A DNA stretch of 41,899 bases from positions 1 through 41,899 of the forward strand of contig VFKD01000033.1 in NCBI GenBank assembly GCA_009885735.1, written 5' to 3'. This stretch comes from a bacterium (GTDB taxonomy: Bacteria; Armatimonadota; Chthonomonadetes; Chthonomonadales; CAJBBX01). The notes beneath the pieces are model-generated. The model had not been told where the DNA came from, ran no database searches, and worked only from the letters and a program-made list of their open reading frames with translations. The first letter of the stretch is position 1, and each line of letters begins with the position of its first letter. Positions 1 through 41,899 of this stretch are shown one piece after another. Made by a program: the position numbers and the translations under genes.

Positions 1-215
1 AGCGGGCGTACGCTGAGAAGGGCTGACGGAGGACCGGGAACCGGAGACGGACACGGCAAGGGCGGCCTCACGCGAAGCCGCGAAGTCGCGAAGAGGTCAA
101 CGGCGTCAAGACAGCAGGCGACACACCGACGGGCAAGGATGACTGACGAATGACGAGTTGAGACTGGAACGGGTACTGGTTGGGCCCCAAGAGAGGTGTG
201 CAACTTTTGAACGAG

Positions 216-1445
216 ATGATAGGTCGACGCGCGGTATTGGGAGGGATAGCTGGGGCAGCACTTATGCCAACGAGCCTCCTGACTGGGCTCTCAGTCTGCA
301 GCAGCAAGCCGTTACGTTGCTTCTTCACCTCCGCGGGCAAGACAGCGATGATGAATGCGGACGGCTCCGGACTGCACGTGTTCGACTTCAAGGTGAAGGA
401 TCAGGTCACATGGCAGCCGGGACCGTCGTTCTCGGATGGGCGACGAGTCGTCTTCCTGAGCATGGAGCAGCGGCGAGATGGACCCGGCAAGCCTTTCGAG
501 GAGTTCTACACTCAGACTCCCACGCATCTCTGGATATACCACCTGGACAAGAAGACCTTAACGGAGATTGCGACCACAGATCGCATGGCGCCGTTCTACA
601 CTCCTGCGCTGCTGGTGAGCGACACGCGGCTGCTTGTTCAGGTGGTTCGAAACAGGGTGGGTCAGATATTCAGCATGGACCTCGACGGTGGCAACGCGAA
701 AGAGTTTACGAAGGCAGGAGAGGGCCTGCCCTACGGCCTGAGCCTGAGTCCAGATGGACGCAGAGTTGCCTTTCACTTGGCCAGTCCGCGCGGATATGAA
801 GTGTGGACCAGCGATGTGGACGGCTCGAACCGCGTGCGAATTGCCGGGCACCCGGACCATCTCTACTTCGGCACAAGCTGGTCGCCGGACGGCAAGTGGA
901 TTCTCTATCAGGATTGCCACTTCAAGCAGGACCCAGGCCACGACTGGTCGGACATCTGCGTGGGCCGCCCAGATGGTTCCGAGCATCGAGTGCTGACGAG
1001 TGGCCAGGGCCAGTGGTTTGGCGCGACGTACGGTCCGAAGGACAACCGCGCCGGAGGCTCCAACATGCCCGCCTGGACGAGAGACGGCTTCATCCTCTTC
1101 TCTCGAAAGCTCCCCGGCTCTCAGCCGCCCTGGGTATATCAGGCTCAGCGGCCCGACACGGACCACTTCAACCGGGAGTTCGACCTGGCAGCGGCGCGCG
1201 GCGGCACGGAGATCTGCCGCTTGAGTCCACAGAATGGCTCCGTGACGGCGCTCACGTCGAGCCAACCTGCTAGGTGGGACTTTCGGGCGAGCCCATCTCC
1301 AGATGGCTCGAAGATTGTCTTCTGCCGAGCGGAGACGGGCGGTTCTGCGGAGATTTGGGTGATGGACCAGGACGGCATGGGCCAGCGCCGGCTCACGCAG
1401 GGCCTTGATGGCAAGGGTGCGGATCATCCGCGGTGGGTGGGATAG
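216..1445 (+). CDS. Exported TolB-like beta-propeller protein (PD40/WD40-like repeats)
   Basis: ORF 180..1445. It has recurring propeller-blade motifs (LSLSPDGRRVAFH, SWSPDGKWILYQ, SPSPDGSKIVFCR) typical of TolB/PD40 repeats. The N-terminus MIGRRAVLGGIAGAALMP looks like a twin-arginine/Sec signal, so ATG 216 is preferred over the TTG at 180. Confidence 0.75.
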   Translation: MIGRRAVLGGIAGAALMPTSLLTGLSVCSSKPLRCFFTSAGKTAMMNADGSGLHVFDFKVKDQVTWQPGPSFSDGRRVVFLSMEQRRDGPGKPFEEFYTQTPTHLWIYHLDKKTLTEIATTDRMAPFYTPALLVSDTRLLVQVVRNRVGQIFSMDLDGGNAKEFTKAGEGLPYGLSLSPDGRRVAFHLASPRGYEVWTSDVDGSNRVRIAGHPDHLYFGTSWSPDGKWILYQDCHFKQDPGHDWSDICVGRPDGSEHRVLTSGQGQWFGATYGPKDNRAGGSNMPAWTRDGFILFSRKLPGSQPPWVYQAQRPDTDHFNREFDLAAARGGTEICRLSPQNGSVTALTSSQPARWDFRASPSPDGSKIVFCRAETGGSAEIWVMDQDGMGQRRLTQGLDGKGADHPRWVG

Positions 1446-1510
1446 GGCGCTACCAGGATGCACTCGGCAGGCTTTTCTGCACTGCTGCTTTTGGGGGCTG
1501 AAGATCGCAT

Positions 1511-1539
1511 TTGACACCCTGGCATTCGTTCTGTATAAT
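1511..1539 (+). promoter_or_regulatory. Consensus sigma-70 promoter (TTGACA-17 nt-TATAAT)
   Basis: TTGACA at 1511-1516, a 17-nt spacer, and TATAAT at 1534-1539. This is an exact consensus match at optimal spacing. It lies in the gap after the TolB-like gene and points toward ORF 1620..3101. Confidence 0.5.
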
Positions 1540-1619
1540 CCTGTTGTGCCTATCGGGCCTCATGTCTTCCGCATCGGAGCCGAGTTCGTATCCCGTCCAA
1601 CAAGGACACCTAAGTTGAG

Positions 1620-3101
1620 ATGAACGCCACAGCGGTTGGTACTGGCGTCGTGAACTTTTCGCGAGTGTCGCAGAGAGGCAGGAGGGCGCCACTCCCCGGC
1701 GCAGCTGCTAATGGTAAGCAAGCGACACATGCAGGGCTGATCACCGCAGCGGTCGCTAACGATCGCAGAGGTCCGGCACGGAGTCAACAGAACAGCATTT
1801 GCCACTCGAATTCCGGGGCATACAGCCTGTTGCAGACGTTCGCGGGAGCCTGTCCTGAGCGCTGGTCCGCTCACTCTGATCGTGTAGATTCCGCTCATCC
1901 TGAGCGTGGCTCAGCCGTATCGAGCCGCGTCATTCCCGCATGCCGTCAGCGGGAACGAAGGACAGCACCGTGGCAGAGTCGAAGGACCGTATCGTCGAGC
2001 AGTCGAAGGGACCCATCGGGCCTGAGAGTCCGCCGAGTGCTTCCCACGCGAACGGACAACTTGCTCAACGATGACCAGAATCTGGTGCAGATAGTGACGG
2101 GTGACCCCGTGGTCTACCAGCACCTACCTGGAATCTGGGGCAGCCTCTTCTCGGTGCGTTACTCGAACGCGAGCAAGATTGTGGTTCCCGACTTCCAGGG
2201 CCACAGCCGCTTGATGGTGAATAGTTCACAGGCCATCACAGAGACTGCAATCTACGACGCTTGGGGCGCCGAGGTGCTGAACATGACCAGCGGCAAGCTC
2301 GACTTCCGTTCCTGGGGCGCGTTGGGTTACTTCCGGGACAGCCCGACGAGGAGCTACGCGCGAGCACGGGAACTGCGGAGGGACTGGGGACGGTGGTTGA
2401 GCGTGGTCCCGATTGGGTTTGCTGGAGGGGATTGGAATGCCTACCTCTATGTCTCAAACGCGCCGGTTACGGCTTTCGATCCCTCCGGCATGCAGTATTT
2501 GTGCGCACCGGTGCCTCCAAAGCTGTATACGAAAGCTGCAGTCGAAGCTGCGAGCCAAGTAATAGAAGTTAAGGTATGGGATCACGCACATCCCAATGAT
2601 TGCCGATTCTGTAGCTGGGTTGAGCGGACGAAGAAGGTCCGCGTACGGACGAGCCTCGTTACAGAAGTAAAGCGCATGTTCAAGGCGATACACGATGCAC
2701 CAATCGAGAGCCGAGTTCCCATTCACACCTTGGGTCACTTCAATTGGCGCTGCAAACAAAACAACTCGTGCGCAGGGCTGTATGGGTTTAACGAGTGCAT
2801 CCGGATGATGGAACGAGCATATTGGCCCGGCGGCAGCGACGGTGAGAAGAAGTGGCTTAAGTTCTTTAACAAATGCGCATCGCCTCACTCTCAAGCCATG
2901 GCATTTGACATAAATGAGGACTACAACCCGATGACGTCCGGGCCTAATCCGTACCTTGATTGTGGCAGATGGCCTAACGTATGCTGCTATGCAATTCCCG
3001 ACGAAGGAGTGATCGTTAGAGCGTTCGACTGTTGGGTATGGGGCGGACACTGGAGGCAAGATACCAAGGACTACATGCACTTCAGCAAGAACGGCGAGTG
3101 A
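1620..3101 (+). CDS. Orphan Rhs C-terminal core fragment fused to an M15/LAS-type peptidoglycan peptidase toxin domain
   Basis: The ORF is open from 1620 to 3101. Nt 1808-1841 and 2010-~2435 align colinearly (constant offset 6229) with 8203-8232 and 8239-~8664 of the large Rhs gene (DPSGLRVRRVLPTRTDNLLNDDQN...). The core ends at AFDPSGMQ (DPSG at 2478). The ~200-aa tail carries LAS/M15 metallopeptidase motifs SPHSQAMAFD (H-x6-D) and WGGHWRQDTKDYMHF. The first ~65 codons are featureless and ATG 1620 has only a weak SD, so the true start and expression are uncertain. Confidence 0.7.
   Translation: MNATAVGTGVVNFSRVSQRGRRAPLPGAAANGKQATHAGLITAAVANDRRGPARSQQNSICHSNSGAYSLLQTFAGACPERWSAHSDRVDSAHPERGSAVSSRVIPACRQRERRTAPWQSRRTVSSSSRRDPSGLRVRRVLPTRTDNLLNDDQNLVQIVTGDPVVYQHLPGIWGSLFSVRYSNASKIVVPDFQGHSRLMVNSSQAITETAIYDAWGAEVLNMTSGKLDFRSWGALGYFRDSPTRSYARARELRRDWGRWLSVVPIGFAGGDWNAYLYVSNAPVTAFDPSGMQYLCAPVPPKLYTKAAVEAASQVIEVKVWDHAHPNDCRFCSWVERTKKVRVRTSLVTEVKRMFKAIHDAPIESRVPIHTLGHFNWRCKQNNSCAGLYGFNECIRMMERAYWPGGSDGEKKWLKFFNKCASPHSQAMAFDINEDYNPMTSGPNPYLDCGRWPNVCCYAIPDEGVIVRAFDCWVWGGHWRQDTKDYMHFSKNGE
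1842..2009. repeat. Compound copy of the dispersed CCTGAGC/GTCGAAGG repeat family, inserted in-frame in the orphan Rhs ORF
   Basis: 168 nt (56 codons, no stops) replace the 6-nt 'tcttac' (SY) present at the equivalent point of the main Rhs gene (8233-8238). The segment contains ...ttccgctcatcctgagcgtggctcagccgtatcgag... and ...gcagagtcgaaggaccgtatcgtcgagcagtcgaaggg, matching the repeats at 12634, 16431 and 32491. Confidence 0.75.
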
Positions 3102-3109
3102 GGCGTATT

Positions 3110-3646
3110 GTGATTTGCAGTCGCCAATTACGGCTTGTCGTTGTGCTGCTGCTAGTGACACGTCTAGTCGTGCCCGCCCACGCATTCGCGCTCCTCCGGG
3201 AGGACCGTGGGGCCAAGATTGCCAGGATCGCCTCGCGAGCTGGAGTTGTGACAGCAAAGGAGTGGAAGAGAGTAAAGCGACTTCTTGCATCCGGGAGTGC
3301 AACAAAGATTGCACCACTGCTCACGAATAAGGCTCGCCTTGTCGCTCAATGGACGCCGGTGTGGCCAAAGGTCGAACAACGATGGAGGCTCTCCAAGTCA
3401 GCGATACTCCGTGGACTAGATAAACCCGGCACGGGTCCAAAGGGCATGGAGGTTTTTCACGAACTTATCTACCAGGTTACACATTCGTGGGCGGACAAGT
3501 ACGAGAGGCGTGTGTCCAGAACAGTTTGGGAGATTGGTTCTGGCGAACCACAATCTGGAGCCGTCATTTGGGCGCGTGTATGCTTTTCCCGGGAACATGG
3601 CGAGCCTAAGATCATGAGAATCGATGCTAGGTTGCACGGAGAGTGA
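3110..3646 (+). CDS. Candidate immunity protein for the M15 toxin domain (signal-peptide-bearing, no recognisable domain)
   Basis: It lies in the frame of ORF 3032..3646. A GTG at 3110 sits 9 nt after the toxin stop (3099-3101) and gives (M)ICSRQLRLVVVLLLVTRLVVPAHAFA, which resembles a Sec signal with an AxA site. Position directly downstream of a polymorphic-toxin tail is the canonical immunity slot. The start codon is uncertain (ATG 3032 would overlap the toxin by 70 nt). Confidence 0.5.
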   Translation: MICSRQLRLVVVLLLVTRLVVPAHAFALLREDRGAKIARIASRAGVVTAKEWKRVKRLLASGSATKIAPLLTNKARLVAQWTPVWPKVEQRWRLSKSAILRGLDKPGTGPKGMEVFHELIYQVTHSWADKYERRVSRTVWEIGSGEPQSGAVIWARVCFSREHGEPKIMRIDARLHGE

Positions 3647-3807
3647 GGGCTGACATCCCACAGATTTACGGGACACACCTGCGAACGAGCGGTATTGAGC
3701 CACGCCAATCCCAGGAACATCGTAAGGGCTCTTTAGTGACGACGAGGCTTAGGAAGCTAGTTGACGGGCGCAAATACGCTGCGTGAGAGTGACTGTGAAG
3801 GACCGAG

Positions 3808-6800
3808 ATGATCCGCACCATCGACCCTAAACAGCTCGGTATACCGACCCTGGTACTTCCCCCAGGGTTCGGGGAAGCGCCTGCCTGCCGTCGCTGTGTG
3901 GAGTTCAGCCCCGGTCCCCGCCTTGACGGCACTCTGCTTGTCGACCCCGAGATTCACCTGCCCTCTCCCGGCATGGACGTGGATATCGCCTACTTCTACA
4001 ACGGCAACTCGACCTACAACGGTCCCTACGGCTATGGTCGCACCATCTCGCCGAACCAGCTGGCTGTTGCGAGCGGCGTTAACGCCATTGTCACCCTGCA
4101 GCGGGGCGACGGTTCGCTGGTGAGCTTCCAGGATGACGGGGCGGGTACCTTCAGGGCGAAGACTCCAGGTCTCCTGAACAGCCTTGTCAAGGACACCACC
4201 AACAGCTACTGGAAAGAGAGCACGCTCGACGGACAGACGCTCGCCTACCCATTGAACACAACTGGGATGGTCACCAGCATCGCCTACCAGGAGGACGCTT
4301 CCGGCAACCGGCACTCCTTCCTCTACTCCAGCGGCCGGTTGGAGACCCTGCAGGATGCAGTTGGGCGACGGGTCTCGTTCTCCTACGACGGCAACAACCT
4401 TCTGCAATCCATCCAAGACTGGGCGGACAGGCGCACGACGTTTCAGTACGACACGGTGAGCGTCTCGGGCAAGCCTCTCCTGGCGACGCTCATTGGCCCC
4501 TCGGGCTGCCAGACGGTCTACGGCTACACGACGGCCTACCTGGCAGGCCTGCCCGCTCTCACCCGGATTGTCGACCCGAACGGTTATGAAACGACCTACA
4601 TGTATGACCAGCAGGGCCGCATCACCAGCCGGGACGTAGCGGGTGCTGGGATAACGACTTACCTCTACCAGCCGACGACCATGATCCACATTGATGCGGT
4701 CGGCCAGGTCGCGACCTTGACGATGGACAGCAGCTTCGCCCTGCTTCAGGAGCAGTCTCCGGCCGGATACATTCTGACTTACACTCGCAACAGCCAGGGC
4801 CAGGTCACCGCCTCCCAGAACCCGCTCGGGTACGCCTGCACCACCAGCTACAATGCAAACGGGACCACGGGCGGAGCGGTGGATGCCTTGGGGTACATGA
4901 CCACTGTTCAGCGCGACGCCTACAGCAACGCGACGACCATGGTCTTTGCGGACGGGACCATTGCGACCATGCTCTATGGCTACGCAGGAAGCTCGTTCGA
5001 CACGACCGGCGTGAAGCGCAAGGTGCAGGTGGCCATCGGTCCGACAGGAACGAGAACCACCACGCTCTACAATGCGCGTGGGCAGGAGACCTCGGTCCAA
5101 GACCCGCTGGGTGGTTTTGTCTCGTACAGCTACGACTCTCTGGGGGACCGCGTGAGTGCGACGGACCCCACGGGCCGCACGACCAGCTATGTCCACGACG
5201 CGGCAGGCAACGTCATCGGAATCGTGGACATGCTCGGCTACCGCAGCAGTTTCTCCTACGACTCTCACAACCGACGCCTGACGGAGACCGACCCGCTGGG
5301 CTATACCCGCACGGTCGCCTACGATTCTGTGGGCAACAAGGTGGTGGAGATAGACCCGCTGGGGATGCGCTTGACCTGGACCTACAATGTGTTCGACAAG
5401 CCGGTTGACGTGGTGAACATGCTGGGCTACCGGGCCACGAGCGTCTACGACAGCCTGGGCCGCATGACCGCGCAGGTGGACCAGCTCGGCTACCGGACCT
5501 CGTTCCTCTACAACTCAGCCGGCCTAGCCGAGGCGGTGGTCAACCCGCTCGGTTACCGTTCGACGACCGTCTACGACGCAGCGGGCCGTCCCATCGCACA
5601 GGTGGATGCGCTGGGGAACCGCAGCACCGCGGTCTACAACGCCAACAACCAGGTCATTGCCTCCCAGAACGCTCTGGGGTACCTGAGCACCACCGTCTTC
5701 GACAGTCTTGGCAGGGTCTCCGCGCAGGTGGATGCCCTGGCCAACCGGACCACCACCGTCTACGGCCAGTCCGGACAGCCGGTCGCGGTGGTGAACCCGC
5801 TCGGCTATCGCTCTACCACGGTATACGACAACTCGGGCCGAGCCATCGCCAGACAGGATTCGCTGGGGTACCTGAGCACAACGGTCTACGATGCTGCGGG
5901 GAGACCGGTCGCCTCGGTCGATGCGCTGAACAGCCGCTGGACGACCCTCTATGACGAGGTGGGACGAAGACAGGCGCAGCAGGACCCGCTCGGTTACCGC
6001 AGTACGACGGTCTACGACGCGGCAAGCCGGGCCATCGCGGGTGTGGACGCGCTGGGATACCGCAGCACGAGCGTCTATGACGCCGCCGGTCACCGCATCG
6101 CGAGCCAGGACCCGCTCGGGAATCTTGCAACGGTGGTCTACGACGTTCTAGGGCGAGCGCAGGCAAGTATCGACCCCTTAGGCAACCGCGGCACCGCGCT
6201 CTACGACGCTGTCGGCAGGACCATCGCCTCCCAGAACCCGCTTGGGTACCTCAGCTCAACCGTCTACGATGCGGCGGGGCAGGCTGTCGGGTCGGTCGAT
6301 GCATTGGGAATCCGTTCGACCACTGTTTACGACGCCGCGGGTCGAGCAGAGGCGCGCCTGGACCCGTTAGGCAACCGATACACCAGCGTCTACGACGCCG
6401 CCAACAGAACCATCGCGGGCGTGGATGCCCTGGGTTACCGCTCGACTACGAATTACGATGCCGCTGGGAGATACCAGAGCTCCATTGATGCCCTGGGCCG
6501 GATGAGCACGACCCTCTACGACGCTGCCAGTCGCATGGTTGCCAGCCAGGACATGCTGGGGTACCGCAACACAACCGTCTACGACGCAGCAAACAGGCGC
6601 ATCGCCGGCCAGGACGCGAACGGGAACCTGAGCACGACAGTCTACGATGCAGCGGGCAGAGCCCTTGCCTTCCAGGATGCCTTGGGTTACCTCTCGACCT
6701 CGGTCTATGACGCTGCAGGACGCACCATCGCCTCGGTCGATGCCCTAGGCAACCGGTCCACGACCCAGTACGATGCCGCGGGCAGAGTGCAGGCAAGCGT

Positions 6801-9366
6801 CGATGCGCTGGGTTACCGGACGACCCCGGTCTACGATGCTGCGAGCAGGCAGATAGCCTGGCAGGATGCGCGAGGTTACCTCTCGACGACAGTCTATGAC
6901 GCTGCAGGCAGAGCCTCCGCCGGCGTCAATGCTCTCGGGTTCCGGACCTCCTTCAACTACGATGCCGCCTCGGAACAGGTCTCGGTCCAGGACGCCTTGG
7001 GCTTCCTGCACACAACCTCGTACGACGCAAACGGTCGGACGCTTGCAGCCGTCAACCCGCTTGGGTACCGCACCACGCCGGTCTACGATGCCGCCGGACG
7101 GATGCAGGCGCAGGTCGATGCGAACGGCAACCGCGTCACCACAGTCTACGACGCCCTGAGCAGGGTCCAGTCCCAGCAGGACGCAAGGGGCTACCTGACC
7201 AGCTTTGTCTTCGATGCGGTGGGGAACCAGCTTGCTGTCCAAAACGCGAGGGGCTGCCTCACCTCGTTTGGTTACGACGTGCGCAACATGCAGATAACCG
7301 AGCAGAACGCGCTCGGGACTCTCACCACGACCGTCTACGGGCCAACGGGATTGCGCATTAACCGAGTTGACGGTAACGGCAAGACCACGAGTTACGTCTA
7401 TGATGCAGCAAGTAGAGAGACCCAGGTGCGCTACCATGACGGGTCTCGGGTGACGAACAGCTACGATGCGCTGGGCCGGATTGCCACTCAGGCCTACTCA
7501 CTGGGAGTAGTCACGAACAGCTACAACGCCTTGGGGCAGTTAACGGGAGTCGCCTTTGCCCAGGCCGCGAACCGGTTCACCTACAGCTTCGACGGCGCAG
7601 GCAACCGAGCGGCGATGGTCATCGGCACAGGCGGGATATTCAGCTACAGCTATGACGCGATGAACGCCCTTTCAGCCATTCACAACCCGTACAATGAGCG
7701 AACCACTCTAACCTATGACGCCTTGGGCAGAGAGAGCCAGAGGGTTCTGGGCAACGGGGCGAAGATAACGTTTGCGTTTGATGCCGCCGGAAGAAACACC
7801 CTGCTCGACGCAAGGACCTCTGCAGGCGTGGGACTGGCCATCTACTCCGCGTCATACGACCCAGTCGGCAACCGGCTCGGGGTCCAGGAGCTTGACGGGA
7901 CGCTCGTGACCTACGGTTATGACTCAGGCTACCAGCTCACCAAAGACCAACGCAGCGGCGCGAACGCCTACAACAACAGCTTCACCTTCGACCCGACAGG
8001 CAACCGCCTCACCCGCTCCGCCTCGGGCTCGCTCAGCAACTACACCAGCAACGCGGCGGACCAGCTCACCCTCGTCCAGCCCGCAAGCGGCGCGCCGACG
8101 ACGCTCTCGTACGACCTGAACGGCAACATGACCTTGGAGAAGGCCGGGACGGTCGTTGACACCTACACCTGGGACCCAGAGAACCGGCTAAGCGTATGGA
8201 ACTCCGGGGCGTACAGCCAGTTGCAGACGTTCTCTTACGACCCGAGTGGCCTGAGAGTGCGGCGGGTCCTGCCGACTCGCACCGACAACCTGCTGAACGA
8301 CGACCAGAATGTCGCGCAAGTCGTCACCGGCGACCCGGTGGTCTACCAGCACCTGCCTCGCATTTGGGGCAGCCTCTTCTCGGTGCGATACTCGAACGCA
8401 AGCAAGATTGTCATCCCGGACTTCCAAGGACACAGCCGCCTGATGGTGAACAGTTCGCAGGCGATAACGGAGACGGCTATCTACGATGCGTGGGGCGCCG
8501 AAGTCCTGAACATGACTAGCGGCAAGCTCGACTTCCGTTCCTGGGGCGCGCTGGGTTACTTCCGGGACAGCCCCACGAGGAGCTATGTAAGGGCGCGGGA
8601 GCTGAGGAGGGACTGGGGGCGGTGGTTGAGCGTGGATCCGATTGGGTTCGCGGGTGGGAGTTGGTGTCTATACCAGTATGCATCTGCCTCACCTGTTAAC
8701 GTCTTCGACCCATCGGGCCTACAGGAGTGGGAAGGTAAGTGCTGTAGGTGTTGCTCGAACGATATTCGTGGCGACGCCACGTCGTGTAGCTATTCGTGTA
8801 CAATCAAAGATGCGTGCAAGGATTCCTTTAGCTCGCTTCCAAACAAATGCAACATCGACAGCATGACATTCTGTACGATAATGAATGATCACAAGCAATT
8901 GGGAGATTGCTGCCACGCAGCAAAGTTTGCAGACGTAGACCCTCAGTGCTTGTGTGGAGCCGCCCTCGTAGAACGCTCCTTCCGCACATCCTTGAATGAT
9001 ATCTGTGAGACTCTATGGTTCGAGGATACTGTCGGATGTGTACAGCTAGGCGTGGATACAGCACGAGCCGTATTCAAAGCTGCTAAGCGATGCTTGCCCG
9101 AGTTGCTCGCGGTGCTCGACCCACCAAAATCTGACTCGGAACTATTGAAGAAACTGCGCACTGACTGCAATTGGTCACTCAAAGTCATGGCTGTTTATGC
9201 CGCTGCATGGACAAGTCGTCGCTGCCAACTGAACCCAATTCCGTGTCGTAAGTGGGCGCTAGATATATGGAACCCTGGAGAGGACAATTTCAGAAAGAAC
9301 GTATTTCGGCCGCGAATGGAATGTGTACTAGACAACTTCAAGAACCCTTGCGCTAAGCTCAAATAG
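3808..9366 (+). CDS. Rhs/YD-repeat family polymorphic toxin (1852 aa) with an unassigned Cys-rich C-terminal domain
   Basis: There are dozens of ~21-aa YD repeats (..GYRSTTVYDAAGR..A..DALG..) from about 4300 to 8200. The Rhs-associated core ends at VNVFDPSGLQ (DPSGL at 8707-8721). A ~213-aa tail (8725-9363) with ~21 Cys follows and is visibly more A/T-rich than the body. An AAGGA sequence lies upstream of ATG 3808. Confidence 0.95.
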   Translation: MIRTIDPKQLGIPTLVLPPGFGEAPACRRCVEFSPGPRLDGTLLVDPEIHLPSPGMDVDIAYFYNGNSTYNGPYGYGRTISPNQLAVASGVNAIVTLQRGDGSLVSFQDDGAGTFRAKTPGLLNSLVKDTTNSYWKESTLDGQTLAYPLNTTGMVTSIAYQEDASGNRHSFLYSSGRLETLQDAVGRRVSFSYDGNNLLQSIQDWADRRTTFQYDTVSVSGKPLLATLIGPSGCQTVYGYTTAYLAGLPALTRIVDPNGYETTYMYDQQGRITSRDVAGAGITTYLYQPTTMIHIDAVGQVATLTMDSSFALLQEQSPAGYILTYTRNSQGQVTASQNPLGYACTTSYNANGTTGGAVDALGYMTTVQRDAYSNATTMVFADGTIATMLYGYAGSSFDTTGVKRKVQVAIGPTGTRTTTLYNARGQETSVQDPLGGFVSYSYDSLGDRVSATDPTGRTTSYVHDAAGNVIGIVDMLGYRSSFSYDSHNRRLTETDPLGYTRTVAYDSVGNKVVEIDPLGMRLTWTYNVFDKPVDVVNMLGYRATSVYDSLGRMTAQVDQLGYRTSFLYNSAGLAEAVVNPLGYRSTTVYDAAGRPIAQVDALGNRSTAVYNANNQVIASQNALGYLSTTVFDSLGRVSAQVDALANRTTTVYGQSGQPVAVVNPLGYRSTTVYDNSGRAIARQDSLGYLSTTVYDAAGRPVASVDALNSRWTTLYDEVGRRQAQQDPLGYRSTTVYDAASRAIAGVDALGYRSTSVYDAAGHRIASQDPLGNLATVVYDVLGRAQASIDPLGNRGTALYDAVGRTIASQNPLGYLSSTVYDAAGQAVGSVDALGIRSTTVYDAAGRAEARLDPLGNRYTSVYDAANRTIAGVDALGYRSTTNYDAAGRYQSSIDALGRMSTTLYDAASRMVASQDMLGYRNTTVYDAANRRIAGQDANGNLSTTVYDAAGRALAFQDALGYLSTSVYDAAGRTIASVDALGNRSTTQYDAAGRVQASVDALGYRTTPVYDAASRQIAWQDARGYLSTTVYDAAGRASAGVNALGFRTSFNYDAASEQVSVQDALGFLHTTSYDANGRTLAAVNPLGYRTTPVYDAAGRMQAQVDANGNRVTTVYDALSRVQSQQDARGYLTSFVFDAVGNQLAVQNARGCLTSFGYDVRNMQITEQNALGTLTTTVYGPTGLRINRVDGNGKTTSYVYDAASRETQVRYHDGSRVTNSYDALGRIATQAYSLGVVTNSYNALGQLTGVAFAQAANRFTYSFDGAGNRAAMVIGTGGIFSYSYDAMNALSAIHNPYNERTTLTYDALGRESQRVLGNGAKITFAFDAAGRNTLLDARTSAGVGLAIYSASYDPVGNRLGVQELDGTLVTYGYDSGYQLTKDQRSGANAYNNSFTFDPTGNRLTRSASGSLSNYTSNAADQLTLVQPASGAPTTLSYDLNGNMTLEKAGTVVDTYTWDPENRLSVWNSGAYSQLQTFSYDPSGLRVRRVLPTRTDNLLNDDQNVAQVVTGDPVVYQHLPRIWGSLFSVRYSNASKIVIPDFQGHSRLMVNSSQAITETAIYDAWGAEVLNMTSGKLDFRSWGALGYFRDSPTRSYVRARELRRDWGRWLSVDPIGFAGGSWCLYQYASASPVNVFDPSGLQEWEGKCCRCCSNDIRGDATSCSYSCTIKDACKDSFSSLPNKCNIDSMTFCTIMNDHKQLGDCCHAAKFADVDPQCLCGAALVERSFRTSLNDICETLWFEDTVGCVQLGVDTARAVFKAAKRCLPELLAVLDPPKSDSELLKKLRTDCNWSLKVMAVYAAAWTSRRCQLNPIPCRKWALDIWNPGEDNFRKNVFRPRMECVLDNFKNPCAKLK

Positions 9367-9385
9367 AGCTCGATCGGAATTACCG

Positions 9386-9766
9386 ATGAACCGTGGTCTA
9401 TCAAGATGTAGTTCACTGCTGTTGTTCGCCATCGTTGTAGTCGGTGTTGTCGTTCCTGTATCCTATGTTGTAGCGAGGCAGCGCTCCGGCCTGAACCGTC
9501 AGCTCTGGCAGGTTGCAGGGCTTGGCGATCTCGAGATTGGTAAAACGCTCATTGATAAGGGTGCCAATCCTGATGCACGATATGAGAATGGTAAGACTTT
9601 ACTTATGCTCGCAGCCGAGCGTGATATGGTGGAGGCCGTGCGGGTCTTGAAGCAATTGGGTGCTTCTCTAGACCTTGTCGATAACGACGGGAATACGGTT
9701 GAGTACTACGCCCGCAAGTCACAGAATCCTCGCATTGTTGAAATGCTCTCAGTCGATCACAATTGA
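9386..9766 (+). CDS. Membrane-anchored ankyrin-repeat protein, candidate immunity protein for the Rhs C-terminal toxin
   Basis: It starts 20 nt after the Rhs stop. There is an N-terminal hydrophobic anchor (SSLLLFAIVVVGVVVPVSYVV). Two ankyrin-like repeats follow (GKTLIDKGANPDARYENGKTLLMLAAERDMVEAVRVLKQLGASLDLVDNDGNTVEYYA). It shares the lower-GC composition of the toxin tail. Confidence 0.8.
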   Translation: MNRGLSRCSSLLLFAIVVVGVVVPVSYVVARQRSGLNRQLWQVAGLGDLEIGKTLIDKGANPDARYENGKTLLMLAAERDMVEAVRVLKQLGASLDLVDNDGNTVEYYARKSQNPRIVEMLSVDHN

Positions 9767-9949
9767 CCTAATTGTCGTGATATTGGTCGCTTGTACAAAC
9801 TACCGATTAGCCCAATATGCCACTATTCCGAACGAATTGACACATCAATACATTAGGCGGATCGATGCATGAATGTGAGCACGCTAGTCGTGGAGGTTCG
9901 ACGCTGGGCTGCGGACCTTATTGTATTGGAGTTAACATAGAGAGTATCC

Positions 9950-10651
9950 ATGATCCGCACCATCGACCCTAACCAGTTAGGCATCCCTACCCTGATTCTT
10001 CCTCCAGGGATTGGGGGCACGCCTTCGCGTCCCTCGGAAGCGCCTGCCTGCCGCAGGTGCGTCGAGTTCAGCCCTGGTCCTCGCCTGGACGGCACACTCC
10101 TGGTCGACCCCGAGATCCACCTGCCCTCACCCGGCATGGATGTGGACATCGCCTACTTCTACAACGGCAACTCGACCTACAACGGTCCCTACGGCTACGG
10201 GCGCACCATCTCTCCGAACCTGCTGGCTGTCGCGAGCGGCGTGAACGCCATTGTCACCCTGCAGCGGGGCGACGGCTCCTTGGTGAGCTTCCAGGATGAC
10301 GGGTCTGGCACGTTCGTCGCGAAGACCCCAGGGCTCTTGAACAGCCTGGTGAAGGACACCACCAACAGCTACTGGAAAGAGAGCACGCTCGACGGTCAGA
10401 CACTCGCGTATCCTCTCAATACCAGTGGCATGGTGACGAGCATCGCCTACCAGGAGGACGCTTCCGGCAACCGGCACTCCTTCGTCTACTCCAGCGGGCG
10501 CTTGGAGACCCTGCAGGATGCGGTCGGCGGGCGGGCTTCAGTCGCCATATCGAAGTCGAGCGTGATTCGGTGCCGGTTGCCTTGCGACAAGGTTCTGCTC
10601 GCACGTATCCCGCGCCTCCGCCCCCGTTCGCTTCAGTCTGGCGCCGGTTGA
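9950..10651 (+). pseudogene. Truncated second copy of the Rhs N-terminal module (about the first 195 codons only)
   Basis: 9950-~10537 parallels 3808-~4372 (MIRTIDP.QLGIPTL.LPPG...SSGRLETLQDAVG.R), with a 7-codon insertion near 10011-10031. After ~10537 the similarity stops and the frame runs into an unrelated 38-codon tail. No YD repeats or core follow. Confidence 0.8.
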
Positions 10652-10694
10652 TTTTGAGGTTCGAATCCTGCTAAACTATGCAATAAGCTCGTGA

Positions 10695-12167
<1,473 letters not shown>

Positions 12168-12188
12168 GTCGCTCGCTGGGAGACTGTA

Positions 12189-12602
12189 ATGGCAACGTTC
12201 TTGCTGGAACTAGTGACGCCCGAGCGCGTGCTATTCTCGGACCAGGTGCGCGCTGTGCGCGTCCCTGGGATAGAGGGTTCGCTAGGCGTATTGGCGGGCC
12301 ACGCCCCGCTCATGACGGCGCTCGACGTGGGCTTGCTTAAGATCGACCATGTCAATGGCGACGTCGAGTATGTGGCAACGAGCGGCGGGTTTGTAGAGGT
12401 GAATCGCGACAAGGTCGTCGTCTTGGCTGATACTGCCGAGCGCGCATCCGACATCGATCTTGCGCGGGCCGAGGCGGCTATTGCCGTGGCTCGCGAGAAC
12501 CTCCGCGGCGGCGAGGTGGACTATGGCGACGCGAGCGCCACCCTCGCTCGCGCGACCAACCGATTGAAAATCGCTCAAATGCAGCAGCAGGACCGACAGT
12601 AG
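12189..12602 (+). CDS. atpC: F1 ATP synthase epsilon subunit
   Basis: 137 aa, 21 nt downstream of atpD. It shows the typical epsilon N-terminal beta-sandwich sequence (LELVTPERVLFSDQV..V.VPG.EG.LGVL.GHAP) and a C-terminal helical hairpin. Confidence 0.95.
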   Translation: MATFLLELVTPERVLFSDQVRAVRVPGIEGSLGVLAGHAPLMTALDVGLLKIDHVNGDVEYVATSGGFVEVNRDKVVVLADTAERASDIDLARAEAAIAVARENLRGGEVDYGDASATLARATNRLKIAQMQQQDRQ

Positions 12603-12633
12603 CCTACGCCCAGGACCGTTCACAAACACGAAC

Positions 12634-12732
12634 CCGCTCGTCCTGAGCGCGGCAGTTCCGCTCATCCTGAGCCAGCCACAGCCGCATCGTGGCAGTGTCG
12701 AAGGACCGTATCGAAGCGCAGTCGAAGGGTGC
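12634..12732. repeat. Tandem/compound copy of the dispersed CCGCTC.TCCTGAGC...GTCGAAGG repeat
   Basis: ccgctcgtcctgagcgcggcagttccgctcatcctgagccagccacagccgcatcgtggcagtgtcgaaggaccgtatcgaagcgcagtcgaagggtgc. It sits between the atpC stop and its terminator hairpin. Confidence 0.75.
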
Positions 12733-12779
12733 GTCACATGTAAACCCGACGAGCACCTTAGCGTGCGCGCAACACAATG

Positions 12780-12813
12780 GCCCTCCTTGCAGCACACGAG
12801 GAGGGCTTCTTTG
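12780..12813 (+). terminator. Rho-independent terminator downstream of atpDC
   Basis: 8-bp stem gccctcct/aggagggc (12780-12787 / 12799-12806), an 11-nt loop, then ttctttg. Confidence 0.7.
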
Positions 12814-12952
12814 CGTCCTGCCACTTCAGAACTCGGTTTCCGGATTCACCGCGCTGGTTCGAGTATCTCTGTATCAATTTCACCGCCGAAGGTCCAGAGC
12901 CCTGGTTGGTTGAACTTACTGACGAACTCCTTCGAGCAAGGCGCAGGACAAT

Positions 12953-14395
12953 ATGATTCGCAGCATTCGCCTTACAAACTTCATGTCTCATACGGATACC
13001 ACCATTGAGCTCCCGGACGGGCTGACGGTGGTCGTCGGACCAAACAACTGCGGCAAGAGCGCGATTGTGGAGGCTCTGCGCGGTGTGTGCGAGAACACCT
13101 CGAGCGACTACATGATTCGCCACGGGTGCCGCGAAGCGCGCGTAACGGTCACCACAGCGGAGGGCGACGAGATTGAGTGGATCCGGCGCAAGGCAAGTTC
13201 TGCTTACAGGCTCAACGGTGTTGAGTATTCCCGGCTGGGCAAGGGGGGAGTGCCCGATGAGGTACGCGACGCCCTTCGGCTAGACAAAGTTGAGGTCAGC
13301 GCGACCGATTCCGAGGATGTACACATCGGAACGCAGAAGGAACCCATCTTTCTGCTGAACCGCCAGAAGCATGCGGCAGCCTTCTTTGCCTCCGTGTCGG
13401 ACGCAGGCAAGCTCCGCGAGATGCAGCGACTTCACGGCCAGCGCCACCTTCAGCGTGAGAGGGAACTCGTTGCGAGCGCGAAGGCTGAGAATCAGTTGCT
13501 CCACAGGCTCTCCATCCTCGACCCGGTCGAGGGCGCCATCATGATGATTAGTGGTGCGGACGAGCTGGCTCAGCAGGCTGCCGGCTTCGAGCGATCCGGC
13601 GAGCAGCTTGTTGGTCGCATTGCCAAGCTTGGACAAGCGATTCGGTTCGAGTTGGAGATTGCCTACCGCGCCAGCGCATTGAGTTCTCTCCGAGCAGTTC
13701 CAACACTTAAGCCGGCAGGCCACGTTCGGCAGGTTGTTGTTGCGCTGAAGTTAGCTGTCTATGCAGAGTCGCTTCACCAGGCGCGTGTGGCCGCCTCTTC
13801 GAAACTGACCCGTCCTCCCACTCTGGCCGACACCCGCACCGCGCGGCAGCTAGTTGACGCCCTGGATTCCGCCATTTGTGCGCAAGTCCGGCCCGAGGCG
13901 CGACTTGCCGCTTCGTCTGGGCTGACCGTGCCGCCAACTCTTTCCGACACTCGAGCACTCAATAGAGTGCTCCTGGGCATCCTCCGATGCCGGCACAATG
14001 CCACTCGGCACGGAGCCGTCTACTCGGCGCTCGAGACGATGAGACCGCCTGCCGTGGTGCAGAACACGGAGCAGATTCGGACGATGATCGGCAAGCTAAT
14101 GATTGCTGGATCCGCATCAGCGACCGCTCAGCGGAGGCTCGGAATCGTCCATTCGGTGCAGGAGCCACCTCCAACACGGGATATCTCAGCGCTGAGCAAG
14201 AGCGTTCGTCTGGTTCAGACGGCCTCTGAAGGAGTCGCAGCGGCTCAACGTGCTTTGAGCACAACCGAGATGCGATGCCAAGAGGAATACAAGAGCCTCG
14301 AAGCCGCCTGCAGGCATGCGCCTCCGTGCCCAGTGTGCGGCCAGCCGAGAACCCTGGAACAGACACTCGCAGGAGCAGGCAGTGCCCAGCGATAA
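12953..14395 (+). CDS. Rad50/SbcC-like ABC/SMC-type ATPase, N-terminal head lobe plus helical arm ending in a CxxC hook-like motif
   Basis: The N-terminus MIRSIRLTNFMSHTDTTIELPDGLTVVVGPNNCGKSAIVEAL is the RecF/RecN/SbcC-type start with Walker A. About 300 aa of helical region follow, containing five degenerate ~39-aa repeats. CPVCG lies at 14327-14341, 17 codons before the stop. There is no Walker B or signature motif in this polypeptide. Confidence 0.8.
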   Translation: MIRSIRLTNFMSHTDTTIELPDGLTVVVGPNNCGKSAIVEALRGVCENTSSDYMIRHGCREARVTVTTAEGDEIEWIRRKASSAYRLNGVEYSRLGKGGVPDEVRDALRLDKVEVSATDSEDVHIGTQKEPIFLLNRQKHAAAFFASVSDAGKLREMQRLHGQRHLQRERELVASAKAENQLLHRLSILDPVEGAIMMISGADELAQQAAGFERSGEQLVGRIAKLGQAIRFELEIAYRASALSSLRAVPTLKPAGHVRQVVVALKLAVYAESLHQARVAASSKLTRPPTLADTRTARQLVDALDSAICAQVRPEARLAASSGLTVPPTLSDTRALNRVLLGILRCRHNATRHGAVYSALETMRPPAVVQNTEQIRTMIGKLMIAGSASATAQRRLGIVHSVQEPPPTRDISALSKSVRLVQTASEGVAAAQRALSTTEMRCQEEYKSLEAACRHAPPCPVCGQPRTLEQTLAGAGSAQR

Positions 14396-15368
14396 CTACT
14401 CCGGGATACTCTTCATCGGCGATCCTCACCTAAGCGACCGGACCGTGGGATTTCGCCGGGACAACTACTGTGAGACGATTCTGGGCAAACTCGAATGGTC
14501 GCTCGATCTCGCGAACAGCCAGAATCTGCTGCCTGCGCTTCTGGGCGACTTGTTTCACTTTCCGCGAGACAACTCCAATTCTCTCTTGGTTCGGCTGATG
14601 CGCCTGTTGGAACGCCAAACAGTCCTCGGGATCGTAGGCAATCACGATGTGGCCACGAACTCTCTGGAAGACGAGGCGTCGCTAGCAATTCTTCACCAGA
14701 GTGGGTGCATTCGGCTCGTCGATGTGGACGGCCCTTGGGTTGGGACGGTTTCTGGTCGCACCGTGGTGGTGGGCGGAACCACGTGGAGCGCGAAGGTGCC
14801 GAAGTCGGTCGACACTCAGTCGCTCAGCCAGGATGCGAACCGATATGTGGTCTGGCTTACCCACGACAATGTTCAGTTCGCGGGCTTCGAAGGCGAGAGG
14901 CGGCTTGTTCCGCACCGCATCGAGGGAGTAGACCTCGTGGTGAACGGGCACATCCATCGGCCGCTTCCTGCGGCGATGGCCAACGGCACGCTTTGGATCA
15001 ATCCCGGCAACATCTCCAGGATTGCTCGAGCAGATGCAGGCCGTGATAGGCAGCCAAGCGTGACGGAGTTGACATTCGACGCTGTCTCTGGAGAACCGAG
15101 ACTCGGAACCCACATCGTGCCGCACCTTCCATTCGAGGAGGCATTCCATGAGCTGGGCGATCTGCCCGAAAGCGATGAGGCGGTCTCACCCACAGTGCTT
15201 GGATTGAGGGAGCTTACCGCCCTCCGAACGGCGGGAGGCGAGGGACTGATGAACTTTTTGGACAGGAACCTGGATTCCGACCCAGCGGAAATTCGAGCCG
15301 AGATACTCTCGCTCGCAAAGGAGGTAATAGGAGATGAGCAGTTCAGCGCCTACCATCGAGGAGCTTAG
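14382..15368 (+). CDS. Mre11/SbcD-like calcineurin-type metallophosphoesterase (putative nuclease)
   Basis: All five phosphoesterase motifs are present: GDPH, GDLFH, GNHD, LTHD, NGHIH. A GTG at 14382, preceded by AGGAG (14371-14375), overlaps the upstream stop by 14 nt. The ORF track's start at 14316 would overlap by 80 nt. Confidence 0.85.
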   Translation: MPSDNYSGILFIGDPHLSDRTVGFRRDNYCETILGKLEWSLDLANSQNLLPALLGDLFHFPRDNSNSLLVRLMRLLERQTVLGIVGNHDVATNSLEDEASLAILHQSGCIRLVDVDGPWVGTVSGRTVVVGGTTWSAKVPKSVDTQSLSQDANRYVVWLTHDNVQFAGFEGERRLVPHRIEGVDLVVNGHIHRPLPAAMANGTLWINPGNISRIARADAGRDRQPSVTELTFDAVSGEPRLGTHIVPHLPFEEAFHELGDLPESDEAVSPTVLGLRELTALRTAGGEGLMNFLDRNLDSDPAEIRAEILSLAKEVIGDEQFSAYHRGA

Positions 15369-15627
15369 CGCCCGGTATCAGAAGCTCGACAGGCAGCGCA
15401 CTGTCGAGCAGACAAATCTGGAGAATGCGCGCAAGAACCTCGCCGCGCTTGAGGCGGAGGCGATCGAGGCCTACGGCACCAAGGACATCAAGGCCCTACA
15501 GACTATGCTGGCCGAGATGGAGTCCGATAACGAGAGGCTGGTTCTCGAGTATGCGGGCGAACTTGACAAGATACAGGCGAATCTGGCGGCTGTGGAAAGT
15601 GGGCTGCAAAATGAGGCGCAGGGCTAG
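15334..15627 (+). CDS. Small (97 aa) predicted coiled-coil protein of the split Rad50-like operon
   Basis: ATG 15334 is preceded by AAGGAGG (15318-15324) and overlaps the phosphoesterase gene by 35 nt. The sequence is heptad-like and Glu/Ala/Leu-rich (LENARKNLAALEAEAIEAYG...LAEMESDNERLVLEYAGELDKIQANLAAVE). Confidence 0.55.
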   Translation: MSSSAPTIEELSARYQKLDRQRTVEQTNLENARKNLAALEAEAIEAYGTKDIKALQTMLAEMESDNERLVLEYAGELDKIQANLAAVESGLQNEAQG

Positions 15628-15629
15628 CC

Positions 15630-16346
15630 GTGCTTTCAGCAGAGACCCGTATGAGCGTCGCCTCACATGCCTCGACAATGAACGATCTGCGAATACGCAG
15701 CGTCGAGCTAAACGCGCGTCGAACGCTCGCTCGCGAGCAGCTTGCCTCCGAGCAGGCGAAGATCGAGGCGCTTAAGGCTATAGTCGCTCGTGGTCCCGCC
15801 GTGAGGGAGCGGCTGGAGCACCTGGGAGACGAGCTGTTCAAATCAGTCCAGAGCGCGCTCCAGCACGTGTTGAGCCTCGCCATCCAGGAAGTCCTTCAGG
15901 AGCCGGTCTGCTTCGCCGTGGAGATAACCGCCCGAGCGGGAACGGCCTCGCTCAGCTTCTCCATTCAGCGGGACGGAATGACGGAGGATGTCATGCGCGG
16001 CCAGGGCGGCTCCGTGGCAAACATTTTGTCGGTGGGACTTCGCTTCTTCGCGCTTACTCAGATGGACACTGCGCGGCACAGGCAGTTTCTCGTCCTTGAT
16101 GAGCAGGACTGCTGGCTGCGACCGGACCTTGTGCCGAAGTTTGTAAAGATTGTTCGTGATGCCACGCGGGAGCTCGGCATACAAACGCTAATGATTAGTC
16201 ATCACGATATCACGACATTCGAGCGGTATGCAGACCGCATCTACCAACTTCGCCCAAGCGCGGACGGGGTCCGCGCCTCACTCTGGGAACTTGACCCAGC
16301 TGAGCCCGATGTGGCCGACGTTGGTGAGAAGCGGGAGCCGACATAG
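15630..16346 (+). CDS. Rad50/SbcC-like ATPase, C-terminal head lobe (signature-like motif, Walker B, H-loop)
   Basis: It carries RGQGGSVANILSVGLRF (signature-like), FLVLDEQDCWL (Walker B/D-loop) and LMISHHD (H-loop), preceded by ~90 aa of helical region. It has no Walker A. The GTG at 15630 is 2 nt after the upstream stop; in-frame ATGs at 15651 and 15678 are alternative starts. Confidence 0.8.
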   Translation: MLSAETRMSVASHASTMNDLRIRSVELNARRTLAREQLASEQAKIEALKAIVARGPAVRERLEHLGDELFKSVQSALQHVLSLAIQEVLQEPVCFAVEITARAGTASLSFSIQRDGMTEDVMRGQGGSVANILSVGLRFFALTQMDTARHRQFLVLDEQDCWLRPDLVPKFVKIVRDATRELGIQTLMISHHDITTFERYADRIYQLRPSADGVRASLWELDPAEPDVADVGEKREPT

Positions 16347-16374
16347 AAAGAAGGCCGGAGCAGATGCTCCGGCC
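16347..16374 (-). terminator. Hairpin terminator shared by the convergent operons (T-tract on the minus strand)
   Basis: 9-bp stem ggccggagc/gctccggcc (16353-16361 / 16366-16374) with a 4-nt loop. On the minus strand it is followed by ttcttt, so it should terminate the secretin operon. It begins 7 nt after the plus-strand stop at 16346 but has no plus-strand T-tract. Confidence 0.6.
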
Positions 16375-16430
16375 CTAACATGGTCTGATCTAATTTGGCG
16401 CGAGCCCAAAACCCGTTCGGCTAGACCAAA

Positions 16431-16483
16431 TCCGCTCGCCCTGAGCGCTCGTCAGCCTCATCGACGAGCAGTCGAAGGGTGCA
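16431..16483. repeat. Single copy of the dispersed CCGCTC.CCTGAGC...GTCGAAGG repeat
   Basis: tccgctcgccctgagcgctcgtcagcctcatcgacgagcagtcgaagggtgc, lying between the secretin stop and the terminator hairpin. Confidence 0.75.
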
Positions 16484-16514
16484 TTGGTGCGTGCGTAACC
16501 GAGCAGCTAAGGAA

Positions 16515-19500
16515 TTATCCCTTATCTTTGTCCGGGTCGATGTTTGGAGCTACTCGGGGCTTGGTCTCGTCCGCTTGGCCCTTGTCGTCCGTTCGCTTTG
16601 GAGCCGGCTTGGACTTCTCCTCGCGAGGCGCTTTGGGGTCCTCGGTGGGCACGAGGGATGGGTGTACCTTTTGCAGTTCGGGGATCGCCCTTCGGATTTT
16701 TGCAGATTGCCGGTCAACGAGCGCCTTGCTGTCCCGATCACCCTCCACGACATGCGGAACCAAAAAGATCATCAGTTCGGTCTTATTGGTATTGGTGGTG
16801 GTGGAGCGGAAAAGGCCGCCGATGATGGGAATGTCTCCCAGAAGCGGCACCTTGTTCTGGTTGAGAGTTTTGCTGTCCCGCATCAGGCCGCCAAGGATCA
16901 CTACCTCGCCATCCTTAACGCTGATCGATGTGTCCGTTGACCTTTCGGAGTATCGTGGTGCAAGGATCGACTGCGGCCTTCCCTGAGCGTCCGCACCCGA
17001 GACGAGCGTATCGAAGCCAATCAACTCCGTGGCCACAGCCAGCACGTCGATTGTCACCAGATTGTCGGGTGTGATGCGCGGCGTGACATCGAGTTGGATT
17101 CCGATGGGCAGGTAGTCGTAGCTTAGGCTCTGACCGCCGGTGAACCCTCCGTTTTGCGAGTTGGTGACATACGGCACGTTCGTAGTGATGTCGATCGTGG
17201 CTTGCTGATTGTTTGAGGTGAAGACCTTTGGAGTGGCAAGAATCTTCACCTTGATGTCGTTCGCCAGAGCCTGCACCAAGCCATTGAACTTGCCGTCCGC
17301 AGCCTGAACTCCAAACTGAGCGCCCGGATTGATGGGTGTTCCTATGTTCGCCGACGTACTTCCGCTGGTCCCCAGCGGGAAGCCAAACGAGCCGCCGTGG
17401 GTGATGGCGGAGCCAATAAACTTGCCGATGCCCTTTGCGTCGAACTGCACGCCAAGTTTCTGAGAGGCATCCAGGCTGGCTTCCGCGATGATCACCTCGA
17501 TCATCACCTGCCGAGGCATCTGGTCGAGCTGACTGATTATGTCTCGGATTGCGGCGTTATTCTCTGGGTTCGTGGTGATGATAAGCGCATTATTTGCTGG
17601 GTCCGGCACGACGCCCACATTGTTTCGCAGTTGAAGCAGGCTGCCGAATGCGCCCGTCTGCCCGCGGCCAAATCGGGGCGTCTGCATCTGGCGCTGGCCG
17701 CCGCCGCCGCCTCCAAAGAAGAACTGTCGGCTTGTGTCCGACCCGTCCATCGCGTCAGGAAGAAAGCCACCGTCCGTCATGGTGCCGCGGATGCCGTCCG
17801 CCGGGTCCTGCCCGCTCGTAAACCCAACTGGCGCGATGCGGCCGCCGCCTCTTCCGCCGGTGCCAGCGCCCTGGCGGCGCTGAATCGGCTGTCGCTGCTG
17901 CCGCGGCTGCTGTCCGCCGAAACCGCCAAAGAATCCGCCGAAGCCACCCCCGCCGAACTGATTTTGGTTGCCTCCCGTGCCGAAGGCTTGCCCCAGAATG
18001 TAGGCTACGTCCTGAGCCTGAGCGTTCTTCAGCGGCACAACGAAGGTCGTGCTCTCGGTTTTGACGTCTACGTCAAGTTCCTTCAACAGCTCTTCGATCT
18101 TCTCCATCCAGACTTCGGTGGCTGTAACGATAAGTGAGTTAGTTCTCGGGTTGGCTACGACCTTTGCGAACGGATTTGTGCTCTGGACGGTCTGCTGGCG
18201 CTGCTGCTGCTGCCCACCGCCTCCAAATCCGCCAAACCCGCCTCCTCCGAATCCGCCACCCCCGAATCCTCCGCCTCCGCCACCCCCGAAGACGCGCTGC
18301 TGAAACGATGCGCCTCCGCCGGCGGAGCTCCCGGGCGTGGCGCTCGAGAGCACGGTATTGATCGTGTCTGCGATCTCAATAGCGTCCCCAAAATTGACCT
18401 TGATGTGAACGGTTTCGGTAGCGTTTGTATTCGGCGCATCGAGCTCGCTGATCATCTGCTCCACTCGGCGCATGTTGTCGACGCTGGCGACCACATAGAT
18501 TGAGTTGCTTCGAGTGTCCGCCACGGCGACGACTGCGGCGCGCTCCTGGGCCTGTGGAATTGGCTGGCCGTCTCGGCCCATTTGGGGCTGTGGTTGTCCC
18601 GGCTGTCCACCCTGACCTGCGGGGCTTGGCCGGCCCCGAGAGAGAGTTTGCTTGAACAGATTGTTGATCATTGCGGTCACTTCGGTCGCATCCGCGTTCT
18701 TGAGGGGAAAGCGCCGAGTTTCGTTGCTTCCAGCCGCCTTGTCGAGAAGCTCGACGAGGTCGGAGACTCGCTGAACATTATGTGCAGTGTCCGTGATGAT
18801 GAGTGCGTTTGATCCCGCGCTGCCCACGATGCTGGCGCCCTTGTTGATGAGCGTAGCGAGGTCCTTCGAAAGCGCGCCCGCGTCCACATTCTCTATCGGG
18901 ATCACCTGGGTGATAACCTGGTTTTTGTAGTCGTCGGAGGTCATTGCCGGTTGGCCGGGTATCGGCTTGCCGTCCGGACCGATGGTCGGCGGCCTCTTCA
19001 ACTGGACCGTTGTTTGCACAGCCACGTTCAGCGGAACGATCTTCAGGATCGTGGTCTCGCCGCGCTTTTCGAGCTGGCCGACAAACCCGCGAACCTCCAG
19101 GGTGGACTGCAGAACCTGAAATGCCTGATCGATGGTGAGCTGCTTCGGGCTGATAATGGTCACTGGCCCAGTGAGGCCCGGATCGGGCACGATCTGCCAG
19201 TTCGTCGCCATCGCGAAGAACTTTAGAATGTTGCCGATCTCTGTCCCGCGAAACTCCATCGTGATGAGGCCGCCCGGCGGCACGAGGCCCCCGCGGCCGC
19301 GGCCACCTCCAAACTGAGGCTCAGCCCGTGTTGGCGACACAGGAACGGCAACCGCGCCAGCCGGAAGCTGCAGCGTGAGTGGCTTACCGTCTGGACCCAC
19401 GAGCGGTTTGCCGTCGGGACCCAGCAGAGCCTTAGCGGCATCTACCTTGGGGTCCTGAGCCTGCCCTGCGGGCTTTGCCTGAAGCGGCACCACCTGCAGG

Positions 19501-19697
19501 CCAGTGTTGGCTGGAGCCGGGGAGGCCGTGCCTCTGCCCGGTCGAGCTCGCCGAGACCGGGCTTGCGGTTCCGGCTTCTTTGCCTCGGGCTTGGCGGCCG
19601 GCACAGGCACCTGAGGTGCAGGGGCCTGCGCAAACGACACGAAGGGACACGCAACCGCACACAGCACAGCAATTAGTGGCAATCGATTCGTTCTCAT
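16515..19697 (-). CDS. gspD: Type II secretion / pilus-type secretin (GspD/PilQ family) with long Gly-rich insertions
   Basis: The C-terminal secretin domain is recognisable (NNQQATIDITTNVPYV..., VPLLGDIPIIGGLFRSTTTNTNKTELMIFLVPHVV). ATG 19697 gives the signal peptide MRTNRLPLIAVLCAVACPFVSFAQA. The upstream extension to 19817 overlaps the preceding gene and is discounted. Confidence 0.93.
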   Translation of the reverse strand: MRTNRLPLIAVLCAVACPFVSFAQAPAPQVPVPAAKPEAKKPEPQARSRRARPGRGTASPAPANTGLQVVPLQAKPAGQAQDPKVDAAKALLGPDGKPLVGPDGKPLTLQLPAGAVAVPVSPTRAEPQFGGGRGRGGLVPPGGLITMEFRGTEIGNILKFFAMATNWQIVPDPGLTGPVTIISPKQLTIDQAFQVLQSTLEVRGFVGQLEKRGETTILKIVPLNVAVQTTVQLKRPPTIGPDGKPIPGQPAMTSDDYKNQVITQVIPIENVDAGALSKDLATLINKGASIVGSAGSNALIITDTAHNVQRVSDLVELLDKAAGSNETRRFPLKNADATEVTAMINNLFKQTLSRGRPSPAGQGGQPGQPQPQMGRDGQPIPQAQERAAVVAVADTRSNSIYVVASVDNMRRVEQMISELDAPNTNATETVHIKVNFGDAIEIADTINTVLSSATPGSSAGGGASFQQRVFGGGGGGGFGGGGFGGGGFGGFGGGGQQQQRQQTVQSTNPFAKVVANPRTNSLIVTATEVWMEKIEELLKELDVDVKTESTTFVVPLKNAQAQDVAYILGQAFGTGGNQNQFGGGGFGGFFGGFGGQQPRQQRQPIQRRQGAGTGGRGGGRIAPVGFTSGQDPADGIRGTMTDGGFLPDAMDGSDTSRQFFFGGGGGGQRQMQTPRFGRGQTGAFGSLLQLRNNVGVVPDPANNALIITTNPENNAAIRDIISQLDQMPRQVMIEVIIAEASLDASQKLGVQFDAKGIGKFIGSAITHGGSFGFPLGTSGSTSANIGTPINPGAQFGVQAADGKFNGLVQALANDIKVKILATPKVFTSNNQQATIDITTNVPYVTNSQNGGFTGGQSLSYDYLPIGIQLDVTPRITPDNLVTIDVLAVATELIGFDTLVSGADAQGRPQSILAPRYSERSTDTSISVKDGEVVILGGLMRDSKTLNQNKVPLLGDIPIIGGLFRSTTTNTNKTELMIFLVPHVVEGDRDSKALVDRQSAKIRRAIPELQKVHPSLVPTEDPKAPREEKSKPAPKRTDDKGQADETKPRVAPNIDPDKDKG

Positions 19698-19731
19698 TTT
19701 CAATACCGTCCTTTGCCTGTGGCTGGAAAGT

Positions 19732-20574
19732 CTAGCCACGGTCGCGTCCGCCCCCGCCGCCATCACGTCCACCGCCACCGAATCCGCCTCCACCACCGCG
19801 TCCTCCTCCGCCCTCAAACCGACGGTTCATCATTCGAGCCGCGGCCTGCTCGCGCTCCTGAGGCGACATAGAGTTCATGCGCTGCTGAATGCGGTCACGA
19901 ATGGCCTGCGGCATACCTTCCATGTTTATGCCAGGAATCTGCATCCCACCCGGCATTCCCATCGTCGCGCCGCCTGGCCCGCCCGCTTGCGGACCCCCAG
20001 GGGCTGCAGGTGGAGCAGCCGTTAGGTATGCCGCGCTCTTGTTTAGGGGCGTGAGGGAAAAGTCTTCATTCTTGGCCATCGTGCGTGCTACACCGGCCAC
20101 GTTTACGGTGACGCTTCTGTCTGCAATTGCAGTGATTGATCCGCCCAGAAATGAGTCACCGACTTTAAGGTACTGACCTTCCTTGGTCTTACTGTTTTCC
20201 ACGAGCGCCATTTTTGTATCGCCTGTCGACACAGTTCCGGTGTATGCATAGTCGACAAACGGATCAATCGGAGCGGGCATGGAGGGGGGTTCAGGCATCG
20301 CAACTGTTGGCGGTGCCACTGGGGCCGCCGGAGGTACGGGAACGCCGTGCGAGAACAGGTCTCCTCGAACCGACGACACATAGAATGCAAGCGGCTTGCG
20401 GGCCTGGCCGACGGCCAGGAGGTCGACAACGGGTGCTTCCGACGATCTATCCACGCGCCCGGTTTTGACCGCTGCGGTCGGTCCGCCCTTTGGCGTCTGC
20501 GCCATGACTAGGGCGCCAATTGCCACGGCTCCGGCGCCCACCAGCATCGGCATCATTTTGCTTCGTTTCTTCAT
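19732..20574 (-). CDS. GspC/PilP-like secretin-interacting protein with an RGG/Gly-rich C-terminus
   Basis: N-terminal anchor/signal (MKKRSKMMPMLVGAGAVAIGALVMA), a Pro-rich linker, and the core YTGTVSTGDTKMALVENSKTKEGQYLKVGDSFLGGSITAIADRSVTV resembling the PilP/GspC HR domain. The tail is EGGGGRGGGGGFGGGGRDGGGGGRDRG. AGGAG lies before the ATG. It is a paralog of 29728..30582. Confidence 0.7.
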   Translation of the reverse strand: MKKRSKMMPMLVGAGAVAIGALVMAQTPKGGPTAAVKTGRVDRSSEAPVVDLLAVGQARKPLAFYVSSVRGDLFSHGVPVPPAAPVAPPTVAMPEPPSMPAPIDPFVDYAYTGTVSTGDTKMALVENSKTKEGQYLKVGDSFLGGSITAIADRSVTVNVAGVARTMAKNEDFSLTPLNKSAAYLTAAPPAAPGGPQAGGPGGATMGMPGGMQIPGINMEGMPQAIRDRIQQRMNSMSPQEREQAAARMMNRRFEGGGGRGGGGGFGGGGRDGGGGGRDRG

Positions 20575-20605
20575 GGCGATTATCTCCTTCGTTCTACTGT
20601 CAAAC

Positions 20606-21158
20606 CTAGAGTGTGTCCGGCTTTTGGCCCGCGTCTTGTGTAAATGCAGACACCATCACCTCGATATCGACCTCACGCGACTTCGCATCCGTTGCAGATA
20701 CATTCAAGCGGTCAATTACGAGCTTGCCTGCGGGGTCTTCAATGCTGTATAGAAAGGGGATGCACTTTGGAAACTCAGTCGTCAATCTCACAGTCACCGG
20801 GATTCGGGTGAGTCCTGCAATTCGCTTCGCCCGTATGGGCTTGATCTCACGCAGGTGCAAGCCGGCGTCCTTTGCAAGCTTGGCAAGCTGTATCACCATC
20901 TCGGGCACCACTTCGTCAACCGGTTTCGTTTGCGAGGCCCGTGCGATTCGCTTCTTTAGCTCATCCGATTCCAATATCATATCGCGAGCCTGCTGAACAT
21001 ACTCGCGGCTCTTCTTGGTTGCCTCCGCGGCAGGCACGAGCTTCTTGGCGCTGCCATCCGCAGGGTTTAACACCATCACGACGGCAACCACCACGACCAC
21101 TGTACACAAGAGTATCAGCAGTCGCTCTCTCGGATTTCTGTTGCTGAGGAAGCTCACC
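20606..21158 (-). CDS. PilO/GspM-like inner-membrane assembly platform protein
   Basis: A single TM segment (LLILLCTVVVVVAVVMVL), a coiled segment, then an alpha/beta domain (IPVTVRLTTEFPKCIPFLYSIED). A GTG at 21158 overlaps the upstream TGA (GTGA coupling). The longer start at 21250 overlaps the upstream gene. Confidence 0.6.
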
Positions 21159-22728
21159 GCTGTGCCACCTCGGCGCGTTCCGCCTGTGACGCCACAGCAG
21201 TGGCCCTGCGCCGGTCCGACGGAGGCTTCACGGCGGACTTCAGCTTGCATGCAATCACAAAGTTTATCCCCGCCTCAATCTTTGCAGCCGCCGGTTGCGC
21301 TGTGCCAACTGTCACCGGCGCAGCCATTGCATCGCCGATATAGGTTAGCCGCACATCCGCGTAGTGGCCGCCGGCTCGAAGGGCGCGAACAATCTGCGCC
21401 ACGCCGTCCTGCGTCCTTGCATTTCCGTGGATGGACGTCGTGCCCGCTCGGTCCATGCTCAACTGAGTCAAGCGGACAGGTTCCTTCGCGGGAACGGAGT
21501 CACTGAGTCCCTTCACCAGTTCGAGGCTAGGCGCATTTCGAGCGAGACCGGACTGCAGTGCCTGGTAGGTGCGCGCGAGATCATCGTGCTCTCTCTTTGC
21601 GCGTTCATATCGAACCTTGTTCTTGTCCATCTCGGAATTAGCCATACTGTCTCTCTTACGCTGCTCTTGTCCACTGCTCATGCTTTGCAGCGTGAAAGCT
21701 GCCACAGCCAGCAGCACTGCGGCTCCTACCACGGCGCCAACCATTGACCGAGTGCGCCGGACCGCGGCCGAGCGCCGCTCGAGCCGTTCCGGCGGGATAA
21801 GGTTGACCTGCGGTCCGCTCGCTGTGGCTGCCTGGGCTGCTGCGCCTATGACTGCCGCATACCGTCCTCGGTCGGGCCCGCGCAGCAGCGCGCCAACGAG
21901 TGGCCGAACAGGTGTTTCTACTTGTTGGGACAGCACATTGCAGATGGCGGTAACTTCGGAATCGCCGCCGGTTACGAGAATCTGATCGAGCGGCATCGCG
22001 TGCATCTCGTTTTGGTAGGCAGAGATGGACCGAACAATCTCGATGCTTGCCGCGCGAGCGCCCGCCTCGGTAGAAGATGAGCCGGAGACCTGTGCGGCTC
22101 GCGTAAACGCGACCTTGCCTGCGCGCGATACCGTCACCTCGACTTCAGTCTCTTCCAGCCGTACTATAGCGCACGCCATAACATCCGCTGGAACATGGGC
22201 TGCCAGAGCGAGCGTGGTGATGGTGATGCCGTCCACACGCAGCCGAGCCGCGTCGAAAACCTGCATCAACCCAGAAGCAAGGTCATTGCGAGCCGCCGCA
22301 ATGAGCACGCTCGTGAGTTCATCGCCCTCGTCAGACAGCAGGTAGTGGTCTATAACCACCTGTTCCATGGGGAAAGGGATGTACTGCTGCGCCTCGAAGC
22401 GCACCATGCCCTCAACGTATTCCGGGGCGGCATGCGGCAGCTGGGCCGTCTTGAGGGTGACAAGGCGCCTAGGCAGCAGTCCTATTACGTGCTCAGACTG
22501 GATTCCGGCTGAAGTCATTGCTGCTCGTATCGCTGTACCGATCTCGCGAGCATGCGATCCCACGTCCGGCCAAGCCTGCGCCGAGAAGGGGGCTGAGCCA
22601 ATCTTGACGGATGCACTGGCTCCAGGTCGCTGCATTACCTCCGCCACGCGCACCGCCCCGTATCCTATCTCCACGGCGACGCTGGTCGAGGATGTCGAGC
22701 GTCCTCGCGTGCCGTTCTTAATTGCCAA
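21154..22728 (-). CDS. PilM-PilN fusion (GspL-like actin-fold assembly ATPase-like protein with TM and periplasmic domain)
   Basis: N-terminal PilM-type domain (VAVEIGYGAVRVAEV...), a central TM segment (MVGAVVGAAVLLAVAAFTL), then a PilN-like periplasmic part. A TTG at 22728 is preceded by GGAGG with a 5-nt spacer. The ORF track's TTG at 22749 is an alternative start. Confidence 0.7.
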   Translation of the reverse strand: MAIKNGTRGRSTSSTSVAVEIGYGAVRVAEVMQRPGASASVKIGSAPFSAQAWPDVGSHAREIGTAIRAAMTSAGIQSEHVIGLLPRRLVTLKTAQLPHAAPEYVEGMVRFEAQQYIPFPMEQVVIDHYLLSDEGDELTSVLIAAARNDLASGLMQVFDAARLRVDGITITTLALAAHVPADVMACAIVRLEETEVEVTVSRAGKVAFTRAAQVSGSSSTEAGARAASIEIVRSISAYQNEMHAMPLDQILVTGGDSEVTAICNVLSQQVETPVRPLVGALLRGPDRGRYAAVIGAAAQAATASGPQVNLIPPERLERRSAAVRRTRSMVGAVVGAAVLLAVAAFTLQSMSSGQEQRKRDSMANSEMDKNKVRYERAKREHDDLARTYQALQSGLARNAPSLELVKGLSDSVPAKEPVRLTQLSMDRAGTTSIHGNARTQDGVAQIVRALRAGGHYADVRLTYIGDAMAAPVTVGTAQPAAAKIEAGINFVIACKLKSAVKPPSDRRRATAVASQAERAEVAQR

Positions 22729-24148
22729 ATGTTCCTCCAGAATTGCCAAGCGCCGTAGTTCTATTCCAACTGCTCCAGCCGGGTCTTCGCGCCATCTCTT
22801 TCCACTGAAGCAGCCTTGGCGGCATGGCCGCCGGTGCGCCCGCCGTTTGCGCGGTCGGATCTTCTGGCGGACTCACCTCAACGAGAGCTTGAACCACCAT
22901 CGGCCTGCCCGTGGCCATGCGCACCCATACTCGCACCAGAAACGCGCTGGACTTTGTGCAAACCTGATCCACAAGCGCCTGCAACTGCTGACGGTTCAGA
23001 TCAGTGAGTTGAAACAGATCGTTCATCCCGCTGAAGACGGTTCCGCTCTCCCTGGCCTGAATGACCGCATCGTACGTTGCCTGGTCCACTCCAGTGAGGG
23101 CCGCCAGAACTTCCCTTGGAGCGGTGTTGATGTTCACCACATTTGTGCGAAACTGATCGTTGGTTACGGTGAACTTGTCACCGGACTCCTGCATGATCTG
23201 TCGCGTGAACCCAGTCACATTCAGCAGGTCTGCGATTGACTTTATGGCATTTGTGCCTGTGCCGGCACGAGCTTGAACCAGGCGCTGAGCCAGCTGGCTT
23301 GTAAGTCCCGCCTTGTCCTGGAGGTCCTGCGCACTGGCGGTCAGAATGTTGACCCTCTTTGAGCCATCCGCCTGAACATTGAGCTCTTTTGTATAGGTTG
23401 TAAAGAGTTCGCAGAGAGCGACGGTTTGGCCAGGGCTCTCGGCTTGCTCGACCGGTGCCGGGTCGCCGCCTCCACCTCCCTGCCGCGACCTTGTGGAGCG
23501 CGTGGCGCCTGACCCTCGGGAGCTTGCGCCGGCATCATCCTGTTGCTCTCTCGGACCATACAGAAGCTCGGTGGTCATCCCCTTGATGAGAAGGAGCTCA
23601 TCCACCGTGTCGAGCGGCGCATTCTTCGCACTGTAGGGTACCTGCAGGCCCTGGTAATAGTCCGTCTCGACGCCCTCTACCTGCCTCGCAACGCCCTTTT
23701 CGGAAATTGAGACTGGACCCGTGTCGTCCGAATCTCGCCAGTTGATGATGTTCGCAACGAGCTCGTCGCGCCCATCGACGTTTGGCAGGCTGCGTAGGAT
23801 CGTGTCCGCCGAGGCTGTATTGACGTTGAGCCGAGAGGTCGTGTCAACAACCTCCACTTTGTACCAGCCCTCGCCCAGAGCTGTCCATCCATTCGAGTCT
23901 GTGTCGGGCGGCTGGGTCAATTGGGCTGTGACCGAGCCCCCGTTCGTCTGCGCCTGCAGGGAGGCCATCGCATACTGCACCGCTCCCCTCGCGATAAGGT
24001 AGCGCTGCATGTCCCGATAGTTCGCCTCGGCTGCGCGTGAGTTTCTTCGCGACGACGTCGTAGTGGACACCACGAATGCCGTTAGAATGAGCACCACGAA
24101 AAGGACTGGAATCAGGGCTTGAGCTCGGTTTCGACGGCGCGCCGTCAT
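22718..24148 (-). CDS. gspK: Minor pseudopilin GspK-like
   Basis: Hydrophobic N-terminus without Glu5 (AQALIPVLFVVLILTAFVV). There are repeated helix-hairpin-helix-like LN(V/I)NTA motifs (RLNVNTASADTIL, VNILTASAQDL, VNINTAPREVL) typical of GspK. The ATG overlaps the upstream stop (ATGA). Confidence 0.8.
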   Translation of the reverse strand: MTARRRNRAQALIPVLFVVLILTAFVVSTTTSSRRNSRAAEANYRDMQRYLIARGAVQYAMASLQAQTNGGSVTAQLTQPPDTDSNGWTALGEGWYKVEVVDTTSRLNVNTASADTILRSLPNVDGRDELVANIINWRDSDDTGPVSISEKGVARQVEGVETDYYQGLQVPYSAKNAPLDTVDELLLIKGMTTELLYGPREQQDDAGASSRGSGATRSTRSRQGGGGGDPAPVEQAESPGQTVALCELFTTYTKELNVQADGSKRVNILTASAQDLQDKAGLTSQLAQRLVQARAGTGTNAIKSIADLLNVTGFTRQIMQESGDKFTVTNDQFRTNVVNINTAPREVLAALTGVDQATYDAVIQARESGTVFSGMNDLFQLTDLNRQQLQALVDQVCTKSSAFLVRVWVRMATGRPMVVQALVEVSPPEDPTAQTAGAPAAMPPRLLQWKEMARRPGWSSWNRTTALGNSGGTFGN

Positions 24149-25044
24149 CGACTAAATCCTGGGAGTGATCGCAGGCTGCTTAATGGCCGTCTTGCACCGC
24201 CACCGCCACCACCGGATCCACCGCCAGCACCGGCTCCTCCGCCTCCTCCGCCACTGCCCATCGAACCCGTGGGCTGCCCACCTGTGTTAGGTGTGGGTGG
24301 CGTCTGTCCTGCAGGCTGAAGTTCGGCTGAAGCCATGGCGATGGTCGTCGAGTACGTCTTGACGCGGCCGTCCCTTCCGACCAACTCGAGGTGTATAGAG
24401 ACAGAAGCCGGCAGCTTGGTGTCTCCCTCGGCAGCCTGTTGGCCCGTATCAGCGCCTCCTCCCGCTGCTGCACTAGCTTCGCCGGCAGGTGGTTCTTCGT
24501 TTGTAAACTGCCACTCGTCCTTTGAGCCCTGTTCAGGGTCTGCGAACGACACTTCTATGTTGAGCACTCTGGAACTGATGGGCAGGGCAGCGCCTGGGGA
24601 TGCCTCGAGAGCTTCGGTTGACGGAGCGCTGGTTGACAGTCGAAACAGGGATCGCGAGGCAGCTTCGAAGCGGTAAGCGACCAGCGCGATATCGCTCTGC
24701 GGACCTGCTGTGACTTCAGAATCCGCGTCCTCGTTAAGACTGCTCTCGGCAAGCCTGGGAGCCAGGGTGCTAAACGACAAGAGGTCGCCTGAGCCGGAGT
24801 TCTGTCCCACAAAATACGTAGCGCGATTCGAGCCGGATGCAATGGCGCTCCTCAGGTCGTGCCGAAGTAGATGAATGATTGCAGATGCCTCCTGCATGTC
24901 CTCCGCGGTAGACTCAGCGTTCTCTCTCGCGCGGACCGCGGTTGTGAGCGCAAATGCCGTGGCTGTGGTGATGATCGCAAAGATGATGATAGCGACCAGC
25001 ATCTCGATCAGCGTGTATCCTGGCGACAACGAGGTTCTTCTCAT
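24145..25044 (-). CDS. gspJ: Minor pseudopilin GspJ-like with a poly-Gly C-terminal tract
   Basis: Prepilin-type N-terminus LSPG|YTLIEMLVAIIIFAII. ATG 25044 lies immediately after the upstream stop (25046). The C-terminus is GSMGSGGGGGGAGAGGGSGGGGGGARRP. Confidence 0.65.
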   Translation of the reverse strand: MRRTSLSPGYTLIEMLVAIIIFAIITTATAFALTTAVRARENAESTAEDMQEASAIIHLLRHDLRSAIASGSNRATYFVGQNSGSGDLLSFSTLAPRLAESSLNEDADSEVTAGPQSDIALVAYRFEAASRSLFRLSTSAPSTEALEASPGAALPISSRVLNIEVSFADPEQGSKDEWQFTNEEPPAGEASAAAGGGADTGQQAAEGDTKLPASVSIHLELVGRDGRVKTYSTTIAMASAELQPAGQTPPTPNTGGQPTGSMGSGGGGGGAGAGGGSGGGGGGARRPLSSLRSLPGFSR

Positions 25045-25045
25045 G

Positions 25046-25468
25046 CTATGCGCCTTCTTCTTCCGGCTCAGCCTCATAAGATGTGAACTCTGCAAATCTC
25101 TCTCGGGCGCCGCTTCGCCACTTTATTGTTATGCTGACGCGCAGCAGCCCGTCCACATCGGCGGGAGTTACAGACTGGGTGTAGGAGAATGTCGGATGTT
25201 CCTCTCCAAACTCGCCCTCGTGGTCGCCTGCTGTAAGTTCACTTTGGGGATTCGTGGCTATCTCCCCGAAGCGTTGCTCTGCAAGTAGAGCGGCCGTGCT
25301 GTACTCGTTCGAAATAGCTGTACTGACCTGAGCGGCAGCGAGCGCCATGAGAGTGGCCGTGACGCCCACGAACAGCAGCACCGTGGCCACGATCATCTCG
25401 ATTAGCGTGAAAGCGTGCTCTCGGCGTCGCAATGTCCCACCTCTAGGTGCGTGAAGCGGAGAAATCAA
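25046..25468 (-). CDS. gspI: Minor pseudopilin GspI-like
   Basis: 140 aa with prepilin-type N-terminus REHA|FTLIEMIVATVLLFVGV. There is a 4-nt start/stop overlap with the upstream gene. Confidence 0.7.
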   Translation of the reverse strand: MISPLHAPRGGTLRRREHAFTLIEMIVATVLLFVGVTATLMALAAAQVSTAISNEYSTAALLAEQRFGEIATNPQSELTAGDHEGEFGEEHPTFSYTQSVTPADVDGLLRVSITIKWRSGARERFAEFTSYEAEPEEEGA

Positions 25469-26064
25469 AGGCTGTCTCGAAGGTCCTGGCGCTCGACTCG
25501 TCCCGTTGCAGGAATCACCAGCATCCGAACGCCGTATCCGCTCGCGGCGGCGATCGTGATCTGGGCGCCATTGCTGCTGCCATCCTCGTGAAACACTATT
25601 CGAGGCAGATCGTTTCTGGTCGAGCCGGCTCCACCTTGGCCGCCGCCTGCCTGTAGGTCTGCCTCGGCAACGTCCGGATTAAGAAAGAGGGGCTCCACCG
25701 CCACACCGGCTAGACTCGTGCCTTTCTCCTCTATGGCCACTGGAACGTCCGTATCCCGCACCGCGATGCCGCCCGACGCAATGAATGCGCCTTGCCCTGG
25801 ATCATAGGCTACCGTGCAGTCACTCCCGCTGGAGATGGCCGCGCCTCGTGCGGCCGAAAGAAAACCCAAAACCTGCTGGACTGTCTTGTCGAACTCGGCG
25901 CGTGCAAGAAACCGGGTGTAAGCAGGCACGACCATGCTGGAGAGCACAGCGATGATGATGATGAGCACCGTCATCTCGACAAAGGTGAAGCCGCGCAATC
26001 TATACTTTACGGATGTGATCCGCGGCTGCCTTACCTTCCATCTACTCACCGACCCACGTGTCAC
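25465..26064 (-). CDS. gspH: Minor pseudopilin GspH-like
   Basis: 199 aa with RLRG|FTFVEMTVLIIIIAVLSSMVVPAY and the GspH-like ...FDKTVQQVLGFLSAARGAAI. It starts 2 nt after the gspG stop. Confidence 0.7.
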   Translation of the reverse strand: MTRGSVSRWKVRQPRITSVKYRLRGFTFVEMTVLIIIIAVLSSMVVPAYTRFLARAEFDKTVQQVLGFLSAARGAAISSGSDCTVAYDPGQGAFIASGGIAVRDTDVPVAIEEKGTSLAGVAVEPLFLNPDVAEADLQAGGGQGGAGSTRNDLPRIVFHEDGSSNGAQITIAAASGYGVRMLVIPATGRVERQDLRDSL

Positions 26065-26066
26065 GA

Positions 26067-26504
26067 CTACTTTGTGCCCCAGCTCGTAATGTCATCCTCG
26101 GTTCCAGCCTTGCCGTCAGGCCCGACGGACGACACGTCGTAGTCCACGCTGTGCTCACCTGGGTACGTGTAGATGTATGGCTGTCCCCATGGATCCTTAG
26201 GAAGTCCGGTCTTGAGGTAGGGGCCGTTCCACTTCGGACTGCTCTCAATGTTTGAGTCGAGAGCGGTCATTCCCTGGTCTCCATTGGGATAGGCGCCGGT
26301 GTCGAGCTTATAAAGCTCCATGGCGGTGTTGAAGGCTGCAATGTCGGACGCGGCTTTGGCGATCTTTGCGTCATCAGTGCGGCCAATGACGCGAGGAATC
26401 ACCACCGCCGCGAGAATGGCTAGGATGATGATAACGACCAGCAGTTCGATGAGCGTGAATCCGCGGCTTGCGCGGTGGGTGCGGCCTGTTAGTCCCGGTT
26501 TCAT
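26067..26504 (-). CDS. gspG: Major pseudopilin GspG
   Basis: SRG|FTLIELLVVIIILAILAAVVIPR..., with the hallmark GspG motifs KAASDIAAFNTAMELYKLDTGAYP and DPWGQPYIY. ATG 26504 is preceded by AGGAGA. The ORF track start at 26528 is 8 codons longer. Confidence 0.93.
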   Translation of the reverse strand: MKPGLTGRTHRASRGFTLIELLVVIIILAILAAVVIPRVIGRTDDAKIAKAASDIAAFNTAMELYKLDTGAYPNGDQGMTALDSNIESSPKWNGPYLKTGLPKDPWGQPYIYTYPGEHSVDYDVSSVGPDGKAGTEDDITSWGTK

Positions 26505-26554
26505 TTCAATCTCTCCTATGCGGCCCATGAGCCTCTGGCCCTGCCGCTGGAACT

Positions 26555-27805
26555 CTACTTCACGATGGTGTTTGCCTGGAAGATGGGCAGTAGGATCGAA
26601 AGCACAACAAACCCTACGAATCCGCCCATTAAGAGGACTACCAACGGCTCAACCAGGCTCGTGAGCCGCCGCAGCGCGTTGTCTACTTCAAAGTCCAGTG
26701 TATCAGAAGTTCGCACAAGCATTGCGGGCAAGCGCCCAGTCTCTTCGCCCACGGCAGACATATGAACGATGAGTGGGAGGAACCCTCCTGCTCTAGCCAT
26801 TGAGGAGGAGAGCGTCTCACCCTGCCGCACTCCGTCGCGGCTGTCCAGGATGGCCGCCTCCGTCACCGCGTTGCCCACCGCGCTGGCGGATATCTCCATC
26901 GAGTCGAGGATGGCCACTCCGCCTCCGAGCAGGGTCCCGAGAGTACGAGCGTAGCGGGACATGGTGATCTTCTTGGTTAAGGCGCCCAAGAGCGGCGCCG
27001 ACAGTCGAAATGTGTCCACCGTCCTGCGGCCACTCACTGAGTTCGCCCATCCGCGAAAGAGCGTTGCAAGAAGAAAGCCGCCGAGCAGAATTGCCCACCA
27101 GTAGTTCTGTATGAAGCCGGACGCTCCAAGCAGCATTTGAGTAGGCAGCGGCAGGTCGGCCCCTAGGTCCTTGAAGACGGCCTGCAGGCGCGGGATCACG
27201 AACGTGAGCAAGAATGTCACCGCTAGCAGCGCCACGGTGATGAGCACGGAAGGGTAGGTGAGAGCAGCCATAATCTGGCTGCGCCGAACCTGCTCCTTCT
27301 CCATGAACTCTGCGAGCCTTGCCATCACCGACGCCAGTTCACCGGACACCTCGCCGGCGTGGATCATGTTCGCATATAGAGCGGGAAACTCCCGTGGGAA
27401 GTTCCGCAGTGCATCCGAGAGCGGCTTGCCTGCCCGAACGTCCGCCTGCAGCTTGCGAACCATGGCTTGAAGAGAGGCATGATCACTCTGCTCGATGAGC
27501 ACGCTCAGAGCGCGGTCGATCGGCAGGCCCGCATCGATGAGGTCAGCCAGCTCCCTTGTGAAGAGCAGAATCTGCACCCTGGGGATGCGCTTGCCTTCGG
27601 CGGACGGATCGCCCTCCGCCTTCGGCGCGCCGCGCTTCATCATGTCGGCTATGGGCCGAGCAGCGGCGCCACCTGCCGAGACCTCCACGGGGAAGAAGCC
27701 CATGCCGCGAACCTTGCCCGCCGCGTCTTGGGAGTCGCGGCCTTGAATGTCGCCCTTCACCTCTTTGCCGTTGCGGTCAATCGCTATGTATCTAAAGTCG
27801 CCCAT
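26555..27805 (-). CDS. gspF: Type II secretion inner-membrane platform protein GspF/PilC
   Basis: It has the duplicated GspF-domain architecture with three TM segments and matches the GspF/PilC family over its whole length. ATG 27805 (MGDFRYIAIDRNGKEV) is 5 nt after the gspE stop. Confidence 0.93.
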   Translation of the reverse strand: MGDFRYIAIDRNGKEVKGDIQGRDSQDAAGKVRGMGFFPVEVSAGGAAARPIADMMKRGAPKAEGDPSAEGKRIPRVQILLFTRELADLIDAGLPIDRALSVLIEQSDHASLQAMVRKLQADVRAGKPLSDALRNFPREFPALYANMIHAGEVSGELASVMARLAEFMEKEQVRRSQIMAALTYPSVLITVALLAVTFLLTFVIPRLQAVFKDLGADLPLPTQMLLGASGFIQNYWWAILLGGFLLATLFRGWANSVSGRRTVDTFRLSAPLLGALTKKITMSRYARTLGTLLGGGVAILDSMEISASAVGNAVTEAAILDSRDGVRQGETLSSSMARAGGFLPLIVHMSAVGEETGRLPAMLVRTSDTLDFEVDNALRRLTSLVEPLVVLLMGGFVGFVVLSILLPIFQANTIVK

Positions 27806-27810
27806 GGATA

Positions 27811-29514
27811 TTAATCGAAGTCCTCGCGCTGGCAAACGCGCAGAACTTCCTTCACGGTGGTCTCGCCCGCGAGCGCTCGGCGGCGGCCATCTTGCATCAG
27901 AGTCACCATGCCCTGATTCGTCATCGCGTGCTGCTTGATGACGTTGGACGGCTCGCGCTTAACGATCATCTGGCGAACGGCATCGTCAACGGTGAGCATC
28001 TCGTAGATTCCGCCTCGGCCTCGGAAGCCAACTCCGCGGCACTCGGGGCACCCCTCGCCGGCCATCAGCGTGGCCGTTGCCATATCCTTCTCCGTGACGC
28101 CGATCTCGCCCAGCTCAATCTTACTCGCTTCCACTGGGTGCTTGCAGCGAGGGCAGTTGATGCGCACGAGGCGTTGGGCAACCACGCCGATGAGAGACGA
28201 CGCAACGAGATACGGCTCCGCGCCCATGTCCATCAGGCGGCTCACTGCGCCGGCTGCGTCGTTGGTGTGGAGCGTGCTGAACACCAGGTGGCCGGTGAGC
28301 GCGGCGTGAATGGCGATCTCCACCGTCTCGTGGTCTCGGATCTCTCCCACCATGATGATGTCCGGGTCTTGGCGAACGATGTGCCGCAGTCCGTTTGCAA
28401 ACGTGAGCCCGATCTGCGGATGCACCTGCATCTGGTTGACGCCGTTGAGCTGGTACTCCACGGGGTCCTCGACCGTGATGATTTTCTTCTCGGGCGAGAA
28501 TATCTCGTTGAGCGCCGCATAGAGCGTGGTAGTCTTTCCGGAGCCTGTTGGCCCGGTAACCAAGATGATGCCGTGCGGCTCCTGGATTAGGCGCGTGAAT
28601 CGGTCGAACATCTCGCCCTGCAGTCCAAGCTCGGGCAGGCCCAGCATGGCGGTCTGTTTGTCCAGGATTCGCATCACGGCGCTTTCGCCAAAGAGAGTAG
28701 GGATGGTGGAGATGCGGAGGTCGATCTGCCGTCCCCCCGCGCGAATTCGCATGCGACCGTCCTGGGGAAGGCGTCGCTCCGCGATGTTCATGTCCGAGAG
28801 AATCTTGATGCGCGATAGGATGGCTGGATGAAGGCGCTTGGGCGGCGCGTTTTGCTCGTGCAGCACCCCGTCTATGCGGTAGCGAACGCGCAAGTCTCGC
28901 TCGAAGGGCTCGATGTGAATGTCCGAGGCACGCTCTTGGATGGCCTGGTTGATGATCAGGTTAACCATCTGGATGACGAGCTCTTCGCGCGCCATCTTCT
29001 GCAAGTCAGCTACATCGAGGCTCTCATCTTCGAGCGATGCGTGATCCTGCTCGCTGACGTCCTGCAGCATGCGGCTCATATAGTACTGCTCAATGGCGCG
29101 GCGAATGTCGCTTGGCGGGGCTAGCACTGCCCGTACCTCGCAACCCGTAAGAAGGGTGAGGTCGTCGAGCGACTGGATGTCGAGCGGATCCGCCATGGCT
29201 ACGGTGAGGGAATGGTCGGTGGTGCTGAGCGGCAGGAGGCGGTGCCGGAGAGCAAACTCGCTTGGTACAAGTTTGAGCGCCTCGGGGTCCGGCGGCTCAG
29301 CATTCAGGTCGACCAGGGGACACTCGAGCTGGCGCGAGAGAGCCGCGAGCATCGTCGCCTCGGAGACGGACCGCATGTCAACCAGAACTTCGCCGATGCG
29401 TTTCGTGTGCCCGAGCCGACGCTGCTCGGCAAGACCGTGGTCAAGCTGCGCCTGCGTAATCTCGCCCGAATCCACCAGGAGCATTCCCAGTGGCGCCCGC
29501 TTAACCGTTAGCAA
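27811..29514 (-). CDS. gspE: Type II secretion / type IV pilus assembly ATPase GspE/PilB
   Basis: It has an MshEN/T2SSE_N-like N-domain (LGMLLVDSGEITQAQLDHGLAEQ), Walker A GPTGSGKTTT, Asp and His boxes, and a tetracysteine motif (CPRCKHP...CPECRGVG). A TTG at 29514 is preceded by GGAGG with a 5-nt spacer. The maximal ORF extends to a TTG at 29646. Confidence 0.92.
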   Translation of the reverse strand: MLTVKRAPLGMLLVDSGEITQAQLDHGLAEQRRLGHTKRIGEVLVDMRSVSEATMLAALSRQLECPLVDLNAEPPDPEALKLVPSEFALRHRLLPLSTTDHSLTVAMADPLDIQSLDDLTLLTGCEVRAVLAPPSDIRRAIEQYYMSRMLQDVSEQDHASLEDESLDVADLQKMAREELVIQMVNLIINQAIQERASDIHIEPFERDLRVRYRIDGVLHEQNAPPKRLHPAILSRIKILSDMNIAERRLPQDGRMRIRAGGRQIDLRISTIPTLFGESAVMRILDKQTAMLGLPELGLQGEMFDRFTRLIQEPHGIILVTGPTGSGKTTTLYAALNEIFSPEKKIITVEDPVEYQLNGVNQMQVHPQIGLTFANGLRHIVRQDPDIIMVGEIRDHETVEIAIHAALTGHLVFSTLHTNDAAGAVSRLMDMGAEPYLVASSLIGVVAQRLVRINCPRCKHPVEASKIELGEIGVTEKDMATATLMAGEGCPECRGVGFRGRGGIYEMLTVDDAVRQMIVKREPSNVIKQHAMTNQGMVTLMQDGRRRALAGETTVKEVLRVCQREDFD

Positions 29515-29727
29515 CTCTTCCTCCACGCAATCCTGCGATTTGTTTGTGACGAGCGACGGTTGCGAGCGTGCGCACTGACATGGCGCTAGCTCAGTGCGAC
29601 CGCGCATGCATCTTCCGGCAGTATGATAGACGGATGTTCGCCGCAAGTGTTACAAGCAAACATGCTGGTTCTGCGGCGAATGATGGCGCAAGGCTCCGCT
29701 TCACACAGGGCGAGAAGCTGCCGAGGG

Positions 29728-30582
29728 CTACCGTGAAATCACAACGGTCTCTGTCAACTGCCCTGCCGGAAGGCTTAGTTCATAAGCCTGAGCCGGCGCA
29801 GCTATCTCGAAACTCACCGAGCCCCCACCGATTGAGATGGGTGCGCCGCCACCTCCCCCTGGGCTGAACATCATCGTTCCTCCCGGCGCTCCACTGCCTC
29901 CGCGACCTCCTCGTCCTCCGCCAGGGCCGCCGCCGCCCCGACCTCCTGGACCCCTTGCCGGCTGACCCTCGGCGCCAGGACTTGCAACACCGCCCGAACC
30001 TGCGCCTGCGCCATCACCGCTGCCACCCTGCAAGTACGGCGCGCTCTTGTCGAGCGGGGTGAGGCTGAAGTCCTGCTTCATGGCGAGCGTACGTTCGGTT
30101 GTCCCAAGTCGGATTGAGATCGATTCCATCGTGATCTTCTCAATCACTCCGCCGAGGAGCGGATCGCCGACACCCAGATATCTCCCTGCCTTGGTCTTCG
30201 GGTCCTCTACCATAGCGAGCGTTTCAGTTCCGTTTACCACCATCCCGCTGAAGATTGGTTCAGGCTCCTGCGGCGCGGAGGGTACGGCTGGAGTAGGTGC
30301 GACAGGGACGGGCGTAACTGGCGAGGGAGCGGTAGGTGGCGCAGGCACTCCAAACAAGCCGGCCCGAATCCCGGCTTGGTACGAAGCAAGAGACGCCCGC
30401 GCTGAGATGGTGCTTCCCGGCGTGATCTCTATCTCGGCTGCTTTGCTAGATGCGTCAGATGCGTCGGCGAGCAGCTTCTGCAGGGGTGACTTCGGCCAGG
30501 CGACACCTGCGACCGCCAGGGCGCAGCCCGCAGCGACACAAACCAACAGTCCAGCTCGCCTGCCAACAAATCTGCGTACCAT
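29728..30582 (-). CDS. GspC/PilP-like protein, paralog of 19732..20574, with Gly/Arg-rich tract
   Basis: N-terminal anchor (LLVCVAAGCALAVAGVA), a Pro-rich linker, and the core FSGMVVNGTETLAMVEDPKTKAGRYLGVGDPLLGGVIEKITMESISI...DFSLTPLDKSAPYL. This core is colinear with the 280-aa protein (..DFSLTPLNKSAAYL). A GGRGGGGPGGGRGGRGGSG tract follows. It is the first gene of the minus-strand cluster. Confidence 0.7.
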   Translation of the reverse strand: MVRRFVGRRAGLLVCVAAGCALAVAGVAWPKSPLQKLLADASDASSKAAEIEITPGSTISARASLASYQAGIRAGLFGVPAPPTAPSPVTPVPVAPTPAVPSAPQEPEPIFSGMVVNGTETLAMVEDPKTKAGRYLGVGDPLLGGVIEKITMESISIRLGTTERTLAMKQDFSLTPLDKSAPYLQGGSGDGAGAGSGGVASPGAEGQPARGPGGRGGGGPGGGRGGRGGSGAPGGTMMFSPGGGGGAPISIGGGSVSFEIAAPAQAYELSLPAGQLTETVVISR

Positions 30583-30879
30583 GTGTGTAGATCCTCTCAG
30601 CCTGAAGAGCCGGTAGAAGGCAATTAGCCCAGGTTCGCCTCGAACTGGGGCAAATCACCGCAAACTTCTTGTGTAACTCACGGGTCGCAACAACGTATAG
30701 TATGTTAGATGCTCTTATACCCGGAATGGGTTCAGCAAGTTAACTTTGAATCCGATAATATAGACAGTTGGGTCGGAGGAGTTCCGCGACAGCGCCGAGA
30801 ATCGGTTTGGGTCCGTCGGGTGGTTGCCACTGACGATGGGCGACTTCAATAGTGTTAGGTGAAAGGGGATCATCGCGGG

Positions 30880-31170
30880 ATGACTGATCAAGTAGACCAG
30901 GGCGGGCAGTTGGGTAGCACCCTGATGGTGTTTTTGTTGGGAGTGGCCGTGGGCGCTACGGTTGCGATCCTTTATGCGCCGGCCTCCGGGACCGAGACGC
31001 GAGCCCAAATAGCGGATAAGGCAGGGCACCTGAAGGAGCGGGCATCGGATCTTTCGCACCAGGTGGCCGAGAGGGCAGTGGAGATTAAGGATCGGGTTGT
31101 AGCCAAGGTTCGCAAGAGTGGGGAGCCCGTAGCGGACGGAGTAGATGCCGTCGCGGAGGCGGCAACCTAG
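30880..31170 (+). CDS. YtxH-domain (general-stress-like) small membrane-associated protein
   Basis: FLLGVAVGATVAILYAPASGTETRAQIADKAG matches the YtxH signature (hydrophobic helix followed by AP.SG.ETR), followed by a helical tail. The ATG at 30880 is preferred; the GTG at 30859 is an alternative. Confidence 0.7.
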   Translation: MTDQVDQGGQLGSTLMVFLLGVAVGATVAILYAPASGTETRAQIADKAGHLKERASDLSHQVAERAVEIKDRVVAKVRKSGEPVADGVDAVAEAAT

Positions 31171-31203
31171 ATCGGGCAGCAGTGTCGCACACGTTAGTCC
31201 AAA

Positions 31204-31238
31204 GCGGACCGGCGCGATGCGCCGGTCCGCTTTTCGTT
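31204..31238 (+). terminator. Rho-independent terminator after the ytxH-like gene
   Basis: Perfect 12-bp stem gcggaccggcgc/gcgccggtccgc (31204-31215 / 31219-31230) followed by ttttcgttt. Confidence 0.85.
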
Positions 31239-31399
31239 TGTTGCTCCACGTACGATGCTTTAGCAAACCGCCCGGGCCGTGCGAAACGAAGTTGGCACGA
31301 AACCTAGACTTCGTGCGTATACATGAATACCGTGGCTGTTGGGCTGCGGTTTGCCGCCGTCGCATGCGGCGAAGAACAACTGAAAGCAAGTGCAAGACC

Positions 31400-32398
31400 A
31401 TGAAGACATCAACAAATCGATCTTTCGACGTCCGATCTGCTCGCCCCTCGAGGGCGGCTGTACGCTCGCTCAAAGTTGCCGAGCGCGTGGATGCGCTCGT
31501 CTACGCCTGCCCGGATGGAACTGCGGATGTGGAGCGGGTGCGTGCGGGAGTTAGGGTTGCCGCGCGCGATACCGATCATGGCATTGCCGACTACTGGTCG
31601 CTTGCAAGCGGCAAGGCGCCGCTTCTCAATGCTGCTCAGGAACTGGTCCTGGCGAAGCAGATACGCGCAGGGAGCCGAAGCGCTCGCGAGGCTATGATGA
31701 ACGCGAACGTGCGCTTGGTTGCGTCTGTTGTCCGGCGCTATGTCGGGCGAGGAATGCCGCTTGAGGACCTGATGCAGGAGGGAATCATTGGTCTTCTGAG
31801 GGCTGTGGAGAAGTATGACCACACCAGAGGCTACCGATTCAGCACGTATGCAACCTACTGGATTCGGCAGGCTGTGACGCGCTCGCTTGCCAACCAGGGC
31901 AGGTCCATTCGGCTGCCGGCACACGTTGTGGACGCGCATGGCCGACTGTCGCGGCTTCAGGACGAGTTGTTTGGGGAGCTCGGAAGGGCTCCAAGCTGCA
32001 AGGAGCTTGCGGAGAGGGCGGGAATGACGGAAGTGCGCCTCTCGCAACTGCTTCGATGTGCTGCGGAGCCGATCTCGCTGGACGCACCGATCGGTGCAGA
32101 GGGTGACGCACGTATTGGAGATCTCATCTCCACCGACGAAGAGGCGTCACCAGTAGATCGGGCGTTTGATTCGCTCGTTACGAGAGAGATCAATTCGGCT
32201 CTGGAGTGCCTAACGGATCGAGAGAGGGATATCATCGTGCTGCGGTTCGGCCTCAATGACGAGGAGCCGCACACTTTGGAGCAGGCTGGTCACCGACTCC
32301 GGATCACCCGGGAGCGGGCGAGGCAGATCGAGGCACGAGCGTTGGGCAAGCTTCGCGACACAGACGTTAAGGCTCGGCTGCTGGCTGCTATCGACTAG
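31400..32398 (+). CDS. RNA polymerase sigma-70 family factor (RpoD/SigA-like, regions 2-4 present)
   Basis: Region 2 is NVRLVASVVRRY..LEDLMQEGIIGLLRAVEKYD..RGYRFSTYATYWIRQAV. Regions 3 and 4 are present (DRERDIIVLRFGL...TLEQAGHRLRITRERARQIEARAL). ATG 31400 was chosen because the longer ORF (from 31145) would run through the strong terminator at 31204-31238. Confidence 0.9.
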   Translation: MKTSTNRSFDVRSARPSRAAVRSLKVAERVDALVYACPDGTADVERVRAGVRVAARDTDHGIADYWSLASGKAPLLNAAQELVLAKQIRAGSRSAREAMMNANVRLVASVVRRYVGRGMPLEDLMQEGIIGLLRAVEKYDHTRGYRFSTYATYWIRQAVTRSLANQGRSIRLPAHVVDAHGRLSRLQDELFGELGRAPSCKELAERAGMTEVRLSQLLRCAAEPISLDAPIGAEGDARIGDLISTDEEASPVDRAFDSLVTREINSALECLTDRERDIIVLRFGLNDEEPHTLEQAGHRLRITRERARQIEARALGKLRDTDVKARLLAAID

Positions 32399-32430
32399 GC
32401 TCGTTCGTCTCACCGCTGCAAGGACGCAGA

Positions 32431-32470
32431 AGGCCCACTGCCGCCAATTCGGCGCAGTGGGCCTCTTTCT
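32431..32470 (+). terminator. Rho-independent terminator after the sigma factor gene
   Basis: 14-bp stem with one bulge (aggcccactgccgcc / cggcgcagtgggcct), a short loop, then ctttctc. Confidence 0.7.
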
Positions 32471-32490
32471 CAATCCTGTTCACTTAGCCG

Positions 32491-32545
32491 ATTCCGCTCG
32501 TCCTGAGCGCGCCTCAGCCGTATCGAGGCGCAGTCGAAGGATGCG
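32491..32545. repeat. Single copy of the dispersed CCGCTC.TCCTGAGC...GTCGAAGG repeat
   Basis: attccgctcgtcctgagcgcgcctcagccgtatcgaggcgcagtcgaaggatgcg. It is nearly identical to the unit at 1889-1925 plus the GCAGTCGAAGG ends seen at the other loci. Confidence 0.75.
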
Positions 32546-32641
32546 ATGTCGATCCCCTAATTGAATGGTATTGGGCATCTTGCTGCCTGCCCACAGTTCG
32601 CAGGACCCACGATCACTTTCGGTGAACACTAGGTCGCTGAC

Positions 32642-34219
32642 TTGCGGCTCCGGCCGCGGGATTCTCCCACTGGAAGTGCCCAATTGCGTACCGAATTGAC
32701 GGATATTGGCGCCGCTGCTCGCCCAGACCCCTGCGCGGTCGTGCTCTTCGGCGCCACTGGCGACCTCACTCGCCGCAAGCTGCTGCCTGCCATCTATAGC
32801 CTCGAGCTGCAAGGACTGATGCCCGAGCGATACGCACTCGTTGCATTCGCTCGACGAGACAAGGACGATGCCAGTTTCCGCGCCGATGTACACGCGGCAA
32901 TCGCAGAGTTCGCCCCGTCTCTTCCCACGGAGGGCGACGCTTGGGACCAATTCGCAGCGAGAATCTATTACCATCGATCGACCTTGAACGACGGTCAGGG
33001 GTATTCGAGCCTCAAGGTCCGTCTGTCAGATCTCGACGAAGCGCACAACTTAGGCGGCAACAGGCTCTTCTACCTTGCCACTCCTCCAGAGAACTTCACT
33101 GAGATTACGACCGGAATCGGCGGAGCCGGTCTCGTGCAGCCGAGCGTGCCTCGCTCATCGTGGCAAAGGGTCGTAGTGGAGAAGCCGTTCGGCTACGACC
33201 TGGCCTCCGCTCAAGAGTTGAATGCGCACATCCGAACCGTGTTCTCGGAGGACCAGATCTACCGCATTGATCACTATCTGGGCAAGGAGACGGTCCAGAA
33301 TATTCTCGTCCTCCGCTTCGCTAACCGTCTGTTTGAGCTGCTCTGGAACCACCTCTATGTCGACAATGTGCAGATCACCGTGGCCGAGACGCTTGGAATG
33401 GAGGGCCGCGGCGCCTACTTCGACGAGAGCGGCATCGCTCGCGACATCATCCAGAATCATGCGCTGCAGATCCTAACGCTGATCGCAATGGAGCCGCCGA
33501 TCTCTCTCTCTGCGGACGCTGTTCGAGATGAGAAGGTGAAGGTGCTGCGGTCCATTCGCCCATTTACCCCCGAGGAGGCGAGAACCTTCGCCGTGCGCGG
33601 GCAGTACAGCGCGGCGGCAGTGGGCGGAAAGCCAATCTCCAGCTACCGAGATGAGGAGGGCGTTCCCAAGGACTCAATAACGGAGACCTGCGCTGCCATC
33701 CGATTCTGGGTGGATAACTGGAGGTGGGCCGGAGTACCGTTTTATGTGCGGGCGGGCAAGCGAATGAAGACAAGGGTTACAGAGGTCGTCATCCAGCTCT
33801 CAGAAGTGCCGGACGTGCTCTTCGCACGGCTCACGTGCAGCGAGGTGACTCCGAACCGGATAACGATTCGCGTTCAGCCCAACGAGGGAGTCGAGATACT
33901 TATGAGCGCGAAGGAGCCCGGAGCGCGCATGGACGTTTCGCCTGTGAAGATGCACTTCGACTACGCGGACGCATTCGGTAAGGATATTCCGGACGCCTAT
34001 GAGCGGCTGCTTCTGAATGCAATGCTGGGAGATGCGGCCCTCTTCGCGCGCAACGACGAGGTTGAGCAGGCCTGGAGCCTCATGACTCCGGTTCTGGAGG
34101 CATGGAAGAGCGACCCCGAGCCGCCGAATCCGTACTACGCGGGCACCTGGGGACCGAGGGCGAATGACGAACTGCTCAAGACCCTGGGCCACCGATGGTG
34201 GAATCCAGAGCGAATCTGA
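32642..34219 (+). CDS. zwf: Glucose-6-phosphate 1-dehydrogenase
   Basis: NADP-binding motif VLFGATGDLTRRKLLPA, the active-site signature RIDHYLGKE, and a conserved Zwf sequence to the end. Only TTG starts are available (32642, 32684, 32696), so the start is uncertain by up to 18 codons. Confidence 0.93.
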   Translation: MRLRPRDSPTGSAQLRTELTDIGAAARPDPCAVVLFGATGDLTRRKLLPAIYSLELQGLMPERYALVAFARRDKDDASFRADVHAAIAEFAPSLPTEGDAWDQFAARIYYHRSTLNDGQGYSSLKVRLSDLDEAHNLGGNRLFYLATPPENFTEITTGIGGAGLVQPSVPRSSWQRVVVEKPFGYDLASAQELNAHIRTVFSEDQIYRIDHYLGKETVQNILVLRFANRLFELLWNHLYVDNVQITVAETLGMEGRGAYFDESGIARDIIQNHALQILTLIAMEPPISLSADAVRDEKVKVLRSIRPFTPEEARTFAVRGQYSAAAVGGKPISSYRDEEGVPKDSITETCAAIRFWVDNWRWAGVPFYVRAGKRMKTRVTEVVIQLSEVPDVLFARLTCSEVTPNRITIRVQPNEGVEILMSAKEPGARMDVSPVKMHFDYADAFGKDIPDAYERLLLNAMLGDAALFARNDEVEQAWSLMTPVLEAWKSDPEPPNPYYAGTWGPRANDELLKTLGHRWWNPERI

Positions 34220-34534
34220 CAGGTGATTACATATTCTCGACCCAGGATTGCGTGTCGTTCGAGGCACGGCGAGGAGAAAGTCTCGTCCGAAAACCCTCAC
34301 ACTCCATAGACCCGTCTTGCCGCCGGCCGTCCGGCCTGCGGACGTGGAATTATCGCTACTCATCGCTGTATGGTCGACACGAAAAGGCATCCAATAAATA
34401 CGTGCAGTAGGGGCGACCCAGAGGCGTGCCTGACTGAGAACGTACGCATGATCGCACCATGAGCGGTGGAGTACCTTGGGTTCTTACAGGATCATGCCCG
34501 CTCGCTCTCGAACTCCGGTGTGCGGAGGGCGCAA

Positions 34535-36910
34535 ATGGATCGAAAGAGTGTGACCGGGCAGGCGGTAGTGGTGGGCGCGGGGGTGATGGGGGCGCAGATC
34601 GCGGCGCATCTGGCGAACGTGGGCTGGCGTGTCACTTTGCTGGATATCCTGCCGGACGGCGCTGGAGAAGACCGAAAGAGCCGCAACGCGGTTGGCATGC
34701 GTGGGATGGAACGCGCTCTGAAGGCCAAACCGCCGGCGTTTTTCGTGCCGGAGTACCAGGACCGGATCGTCCTCGGCAACATGACGGACGATCTGAGCAG
34801 TCTGAACCACGCCGACTGGATCGTGGAAGCCGTTGTCGAGAAGGAAGAGATCAAGAAGCAGGTCCACGCCCAGATCGACGCGCAAGCCGGACCGAACGCG
34901 GTCGTAACGACCAACACGAGCGCTCTCTCAATCACCGGTATGTCCGCCGCGTGTTCGCCATCATACCGGTCCCGCATCTTCGGCACACACTTCTTCAATC
35001 CGCCGCGCTACATGAGCCTCTTGGAGCTGATCCCGACGGCGGACTCCGACCTGGAGGCTATGAGCCGGTTTGGGGAGTTCGCGGAAGTAGTGCTGGGAAA
35101 GTCCGTAGTGATAGCGCGCGATACCCCTGGGTTCATTGCGAACCGGCTGGGCGTATGTGCTATGCAGATAGTGCTGCATGCCACGCTGCGGCACGGCCTG
35201 AGCGTCGAACAGGTGGACGAGCTGACCGGCCCGCTCATCGGTCACCCCAAAAGCGCCTCGTTTCGCCTGAGCGACATCTGCGGCCTGGATATCACGTCTG
35301 ACGTTACCTCCAATCTCAAGGAGCGCCTCCCTGCCGACCGGTGGACGGAGCTCTTTGCCATGCCGCCGTCCGTGCTGCAGCTTCTGGCTTCGGGCCGCAT
35401 CGGCGAGAAAGCCGGCGCAGGCTTCTATCGCCGAGAGAAGGACCGGTCGATCTCCGCTCTCGACTGGGAGACTCTGGACTATAGGCCCAGGCAGCCTGTC
35501 GTATTCCCGTCCGTTGAGGGCATCCGGAGGGTCCCGCTCCAGGAGAGACTCCGCGCGCTGCTCTCGCTGCAAGATACGCCGGGACGGTTCCTTTGGGAGA
35601 CCACGCGGGACATCCTTTGCTATACGGCCGAGGTCGCGCCCGAGATTGCGGACGACATCACTCGGATCGACAACGCCATCAAGTGGGGCTTCAACTGGGA
35701 GCTCGGACCGTTCGAGCTGTGGGACGCGTTGGGCGTGCGGGAGACGGCAGCGAGGATCGAGCAGGAGGGTCTGCCGGTTCCGCCGCTTGTATTGGAACTG
35801 CTCCGAGTCGGGCGCGAATCTTTCTACGAACGCACTTCAGGCAAGACCTACTACGCCGATATCAGCATGACTGGATTCCCGCTAAGGCCATGCGGGAATG
35901 ACGGCTTATCTGGGCGTGTGGTCCTGCGCGACGTCAAGGCCACTGGGACCGCGGTCATCAAACAGACGCCGGATGCCACGCTTGTCGACCTTGGGGACGG
36001 CGTGAACTGCCTCGAATTCCACTCGAAGATGAACGTGCTCGGACCGGGCACTATTTCCATGATAGACTGGAGCCGCGACTACACCGAGAGAAACAGCGCT
36101 GCGCTCGTCATCGGCAACAACGGCGAGCACTTCTCCGCCGGATTCAACATTCAGCTCATCCTGCTCAGCATCCAGGAAGAGGACTGGGACGAGATGCTCG
36201 GGAACTGCCAAATTCTACAGGATACGGTTCTCCGCCTGAAGCGCGCGCGCGTACCCGTTGTAGCTGCGACCCATGGCTACACCCTTGGCGGCGGCTGCGA
36301 GGTGATGCTTCACTGTGCGGCCGTACAGGCTGCTGCGGAGAGCTACGTTGGCCTCCCCGAGGTTGGAATCGGCGTCATACCAGGCGGAGGCGGCACCACG
36401 GAACTGCTTCTGAGGGCCATGCAGGGAATACCGACCGACGTCGATCCCTACCCGTTCGTCCATCAGGCCTTCGAGACAATTGGACTGGCGAAGATATCGG
36501 GTTCCGCCCACGAGGCCCGCAAATTCGGCCTCCTGCGCGGGTCGGATGGAGTCACGATGAGCACGGCGCGGGTTCTATTCGACGCAAAGCAGCACGCGCT
36601 CGGCTTGGTGTCCGGATACCGCTCCGCGGAACCCGGGCAGATTATGGCGATGGGCGAGGACGGCCTAGCGCGCTTCGACATGGAGCTCCACAACATGCAG
36701 CGAGCTGGCTACATCAGCGAGCACGACCGCCTCGTGGGTCACGAGTTGGCGACGGTCCTCAGTGGCGGCGCGCTGGTCCATCCGCAGCTGGTCTCGGAGG
36801 AGTACCTCCTCCTCCAGGAGCGGGAGGCGTTCGTGAGGCTCTGCAGCACGCCGAAGACGGCGGAGCGTGTGAGACACATGCTGGCCACGAACAAACCGTT
36901 GAGGAACTAA
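34535..36910 (+). CDS. fadN: Bifunctional 3-hydroxyacyl-CoA dehydrogenase / enoyl-CoA hydratase (FadN-type domain order)
   Basis: N-terminal Rossmann motif VVVGAGVMGAQIAAHLA and a 3HCDH domain, with a C-terminal crotonase-like domain (VAATHGYTLGGGCEVMLHC). ATG 34535 is preceded by GGAGGG. The ORF track start at 34466 is upstream in the same frame. Confidence 0.92.
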   Translation: MDRKSVTGQAVVVGAGVMGAQIAAHLANVGWRVTLLDILPDGAGEDRKSRNAVGMRGMERALKAKPPAFFVPEYQDRIVLGNMTDDLSSLNHADWIVEAVVEKEEIKKQVHAQIDAQAGPNAVVTTNTSALSITGMSAACSPSYRSRIFGTHFFNPPRYMSLLELIPTADSDLEAMSRFGEFAEVVLGKSVVIARDTPGFIANRLGVCAMQIVLHATLRHGLSVEQVDELTGPLIGHPKSASFRLSDICGLDITSDVTSNLKERLPADRWTELFAMPPSVLQLLASGRIGEKAGAGFYRREKDRSISALDWETLDYRPRQPVVFPSVEGIRRVPLQERLRALLSLQDTPGRFLWETTRDILCYTAEVAPEIADDITRIDNAIKWGFNWELGPFELWDALGVRETAARIEQEGLPVPPLVLELLRVGRESFYERTSGKTYYADISMTGFPLRPCGNDGLSGRVVLRDVKATGTAVIKQTPDATLVDLGDGVNCLEFHSKMNVLGPGTISMIDWSRDYTERNSAALVIGNNGEHFSAGFNIQLILLSIQEEDWDEMLGNCQILQDTVLRLKRARVPVVAATHGYTLGGGCEVMLHCAAVQAAAESYVGLPEVGIGVIPGGGGTTELLLRAMQGIPTDVDPYPFVHQAFETIGLAKISGSAHEARKFGLLRGSDGVTMSTARVLFDAKQHALGLVSGYRSAEPGQIMAMGEDGLARFDMELHNMQRAGYISEHDRLVGHELATVLSGGALVHPQLVSEEYLLLQEREAFVRLCSTPKTAERVRHMLATNKPLRN

Positions 36911-36955
36911 TGGGTTATACTGCTGTTGTAGAGATGTAGTCTGGAGGCGCCGCCC

Positions 36956-37219
36956 ATGTCGATAGTTATTGAGCTGTCCCAGCTTGTCGAGGACCGGCTC
37001 CAGAAGGAGTCGGAGCGAACCGGCGTCGCTGCCGCCGATCTCGTCCGCCAGATCGTGGAAACTGCTCTCCCGGACCAGCGCACCCGCAATAACCGGGCGA
37101 TAGAGCTTCTCCGCCTATGGTCGGAAGAGGGCGACGAGGAAGAGCAGCGCCAGACGCTGGAGGCGCTTAAAGAGGGCCTGAACGCCAGTCATTCGTCTAT
37201 CCGTACGATTTTCCCATGA
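36956..37219 (+). CDS. Antitoxin-like small protein (partner of PIN toxin 37216..37662)
   Basis: 87 aa with an acidic C-terminal half (WSEEGDEEEQRQTLEALKEG). Its stop overlaps the start of the PIN gene (ATGA at 37216-37219), the classic type II TA layout. Confidence 0.65.
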   Translation: MSIVIELSQLVEDRLQKESERTGVAAADLVRQIVETALPDQRTRNNRAIELLRLWSEEGDEEEQRQTLEALKEGLNASHSSIRTIFP

Positions 37220-37662
37220 CCGGTGCGATAGTGCTGGATTCCGGTCCATTAGGTCTGGTGACCAATCCCAGAGGCGGAATGGATGCTATCGCCTGCAAAG
37301 CGTGGCTGCAGGACCATCTCGACCGCGGAAGTCGCGTCATAATCCCCGGGATTGCGGATTATGAGGTACGCCGTGAATTGATTCGGGCAAACAAGCAAGC
37401 CGGTCTGCACCGACTCGAAGAGTTTCGTACAAGTCTCGAGTTTCTTCCCGTGAATCAGCGCGACCAGTGGAGAGCAGCGGAACTCTGGGCGCAGGTTCGT
37501 GCGCTTGGCGCGCCAAGCGCGCATGAGCATGCCCTTGATGCCGATTGCATCCTCGCCGCCCAGGTCATACTTCTCGCTGAGCCGGGCGCGATAATCGCTG
37601 CACTCAATGTCGCACATCTGTCACGCTTCACGGATGCTGCTCATTGGCAGGATATCCTGTAA
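37216..37662 (+). CDS. PIN-domain toxin (VapC-like)
   Basis: 148 aa with acidic residues at PIN-typical spacing (IVLDSGPL..., ADYEVRREL, LDADCILAAQ) and a helical PIN-like pattern. It is coupled to the upstream small gene. Confidence 0.75.
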   Translation: MTGAIVLDSGPLGLVTNPRGGMDAIACKAWLQDHLDRGSRVIIPGIADYEVRRELIRANKQAGLHRLEEFRTSLEFLPVNQRDQWRAAELWAQVRALGAPSAHEHALDADCILAAQVILLAEPGAIIAALNVAHLSRFTDAAHWQDIL

Positions 37663-37667
37663 ATCAC

Positions 37668-37752
37668 GCGAGGCGTTCATGAGGCTCTGCAGCACGCTGA
37701 AGACGGCGGAGAAGGTGAGGCACATGCTTGCTGCGAACAAGCCGTTGAGGAG
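37668..37752 (+). repeat. Decayed duplicate of the fadN 3' end (remnant downstream of the TA cassette)
   Basis: gcgaggcgttcatgaggctctgcagcacgctgaagacggcggagaaggtgaggcacatgcttgctgcgaacaagccgttgaggag aligns without gaps to 36822-36906 (about 11 mismatches by eye). The stop codon of the original is lost in this copy. Confidence 0.85.
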
Positions 37753-37875
37753 TTATCCGAGGTGTCGTGGTACCATACGGGTCAGGCGAGAGGACACTTC
37801 GTCACCTGGGGACCGAATTGACACAGATCAACAATGCTCGTCTCAAGCGTAGCCAGGTTTGGAGGTGACCGGCCA

Positions 37876-38358
37876 ATGAAACCAAAGGTTTACGTCGAAA
37901 CAAGCGTAATCGGCTACCTTACTTCGTGGCCGAGCGGTGATCTGATCGTTGCAGGACGCCAGAAGATCACGCGAGACTGGTGGCGTAACGCGCCGGCTAT
38001 GTACGAGTTGTTCATCTCGGAGTTGGTTGTTGCGGAGTGCAGCGTCGGCGACCCTCAGGCTATTCGCGACCGGATGGACGCCTTGAAGTCACTTTCAGTG
38101 ATTGTGTCTTCGAAGAATGCAGACGATCTCTCGTCTGCCCTCATCGCGAAAGGAGCGCTGCCTGCTTCTGAGCCGGAGGATGCTCTTCACATTGCGCTTG
38201 CCGTTGTGAATGCCCTTGACTATCTGGTGACGTGGAACTTCAAGCATATCGCTAACGCTGCTATGCGCACCAAGATATACGGAGTGTGCGGTGTGGCGGG
38301 TTACTCGCCGTTGATCATTTGTTCGCCGGAGGAATTACAGGAGGCCGGAAGTGTTTGA
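37876..38358 (+). CDS. PIN-like domain protein (VapC-family toxin candidate)
   Basis: MKPKVYVETSVIGYL...ELVVAEC...EDALHIALAVVNALDYLVTWNFKHI shows a PIN-like arrangement of acidic residues. ATG 37876 is preceded by GGAGGTGA. The ORF track's longer start at 37834 lacks an SD. Confidence 0.7.
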   Translation: MKPKVYVETSVIGYLTSWPSGDLIVAGRQKITRDWWRNAPAMYELFISELVVAECSVGDPQAIRDRMDALKSLSVIVSSKNADDLSSALIAKGALPASEPEDALHIALAVVNALDYLVTWNFKHIANAAMRTKIYGVCGVAGYSPLIICSPEELQEAGSV

Positions 38359-38563
38359 AGACCCAATCGTCGAAGAAATCCGCAGAGCGCGTCACGCACA
38401 TGCTGCGAAATTCAATAATGATCTCGCTGCGATTTGCGAGGATCTGCGTCGAATGGAGCGAGAATCAGACCGTACCCATGTAAGCTTTCCTCCGAAACGA
38501 ATAACGCCGGACAGCCCGGAGGGCAAATTAGCCGAAGCATTGCTCAATCGGCGGAGCGCTTAA
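38351..38563 (+). CDS. Small partner protein of the PIN-like gene (candidate antitoxin, downstream position)
   Basis: 70 aa (FEDPIVEEIRRARHAHAAKFNNDLAAICEDLRRMERE). The GTG at 38351 overlaps the PIN gene's stop by 8 nt. The assignment rests on coupling only. Confidence 0.5.
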   Translation: MFEDPIVEEIRRARHAHAAKFNNDLAAICEDLRRMERESDRTHVSFPPKRITPDSPEGKLAEALLNRRSA

Positions 38564-38576
38564 CCGGAGAAAATCC

Positions 38577-39752
38577 ATGCCCGAAGTTGTGATCGTCGCC
38601 GCAGCGCGCACCCCCATCGGCCGTGCTGGACGCGGAACCCTGCGGTTTACGCGGCCGGATGAGCTCGCCGCCCTTGTGATGCGTGCGGCCATCGAGCGAG
38701 TCGAGGGTCTCTCGGCGGGCGAGATCGAAGACGTGATCATCGGCTGTGCCACGCCGGAGGCGGAGCAGGGCATGAACGTGGCTCGCATAGCCATGCTCCG
38801 TGCGGGAATTCCCTCGTCCGTACCCGCGTTCACGGTCAACCGCTTCTGTGCATCCGGGCTGGAGGCCATAGCCATTGGCTGTCAGCGCATCCAATCCGGC
38901 CAGGTTGACATTGTGCTCGCAGGAGGCGTCGAGAGCATGAGCATGGTGCCCTTCGAGAAGACGCCTGTGATGCCGAACCCGGCCCTCATGCGTGAGCATC
39001 CAGATGTCTATCTGAACATGGGCATGACCGCCGAGAACCTGGTGGACCAGTGGTCGGTCACGCGCGAAGAGGCTGATGAGTTCTCGTGCCAGAGCCACAT
39101 GAAGGCGCTTGCGGCCATCGACAGCGGTAAGTTTCGGGACGAGATTGTGCCCGTGACGGTCAGATTTCAGGAGATGGACCCAGCTTGCCAGGTACAAACT
39201 CGCGAGGTCACGCTCGACACGGACGAGTGCCCGCGCAAGGAGACAACCCTCGAAGCCCTCGCCGCGCTCAAGCCCGCCTTCCGAGTGAACGGCTCGATCA
39301 CAGCCGGCAACTCCTCCCAGCGCAGCGACGGAGCGGCTGCCGTGATTCTCATGAGCGCGGAAAAGGCGGCCTCACTCGGAATTGGGCCGATGGGTCGGTA
39401 TGTCGGTTATGCAACCGCCGGAGTTCCGCCAGAGATCATGGGAATCGGTCCAGCCCATGCTATCCCGAAGCTCATGGCGAAGACAGGGCGCAAGCTGCAA
39501 GAGGTGGATGTGGTGGAGTTGAACGAAGCCTTTGCCGCACAAGCACTTGCGGTGCTGCGCGAGGTTCCAATTCCCATTGGGAAGGTCAATCCGAACGGCG
39601 GCGCGGTGGCGCTTGGCCATCCGCTCGGCTGCACCGGGGCCCGGCAGCTTACCACTTTGCTATACGAGTTGCGACGGCGCGGCGGTGGGTTGGGGATGGT
39701 TACGATGTGTGTCGGCGGCGGCATGGGAGCAGCGGGATTATTTGAGGTGTAG
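38577..39752 (+). CDS. fadA: Acetyl-CoA C-acyltransferase (3-ketoacyl-CoA thiolase)
   Basis: 391 aa with the active-site Cys context VNRFCASGLEAI, the C-terminal motifs NPNGGAVALGHPLGCTGAR and MCVGGGMGAAGLFE, and thiolase similarity over the full length. Confidence 0.95.
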   Translation: MPEVVIVAAARTPIGRAGRGTLRFTRPDELAALVMRAAIERVEGLSAGEIEDVIIGCATPEAEQGMNVARIAMLRAGIPSSVPAFTVNRFCASGLEAIAIGCQRIQSGQVDIVLAGGVESMSMVPFEKTPVMPNPALMREHPDVYLNMGMTAENLVDQWSVTREEADEFSCQSHMKALAAIDSGKFRDEIVPVTVRFQEMDPACQVQTREVTLDTDECPRKETTLEALAALKPAFRVNGSITAGNSSQRSDGAAAVILMSAEKAASLGIGPMGRYVGYATAGVPPEIMGIGPAHAIPKLMAKTGRKLQEVDVVELNEAFAAQALAVLREVPIPIGKVNPNGGAVALGHPLGCTGARQLTTLLYELRRRGGGLGMVTMCVGGGMGAAGLFEV

Positions 39753-39800
39753 GCAAAGGTTACCGCTTCTCATGCACGGCGACCGTGGCAGGAATTCTCT

Positions 39801-39830
39801 TTGCGGCTCATACCGCCGCTATGGTAGAAT
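39801..39830 (+). promoter_or_regulatory. Candidate sigma-70 promoter for the third TA cassette
   Basis: TTGCGG (39801-39806), an 18-nt spacer, then TAGAAT (39825-39830), with an extended -10 TG (atGGTAGAAT context, tgg immediately upstream). Confidence 0.35.
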
Positions 39831-39863
39831 CTCATTGAAGCGCTAACGGAGGTGCAGTGCAAT

Positions 39864-40082
39864 ATGCCAACGCTCGAACAACGTGTAGCTGAACTCGAAG
39901 AAAAGGTCGCGCGATTGTCCGGTGAGAAACAGGAGATCGACCAGGACCAACCCTGGTGGGAGAAGTGGTTCGGGTCTTTCAAGGACAACCCGGACTTTGA
40001 CGCCGCCATGGAGCGTGGCGCCGAATACCGGCGATCACAGCCGAAGGCTTCCGACGATTGCGAACATGATGTACCTGCTTGA
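39864..40082 (+). CDS. VapB-like antitoxin (small coiled-coil protein)
   Basis: 72 aa (MPTLEQRVAELEEKVARLSGEKQ...). It overlaps the downstream vapC start by 17 nt. GGAGG lies at 39848-39852. GTG 39852 is an alternative start. Confidence 0.65.
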   Translation: MPTLEQRVAELEEKVARLSGEKQEIDQDQPWWEKWFGSFKDNPDFDAAMERGAEYRRSQPKASDDCEHDVPA

Positions 40083-40491
40083 TACGGACCACGTATCGCT
40101 GATTGCTCGCGGCGGAGCCGAAGGCCGTCGGATTTTAGAGCGGCTTACCGGCACCGAGCAGCATTTGATTGCAGTTAGCATTATTAGTTATGAAGAGCAA
40201 GTTCGTGGTTGGCTTTCGGAGATCTCTTCGGCGCGGACTGTTGATAGGCAGAAATCCAAGTACAACGAACTGACACGAATGCTGATGTATTACTGTGTCA
40301 CTCCAATTCTTGCATTCGATGATAATGCGATCTCTGAGTACCAGCGTCTCTGGCTGATGAGGCTTCGCATTGGCACAATGGACTTGAAAATCGCGGCCAT
40401 CGCGCTTGCCAACGACGTAACCCTGTTGACGCGCAACATATTGGACTTCGCAAAAGTGCCGGACCTACGCATTGAGGACTGGTCCGTCTGA
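40066..40491 (+). CDS. vapC: VapC-family PIN-domain ribonuclease toxin
   Basis: MMYLLDTDHVSLI...SIISYEEQVRGW...TMDLKIAAIALANDVTLLTRNILDF shows the canonical VapC D...E...D...N pattern. The start at ATG 40066 was chosen over the ORF-track start at 39922, which overlaps the antitoxin. Confidence 0.9.
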   Translation: MMYLLDTDHVSLIARGGAEGRRILERLTGTEQHLIAVSIISYEEQVRGWLSEISSARTVDRQKSKYNELTRMLMYYCVTPILAFDDNAISEYQRLWLMRLRIGTMDLKIAAIALANDVTLLTRNILDFAKVPDLRIEDWSV

Positions 40492-40610
40492 CCGGCACTC
40501 GCCAGCTTGCCACGCTGCTGTTTGAGTTGCGGCGGCGCGGCGGCGGGTTGGGGCTGGTTACGATGTGTGTCGGCGGCGGCATGGGAGCATCGGGATTATT
40601 CGAGGTGTAC
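40491..40610 (+). repeat. Decayed duplicate of the fadA 3' end (remnant downstream of the TA cassette)
   Basis: accggcactcgccagcttgccacgctgctgtttgagttgcggcggcgcggcggcgggttggggctggttacgatgtgtgtcggcggcggcatgggagcatcgggattattcgaggtgtac aligns gap-free with 39633-39752. It begins at the last base of the vapC stop codon. The fadA TAG is changed to TAC in this copy. Confidence 0.88.
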
Positions 40611-40652
40611 GAGATCCTTTCCTCGCCCCAGGCGCGGTCACCCAGCCATCAG

Positions 40653-41899
40653 CTATTTGCTGTACAGGGCTTCCAATGCGTCCCGATGCAGATCGATGAT
40701 CTGCTTGCGCCGCAGCTTTGCAGTGCTGGTCATTGTTCCTTCGGCGGCGCAGAAGGGCTCGGCGAGCAGTACGAATCCCTTAATCTGCTCGAACGGCGCG
40801 AGCCCCGCCAGTGCGTTTGCGATTCGCTCGGCGTACAGGGCGTGGACCGCCGGCAGCTTTACCAGCTCCTCCGCGCTCCGCTCCGGAAGCCCATTTGTCG
40901 TGGCCCAGGCCAGCAACTGCGGTTTCGCCGGCACCACCAGCGCGGTGAGATACTTTTTTCCGTCGCCGTAGATGCAGGCGTGCTCGATGTATGAGTCGAA
41001 TCCGAGCAGCCCCTCGATAAGCTGAGGCGCGATGTTCTTGCCGTAACTCGAGACGAAGATGTCCTTCTTCCGGTCGGTGATGAAGAGGAATCCCTCGTCA
41101 TCCATCCGTCCGACGTCACCGGTATGGAACCAGCCCTCCGAGTCGATTGCTTCGGCGGTGGCACTCGGCTTGTTCCAATAGCCCTTCATAATGTGCGGGC
41201 CGCGAGAGAGAATCTCTCCGTCCGGCGCAATCTTCACCTCGACTCGCTCTATAAGCGTTCCGGCCGCGCCATACTTCGAATGGCCGTCACAGCTCATGGA
41301 GATTACTGGGCTCGTCTCCGTCAGCCCGTAGCCCTGATAAAGAGGTACGCCCGCCTCAAAGAAGAACCGCGCGATCTCGGGGGAGAGCGCGGCGCCGCCT
41401 CCGCTGCACCAGCGCAATCTTCCACCCAGAACATTCCGAAGCCCGTTCCTGTCTCCGGCATCCATCCTGTCTCTCGCGGCTGAAACCAGCTTCTCGTACA
41501 CGCGCGGTACGCCGCTCATATAGTGAGGCCGCACCTCCTGAAGGTTGAGCCCCAACGTATCGATGCTCTCGGCAAGAGCCAGTGATCGTTGGATGGAGAA
41601 CCCAACATAGAGGTCGCATGTGCGGGCGTAAACGTGACTTAGCGGAAGATACACGAGCGTAACGGCCTGCTCTCCTAGGTCTTCAGGCGGTAGGCGAGCA
41701 ATCATCGCGTCCACGTTGGAGACAAAGTTGGAGTGCGTTAGCATCGCGCCTTTGGACTCGCCCGTGGTGCCCGACGTATAGATGATGGCGGCGATGTCCG
41801 TCGGCTTGGCGTCCCGAATTCGCCGGTTAAGCTCGCCGTCACCGCGTTCGTATTCGGACTTGCCGGTCGCCAGCAGGTCGGTGTAAGCCGTCACCGCCG
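40653..41899 (-). CDS. fadD: Long-chain fatty acid-CoA ligase (AMP-dependent synthetase), 5' end outside the window
   Basis: AMP-binding signature IIYTSGTTGESKGAMLTHSNF, plus YGLTETSP, GWFHTGDVG and the C-terminal lysine region (TAKLRRKQI). The ORF remains open to the window edge. Confidence 0.9.
   Translation of the reverse strand, partial: AVTAYTDLLATGKSEYERGDGELNRRIRDAKPTDIAAIIYTSGTTGESKGAMLTHSNFVSNVDAMIARLPPEDLGEQAVTLVYLPLSHVYARTCDLYVGFSIQRSLALAESIDTLGLNLQEVRPHYMSGVPRVYEKLVSAARDRMDAGDRNGLRNVLGGRLRWCSGGGAALSPEIARFFFEAGVPLYQGYGLTETSPVISMSCDGHSKYGAAGTLIERVEVKIAPDGEILSRGPHIMKGYWNKPSATAEAIDSEGWFHTGDVGRMDDEGFLFITDRKKDIFVSSYGKNIAPQLIEGLLGFDSYIEHACIYGDGKKYLTALVVPAKPQLLAWATTNGLPERSAEELVKLPAVHALYAERIANALAGLAPFEQIKGFVLLAEPFCAAEGTMTSTAKLRRKQIIDLHRDALEALYSK

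Follow-up and report, generated by a model that had tools for sequence, protein, structure and literature searches.

Peptidoglycan-degrading toxins that are countered by periplasmic immunity proteins are well established, and the general mechanism considered here is thus not new. Tse3 (Tge1), exported by the H1-T6SS of Pseudomonas aeruginosa, is an interbacterial toxin that cuts the glycan backbone in the periplasm; its immunity protein Tsi3, which is also exported, neutralises it. Residue E250 of Tse3 is catalytic, and Q280, like Q82 of MltE, binds substrate (PMC3792639). T6SS effectors that need DsbA of the target cell also exist (PMC5792426). Ankyrin immunity proteins and lysozyme-like toxin tips are both recognised in polymorphic toxin systems (Zhang et al. 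2012, PMC3482391), and the exported ankyrin protein Bd3460 of Bdellovibrio bacteriovorus, which inhibits peptidoglycan hydrolases, provides a precedent (PMC4686830).

We analysed a window of 41,899 nucleotides, the whole of the stretch studied here, that encodes an Rhs protein with a Cys-rich C-terminal tail (Table 1). The 5.6 kb open frame is intact. Its YD/RHS array is long, matching PF05593 RHS_repeat in 28 stretches (E 7e-108, Pfam) and TIGR01643 (E 5e-82, NCBIfam), and as in Rhs polymorphic toxins the core ends in DPxGL directly before a variable tail and is followed by a small 3' gene with a putative cognate immunity role. The first-pass annotation had set the end of the core at DPSGLQ (aa 1634-1639, nt 8707-8724) with a Cys-rich tail behind it, and the TIGR03696 match runs to aa 1638. 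An orphan Rhs fragment upstream shares 90% identity with the main gene through DPSG but is unrelated beyond it and, because identity ends exactly there, DPSGLQ is a real module junction. By analogy with characterised Rhs/TcC proteins, release of the tail by autoproteolysis after Leu1638 is expected. GC content was 0.62-0.66 in the Rhs body, dropped to 0.49-0.50 at positions 8800-10000 and then rose again to 0.57-0.65. The earlier observation that the tail and the next gene are more A/T-rich than the Rhs body was borne out (about 0.63 to 0.49 across the module), and domain matches, junction and GC drop together agree with a C-terminal toxin cassette of lower GC. The 3' edge of this low-GC cassette is formed by a truncated rhs remnant. 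The orphan cassette upstream is followed by a signal-bearing ORF and, judging from its VanY-like domain, appears to target peptidoglycan as well. No N-terminal trafficking domain (PAAR, signal peptide, TcdB/TcaC or similar) was matched by Pfam or NCBIfam in aa 1-420 of the Rhs protein, and no VgrG, PAAR or T6SS genes were seen within the window, where the sole secretion system is a T2SS cluster (16.5-29.6 kb). Two loci of relatives (L004 and L006) likewise showed no conserved partner gene.

Table 1. Features of the rhs locus, with positions counted from the first letter of the window.
Feature	Position	Strand	Basis
Orphan Rhs core end (90% identical to main-gene aa 1477-1638) with a different Cys-rich tail carrying Peptidase_M15_4 (VanY-like)	2010..3101	+	domain match, identity
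Full-length Rhs/YD-repeat protein, 1852 aa	3808..9366	+	Pfam and NCBIfam matches
RHS repeat-associated core, aa 1559-1638, ends DPSGL	8482..8721	+	TIGR03696 E 4e-11
N-terminal Cys-rich sub-domain, tail aa 1-57	8725..8895	+	alignment and AF2 model
Predicted lysozyme-like / SLT-like catalytic core, all-helical, tail aa 58-213	8896..9363	+	alignment, AF2, Foldseek
Codon of tail Glu83, candidate catalytic acid, invariant 12/12	8971..8973	+	aligned with Tse3 Glu250, MltE Glu64
G104-C105-V-Q107 motif, counterpart of SLT GLMQ	9034..9045	+	aligned with MltE G79-L-M-Q82, Tse3 G277-L-G-Q280
W182-N-P-G185, [WYF]N in 10/12 members	9268..9279	+	family alignment
126-aa ankyrin-repeat protein, immunity candidate	9386..9766	+	Ank_2 E 6e-12, aa 41-122 (Pfam)
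Hydrophobic N-terminal segment of ankyrin protein, aa 11-29, LLLFAIVVVGVVVPVSYVV	9416..9472	+	mean Kyte-Doolittle 2.85
Remnant of a paralogous rhs gene (N-terminal part, truncated; about 200 aa at 87% identity)	9950..10651	+	identity

The tail after DPSGLQ (nt 8725-9363) is 213 aa long and contains exactly 21 Cys, confirming an earlier approximate count of the same figures; this is 9.9% against a background of about 1% (mean 0.95% across the 13 other ORFs of the window), and the 1633-aa Rhs body holds only 6. The segments EWEGKCCRCCSNDIRGDATSCSYSC, DCCHAAKF, QCLCG and NFKNPCAKLK were each found in its translation. HMMER, run exhaustively with the tail over 1.84 billion representatives, recovered only 11 relatives (E 8e-29 to 6e-4), every one of which sits behind an Rhs core end; the closest, L009, shares 46% identity. 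The unnamed family is rare: of 1.8 billion clusters, about 12 represent it. Searches of Pfam, NCBIfam, PHROGs and PDB sequences with the tail gave no significant match. Relaxing the cut-off to E 5-10 still matched no member of the family (12 in all) to the lysozyme or SLT models of Pfam, NCBIfam or PHROGs, including Pfam SLT PF01464 at E up to 10. A new Pfam toxin family could well be built on it. Of the 21 Cys positions, 16 are conserved among the 11 homologues, so the Cys density is selected rather than due to chance. These lie at positions 6, 7, 31, 42 and 50 of the N-terminal sub-domain, which is modelled by AF2 as a beta-hairpin (aa 7-13 and 21-27) with short helices, and at positions 62, 63, 75, 77, 105, 123, 148, 167, 174, 200 and 209 of the core. 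Where a homologue lacks one of Cys75 and Cys174 it mostly lacks the other as well, and this co-loss along with the 16 conserved positions favours disulfides over metal clusters.

To model the fold, AF2 was run on an alignment of 12 sequences only, resulting in a pLDDT of 88.4 and a pTM of 0.86, as compared to a pLDDT of 42.6 from the single sequence. Foldseek against the PDB placed Slt, MltE, Tse3 or the endolysin Pae87 in all of the best 18 matches, followed by MltC, MltF, g-type lysozyme and a GH23 chitinase, with best values of E 0.05-0.15, probability up to 0.90 and TM 0.41-0.46. Against BFVD the top named matches were SLT-domain proteins or endolysins, the best at E 0.01, probability 1.00, TM 0.48 and rmsd 4.5, and phage 'chitinolytic' lysozyme-like proteins were also among the neighbours. 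The matches to this alpha-rich lysozyme-like fold are weak (E 0.01-0.3, TM 0.41-0.48, rmsd 4.5-10 A), none in PDB or BFVD reaching E 1e-3, and we place the family only tentatively in the lysozyme-like superfamily. The tail had been called unassignable in the first-pass annotation, and a peptidoglycan glycosidase, the activity favoured by the fold comparison, was missing from the activities listed there. No sequence library names the tail, but the model retrieves lytic transglycosylases, Tse3 and lysozymes (best E 0.01-0.05), and the invariant Glu and the GxxQ motif align with catalytic residues, making the fold assignable, if weakly.

Conservation within the family points to a candidate active site. 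The 12-member alignment shows no substitution at E83 or at seven of the Cys, and conservation is 90% or higher at G104, Q107 and A113; E83 is the only invariant acidic residue and, from the alignment and the AF2 model, falls close to where predicted helix 73-85 ends, consistent with the Glu at a helix C-terminus of the lysozyme-like superfamily. Within G104-C105-V-Q107 the Cys is invariant. When the family profile was searched against PDB sequences, six distinct Tse3 sequences were retrieved (E 0.35-1.4), ranked below a prenyltransferase whose 35-aa match (E 0.006) looks like chance, and the Tse3 alignment set E83 on catalytic E250 and Q107 on Q280. Comparison with an MltE profile using hhalign gave the same register (E83 on E64, GCVQ on GLMQ) with a score of 24.2 at a low probability of 2-7%; 200 column-shuffled controls had a mean of 12.1 (sd 2.2, max 22.6). 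Three alignment methods give one register, with E83 on known catalytic Glu residues. The SLT motifs occur in the family only in altered forms, E-x-S, G-C-x-Q and W-N-P-G; the Ser of the SLT 'ES' motif is absent directly after E83, and W182-N-P-G185 is a possible counterpart of AYNxG, judged from order and spacing.

The intact ORF for the ankyrin protein starts 19 nt past the toxin stop codon. A TM-anchored ankyrin protein, 31% identical to that of the window, also lies 3' of the L009 tail, and this shared pairing makes the ankyrin ORF a plausible cognate immunity gene. The linkage of ankyrin repeats to a toxin tip is thus kept in a relative, as in the Imm-ank class, and the earlier proposal of an anchored ankyrin protein as immunity candidate stays plausible on the Ank_2 match and the L009 pairing. 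As for its topology, a single, strongly hydrophobic N-terminal segment was found as proposed, which is a signal anchor or else a signal peptide of unusual length, and the flanking charges (+2 on the N-side, +3 on the C-side) leave its orientation ambiguous; those of the homologue's ankyrin protein clearly indicate N-in/C-out. A small ORF lies directly downstream of the tail in all relatives with recovered downstream DNA. In ten of the 11 downstream partner ORFs a hydrophobic segment stands at the start, in most cases flanked by positive charge on its N-side, and one further partner is multi-TM. Outside L009 these partners are unrelated to the ankyrin protein. Counting ankyrin, the exported immunity candidates of this one toxin family fall into no fewer than four unrelated families. 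The earlier suggestion of an envelope target was retained, with the envelope or periplasm as the best reading.

Taken together, these data indicate that the locus probably encodes a disulfide-dependent, extracytoplasmic Rhs toxin that cleaves the glycan strands of peptidoglycan, with an exported ankyrin immunity protein. The tail, of soluble lytic transglycosylase, goose-lysozyme or GH23 type, would be freed from the Rhs shell at DPSGL|Q and would fold in an oxidising compartment, the target periplasm or the extracellular space, with up to 8 conserved disulfides. It would then cut the MurNAc-GlcNAc backbone, Glu83 acting as general acid while the G-C-x-Q107 segment takes part in binding the substrate. 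The ankyrin protein may be held in the cytoplasmic membrane of the producer by its N-terminal helix with the repeats facing outward, where it would bind the enzyme and block it. A dense conserved Cys framework is unusual for a payload travelling unfolded inside an Rhs shell and raises the question of where and how the tail folds. A 'redox-gated' payload is conceivable, although we regard it as rather doubtful: the tail would reach an active lysozyme-like fold only after about 8 disulfides, stay inert in the producer cytoplasm and Rhs cocoon, and be armed by the oxidative-folding machinery of the victim or the extracellular milieu, independently of T6SS. The carriers would be Armatimonadota-like bacteria, in which other Rhs tails, too, are rich in Cys and come with exported immunity proteins. 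Should this hold, the Rhs systems concerned would form a class found across the lineage and dedicated to targets outside the cytoplasm.

The lysozyme likeness could instead be a coincidence of helical packing in a Cys-rich toxin of another activity (membrane-active, receptor-binding or metal-dependent). Every fold and profile match is sub-significant taken singly, curated families match nothing in the tail, and the N-terminal CCxCC cluster could bind metal. However, conservation of this cluster is limited to C6 and C7, the structural neighbours are specific, being nearly all lytic transglycosylases or lysozymes from two independent libraries, and three alignment methods place the one invariant acidic residue on the catalytic Glu, which makes this explanation unlikely. 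A lysozyme-like glycosidase acting on another substrate, such as fungal or invertebrate chitin or exopolysaccharide, in an anti-eukaryotic or matrix-degrading Rhs protein would account for the GH23 chitinase and phage 'chitinolytic' proteins among the neighbours and for a window in which no antibacterial delivery system is visible. We consider it improbable, as all relatives with recovered downstream DNA carry a tightly linked membrane-anchored partner gene, which fits self-protection of the producer's envelope, and the adjoining cassette has a peptidoglycan-acting D-Ala-D-Ala peptidase domain.

The gene is flanked on both sides by truncated rhs remnants, and relatives P0008 and P0011 are missing several conserved Cys, as might be seen if the locus were a graveyard of rhs fragments with an inactive tail and ankyrin pair. 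Yet both ORFs are intact and the window's own tail copy keeps all 16 conserved Cys along with E83, G104 and Q107, and decay of the cassette is very improbable. Toxins of the Lipocone superfamily (Min-Wnt / TelC-like) have an all-alpha fold, are found as tips of RHS-type polymorphic toxins, and combine extracytoplasmic action with membrane-linked immunity proteins (PMC12419801); as one of them the tail would attack lipid II or further lipid-linked head groups beyond the cytoplasm. Membership is extremely improbable, since the first 50 Foldseek matches in PDB or BFVD held no Wnt, TelC, PAP2 or VanZ-like structure and prokaryotic Lipocones are described without Cys-rich elaborations (PMC12419801).

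Compared with known systems, the peptidoglycan-cleaving toxin proposed here would, from its model, share with Tse3 an SLT-like fold far diverged from housekeeping enzymes. The local motifs correspond, A-E-Q-R in Tse3 to A/T-E-[RHQ]-[SR] in the tail family and G-x-G-Q to G-C-x-Q about 25 residues after the Glu motif, at non-significant sequence similarity (E 0.35). Tse3 stands alone, is exported by the T6SS, measures about 400 aa and has Ca2+ sites close to its active site and a beta-sandwich immunity protein, whereas the tail, a module of 213 aa enclosed by the Rhs shell, carries 16 conserved Cys and has ankyrin or other unrelated partners. A Tse3-like Tge effector of a T6SS was ruled against, the window having no T6SS genes and the partner being an ankyrin rather than a Tsi3-like protein. 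The family-1 lytic transglycosylases (E. coli MltE/EmtA, Slt70 and MltC; PF01464) present Glu at a helix end, G-x-x-Q and aromatic-N-x-G in the same order. Unlike these housekeeping enzymes the putative toxin falls below any Pfam SLT threshold, has E-x-S rather than E-S and many predicted disulfides, and bears an additional Cys-rich hairpin domain at its N-terminus; lytic transglycosylation and hydrolysis are indistinguishable by sequence. The tail family and its ankyrin pairing are absent from the polymorphic-toxin catalogue of PMC3482391, in which Imm-ank proteins pair with the cytoplasmic Tox-AHH nuclease and the lysozyme-like tip is the PF01832 glucosaminidase (Tox-Glucosaminidase) of Firmicutes. 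New are a tail family invisible to Pfam, NCBIfam and PHROGs, its dense conserved Cys framework, its Rhs proteins, which are related to those of Armatimonadota MAGs and lack a recognisable delivery domain, and a single toxin family with several unrelated exported immunity candidates. The Bdellovibrio enzymes Bd3459 and Bd0816 are DD-endopeptidases, not glycosidases, outside a polymorphic-toxin setting, and Bd3460, made with a signal peptide that is cleaved off, has six repeats as compared to about 2-3 repeats and a hydrophobic anchor in the window protein. In Bdellovibrio, as would be the case at the locus described here, an ankyrin gene adjoins that of a peptidoglycan hydrolase, and Bd3460 shields the wall of the producer by steric occlusion (PMC4686830).

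Cysteine makes up exactly 21 of the 213 residues of the tail that follows the Rhs core (9.9%), as compared to 6 residues in the 1633-aa Rhs body and a mean of 0.95% in 13 other ORFs of the window. GC content dropped from 0.62-0.66 in the preceding sequence to 0.49-0.50 over about positions 8800-10000 and was higher again beyond. The first-pass annotation had described a Cys-rich tail, an A/T-richer composition of the tail and the next gene, and a neighboring ankyrin gene encoding a hydrophobic N-terminus, and all three descriptions were borne out, as were the tail strings it quoted. Pfam and NCBIfam scans detected no recognized trafficking domain at the Rhs N-terminus, and the closest relatives of this region were from Chthonomonadales and Abditibacterium MAGs, pointing to an Armatimonadota-like source.

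Coordinates of the rhs locus and of other features in the window
Feature	Position (nt unless stated)	Strand	Details
Orphan Rhs core-end cassette	1620-3101		
Rhs protein, 1852 aa	3808-9366	+	28 RHS-repeat stretches, PF05593 E 7e-108
RHS-associated core	aa 1559-1638	+	TIGR03696; end DPSGLQ at nt 8707-8724
Tail, 213 aa	8725-9363	+	starts directly after DPSGLQ
Ankyrin protein, 126 aa	9386-9766	+	19 nt past toxin stop; Ank_2 E 6e-12, aa 41-122
Truncated N-terminal rhs remnant	9950-10651		87% aa identity over about 200 aa; similarity from ATG exactly
atpD	10767-12167		
T2SS/pseudopilus cluster	16515-29646	-	complete-looking
3-Hydroxyacyl-CoA dehydrogenase/enoyl-CoA hydratase	34466-36910		
ORF with weak PIN-domain match	37834-38358		
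ORF with weak PIN-domain match	39922-40491		
AMP-binding enzyme	40653-41894		

The boundary of the tail was evaluated using a second, orphan Rhs core end upstream of the main gene. This core end, with homology starting at 2010, shares 90% identity with aa 1477-1638 of the main protein; identity ends at DPSG(M/L)Q and the tails beyond are unrelated. Judged from this sequence comparison, the DPSGLQ junction is a real module boundary. The orphan tail carries a Peptidase_M15_4 (VanY-like) domain and 11 Cys in 201 aa, and the next ORF (region 1620-3646) encodes a signal-like N-terminus, RRIVICSRQLRLVVVLLLVTRLVVPAHA. Relative to the full-length rhs gene this displaced cassette is on the upstream side, where downstream would be the usual placement. 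On the other side, the truncated rhs remnant directly adjoins atpD. A C-terminal remnant upstream together with an N-terminal remnant downstream implies a rearranged tandem rhs cluster, in which the low-GC segment between 8725 and about 9950 forms a single exchangeable cassette.

Relatives of the tail were rare. No relevant family was detected in Pfam, NCBIfam or PHROGs for the tail or for any of the 12 members of its family, phmmer returned no match among PDB sequences, and a genome-contig scan with the tail as query found no relative. A word-indexed search of 5.8 billion proteins gave no match with the tail and only one relative, P0008, with the family profile. Scanned exhaustively with HMMER, 1.84 billion cluster representatives yielded 11 relatives (E 8e-29 to 6e-4, 32-46% identity), to which a metagenome scan contributed just a single close copy of the relative P0002. 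In all 11 relatives an Rhs core end of the ...DPxG type comes before the tail, and no Pfam model matched any of the 12 family members even at E 10. In the family alignment (tail numbering) A66, C77, E83, C105, C123, C148, C167 and C200 are invariant, G104, Q107, A113 and several further Cys are at least 90% conserved, and 16 of the 21 tail Cys positions are conserved. C174 is missing in four members, three of which have also lost C75, the pattern that would be expected of a disulfide pair.

The fold of the tail was predicted using AF2. The single sequence gave an unusable model (pLDDT 43) and the 12-sequence alignment produced a model with a pLDDT of 88.4 and a pTM of 0.86, in which a short N-terminal beta-hairpin is followed by an all-helical domain. 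The first 18 of 18 Foldseek matches in the PDB were Slt, MltE, Tse3 or the endolysin Pae87, followed at lower rank by MltC, MltF, g-type lysozyme and GH23 chitinase, with best values of E 0.05-0.15, probability up to 0.90 and TM 0.41-0.46. In BFVD the matches were to SLT-domain proteins, lytic transglycosylases and endolysins (best E 0.01, probability 1.00, TM 0.48). No match in either library reached E 1e-3 and each is weak alone; despite this, the neighbor list of the predicted model was strikingly specific to lytic transglycosylases and lysozymes. The tail had earlier been called unassignable, which stands for named families by sequence and gives way at the level of fold and profile, where the SLT/lysozyme matches are weak but specific.

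Profile alignments were used to place the conserved residues. Searched against PDB sequences, the family profile matched six distinct Tse3 sequences at E 1.3 (0.35 with the trimmed core), in a register that put E83 on Glu250 and Q107 on Gln280. In the Tse3-Tsi3 structure the catalytic acid is Glu250, and Gln280, which corresponds to MltE Gln82, lies along the substrate groove (PMC3792639). We then aligned the family by hhalign to the MltE sequence, which was validated against PDB entry 3t36, and to an SLT profile of low diversity (Neff 1.6) built from close EmtA orthologues only, using a search seeded with MltE. Both alignments gave one register, with E83 on E64 and G-C-V-Q on G-L-M-Q. The trimmed core scored 24.2, with low hhalign probabilities, as compared to 11.6 for the reversed profile and a mean of 12.1 (sd 2.2, max 22.6) for 200 column-shuffled controls. 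By its position the conserved W-N-P-G would fall where the AYNxG motif is expected. The top PDB sequence match of the family profile was a different protein, the prenyltransferase 3ipi (E 0.006); this match covers only 35 aa, had no support in the fold search and is probably a short chance match. Assignment to the Lipocone superfamily (Wnt/TelC-like; PMC12419801) was also considered and was rejected, as no structure supporting it was present among the first 50 Foldseek matches per library. We consider it probable that the tail is a lysozyme-like peptidoglycan glycosidase.

The candidate immunity genes were surveyed in the DNA around all 11 relatives, translating the directly downstream ORF where it was called or readable, with the sister contigs L019 and L021 standing in for L018 and L020. 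The window's ankyrin protein has a single strongly hydrophobic N-terminal stretch (aa 11-29) with flanking charges of +2 and +3, which are ambiguous for topology; an exact look-up retrieved no recorded copy of this protein. Directly downstream of the closest tail, P0001 (46% identity), is the gene for a 133-aa ankyrin-repeat protein carrying a TM segment at its N-terminus. This protein shares 31% identity with the ankyrin protein of the window, and the charges flanking its TM segment (+4 N-side, 0 C-side) point clearly to an N-in/C-out orientation. The partners of the other tails were unrelated small proteins, forming at least two recognizable families plus singletons. A hydrophobic anchor or signal was present at the N-terminus of 10 of 11 partners and one further partner was multi-TM. 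This uniform export argues that the site of toxin action, and hence the site of risk to the producer, is outside the cytoplasm. One partner family (L010 1200-1988, L011 5080-5646 and L023 690-1481) has the common motif FTPVF...RDINN(D/N)GNLDI, which recalls a calcium-binding or FG-GAP-like loop, and a second (L013, L016, L017 and L022) a common C-terminal ...RP..W.DW motif; neither family has a Pfam match on record.

Together these data suggest a mechanism in which the Rhs shell would enclose the tail and, by analogy with characterized Rhs/TcC proteins, autoproteolysis after Leu1638 would release it. In an oxidizing compartment the tail could form up to eight disulfides and adopt the lysozyme-like fold, with Glu83 cleaving the peptidoglycan glycan strand by hydrolysis or lytic transglycosylation. 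As a precedent, some T6SS effectors require target-cell DsbA (PMC5792426). In the producer cell the membrane-anchored ankyrin protein would bind and occlude the enzyme, for which the exported ankyrin protein Bd3460, an inhibitor of peptidoglycan endopeptidases (PMC4686830), is a precedent.

Many related loci encode the Rhs as two adjacent ORFs (L002 856-6011, L011 286-5089, L013 1-5086, and also L016, L018 and L020), with a large repeat-body ORF and, 0-15 nt apart, a 340-380-aa ORF that starts MPVTNY... or MPATTATY... and carries the core end and toxin. This layout recalls the TcB/TcC split and could instead reflect frameshifts or orphan-cassette arrays. Behind the SLT-like cassette of L002 are two more orphan core-end and tail cassettes (6832-10233). 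Their tails are both rich in Cys (15 of 209 aa and 19 of 212 aa), and after each comes a small ORF encoding a hydrophobic segment at the N-terminus. A high Cys content and exported partners thus seem to be lineage-wide in these Rhs tails. No conserved delivery or partner gene was found beside the related loci L004 and L006, and no T6SS genes were seen within the window. The T2SS/pseudopilus cluster contains a 1100-aa secretin with four Secretin_N stretches, GspM/PilO-like, PilM-PilN fusion, GspK, GspJ-like, GspH, GspG, GspF and GspE proteins. The two ORFs with PIN-domain matches lie either side of a thiolase gene in fatty-acid beta-oxidation surroundings.

Among interbacterial toxins with an SLT fold, the paradigm is Tse3/Tsi3. 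The catalogued classes of polymorphic toxin systems include both lysozyme-like toxin tips and ankyrin immunity proteins (PMC3482391). The family's sequences fall below the Pfam SLT threshold and so are not members, and the family falls outside the T6SS Tge class, as the window's immunity candidate differs and no T6SS was seen. Nonetheless, the family most likely acts like SLT/Tge toxins. It differs from those toxins in its dense conserved Cys framework, an additional N-terminal Cys-rich hairpin domain, Rhs encapsulation, its rarity, and its promiscuous pairing with unrelated exported immunity candidates.

What the first reader, a model, noticed from the sequence alone, without database searches (positions are those of the whole stretch)
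12953..16346. Split Rad50/SbcC-type ATPase wrapped around an Mre11/SbcD-type phosphoesterase: a compact four-gene operon I cannot match to a described system
Four plus-strand genes are translationally coupled. GTG 14382 with AGGAG overlaps the upstream stop by 14 nt, ATG 15334 overlaps by 35 nt, and GTG 15630 starts 2 nt after a stop. Gene 1 (480 aa) has only the N-terminal ABC/SMC head lobe (MIRSIRLTNFMSH..., Walker A GPNNCGKS) plus a long helical arm ending in CPVCG. Gene 4 (238 aa) has only the C-terminal lobe (RGQGGSV signature-like motif, Walker B FLVLDEQD, H-loop ISHHD). Between the two halves lie a phosphoesterase with all five calcineurin-type motifs (GDPH, GDLFH, GNHD, LTHD, GHIH) and a 97-aa coiled-coil protein. 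In canonical SbcCD/Mre11-Rad50 the ATPase is one polypeptide that folds back on itself at the zinc hook. Here the break falls just after the hook-like motif and the nuclease gene is interposed, so an ATP-competent head can only form from two or three separate chains. The operon is free-standing, sitting between housekeeping atpDC and a secretion cluster. It is bounded by hairpins (12780-12813, 16353-16374) and by copies of the same dispersed repeat on both sides (12634-12732, 16431-16483). That context fits an accessory DNA-end-sensing nuclease module, possibly anti-phage or anti-plasmid. A divergent housekeeping SbcCD is an equally open alternative.
Basis: partly seen in the sequence, partly recalled or inferred. 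Interest (0 to 1): 0.85.

Follow-up and report, generated by a model that had tools for sequence, protein, structure and literature searches.

The report
Naturally split Rad50/Mre11-like nuclease operon
This is a real, widely conserved four-gene cassette in which a Rad50/SbcC-type DNA-repair ATPase is built from two separate proteins, alongside an Mre11-like nuclease and a small helical protein; the architecture does not appear in the papers I could search.

Summary
Four tightly packed plus-strand genes (12953-16346) encode four proteins.

- **G1** has an ABC/SMC N-lobe, a helical arm and a C-terminal CPVCG.
- **G2** is an Mre11/SbcD-like metallophosphoesterase.
- **G3** is a 97-aa alpha-hairpin.
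- **G4** has an 86-aa helix followed by an ABC C-lobe.

AlphaFold models of G1 and G4 match the N-terminal and C-terminal half-chains of Rad50 and SMC heads. The order G1-G2-G3-G4 recurs in 66 of 80 species genomes examined. A pattern-limited scan found the family in at least 340 species, mostly Planctomycetota plus several other phyla, with unrelated neighbours in each.

- Relatives on proteobacterial megaplasmids fuse the halves in permuted order (G4::G1), inside a rotated operon G3-(G4::G1)-G2.
- Bacillus phages carry the same parts.
- The arm is built from 39-residue proline-punctuated repeats whose number varies, while G3 and G4 stay constant in length. It therefore cannot be a full-length fold-back coiled coil.

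A syntenic Chthonomonadales relative lacks the cassette between atpC and the secretin gene. Defence genes are not enriched nearby.

Best reading: an accessory, horizontally spread, ATP-gated DNA-end nuclease of the Mre11-Rad50 kind. It is a new variant of a known kind.

The parts
12780..12813 (+). Hairpin plus T-rich tail after atpC. Probable atpC terminator and upstream limit of the cassette's transcription unit.
   Evidence: Sequence read: GCCCTCCT-11 nt-AGGAGGGC followed by TTCTTTGCG. The terminator scan missed it because the loop exceeds 8 nt.
12953..14395 (+). G1 (480 aa): N-terminal lobe of an ABC/SMC/Rad50-type ATPase head (residues 1-150), a 94-aa helix, five 39-aa proline-punctuated helical repeats, a 44-aa helix and a C-terminal CPVCG.
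   Evidence: Pfam AAA_23 1.9e-12 and AAA_15 6e-12. NCBIfam Rad50 2e-10. AF2 model with mean pLDDT 76.7. Foldseek top hits are N-terminal half-chains of SMC and Rad50 heads: 5h67_A, 3av0_B, 1f2u_C. 55 homologues. Alignment A2.
13037..13060 (+). Walker A / P-loop, GPNNCGKS (G1 residues 29-36).
   Evidence: G29, N31, N32, G34, K35 and S36 are invariant in 36 homologues.
13334..13336 (+). Q-loop glutamine (G1 Q128).
   Evidence: Invariant, within the conserved H-x3-Q-K-x-P-I-F-L-L block.
13688..14272 (+). Five tandem 39-residue repeats (about 28-aa helix plus an LxxPPxLxDTxxL loop). Units start near G1 residues 246, 285, 324, 363 and 402.
   Evidence: Motif positions. AF2 helices at 256-282, 295-321, 333-361 and 372-401, separated by low-pLDDT loops. 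Homologue lengths are quantised near 405, 445, 484 and 520 aa.
14327..14341 (+). CPVCG, a zinc-hook-like motif 18 residues before the G1 C-terminus.
   Evidence: C459, P460, C462 and G463 are nearly invariant or invariant. G1 profile positions 374-432 match Rad50 zinc-hook structures 6zff (4e-6) and 1l8d (1e-4). A C-terminal CxxC is present in 97 of 102 family members.
14382..15368 (+). G2 (328 aa from GTG 14382): Mre11/SbcD-like metallophosphoesterase with a conserved C-terminal helix-loop-helix (SxFVxGLAELQxRRTxSGAGLxxFL).
   Evidence: Pfam Metallophos 4e-9. Five motifs are invariant in 35 homologues. The profile's best solved-structure hits are T. maritima Mre11/SbcD (2q8u, 4o24, 3qg5_C, about 7e-4) and P. 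furiosus Mre11.
15334..15627 (+). G3 (97 aa): small acidic two-helix protein, helix-YGT(D/K)D-helix, probably an alpha-hairpin.
   Evidence: Alignment of 40 homologues with a conserved Y-G-T turn between two helices of about 35 aa. No Pfam or PDB family beyond generic coiled coils. Present at the same position in 66 of 80 loci.
15630..16346 (+). G4 (238 aa; alternative start about 15651): 86-aa N-terminal helix plus the C-terminal lobe of the ABC/SMC/Rad50 head.
   Evidence: AF2 model with mean pLDDT 83.6. Foldseek top hits are the C-terminal half-chains of P. furiosus Rad50 (9a9j_B; 1f2u_D with TM 0.69) and B. subtilis SMC (5h66_B). 1637 homologue clusters, all about 215-260 aa.
15999..16013 (+). 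Signature-like motif GQGGS (G4 residues 124-128).
   Evidence: G126, G127 and S128 invariant; G124 and Q125 nearly invariant. A pairwise phmmer alignment instead placed LSVGLR on LSGGQ, so the exact register is unsettled.
16086..16109 (+). Walker B and the start of the D-loop, FLVLDEQD (G4 residues 153-160).
   Evidence: F153, L154, L156, D157, E158, Q159 and D160 invariant. Aligns to the Walker B of SMC and ABC proteins.
16194..16208 (+). H-loop, ISHHD (G4 residues 189-193).
   Evidence: S190, H191 and H192 invariant.
16353..16374 (.). Perfect 9-bp GC hairpin between the convergent G4 and secretin genes. The T-tract is on the minus strand.
12635..12732 (+). Left copy of a dispersed REP-like repeat. 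It marks the boundary and is probably not a functional part of the cassette.
   Evidence: Four copies in the window.
16433..16482 (+). Right (shorter) copy of the same dispersed repeat.

Best explanation
The four genes encode one complex: an ATP-gated DNA-end or hairpin nuclease of the Mre11-Rad50/SbcCD kind, assembled from four polypeptides instead of two.

**Shown**
- G1 supplies the N-lobe (Walker A, Q-loop).
- G4 supplies the C-lobe (signature-like GQGGS, Walker B, D-loop, H-loop).
- A complete ABC active site therefore exists only when G1 and G4 combine.
- Natural G4::G1 fusions show that the two parts belong together.

**Inferred**
- The 94-aa helix that leaves the G1 lobe pairs antiparallel with the 86-aa helix that enters the G4 lobe. 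Together they form a short Rad50-like neck.
- Two such composite heads sandwich two ATP molecules and clamp DNA.
- A dimer of the Mre11-like G2 docks on the neck through its conserved C-terminal helix-loop-helix, and cuts when ATP is hydrolysed.
- Beyond the neck, the G1 arm is a one-way modular rod of 39-residue repeats ending in a Zn-binding CxxC (plus HxH in most relatives). That motif joins or caps the arms.
- G3, an alpha-hairpin, is a structural subunit of the arm or neck.

**Biology**
The cassette is an accessory unit that spreads horizontally. It shares ancestry with modules in phage and megaplasmid replication regions. Its most likely role is processing DNA ends or secondary structures during repair and recombination.
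For: **Complementary lobes**
- Fold matches.
- Motif conservation.
- Profile hits to SMC and Rad50.

**The parts belong together**
- The order G1-G2-G3-G4 is found in 66 of 80 genome loci and in 3 of 3 metagenome loci.
- In fused relatives, P0233 residues 14-217 match G4 (E 2e-34) and residues 221-419 match G1 (E 5e-21). They are flanked by a G3-like gene (87%) and a G2-like gene (99.9%).

**Nuclease partner**
- G2 has all five phosphoesterase motifs, and Mre11/SbcD are its best solved relatives.

**Hook**
- The G1 C-terminus matches Rad50 zinc-hook structures.

**Relatives on mobile elements**
- Bacillus phages vB_BboS-125 and 0305phi8-36.
- Megaplasmids of 0.7-1.3 Mb, next to helicase, topoisomerase and rep genes.

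**Accessory status**
- The cassette is absent from the syntenic atpC-secretin junction in a Chthonomonadales relative.
- Neighbours are not conserved.
Against: - There is no biochemical evidence of any kind.
- The G2 similarity to Mre11/SbcD is weak (E about 7e-4), and its capping and Rad50-binding domains were not modelled.
- The arm geometry is unknown. The G1 model has pTM 0.33 and no multimer prediction was possible.
- The CxxC may be an intramolecular CCHH zinc knuckle rather than an intermolecular hook. HxH follows in 53 of 97 members, and the window's copy has no histidine there.
- A few relatives replace the CxxC with a transmembrane segment, which is odd for a pure DNA-repair machine.
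- Whether these genomes also keep a canonical sbcCD could not be checked.
Confidence: 0.65

Rival explanations
1. It is an anti-phage or anti-plasmid defence system. An SMC/ABC-type sensor (G1+G4, with G3) recognises foreign DNA ends or topology and licenses the G2 nuclease, by analogy with Wadjet, Lamassu or Gabija.
For: - Sporadic distribution across at least eight phyla at 45-60% G4 identity.
- Presence/absence polymorphism at a syntenic site.
- Carried as a compact, self-contained cassette.
- Weak local hits of G1 and G4 to the ABC ATPases of defence systems (AriA, GajA, mad3, AbiLi).
Against: - The PADLOC hits cover only the P-loop or Walker B stretches, and G2 has no hit.
- Defence-model hits among the 122 immediate neighbours in 66 loci were sporadic: one Cas3, one kinase matching the PD-T4-6 models, one sigma-54-type regulator. 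Neighbours are mostly metabolic or housekeeping genes.
- Homologous modules sit inside phage and megaplasmid replication regions, which fits a function serving the element itself.
- No IMG/VR hit for the four-gene type.
Confidence: 0.18
2. It is not primarily a nuclease. Instead it would be an SMC-like DNA-organising or segregation device for replicons, with G2 acting as a phosphatase or regulatory subunit. This would explain its place beside rep, helicase and topoisomerase genes on megaplasmids, and the membrane-anchored G1 variants.
For: - Megaplasmid context next to the replication initiator, helicase and topoisomerase.
- Transmembrane variants of G1.
- The G1 profile scores slightly better against SMC6 than against Rad50 heads.
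Against: - No hinge domain and no kleisin-like partner.
- G2 keeps every catalytic metal ligand of Mre11-type nucleases, and its closest solved relatives are Mre11/SbcD.
- The CPxCG plus its preceding helix matches the Rad50 hook specifically.
Confidence: 0.1
3. It is a broken canonical sbcC: a local rearrangement, a pseudogene or an assembly artefact.
For: Source annotations name G1 and G4 homologues as SbcC or SbcCD ATPase-subunit pieces.
Against: - The same split and gene order occur in 66 of 80 independent species genomes.
- G4 is 45-60% identical across phyla, with invariant catalytic motifs.
- 1637 standalone G4 clusters exist.
- The genes overlap as coupled reading frames.
Confidence: 0.01

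Closest known systems
Mre11-Rad50 (archaea, eukaryotes) and SbcCD (bacteria), including phage T4 gp46/gp47
   Same: - ABC/SMC-type head with Walker A and Q-loop in the N-lobe, and signature, Walker B and H-loop in the C-lobe.
- A coiled-coil segment leaves the head.
- A CPxCG motif with a preceding helix that matches Rad50 hook structures.
- An adjacent, co-translated Mre11/SbcD-like phosphoesterase with all five motifs.
   Different: - The head is made from two gene products, or is circularly permuted in fused relatives.
- The C-lobe brings only about 86 aa of helix.
- The CxxC lies at the C-terminus of a one-way arm instead of at the apex of a fold-back coiled coil.
- The arm is a variable array of 39-aa proline-punctuated repeats.
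- There is a fourth subunit (G3).
- The operon has four genes rather than two.
Mre11/Rad50 fusion proteins (Mimivirus R555 group; Yoshida, Claverie and Ogata 2011, PMC3175470), including Bacillus phage 0305phi8-36 gp8
   Same: - 0305phi8-36 gp8 is a true relative. It is a fusion of a G2-like and a G1-like part.
- The paper noted that this phage protein lacks one of the two P-loop NTPase segments.
   Different: - In the window, G2 and G1 are separate genes.
- The segment described as missing in the phage is explained here by a separate G4-like gene, gp5 (hhalign 94.8%). The paper did not report this.
Unnamed 'AAA family ATPase' plus metallophosphoesterase pair on proteobacterial megaplasmids (for example pMPPla107 PLA107_RS34545 and RS34550)
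   Same: All four parts are homologous: a G3-like small protein, G4-like and G1-like segments, and a G2-like phosphoesterase.
   Different: - G4 and G1 are fused in that order into one protein of 590-720 aa.
- The operon order is rotated (G3, G4::G1, G2).
- The context is a megaplasmid replication region rather than a chromosome.
- Sequence identity is only about 32-34%.
ABC/SMC-type ATPases of defence systems (GajA, AriA, PtuA, LmuB, JetC, mad3)
   Same: A P-loop N-lobe of the same superfamily, partnered with a nuclease.
   Different: - Those ATPases are single chains.
- Their nuclease partners are Toprim, HNH, Cap4 and similar, not Mre11-type.
- The matches here are restricted to about 50 residues around the P-loop.
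- G2 has no PADLOC hit and the genomic context is not defence.

Membership tests
Mre11-Rad50 / SbcCD complex | ABC-type ATPase head with Walker A and Q-loop (N-lobe) and signature, Walker B, D-loop and H-loop (C-lobe). | tested here: met
   All motifs are present and conserved, but divided between G1 and G4. The folds match Rad50 and SMC half-heads.
Mre11-Rad50 / SbcCD complex | Both lobes lie in one polypeptide and are joined by a long intramolecular antiparallel coiled coil. | tested here: not met
   - Two genes are separated by G2 and G3 in 66 of 80 loci.
- The G4 helix is only 86 aa.
- The G1 arm varies in 39-aa steps without compensating change in G3 or G4.
- Single-chain relatives are circularly permuted.
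Mre11-Rad50 / SbcCD complex | Zinc hook: a CxxC at the coiled-coil apex that dimerises arms through a shared Zn. | tested here: inconclusive
   - CPVCG is conserved, and the profile matches hook structures 6zff and 1l8d.
- However, it sits at the C-terminus, and 53 of 97 relatives add HxH 11-24 residues later, a possible intramolecular CCHH site.
- Zn binding and dimerisation cannot be tested with these tools.
Mre11-Rad50 / SbcCD complex | Partner nuclease of the Mre11/SbcD clade of calcineurin-like phosphoesterases, encoded adjacently. | tested here: met
   - Five motifs invariant.
- Best solved-structure hits are Mre11/SbcD, though weak at about 7e-4.
- The gene is adjacent and overlaps its neighbours.
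- The capping domain and Rad50-binding domain were not modelled.
Mre11-Rad50 / SbcCD complex | ATP-dependent exo- and endonuclease activity on DNA ends and hairpins. | not testable with these tools
   Needs biochemistry.
SMC-kleisin complexes (Smc-ScpAB, MukBEF, Wadjet/JetABCD) | A hinge dimerisation domain at the coiled-coil apex, plus kleisin and KITE or hawk partners. | tested here: not met
   - The G1 model and its Pfam hits show no hinge domain.
- G2 is a phosphoesterase and G3 is a 97-aa hairpin with no family match.
Catalogued anti-phage systems (PADLOC-DB v2) | Full-length match of the component proteins to a system's models, and the system's gene set. | tested here: not met
   G1 and G4 give only local P-loop or Walker B hits. 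G2 gives none. G3 gives only weak coiled-coil noise.
Mre11/Rad50 fusion proteins (Yoshida et al. 2011) | [quoted passage not shown] | tested here: not met
   G2 and G1 are separate genes in the window. The phage relative 0305phi8-36 gp8 is fused.

The most novel reading that the evidence does not exclude
This cassette may represent a distinct branch of Rad50/SbcC-like machines, borne ancestrally on mobile elements (phages, megaplasmids, chromosomal cassettes). It would abandon the defining SMC/Rad50 topology in four ways.
- The head is assembled in trans or is circularly permuted.
- The arm is a one-way, length-modular rod of 39-residue repeats rather than a fold-back coiled coil.
- The Zn-binding CxxC(-HxH) sits at the chain end.
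- A dedicated alpha-hairpin subunit (G3) is required.

Such a complex would have to bridge or clamp DNA with a different geometry, for example a parallel dimeric stalk closed by a terminal zinc clasp. It could be a natural minimal system for studying how the arms and hooks of SMC-like proteins signal to the head.
Probability: 0.4. Interest if true: 0.8.

Novelty: new variant of a known kind. Interest (0 to 1): 0.62.

Why it matters
Rad50/SbcC and all SMC proteins are defined by one chain that folds back on itself, so that its two ends form the ATPase head. How the long arm and the zinc hook talk to the head is still debated.

This is a widespread natural family: at least 340 species genomes in a pattern-limited scan, and about 1,600 G4 clusters. 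In it the head is split into two proteins, or is circularly permuted. The return strand of the arm is largely missing, arm length changes in discrete 39-residue steps, and the hook sits at a chain terminus.

- It offers a ready-made dissection of these questions and a compact system to express.
- It fixes annotation. G3 and G4 have no Pfam family, G1 and G4 are labelled as SbcC fragments or transporter ATPases, and a published 'missing ATPase segment' in phage 0305phi8-36 is explained.
- It links chromosomal cassettes in Planctomycetota and Armatimonadota to modules in the replication regions of megaplasmids and phages.

Tried and rejected
1. **Pseudogene or assembly artefact.** Rejected by conservation of the split and the gene order.
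2. **Simple 'Rad50 cut at the hook'.** Rejected by the permuted fusions and by arm-length quantisation without compensating change in G3 or G4.
3. **Known defence system.** PADLOC gave only local ATPase hits and nothing for G2. Neighbour scans with PADLOC and Pfam showed no defence enrichment.
4. **Prophage or viral origin of the four-gene type.** The IMG/VR scan found nothing. A tblastn search of the phage collection with the fused relative P0233 also found nothing. Only distant Bacillus, Microbacterium and Tunturiibacter phage relatives turned up.
5. **Flanking repeats as cassette ends.** The repeat is dispersed, with four copies in 42 kb. The syntenic relative has neither the repeat nor the cassette. 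A role in the insertion therefore stays open but unsupported.
6. **Conserved neighbours.** None. The largest flank cluster occurs in 7 of 66 loci (DUF2237).
7. **Literature.** Searches for split or bipartite Rad50/SbcC, circularly permuted ABC ATPases, pMPPla107 and Planctomycetes SbcCD found nothing that describes this architecture. The most relevant survey, Krishnan et al. 2020 (NAR, PMC7544218), is not held, so I cannot exclude that it mentions the family.
8. **G3 profile against the PDB.** Only generic coiled-coil noise.

Full report
**1. The observation**

The junctions are as described.
- AGGAG lies 7 nt before the GTG at 14382, which overlaps the G1 stop by 14 nt.
- GGAGG precedes the ATG at 15334, which overlaps the G2 stop by 35 nt.
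- The G4 GTG lies 2 nt after the G3 stop.
- The public gene call for G4 uses a later start and gives 231 aa, probably the ATG at 15651. The G4 start is therefore uncertain by 21 nt.

An 8-bp hairpin with a T-rich tail at 12780-12813 reads as the atpC terminator. The perfect 9-bp hairpin at 16353-16374 has its T-tract on the minus strand, so it also serves the convergent secretin gene. The four genes thus form their own transcription unit.

**2. What the proteins are**

G1
- It matches only the N-terminal part of ABC/SMC/Rad50 models: Pfam AAA_23 1.9e-12 and AAA_15; NCBIfam Rad50 2e-10, RecN and SMC; PHROG 'exonuclease' 5e-20.
- An AlphaFold2 model built on 36 homologues (mean pLDDT 76.7) has several parts: a beta-rich P-loop lobe (1-150), a 94-residue helix (151-244), four helices of about 28 residues separated by low-confidence loops, a 44-residue helix, and then CPVCG.
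- Its best structural matches are the N-terminal chains of two-chain head constructs: B. subtilis SMC 5h67_A, and Rad50 3av0_B and 1f2u_C.

G4
- It has no Pfam family.
- Its model (mean pLDDT 83.6) is an 86-residue helix followed by an alpha/beta lobe.
- The best matches are the C-terminal chains of the same constructs: P. furiosus Rad50 9a9j_B, 1f2u_D (TM 0.69) and SMC 5h66_B.
- A family profile also aligns its Walker B region and its preceding helix to cohesin SMC heads.

Catalytic motifs
- Walker A (GPNNCGKS) and the Q-loop glutamine (Q128) are invariant in G1.
- The signature-like GQGGS, Walker B FLVLDEQD, a D-loop aspartate and the H-loop SHH are invariant in G4.
- A complete ABC active site therefore exists only when G1 and G4 combine.

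G2
- It is a calcineurin-type phosphoesterase (Pfam 4e-9).
- GDPH, GDLFH, GNHD, H161 and GHIH are invariant in 35 homologues. There is also a conserved C-terminal helix-loop-helix.
- A family profile finds T. maritima Mre11/SbcD and P. furiosus Mre11 as its best solved relatives. The hits are weak, at about 7e-4.

G3
- It is a conserved helix-YGT(D/K)D-helix protein with no family match.

**3. Conservation**

- G1 has 55 detectable homologues at 28-38% identity, apart from two hits near 30% over under half of G1 and hits covering only its N-terminal third.
- G4 is far better conserved, with 1637 clusters. The best 120 are 46-63% identical and all 190-270 aa.
- A pattern-limited scan of one genome per species found relatives in 340 species. 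Most are Planctomycetota. Others are Desulfobacterota, Armatimonadota, Acidobacteriota, Zixibacteria, Spirochaetia, Bacillota and Bipolaricaulia. One is a cultured strain, Planctomicrobium sp. SH668.
- In the 80 loci fetched, 66 show G1-G2-G3-G4 adjacent on one strand. Nine are cut by a contig end, and four or five have G4 alone.
- Three metagenome loci reached through G1 show the same order.
- The split is therefore the normal state of this family, not a local accident.

**4. The arm is not a fold-back coiled coil**

- After the first long helix, G1 contains five 39-residue units: a helix of about 28 residues plus an LxxPPxLxDTxxL loop. They start near residues 246, 285, 324, 363 and 402.
- Homologue lengths cluster near 405, 445, 484 and 520 aa, in steps of one unit. 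G3 and the two halves of G4 keep constant lengths.
- G4 can pair with only about 86 residues of G1, and G3 has two helices of about 35 residues. Together they cannot supply a return strand for the whole arm, and they do not co-vary with its length.

**5. The C-terminal CxxC**

- The CxxC is present in 97 of 102 family members.
- The G1 profile, over the last helix plus CPxCG, matches the Rad50 zinc-hook structures 6zff (4e-6) and 1l8d (1e-4).
- However, the motif sits 18 residues from the chain end.
- In 53 of those 97 members an HxH follows 11-24 residues later, which suggests a possible intramolecular CCHH site. The window's G1 has no histidine there.
- Three loci replace the CxxC with a transmembrane segment, and a fourth lacks both.

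**6. Permuted and phage relatives**

An exhaustive profile search with G4 found 2708 representatives. After the standalone proteins of about 230 aa comes a large group of 590-720 aa proteins that carry the G4-like part at residues 5-215.

These longer proteins are G4::G1 fusions.
- P0233 residues 14-217 align to G4 20-222 (E 2e-34).
- P0233 residues 221-419 align to G1 2-193 (E 5e-21).
- Both proteins end in CPVC.
- Pfam SMC_N hits the C-terminal part of its model first and the N-terminal part second. That is a circular permutation relative to Rad50.
- Their operon is a small G3-like protein (hhalign 87%), the fused ATPase, and a G2-like phosphoesterase (99.9%). This is a cyclic rotation of the window's order.
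- They occur on 21 PLSDB megaplasmids of 0.7-1.3 Mb, in Pseudomonas (including pMPPla107), Vibrio, Bosea, Variovorax, Rhizobium and others. On the Pseudomonas and Vibrio megaplasmids examined they sit beside helicase and topoisomerase genes (plus a replication initiator on pMPPla107); on the Bosea plasmid the neighbours include ligD.

Bacillus phages carry the parts as well.
- vB_BboS-125 has a G1-like gp32, a 78-aa gp34, a G4-like gp35 (96.6%) and an unannotated G2-like ORF (94.9%).
- 0305phi8-36 has a G2::G1 fusion (gp8) and a G4-like gp5 (94.8%).
- Yoshida et al. (PMC3175470) reported gp8 as an Mre11/Rad50 fusion that lacks one ATPase segment. The separate gp5 explains that gap.

**7. Genomic status in this organism**

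- AtpD places the window in Armatimonadota, order Chthonomonadales: 88-91% identity to MAGs of that order.
- A relative, GCA_020849275.1, has the same atpD-atpC-secretin/T2SS synteny. There, only 96 bp separate atpC from the secretin gene.
- Window 10765-12485 aligns to its atpDC region, and window 16738 onward aligns to its secretin gene. The window therefore holds about 3.7 kb extra, which is exactly the cassette.
- Two other relatives have different genes after atpC.
- Across 66 loci no neighbour is conserved; the largest cluster covers 7 loci.
- Among 122 immediate neighbours, PADLOC hits are sporadic: one Cas3, one kinase, one regulator. Pfam hits are mostly metabolic or housekeeping.
- IMG/VR holds no relative of the four-gene type.
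- GC content matches the flanks.
- The repeat that flanks the cassette is a dispersed element with four plus-strand copies in the window.

**8. Interpretation**

The best-supported reading is an ATP-gated DNA-end or hairpin nuclease of the Mre11-Rad50/SbcCD kind, built from four chains.

Shown:
- the complementary lobes;
- the Mre11-like partner;
- the linkage of all four genes;
- natural fusions that prove G4 and G1 act together.

Inferred:
- the G1-G4 neck;
- G2 docking through its C-terminal helices;
- the role of the terminal CxxC in joining or capping arms;
- G3 as an arm or neck subunit.

The cellular role is less certain. End processing in repair and recombination is most likely. It fits the cassette's kinship with phage and megaplasmid modules, several of which lie beside helicase, topoisomerase or replication genes. 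A defence role is not excluded, but it has no contextual support. A non-nuclease SMC-like role is less likely, because G2 keeps an intact catalytic site.

**9. Novelty**

- No PADLOC, Pfam or NCBIfam model describes the system, and G3 and G4 have no Pfam family.
- No paper in the held library describes a split or permuted Rad50/SbcC.
- The key ABC-ATPase survey (PMC7544218) could not be read.
- I rate this a new variant of a known kind. The biochemistry is probably familiar, but the architecture breaks a defining feature of the SMC/Rad50 family.

Noticed in passing
window 1892-2013, 12635-12732, 16433-16482, 32495-32544: A dispersed REP/MITE-like repeat, with four copies all on the plus strand. 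The core is about 55 nt (CCGCTCGTCCTGAGCGC...CAGCCGTATCGAG...GCAGTCGAAGG). Two copies carry an extra internal duplication. At least three of the four copies lie in intergenic spaces.
   Followed up: partly
window 3808-9366 (+) and 9950-10651 (+): An 1852-aa RHS-repeat protein (Pfam RHS_repeat 7e-108), followed by a 233-aa ORF with no Pfam hit. This looks like a polymorphic toxin with a possible immunity gene, just upstream of atpDC.
   Followed up: no
L002 6397-8622, L025, L007 (G1 homologues; also P0018, P0012): Some G1 homologues (540-754 aa) have no C-terminal CxxC. Instead they carry a strongly hydrophobic, TM-like segment. In L002 and L025 this is followed by a long low-complexity region and a small conserved C-terminal domain (GFGQAA.L.P.EL...AL.GYQ.EVE.AL). 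A membrane-anchored Rad50-like arm would be unusual.
   Followed up: partly
L007 3194-3805 and 3798-4469: One MAG, labelled Thiomargarita, carries two tandem G4 paralogues (203 and 223 aa) after G1-G2-G3.
   Followed up: no
L005 7247-8227 (Bacillus phage vB_BboS-125, NC_048735.1 about 22423-23403): An unannotated 326-aa ORF is a G2-like metallophosphoesterase (hhalign 94.9% to the G2 family profile). An AP2/HNH-type gene interrupts the G1-like and G4-like genes of this phage.
   Followed up: partly
L004 (Bacillus phage 0305phi8-36 gp8, gp7, gp6, gp5): The published Mre11/Rad50 fusion gp8 was reported to lack one ATPase segment (PMC3175470). A separate downstream gene, gp5 'ATPase', is a G4-like C-lobe (hhalign 94.8%) and supplies that segment.
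   Followed up: yes
L089 (pMPPla107), L091 (Vibrio vulnificus megaplasmid), L090 (Bosea): Megaplasmids of about 0.7-1.3 Mb from unrelated Proteobacteria carry the small protein / permuted ATPase / phosphoesterase trio. The Pseudomonas and Vibrio ones share a conserved block around it: topoisomerase, lytic transglycosylase and helicase upstream of the trio. PLSDB types them all as non-mobilizable.
   Followed up: partly
L040, L051, L061, L068: In four or five of the 80 genomes the G4 homologue stands alone. The gene upstream is on the opposite strand, so G1-G3 must be elsewhere in the genome or absent.
   Followed up: no
L086 9473-10375 and L087 3925-4827: In two metagenome contigs an RdgC (recombination-associated) gene lies two genes downstream of the fused system. 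L086 also carries DNMK, a T2SSE-family ATPase gene, DUF4326 and a second metallophosphoesterase, a context that looks like a mobile element.
   Followed up: no
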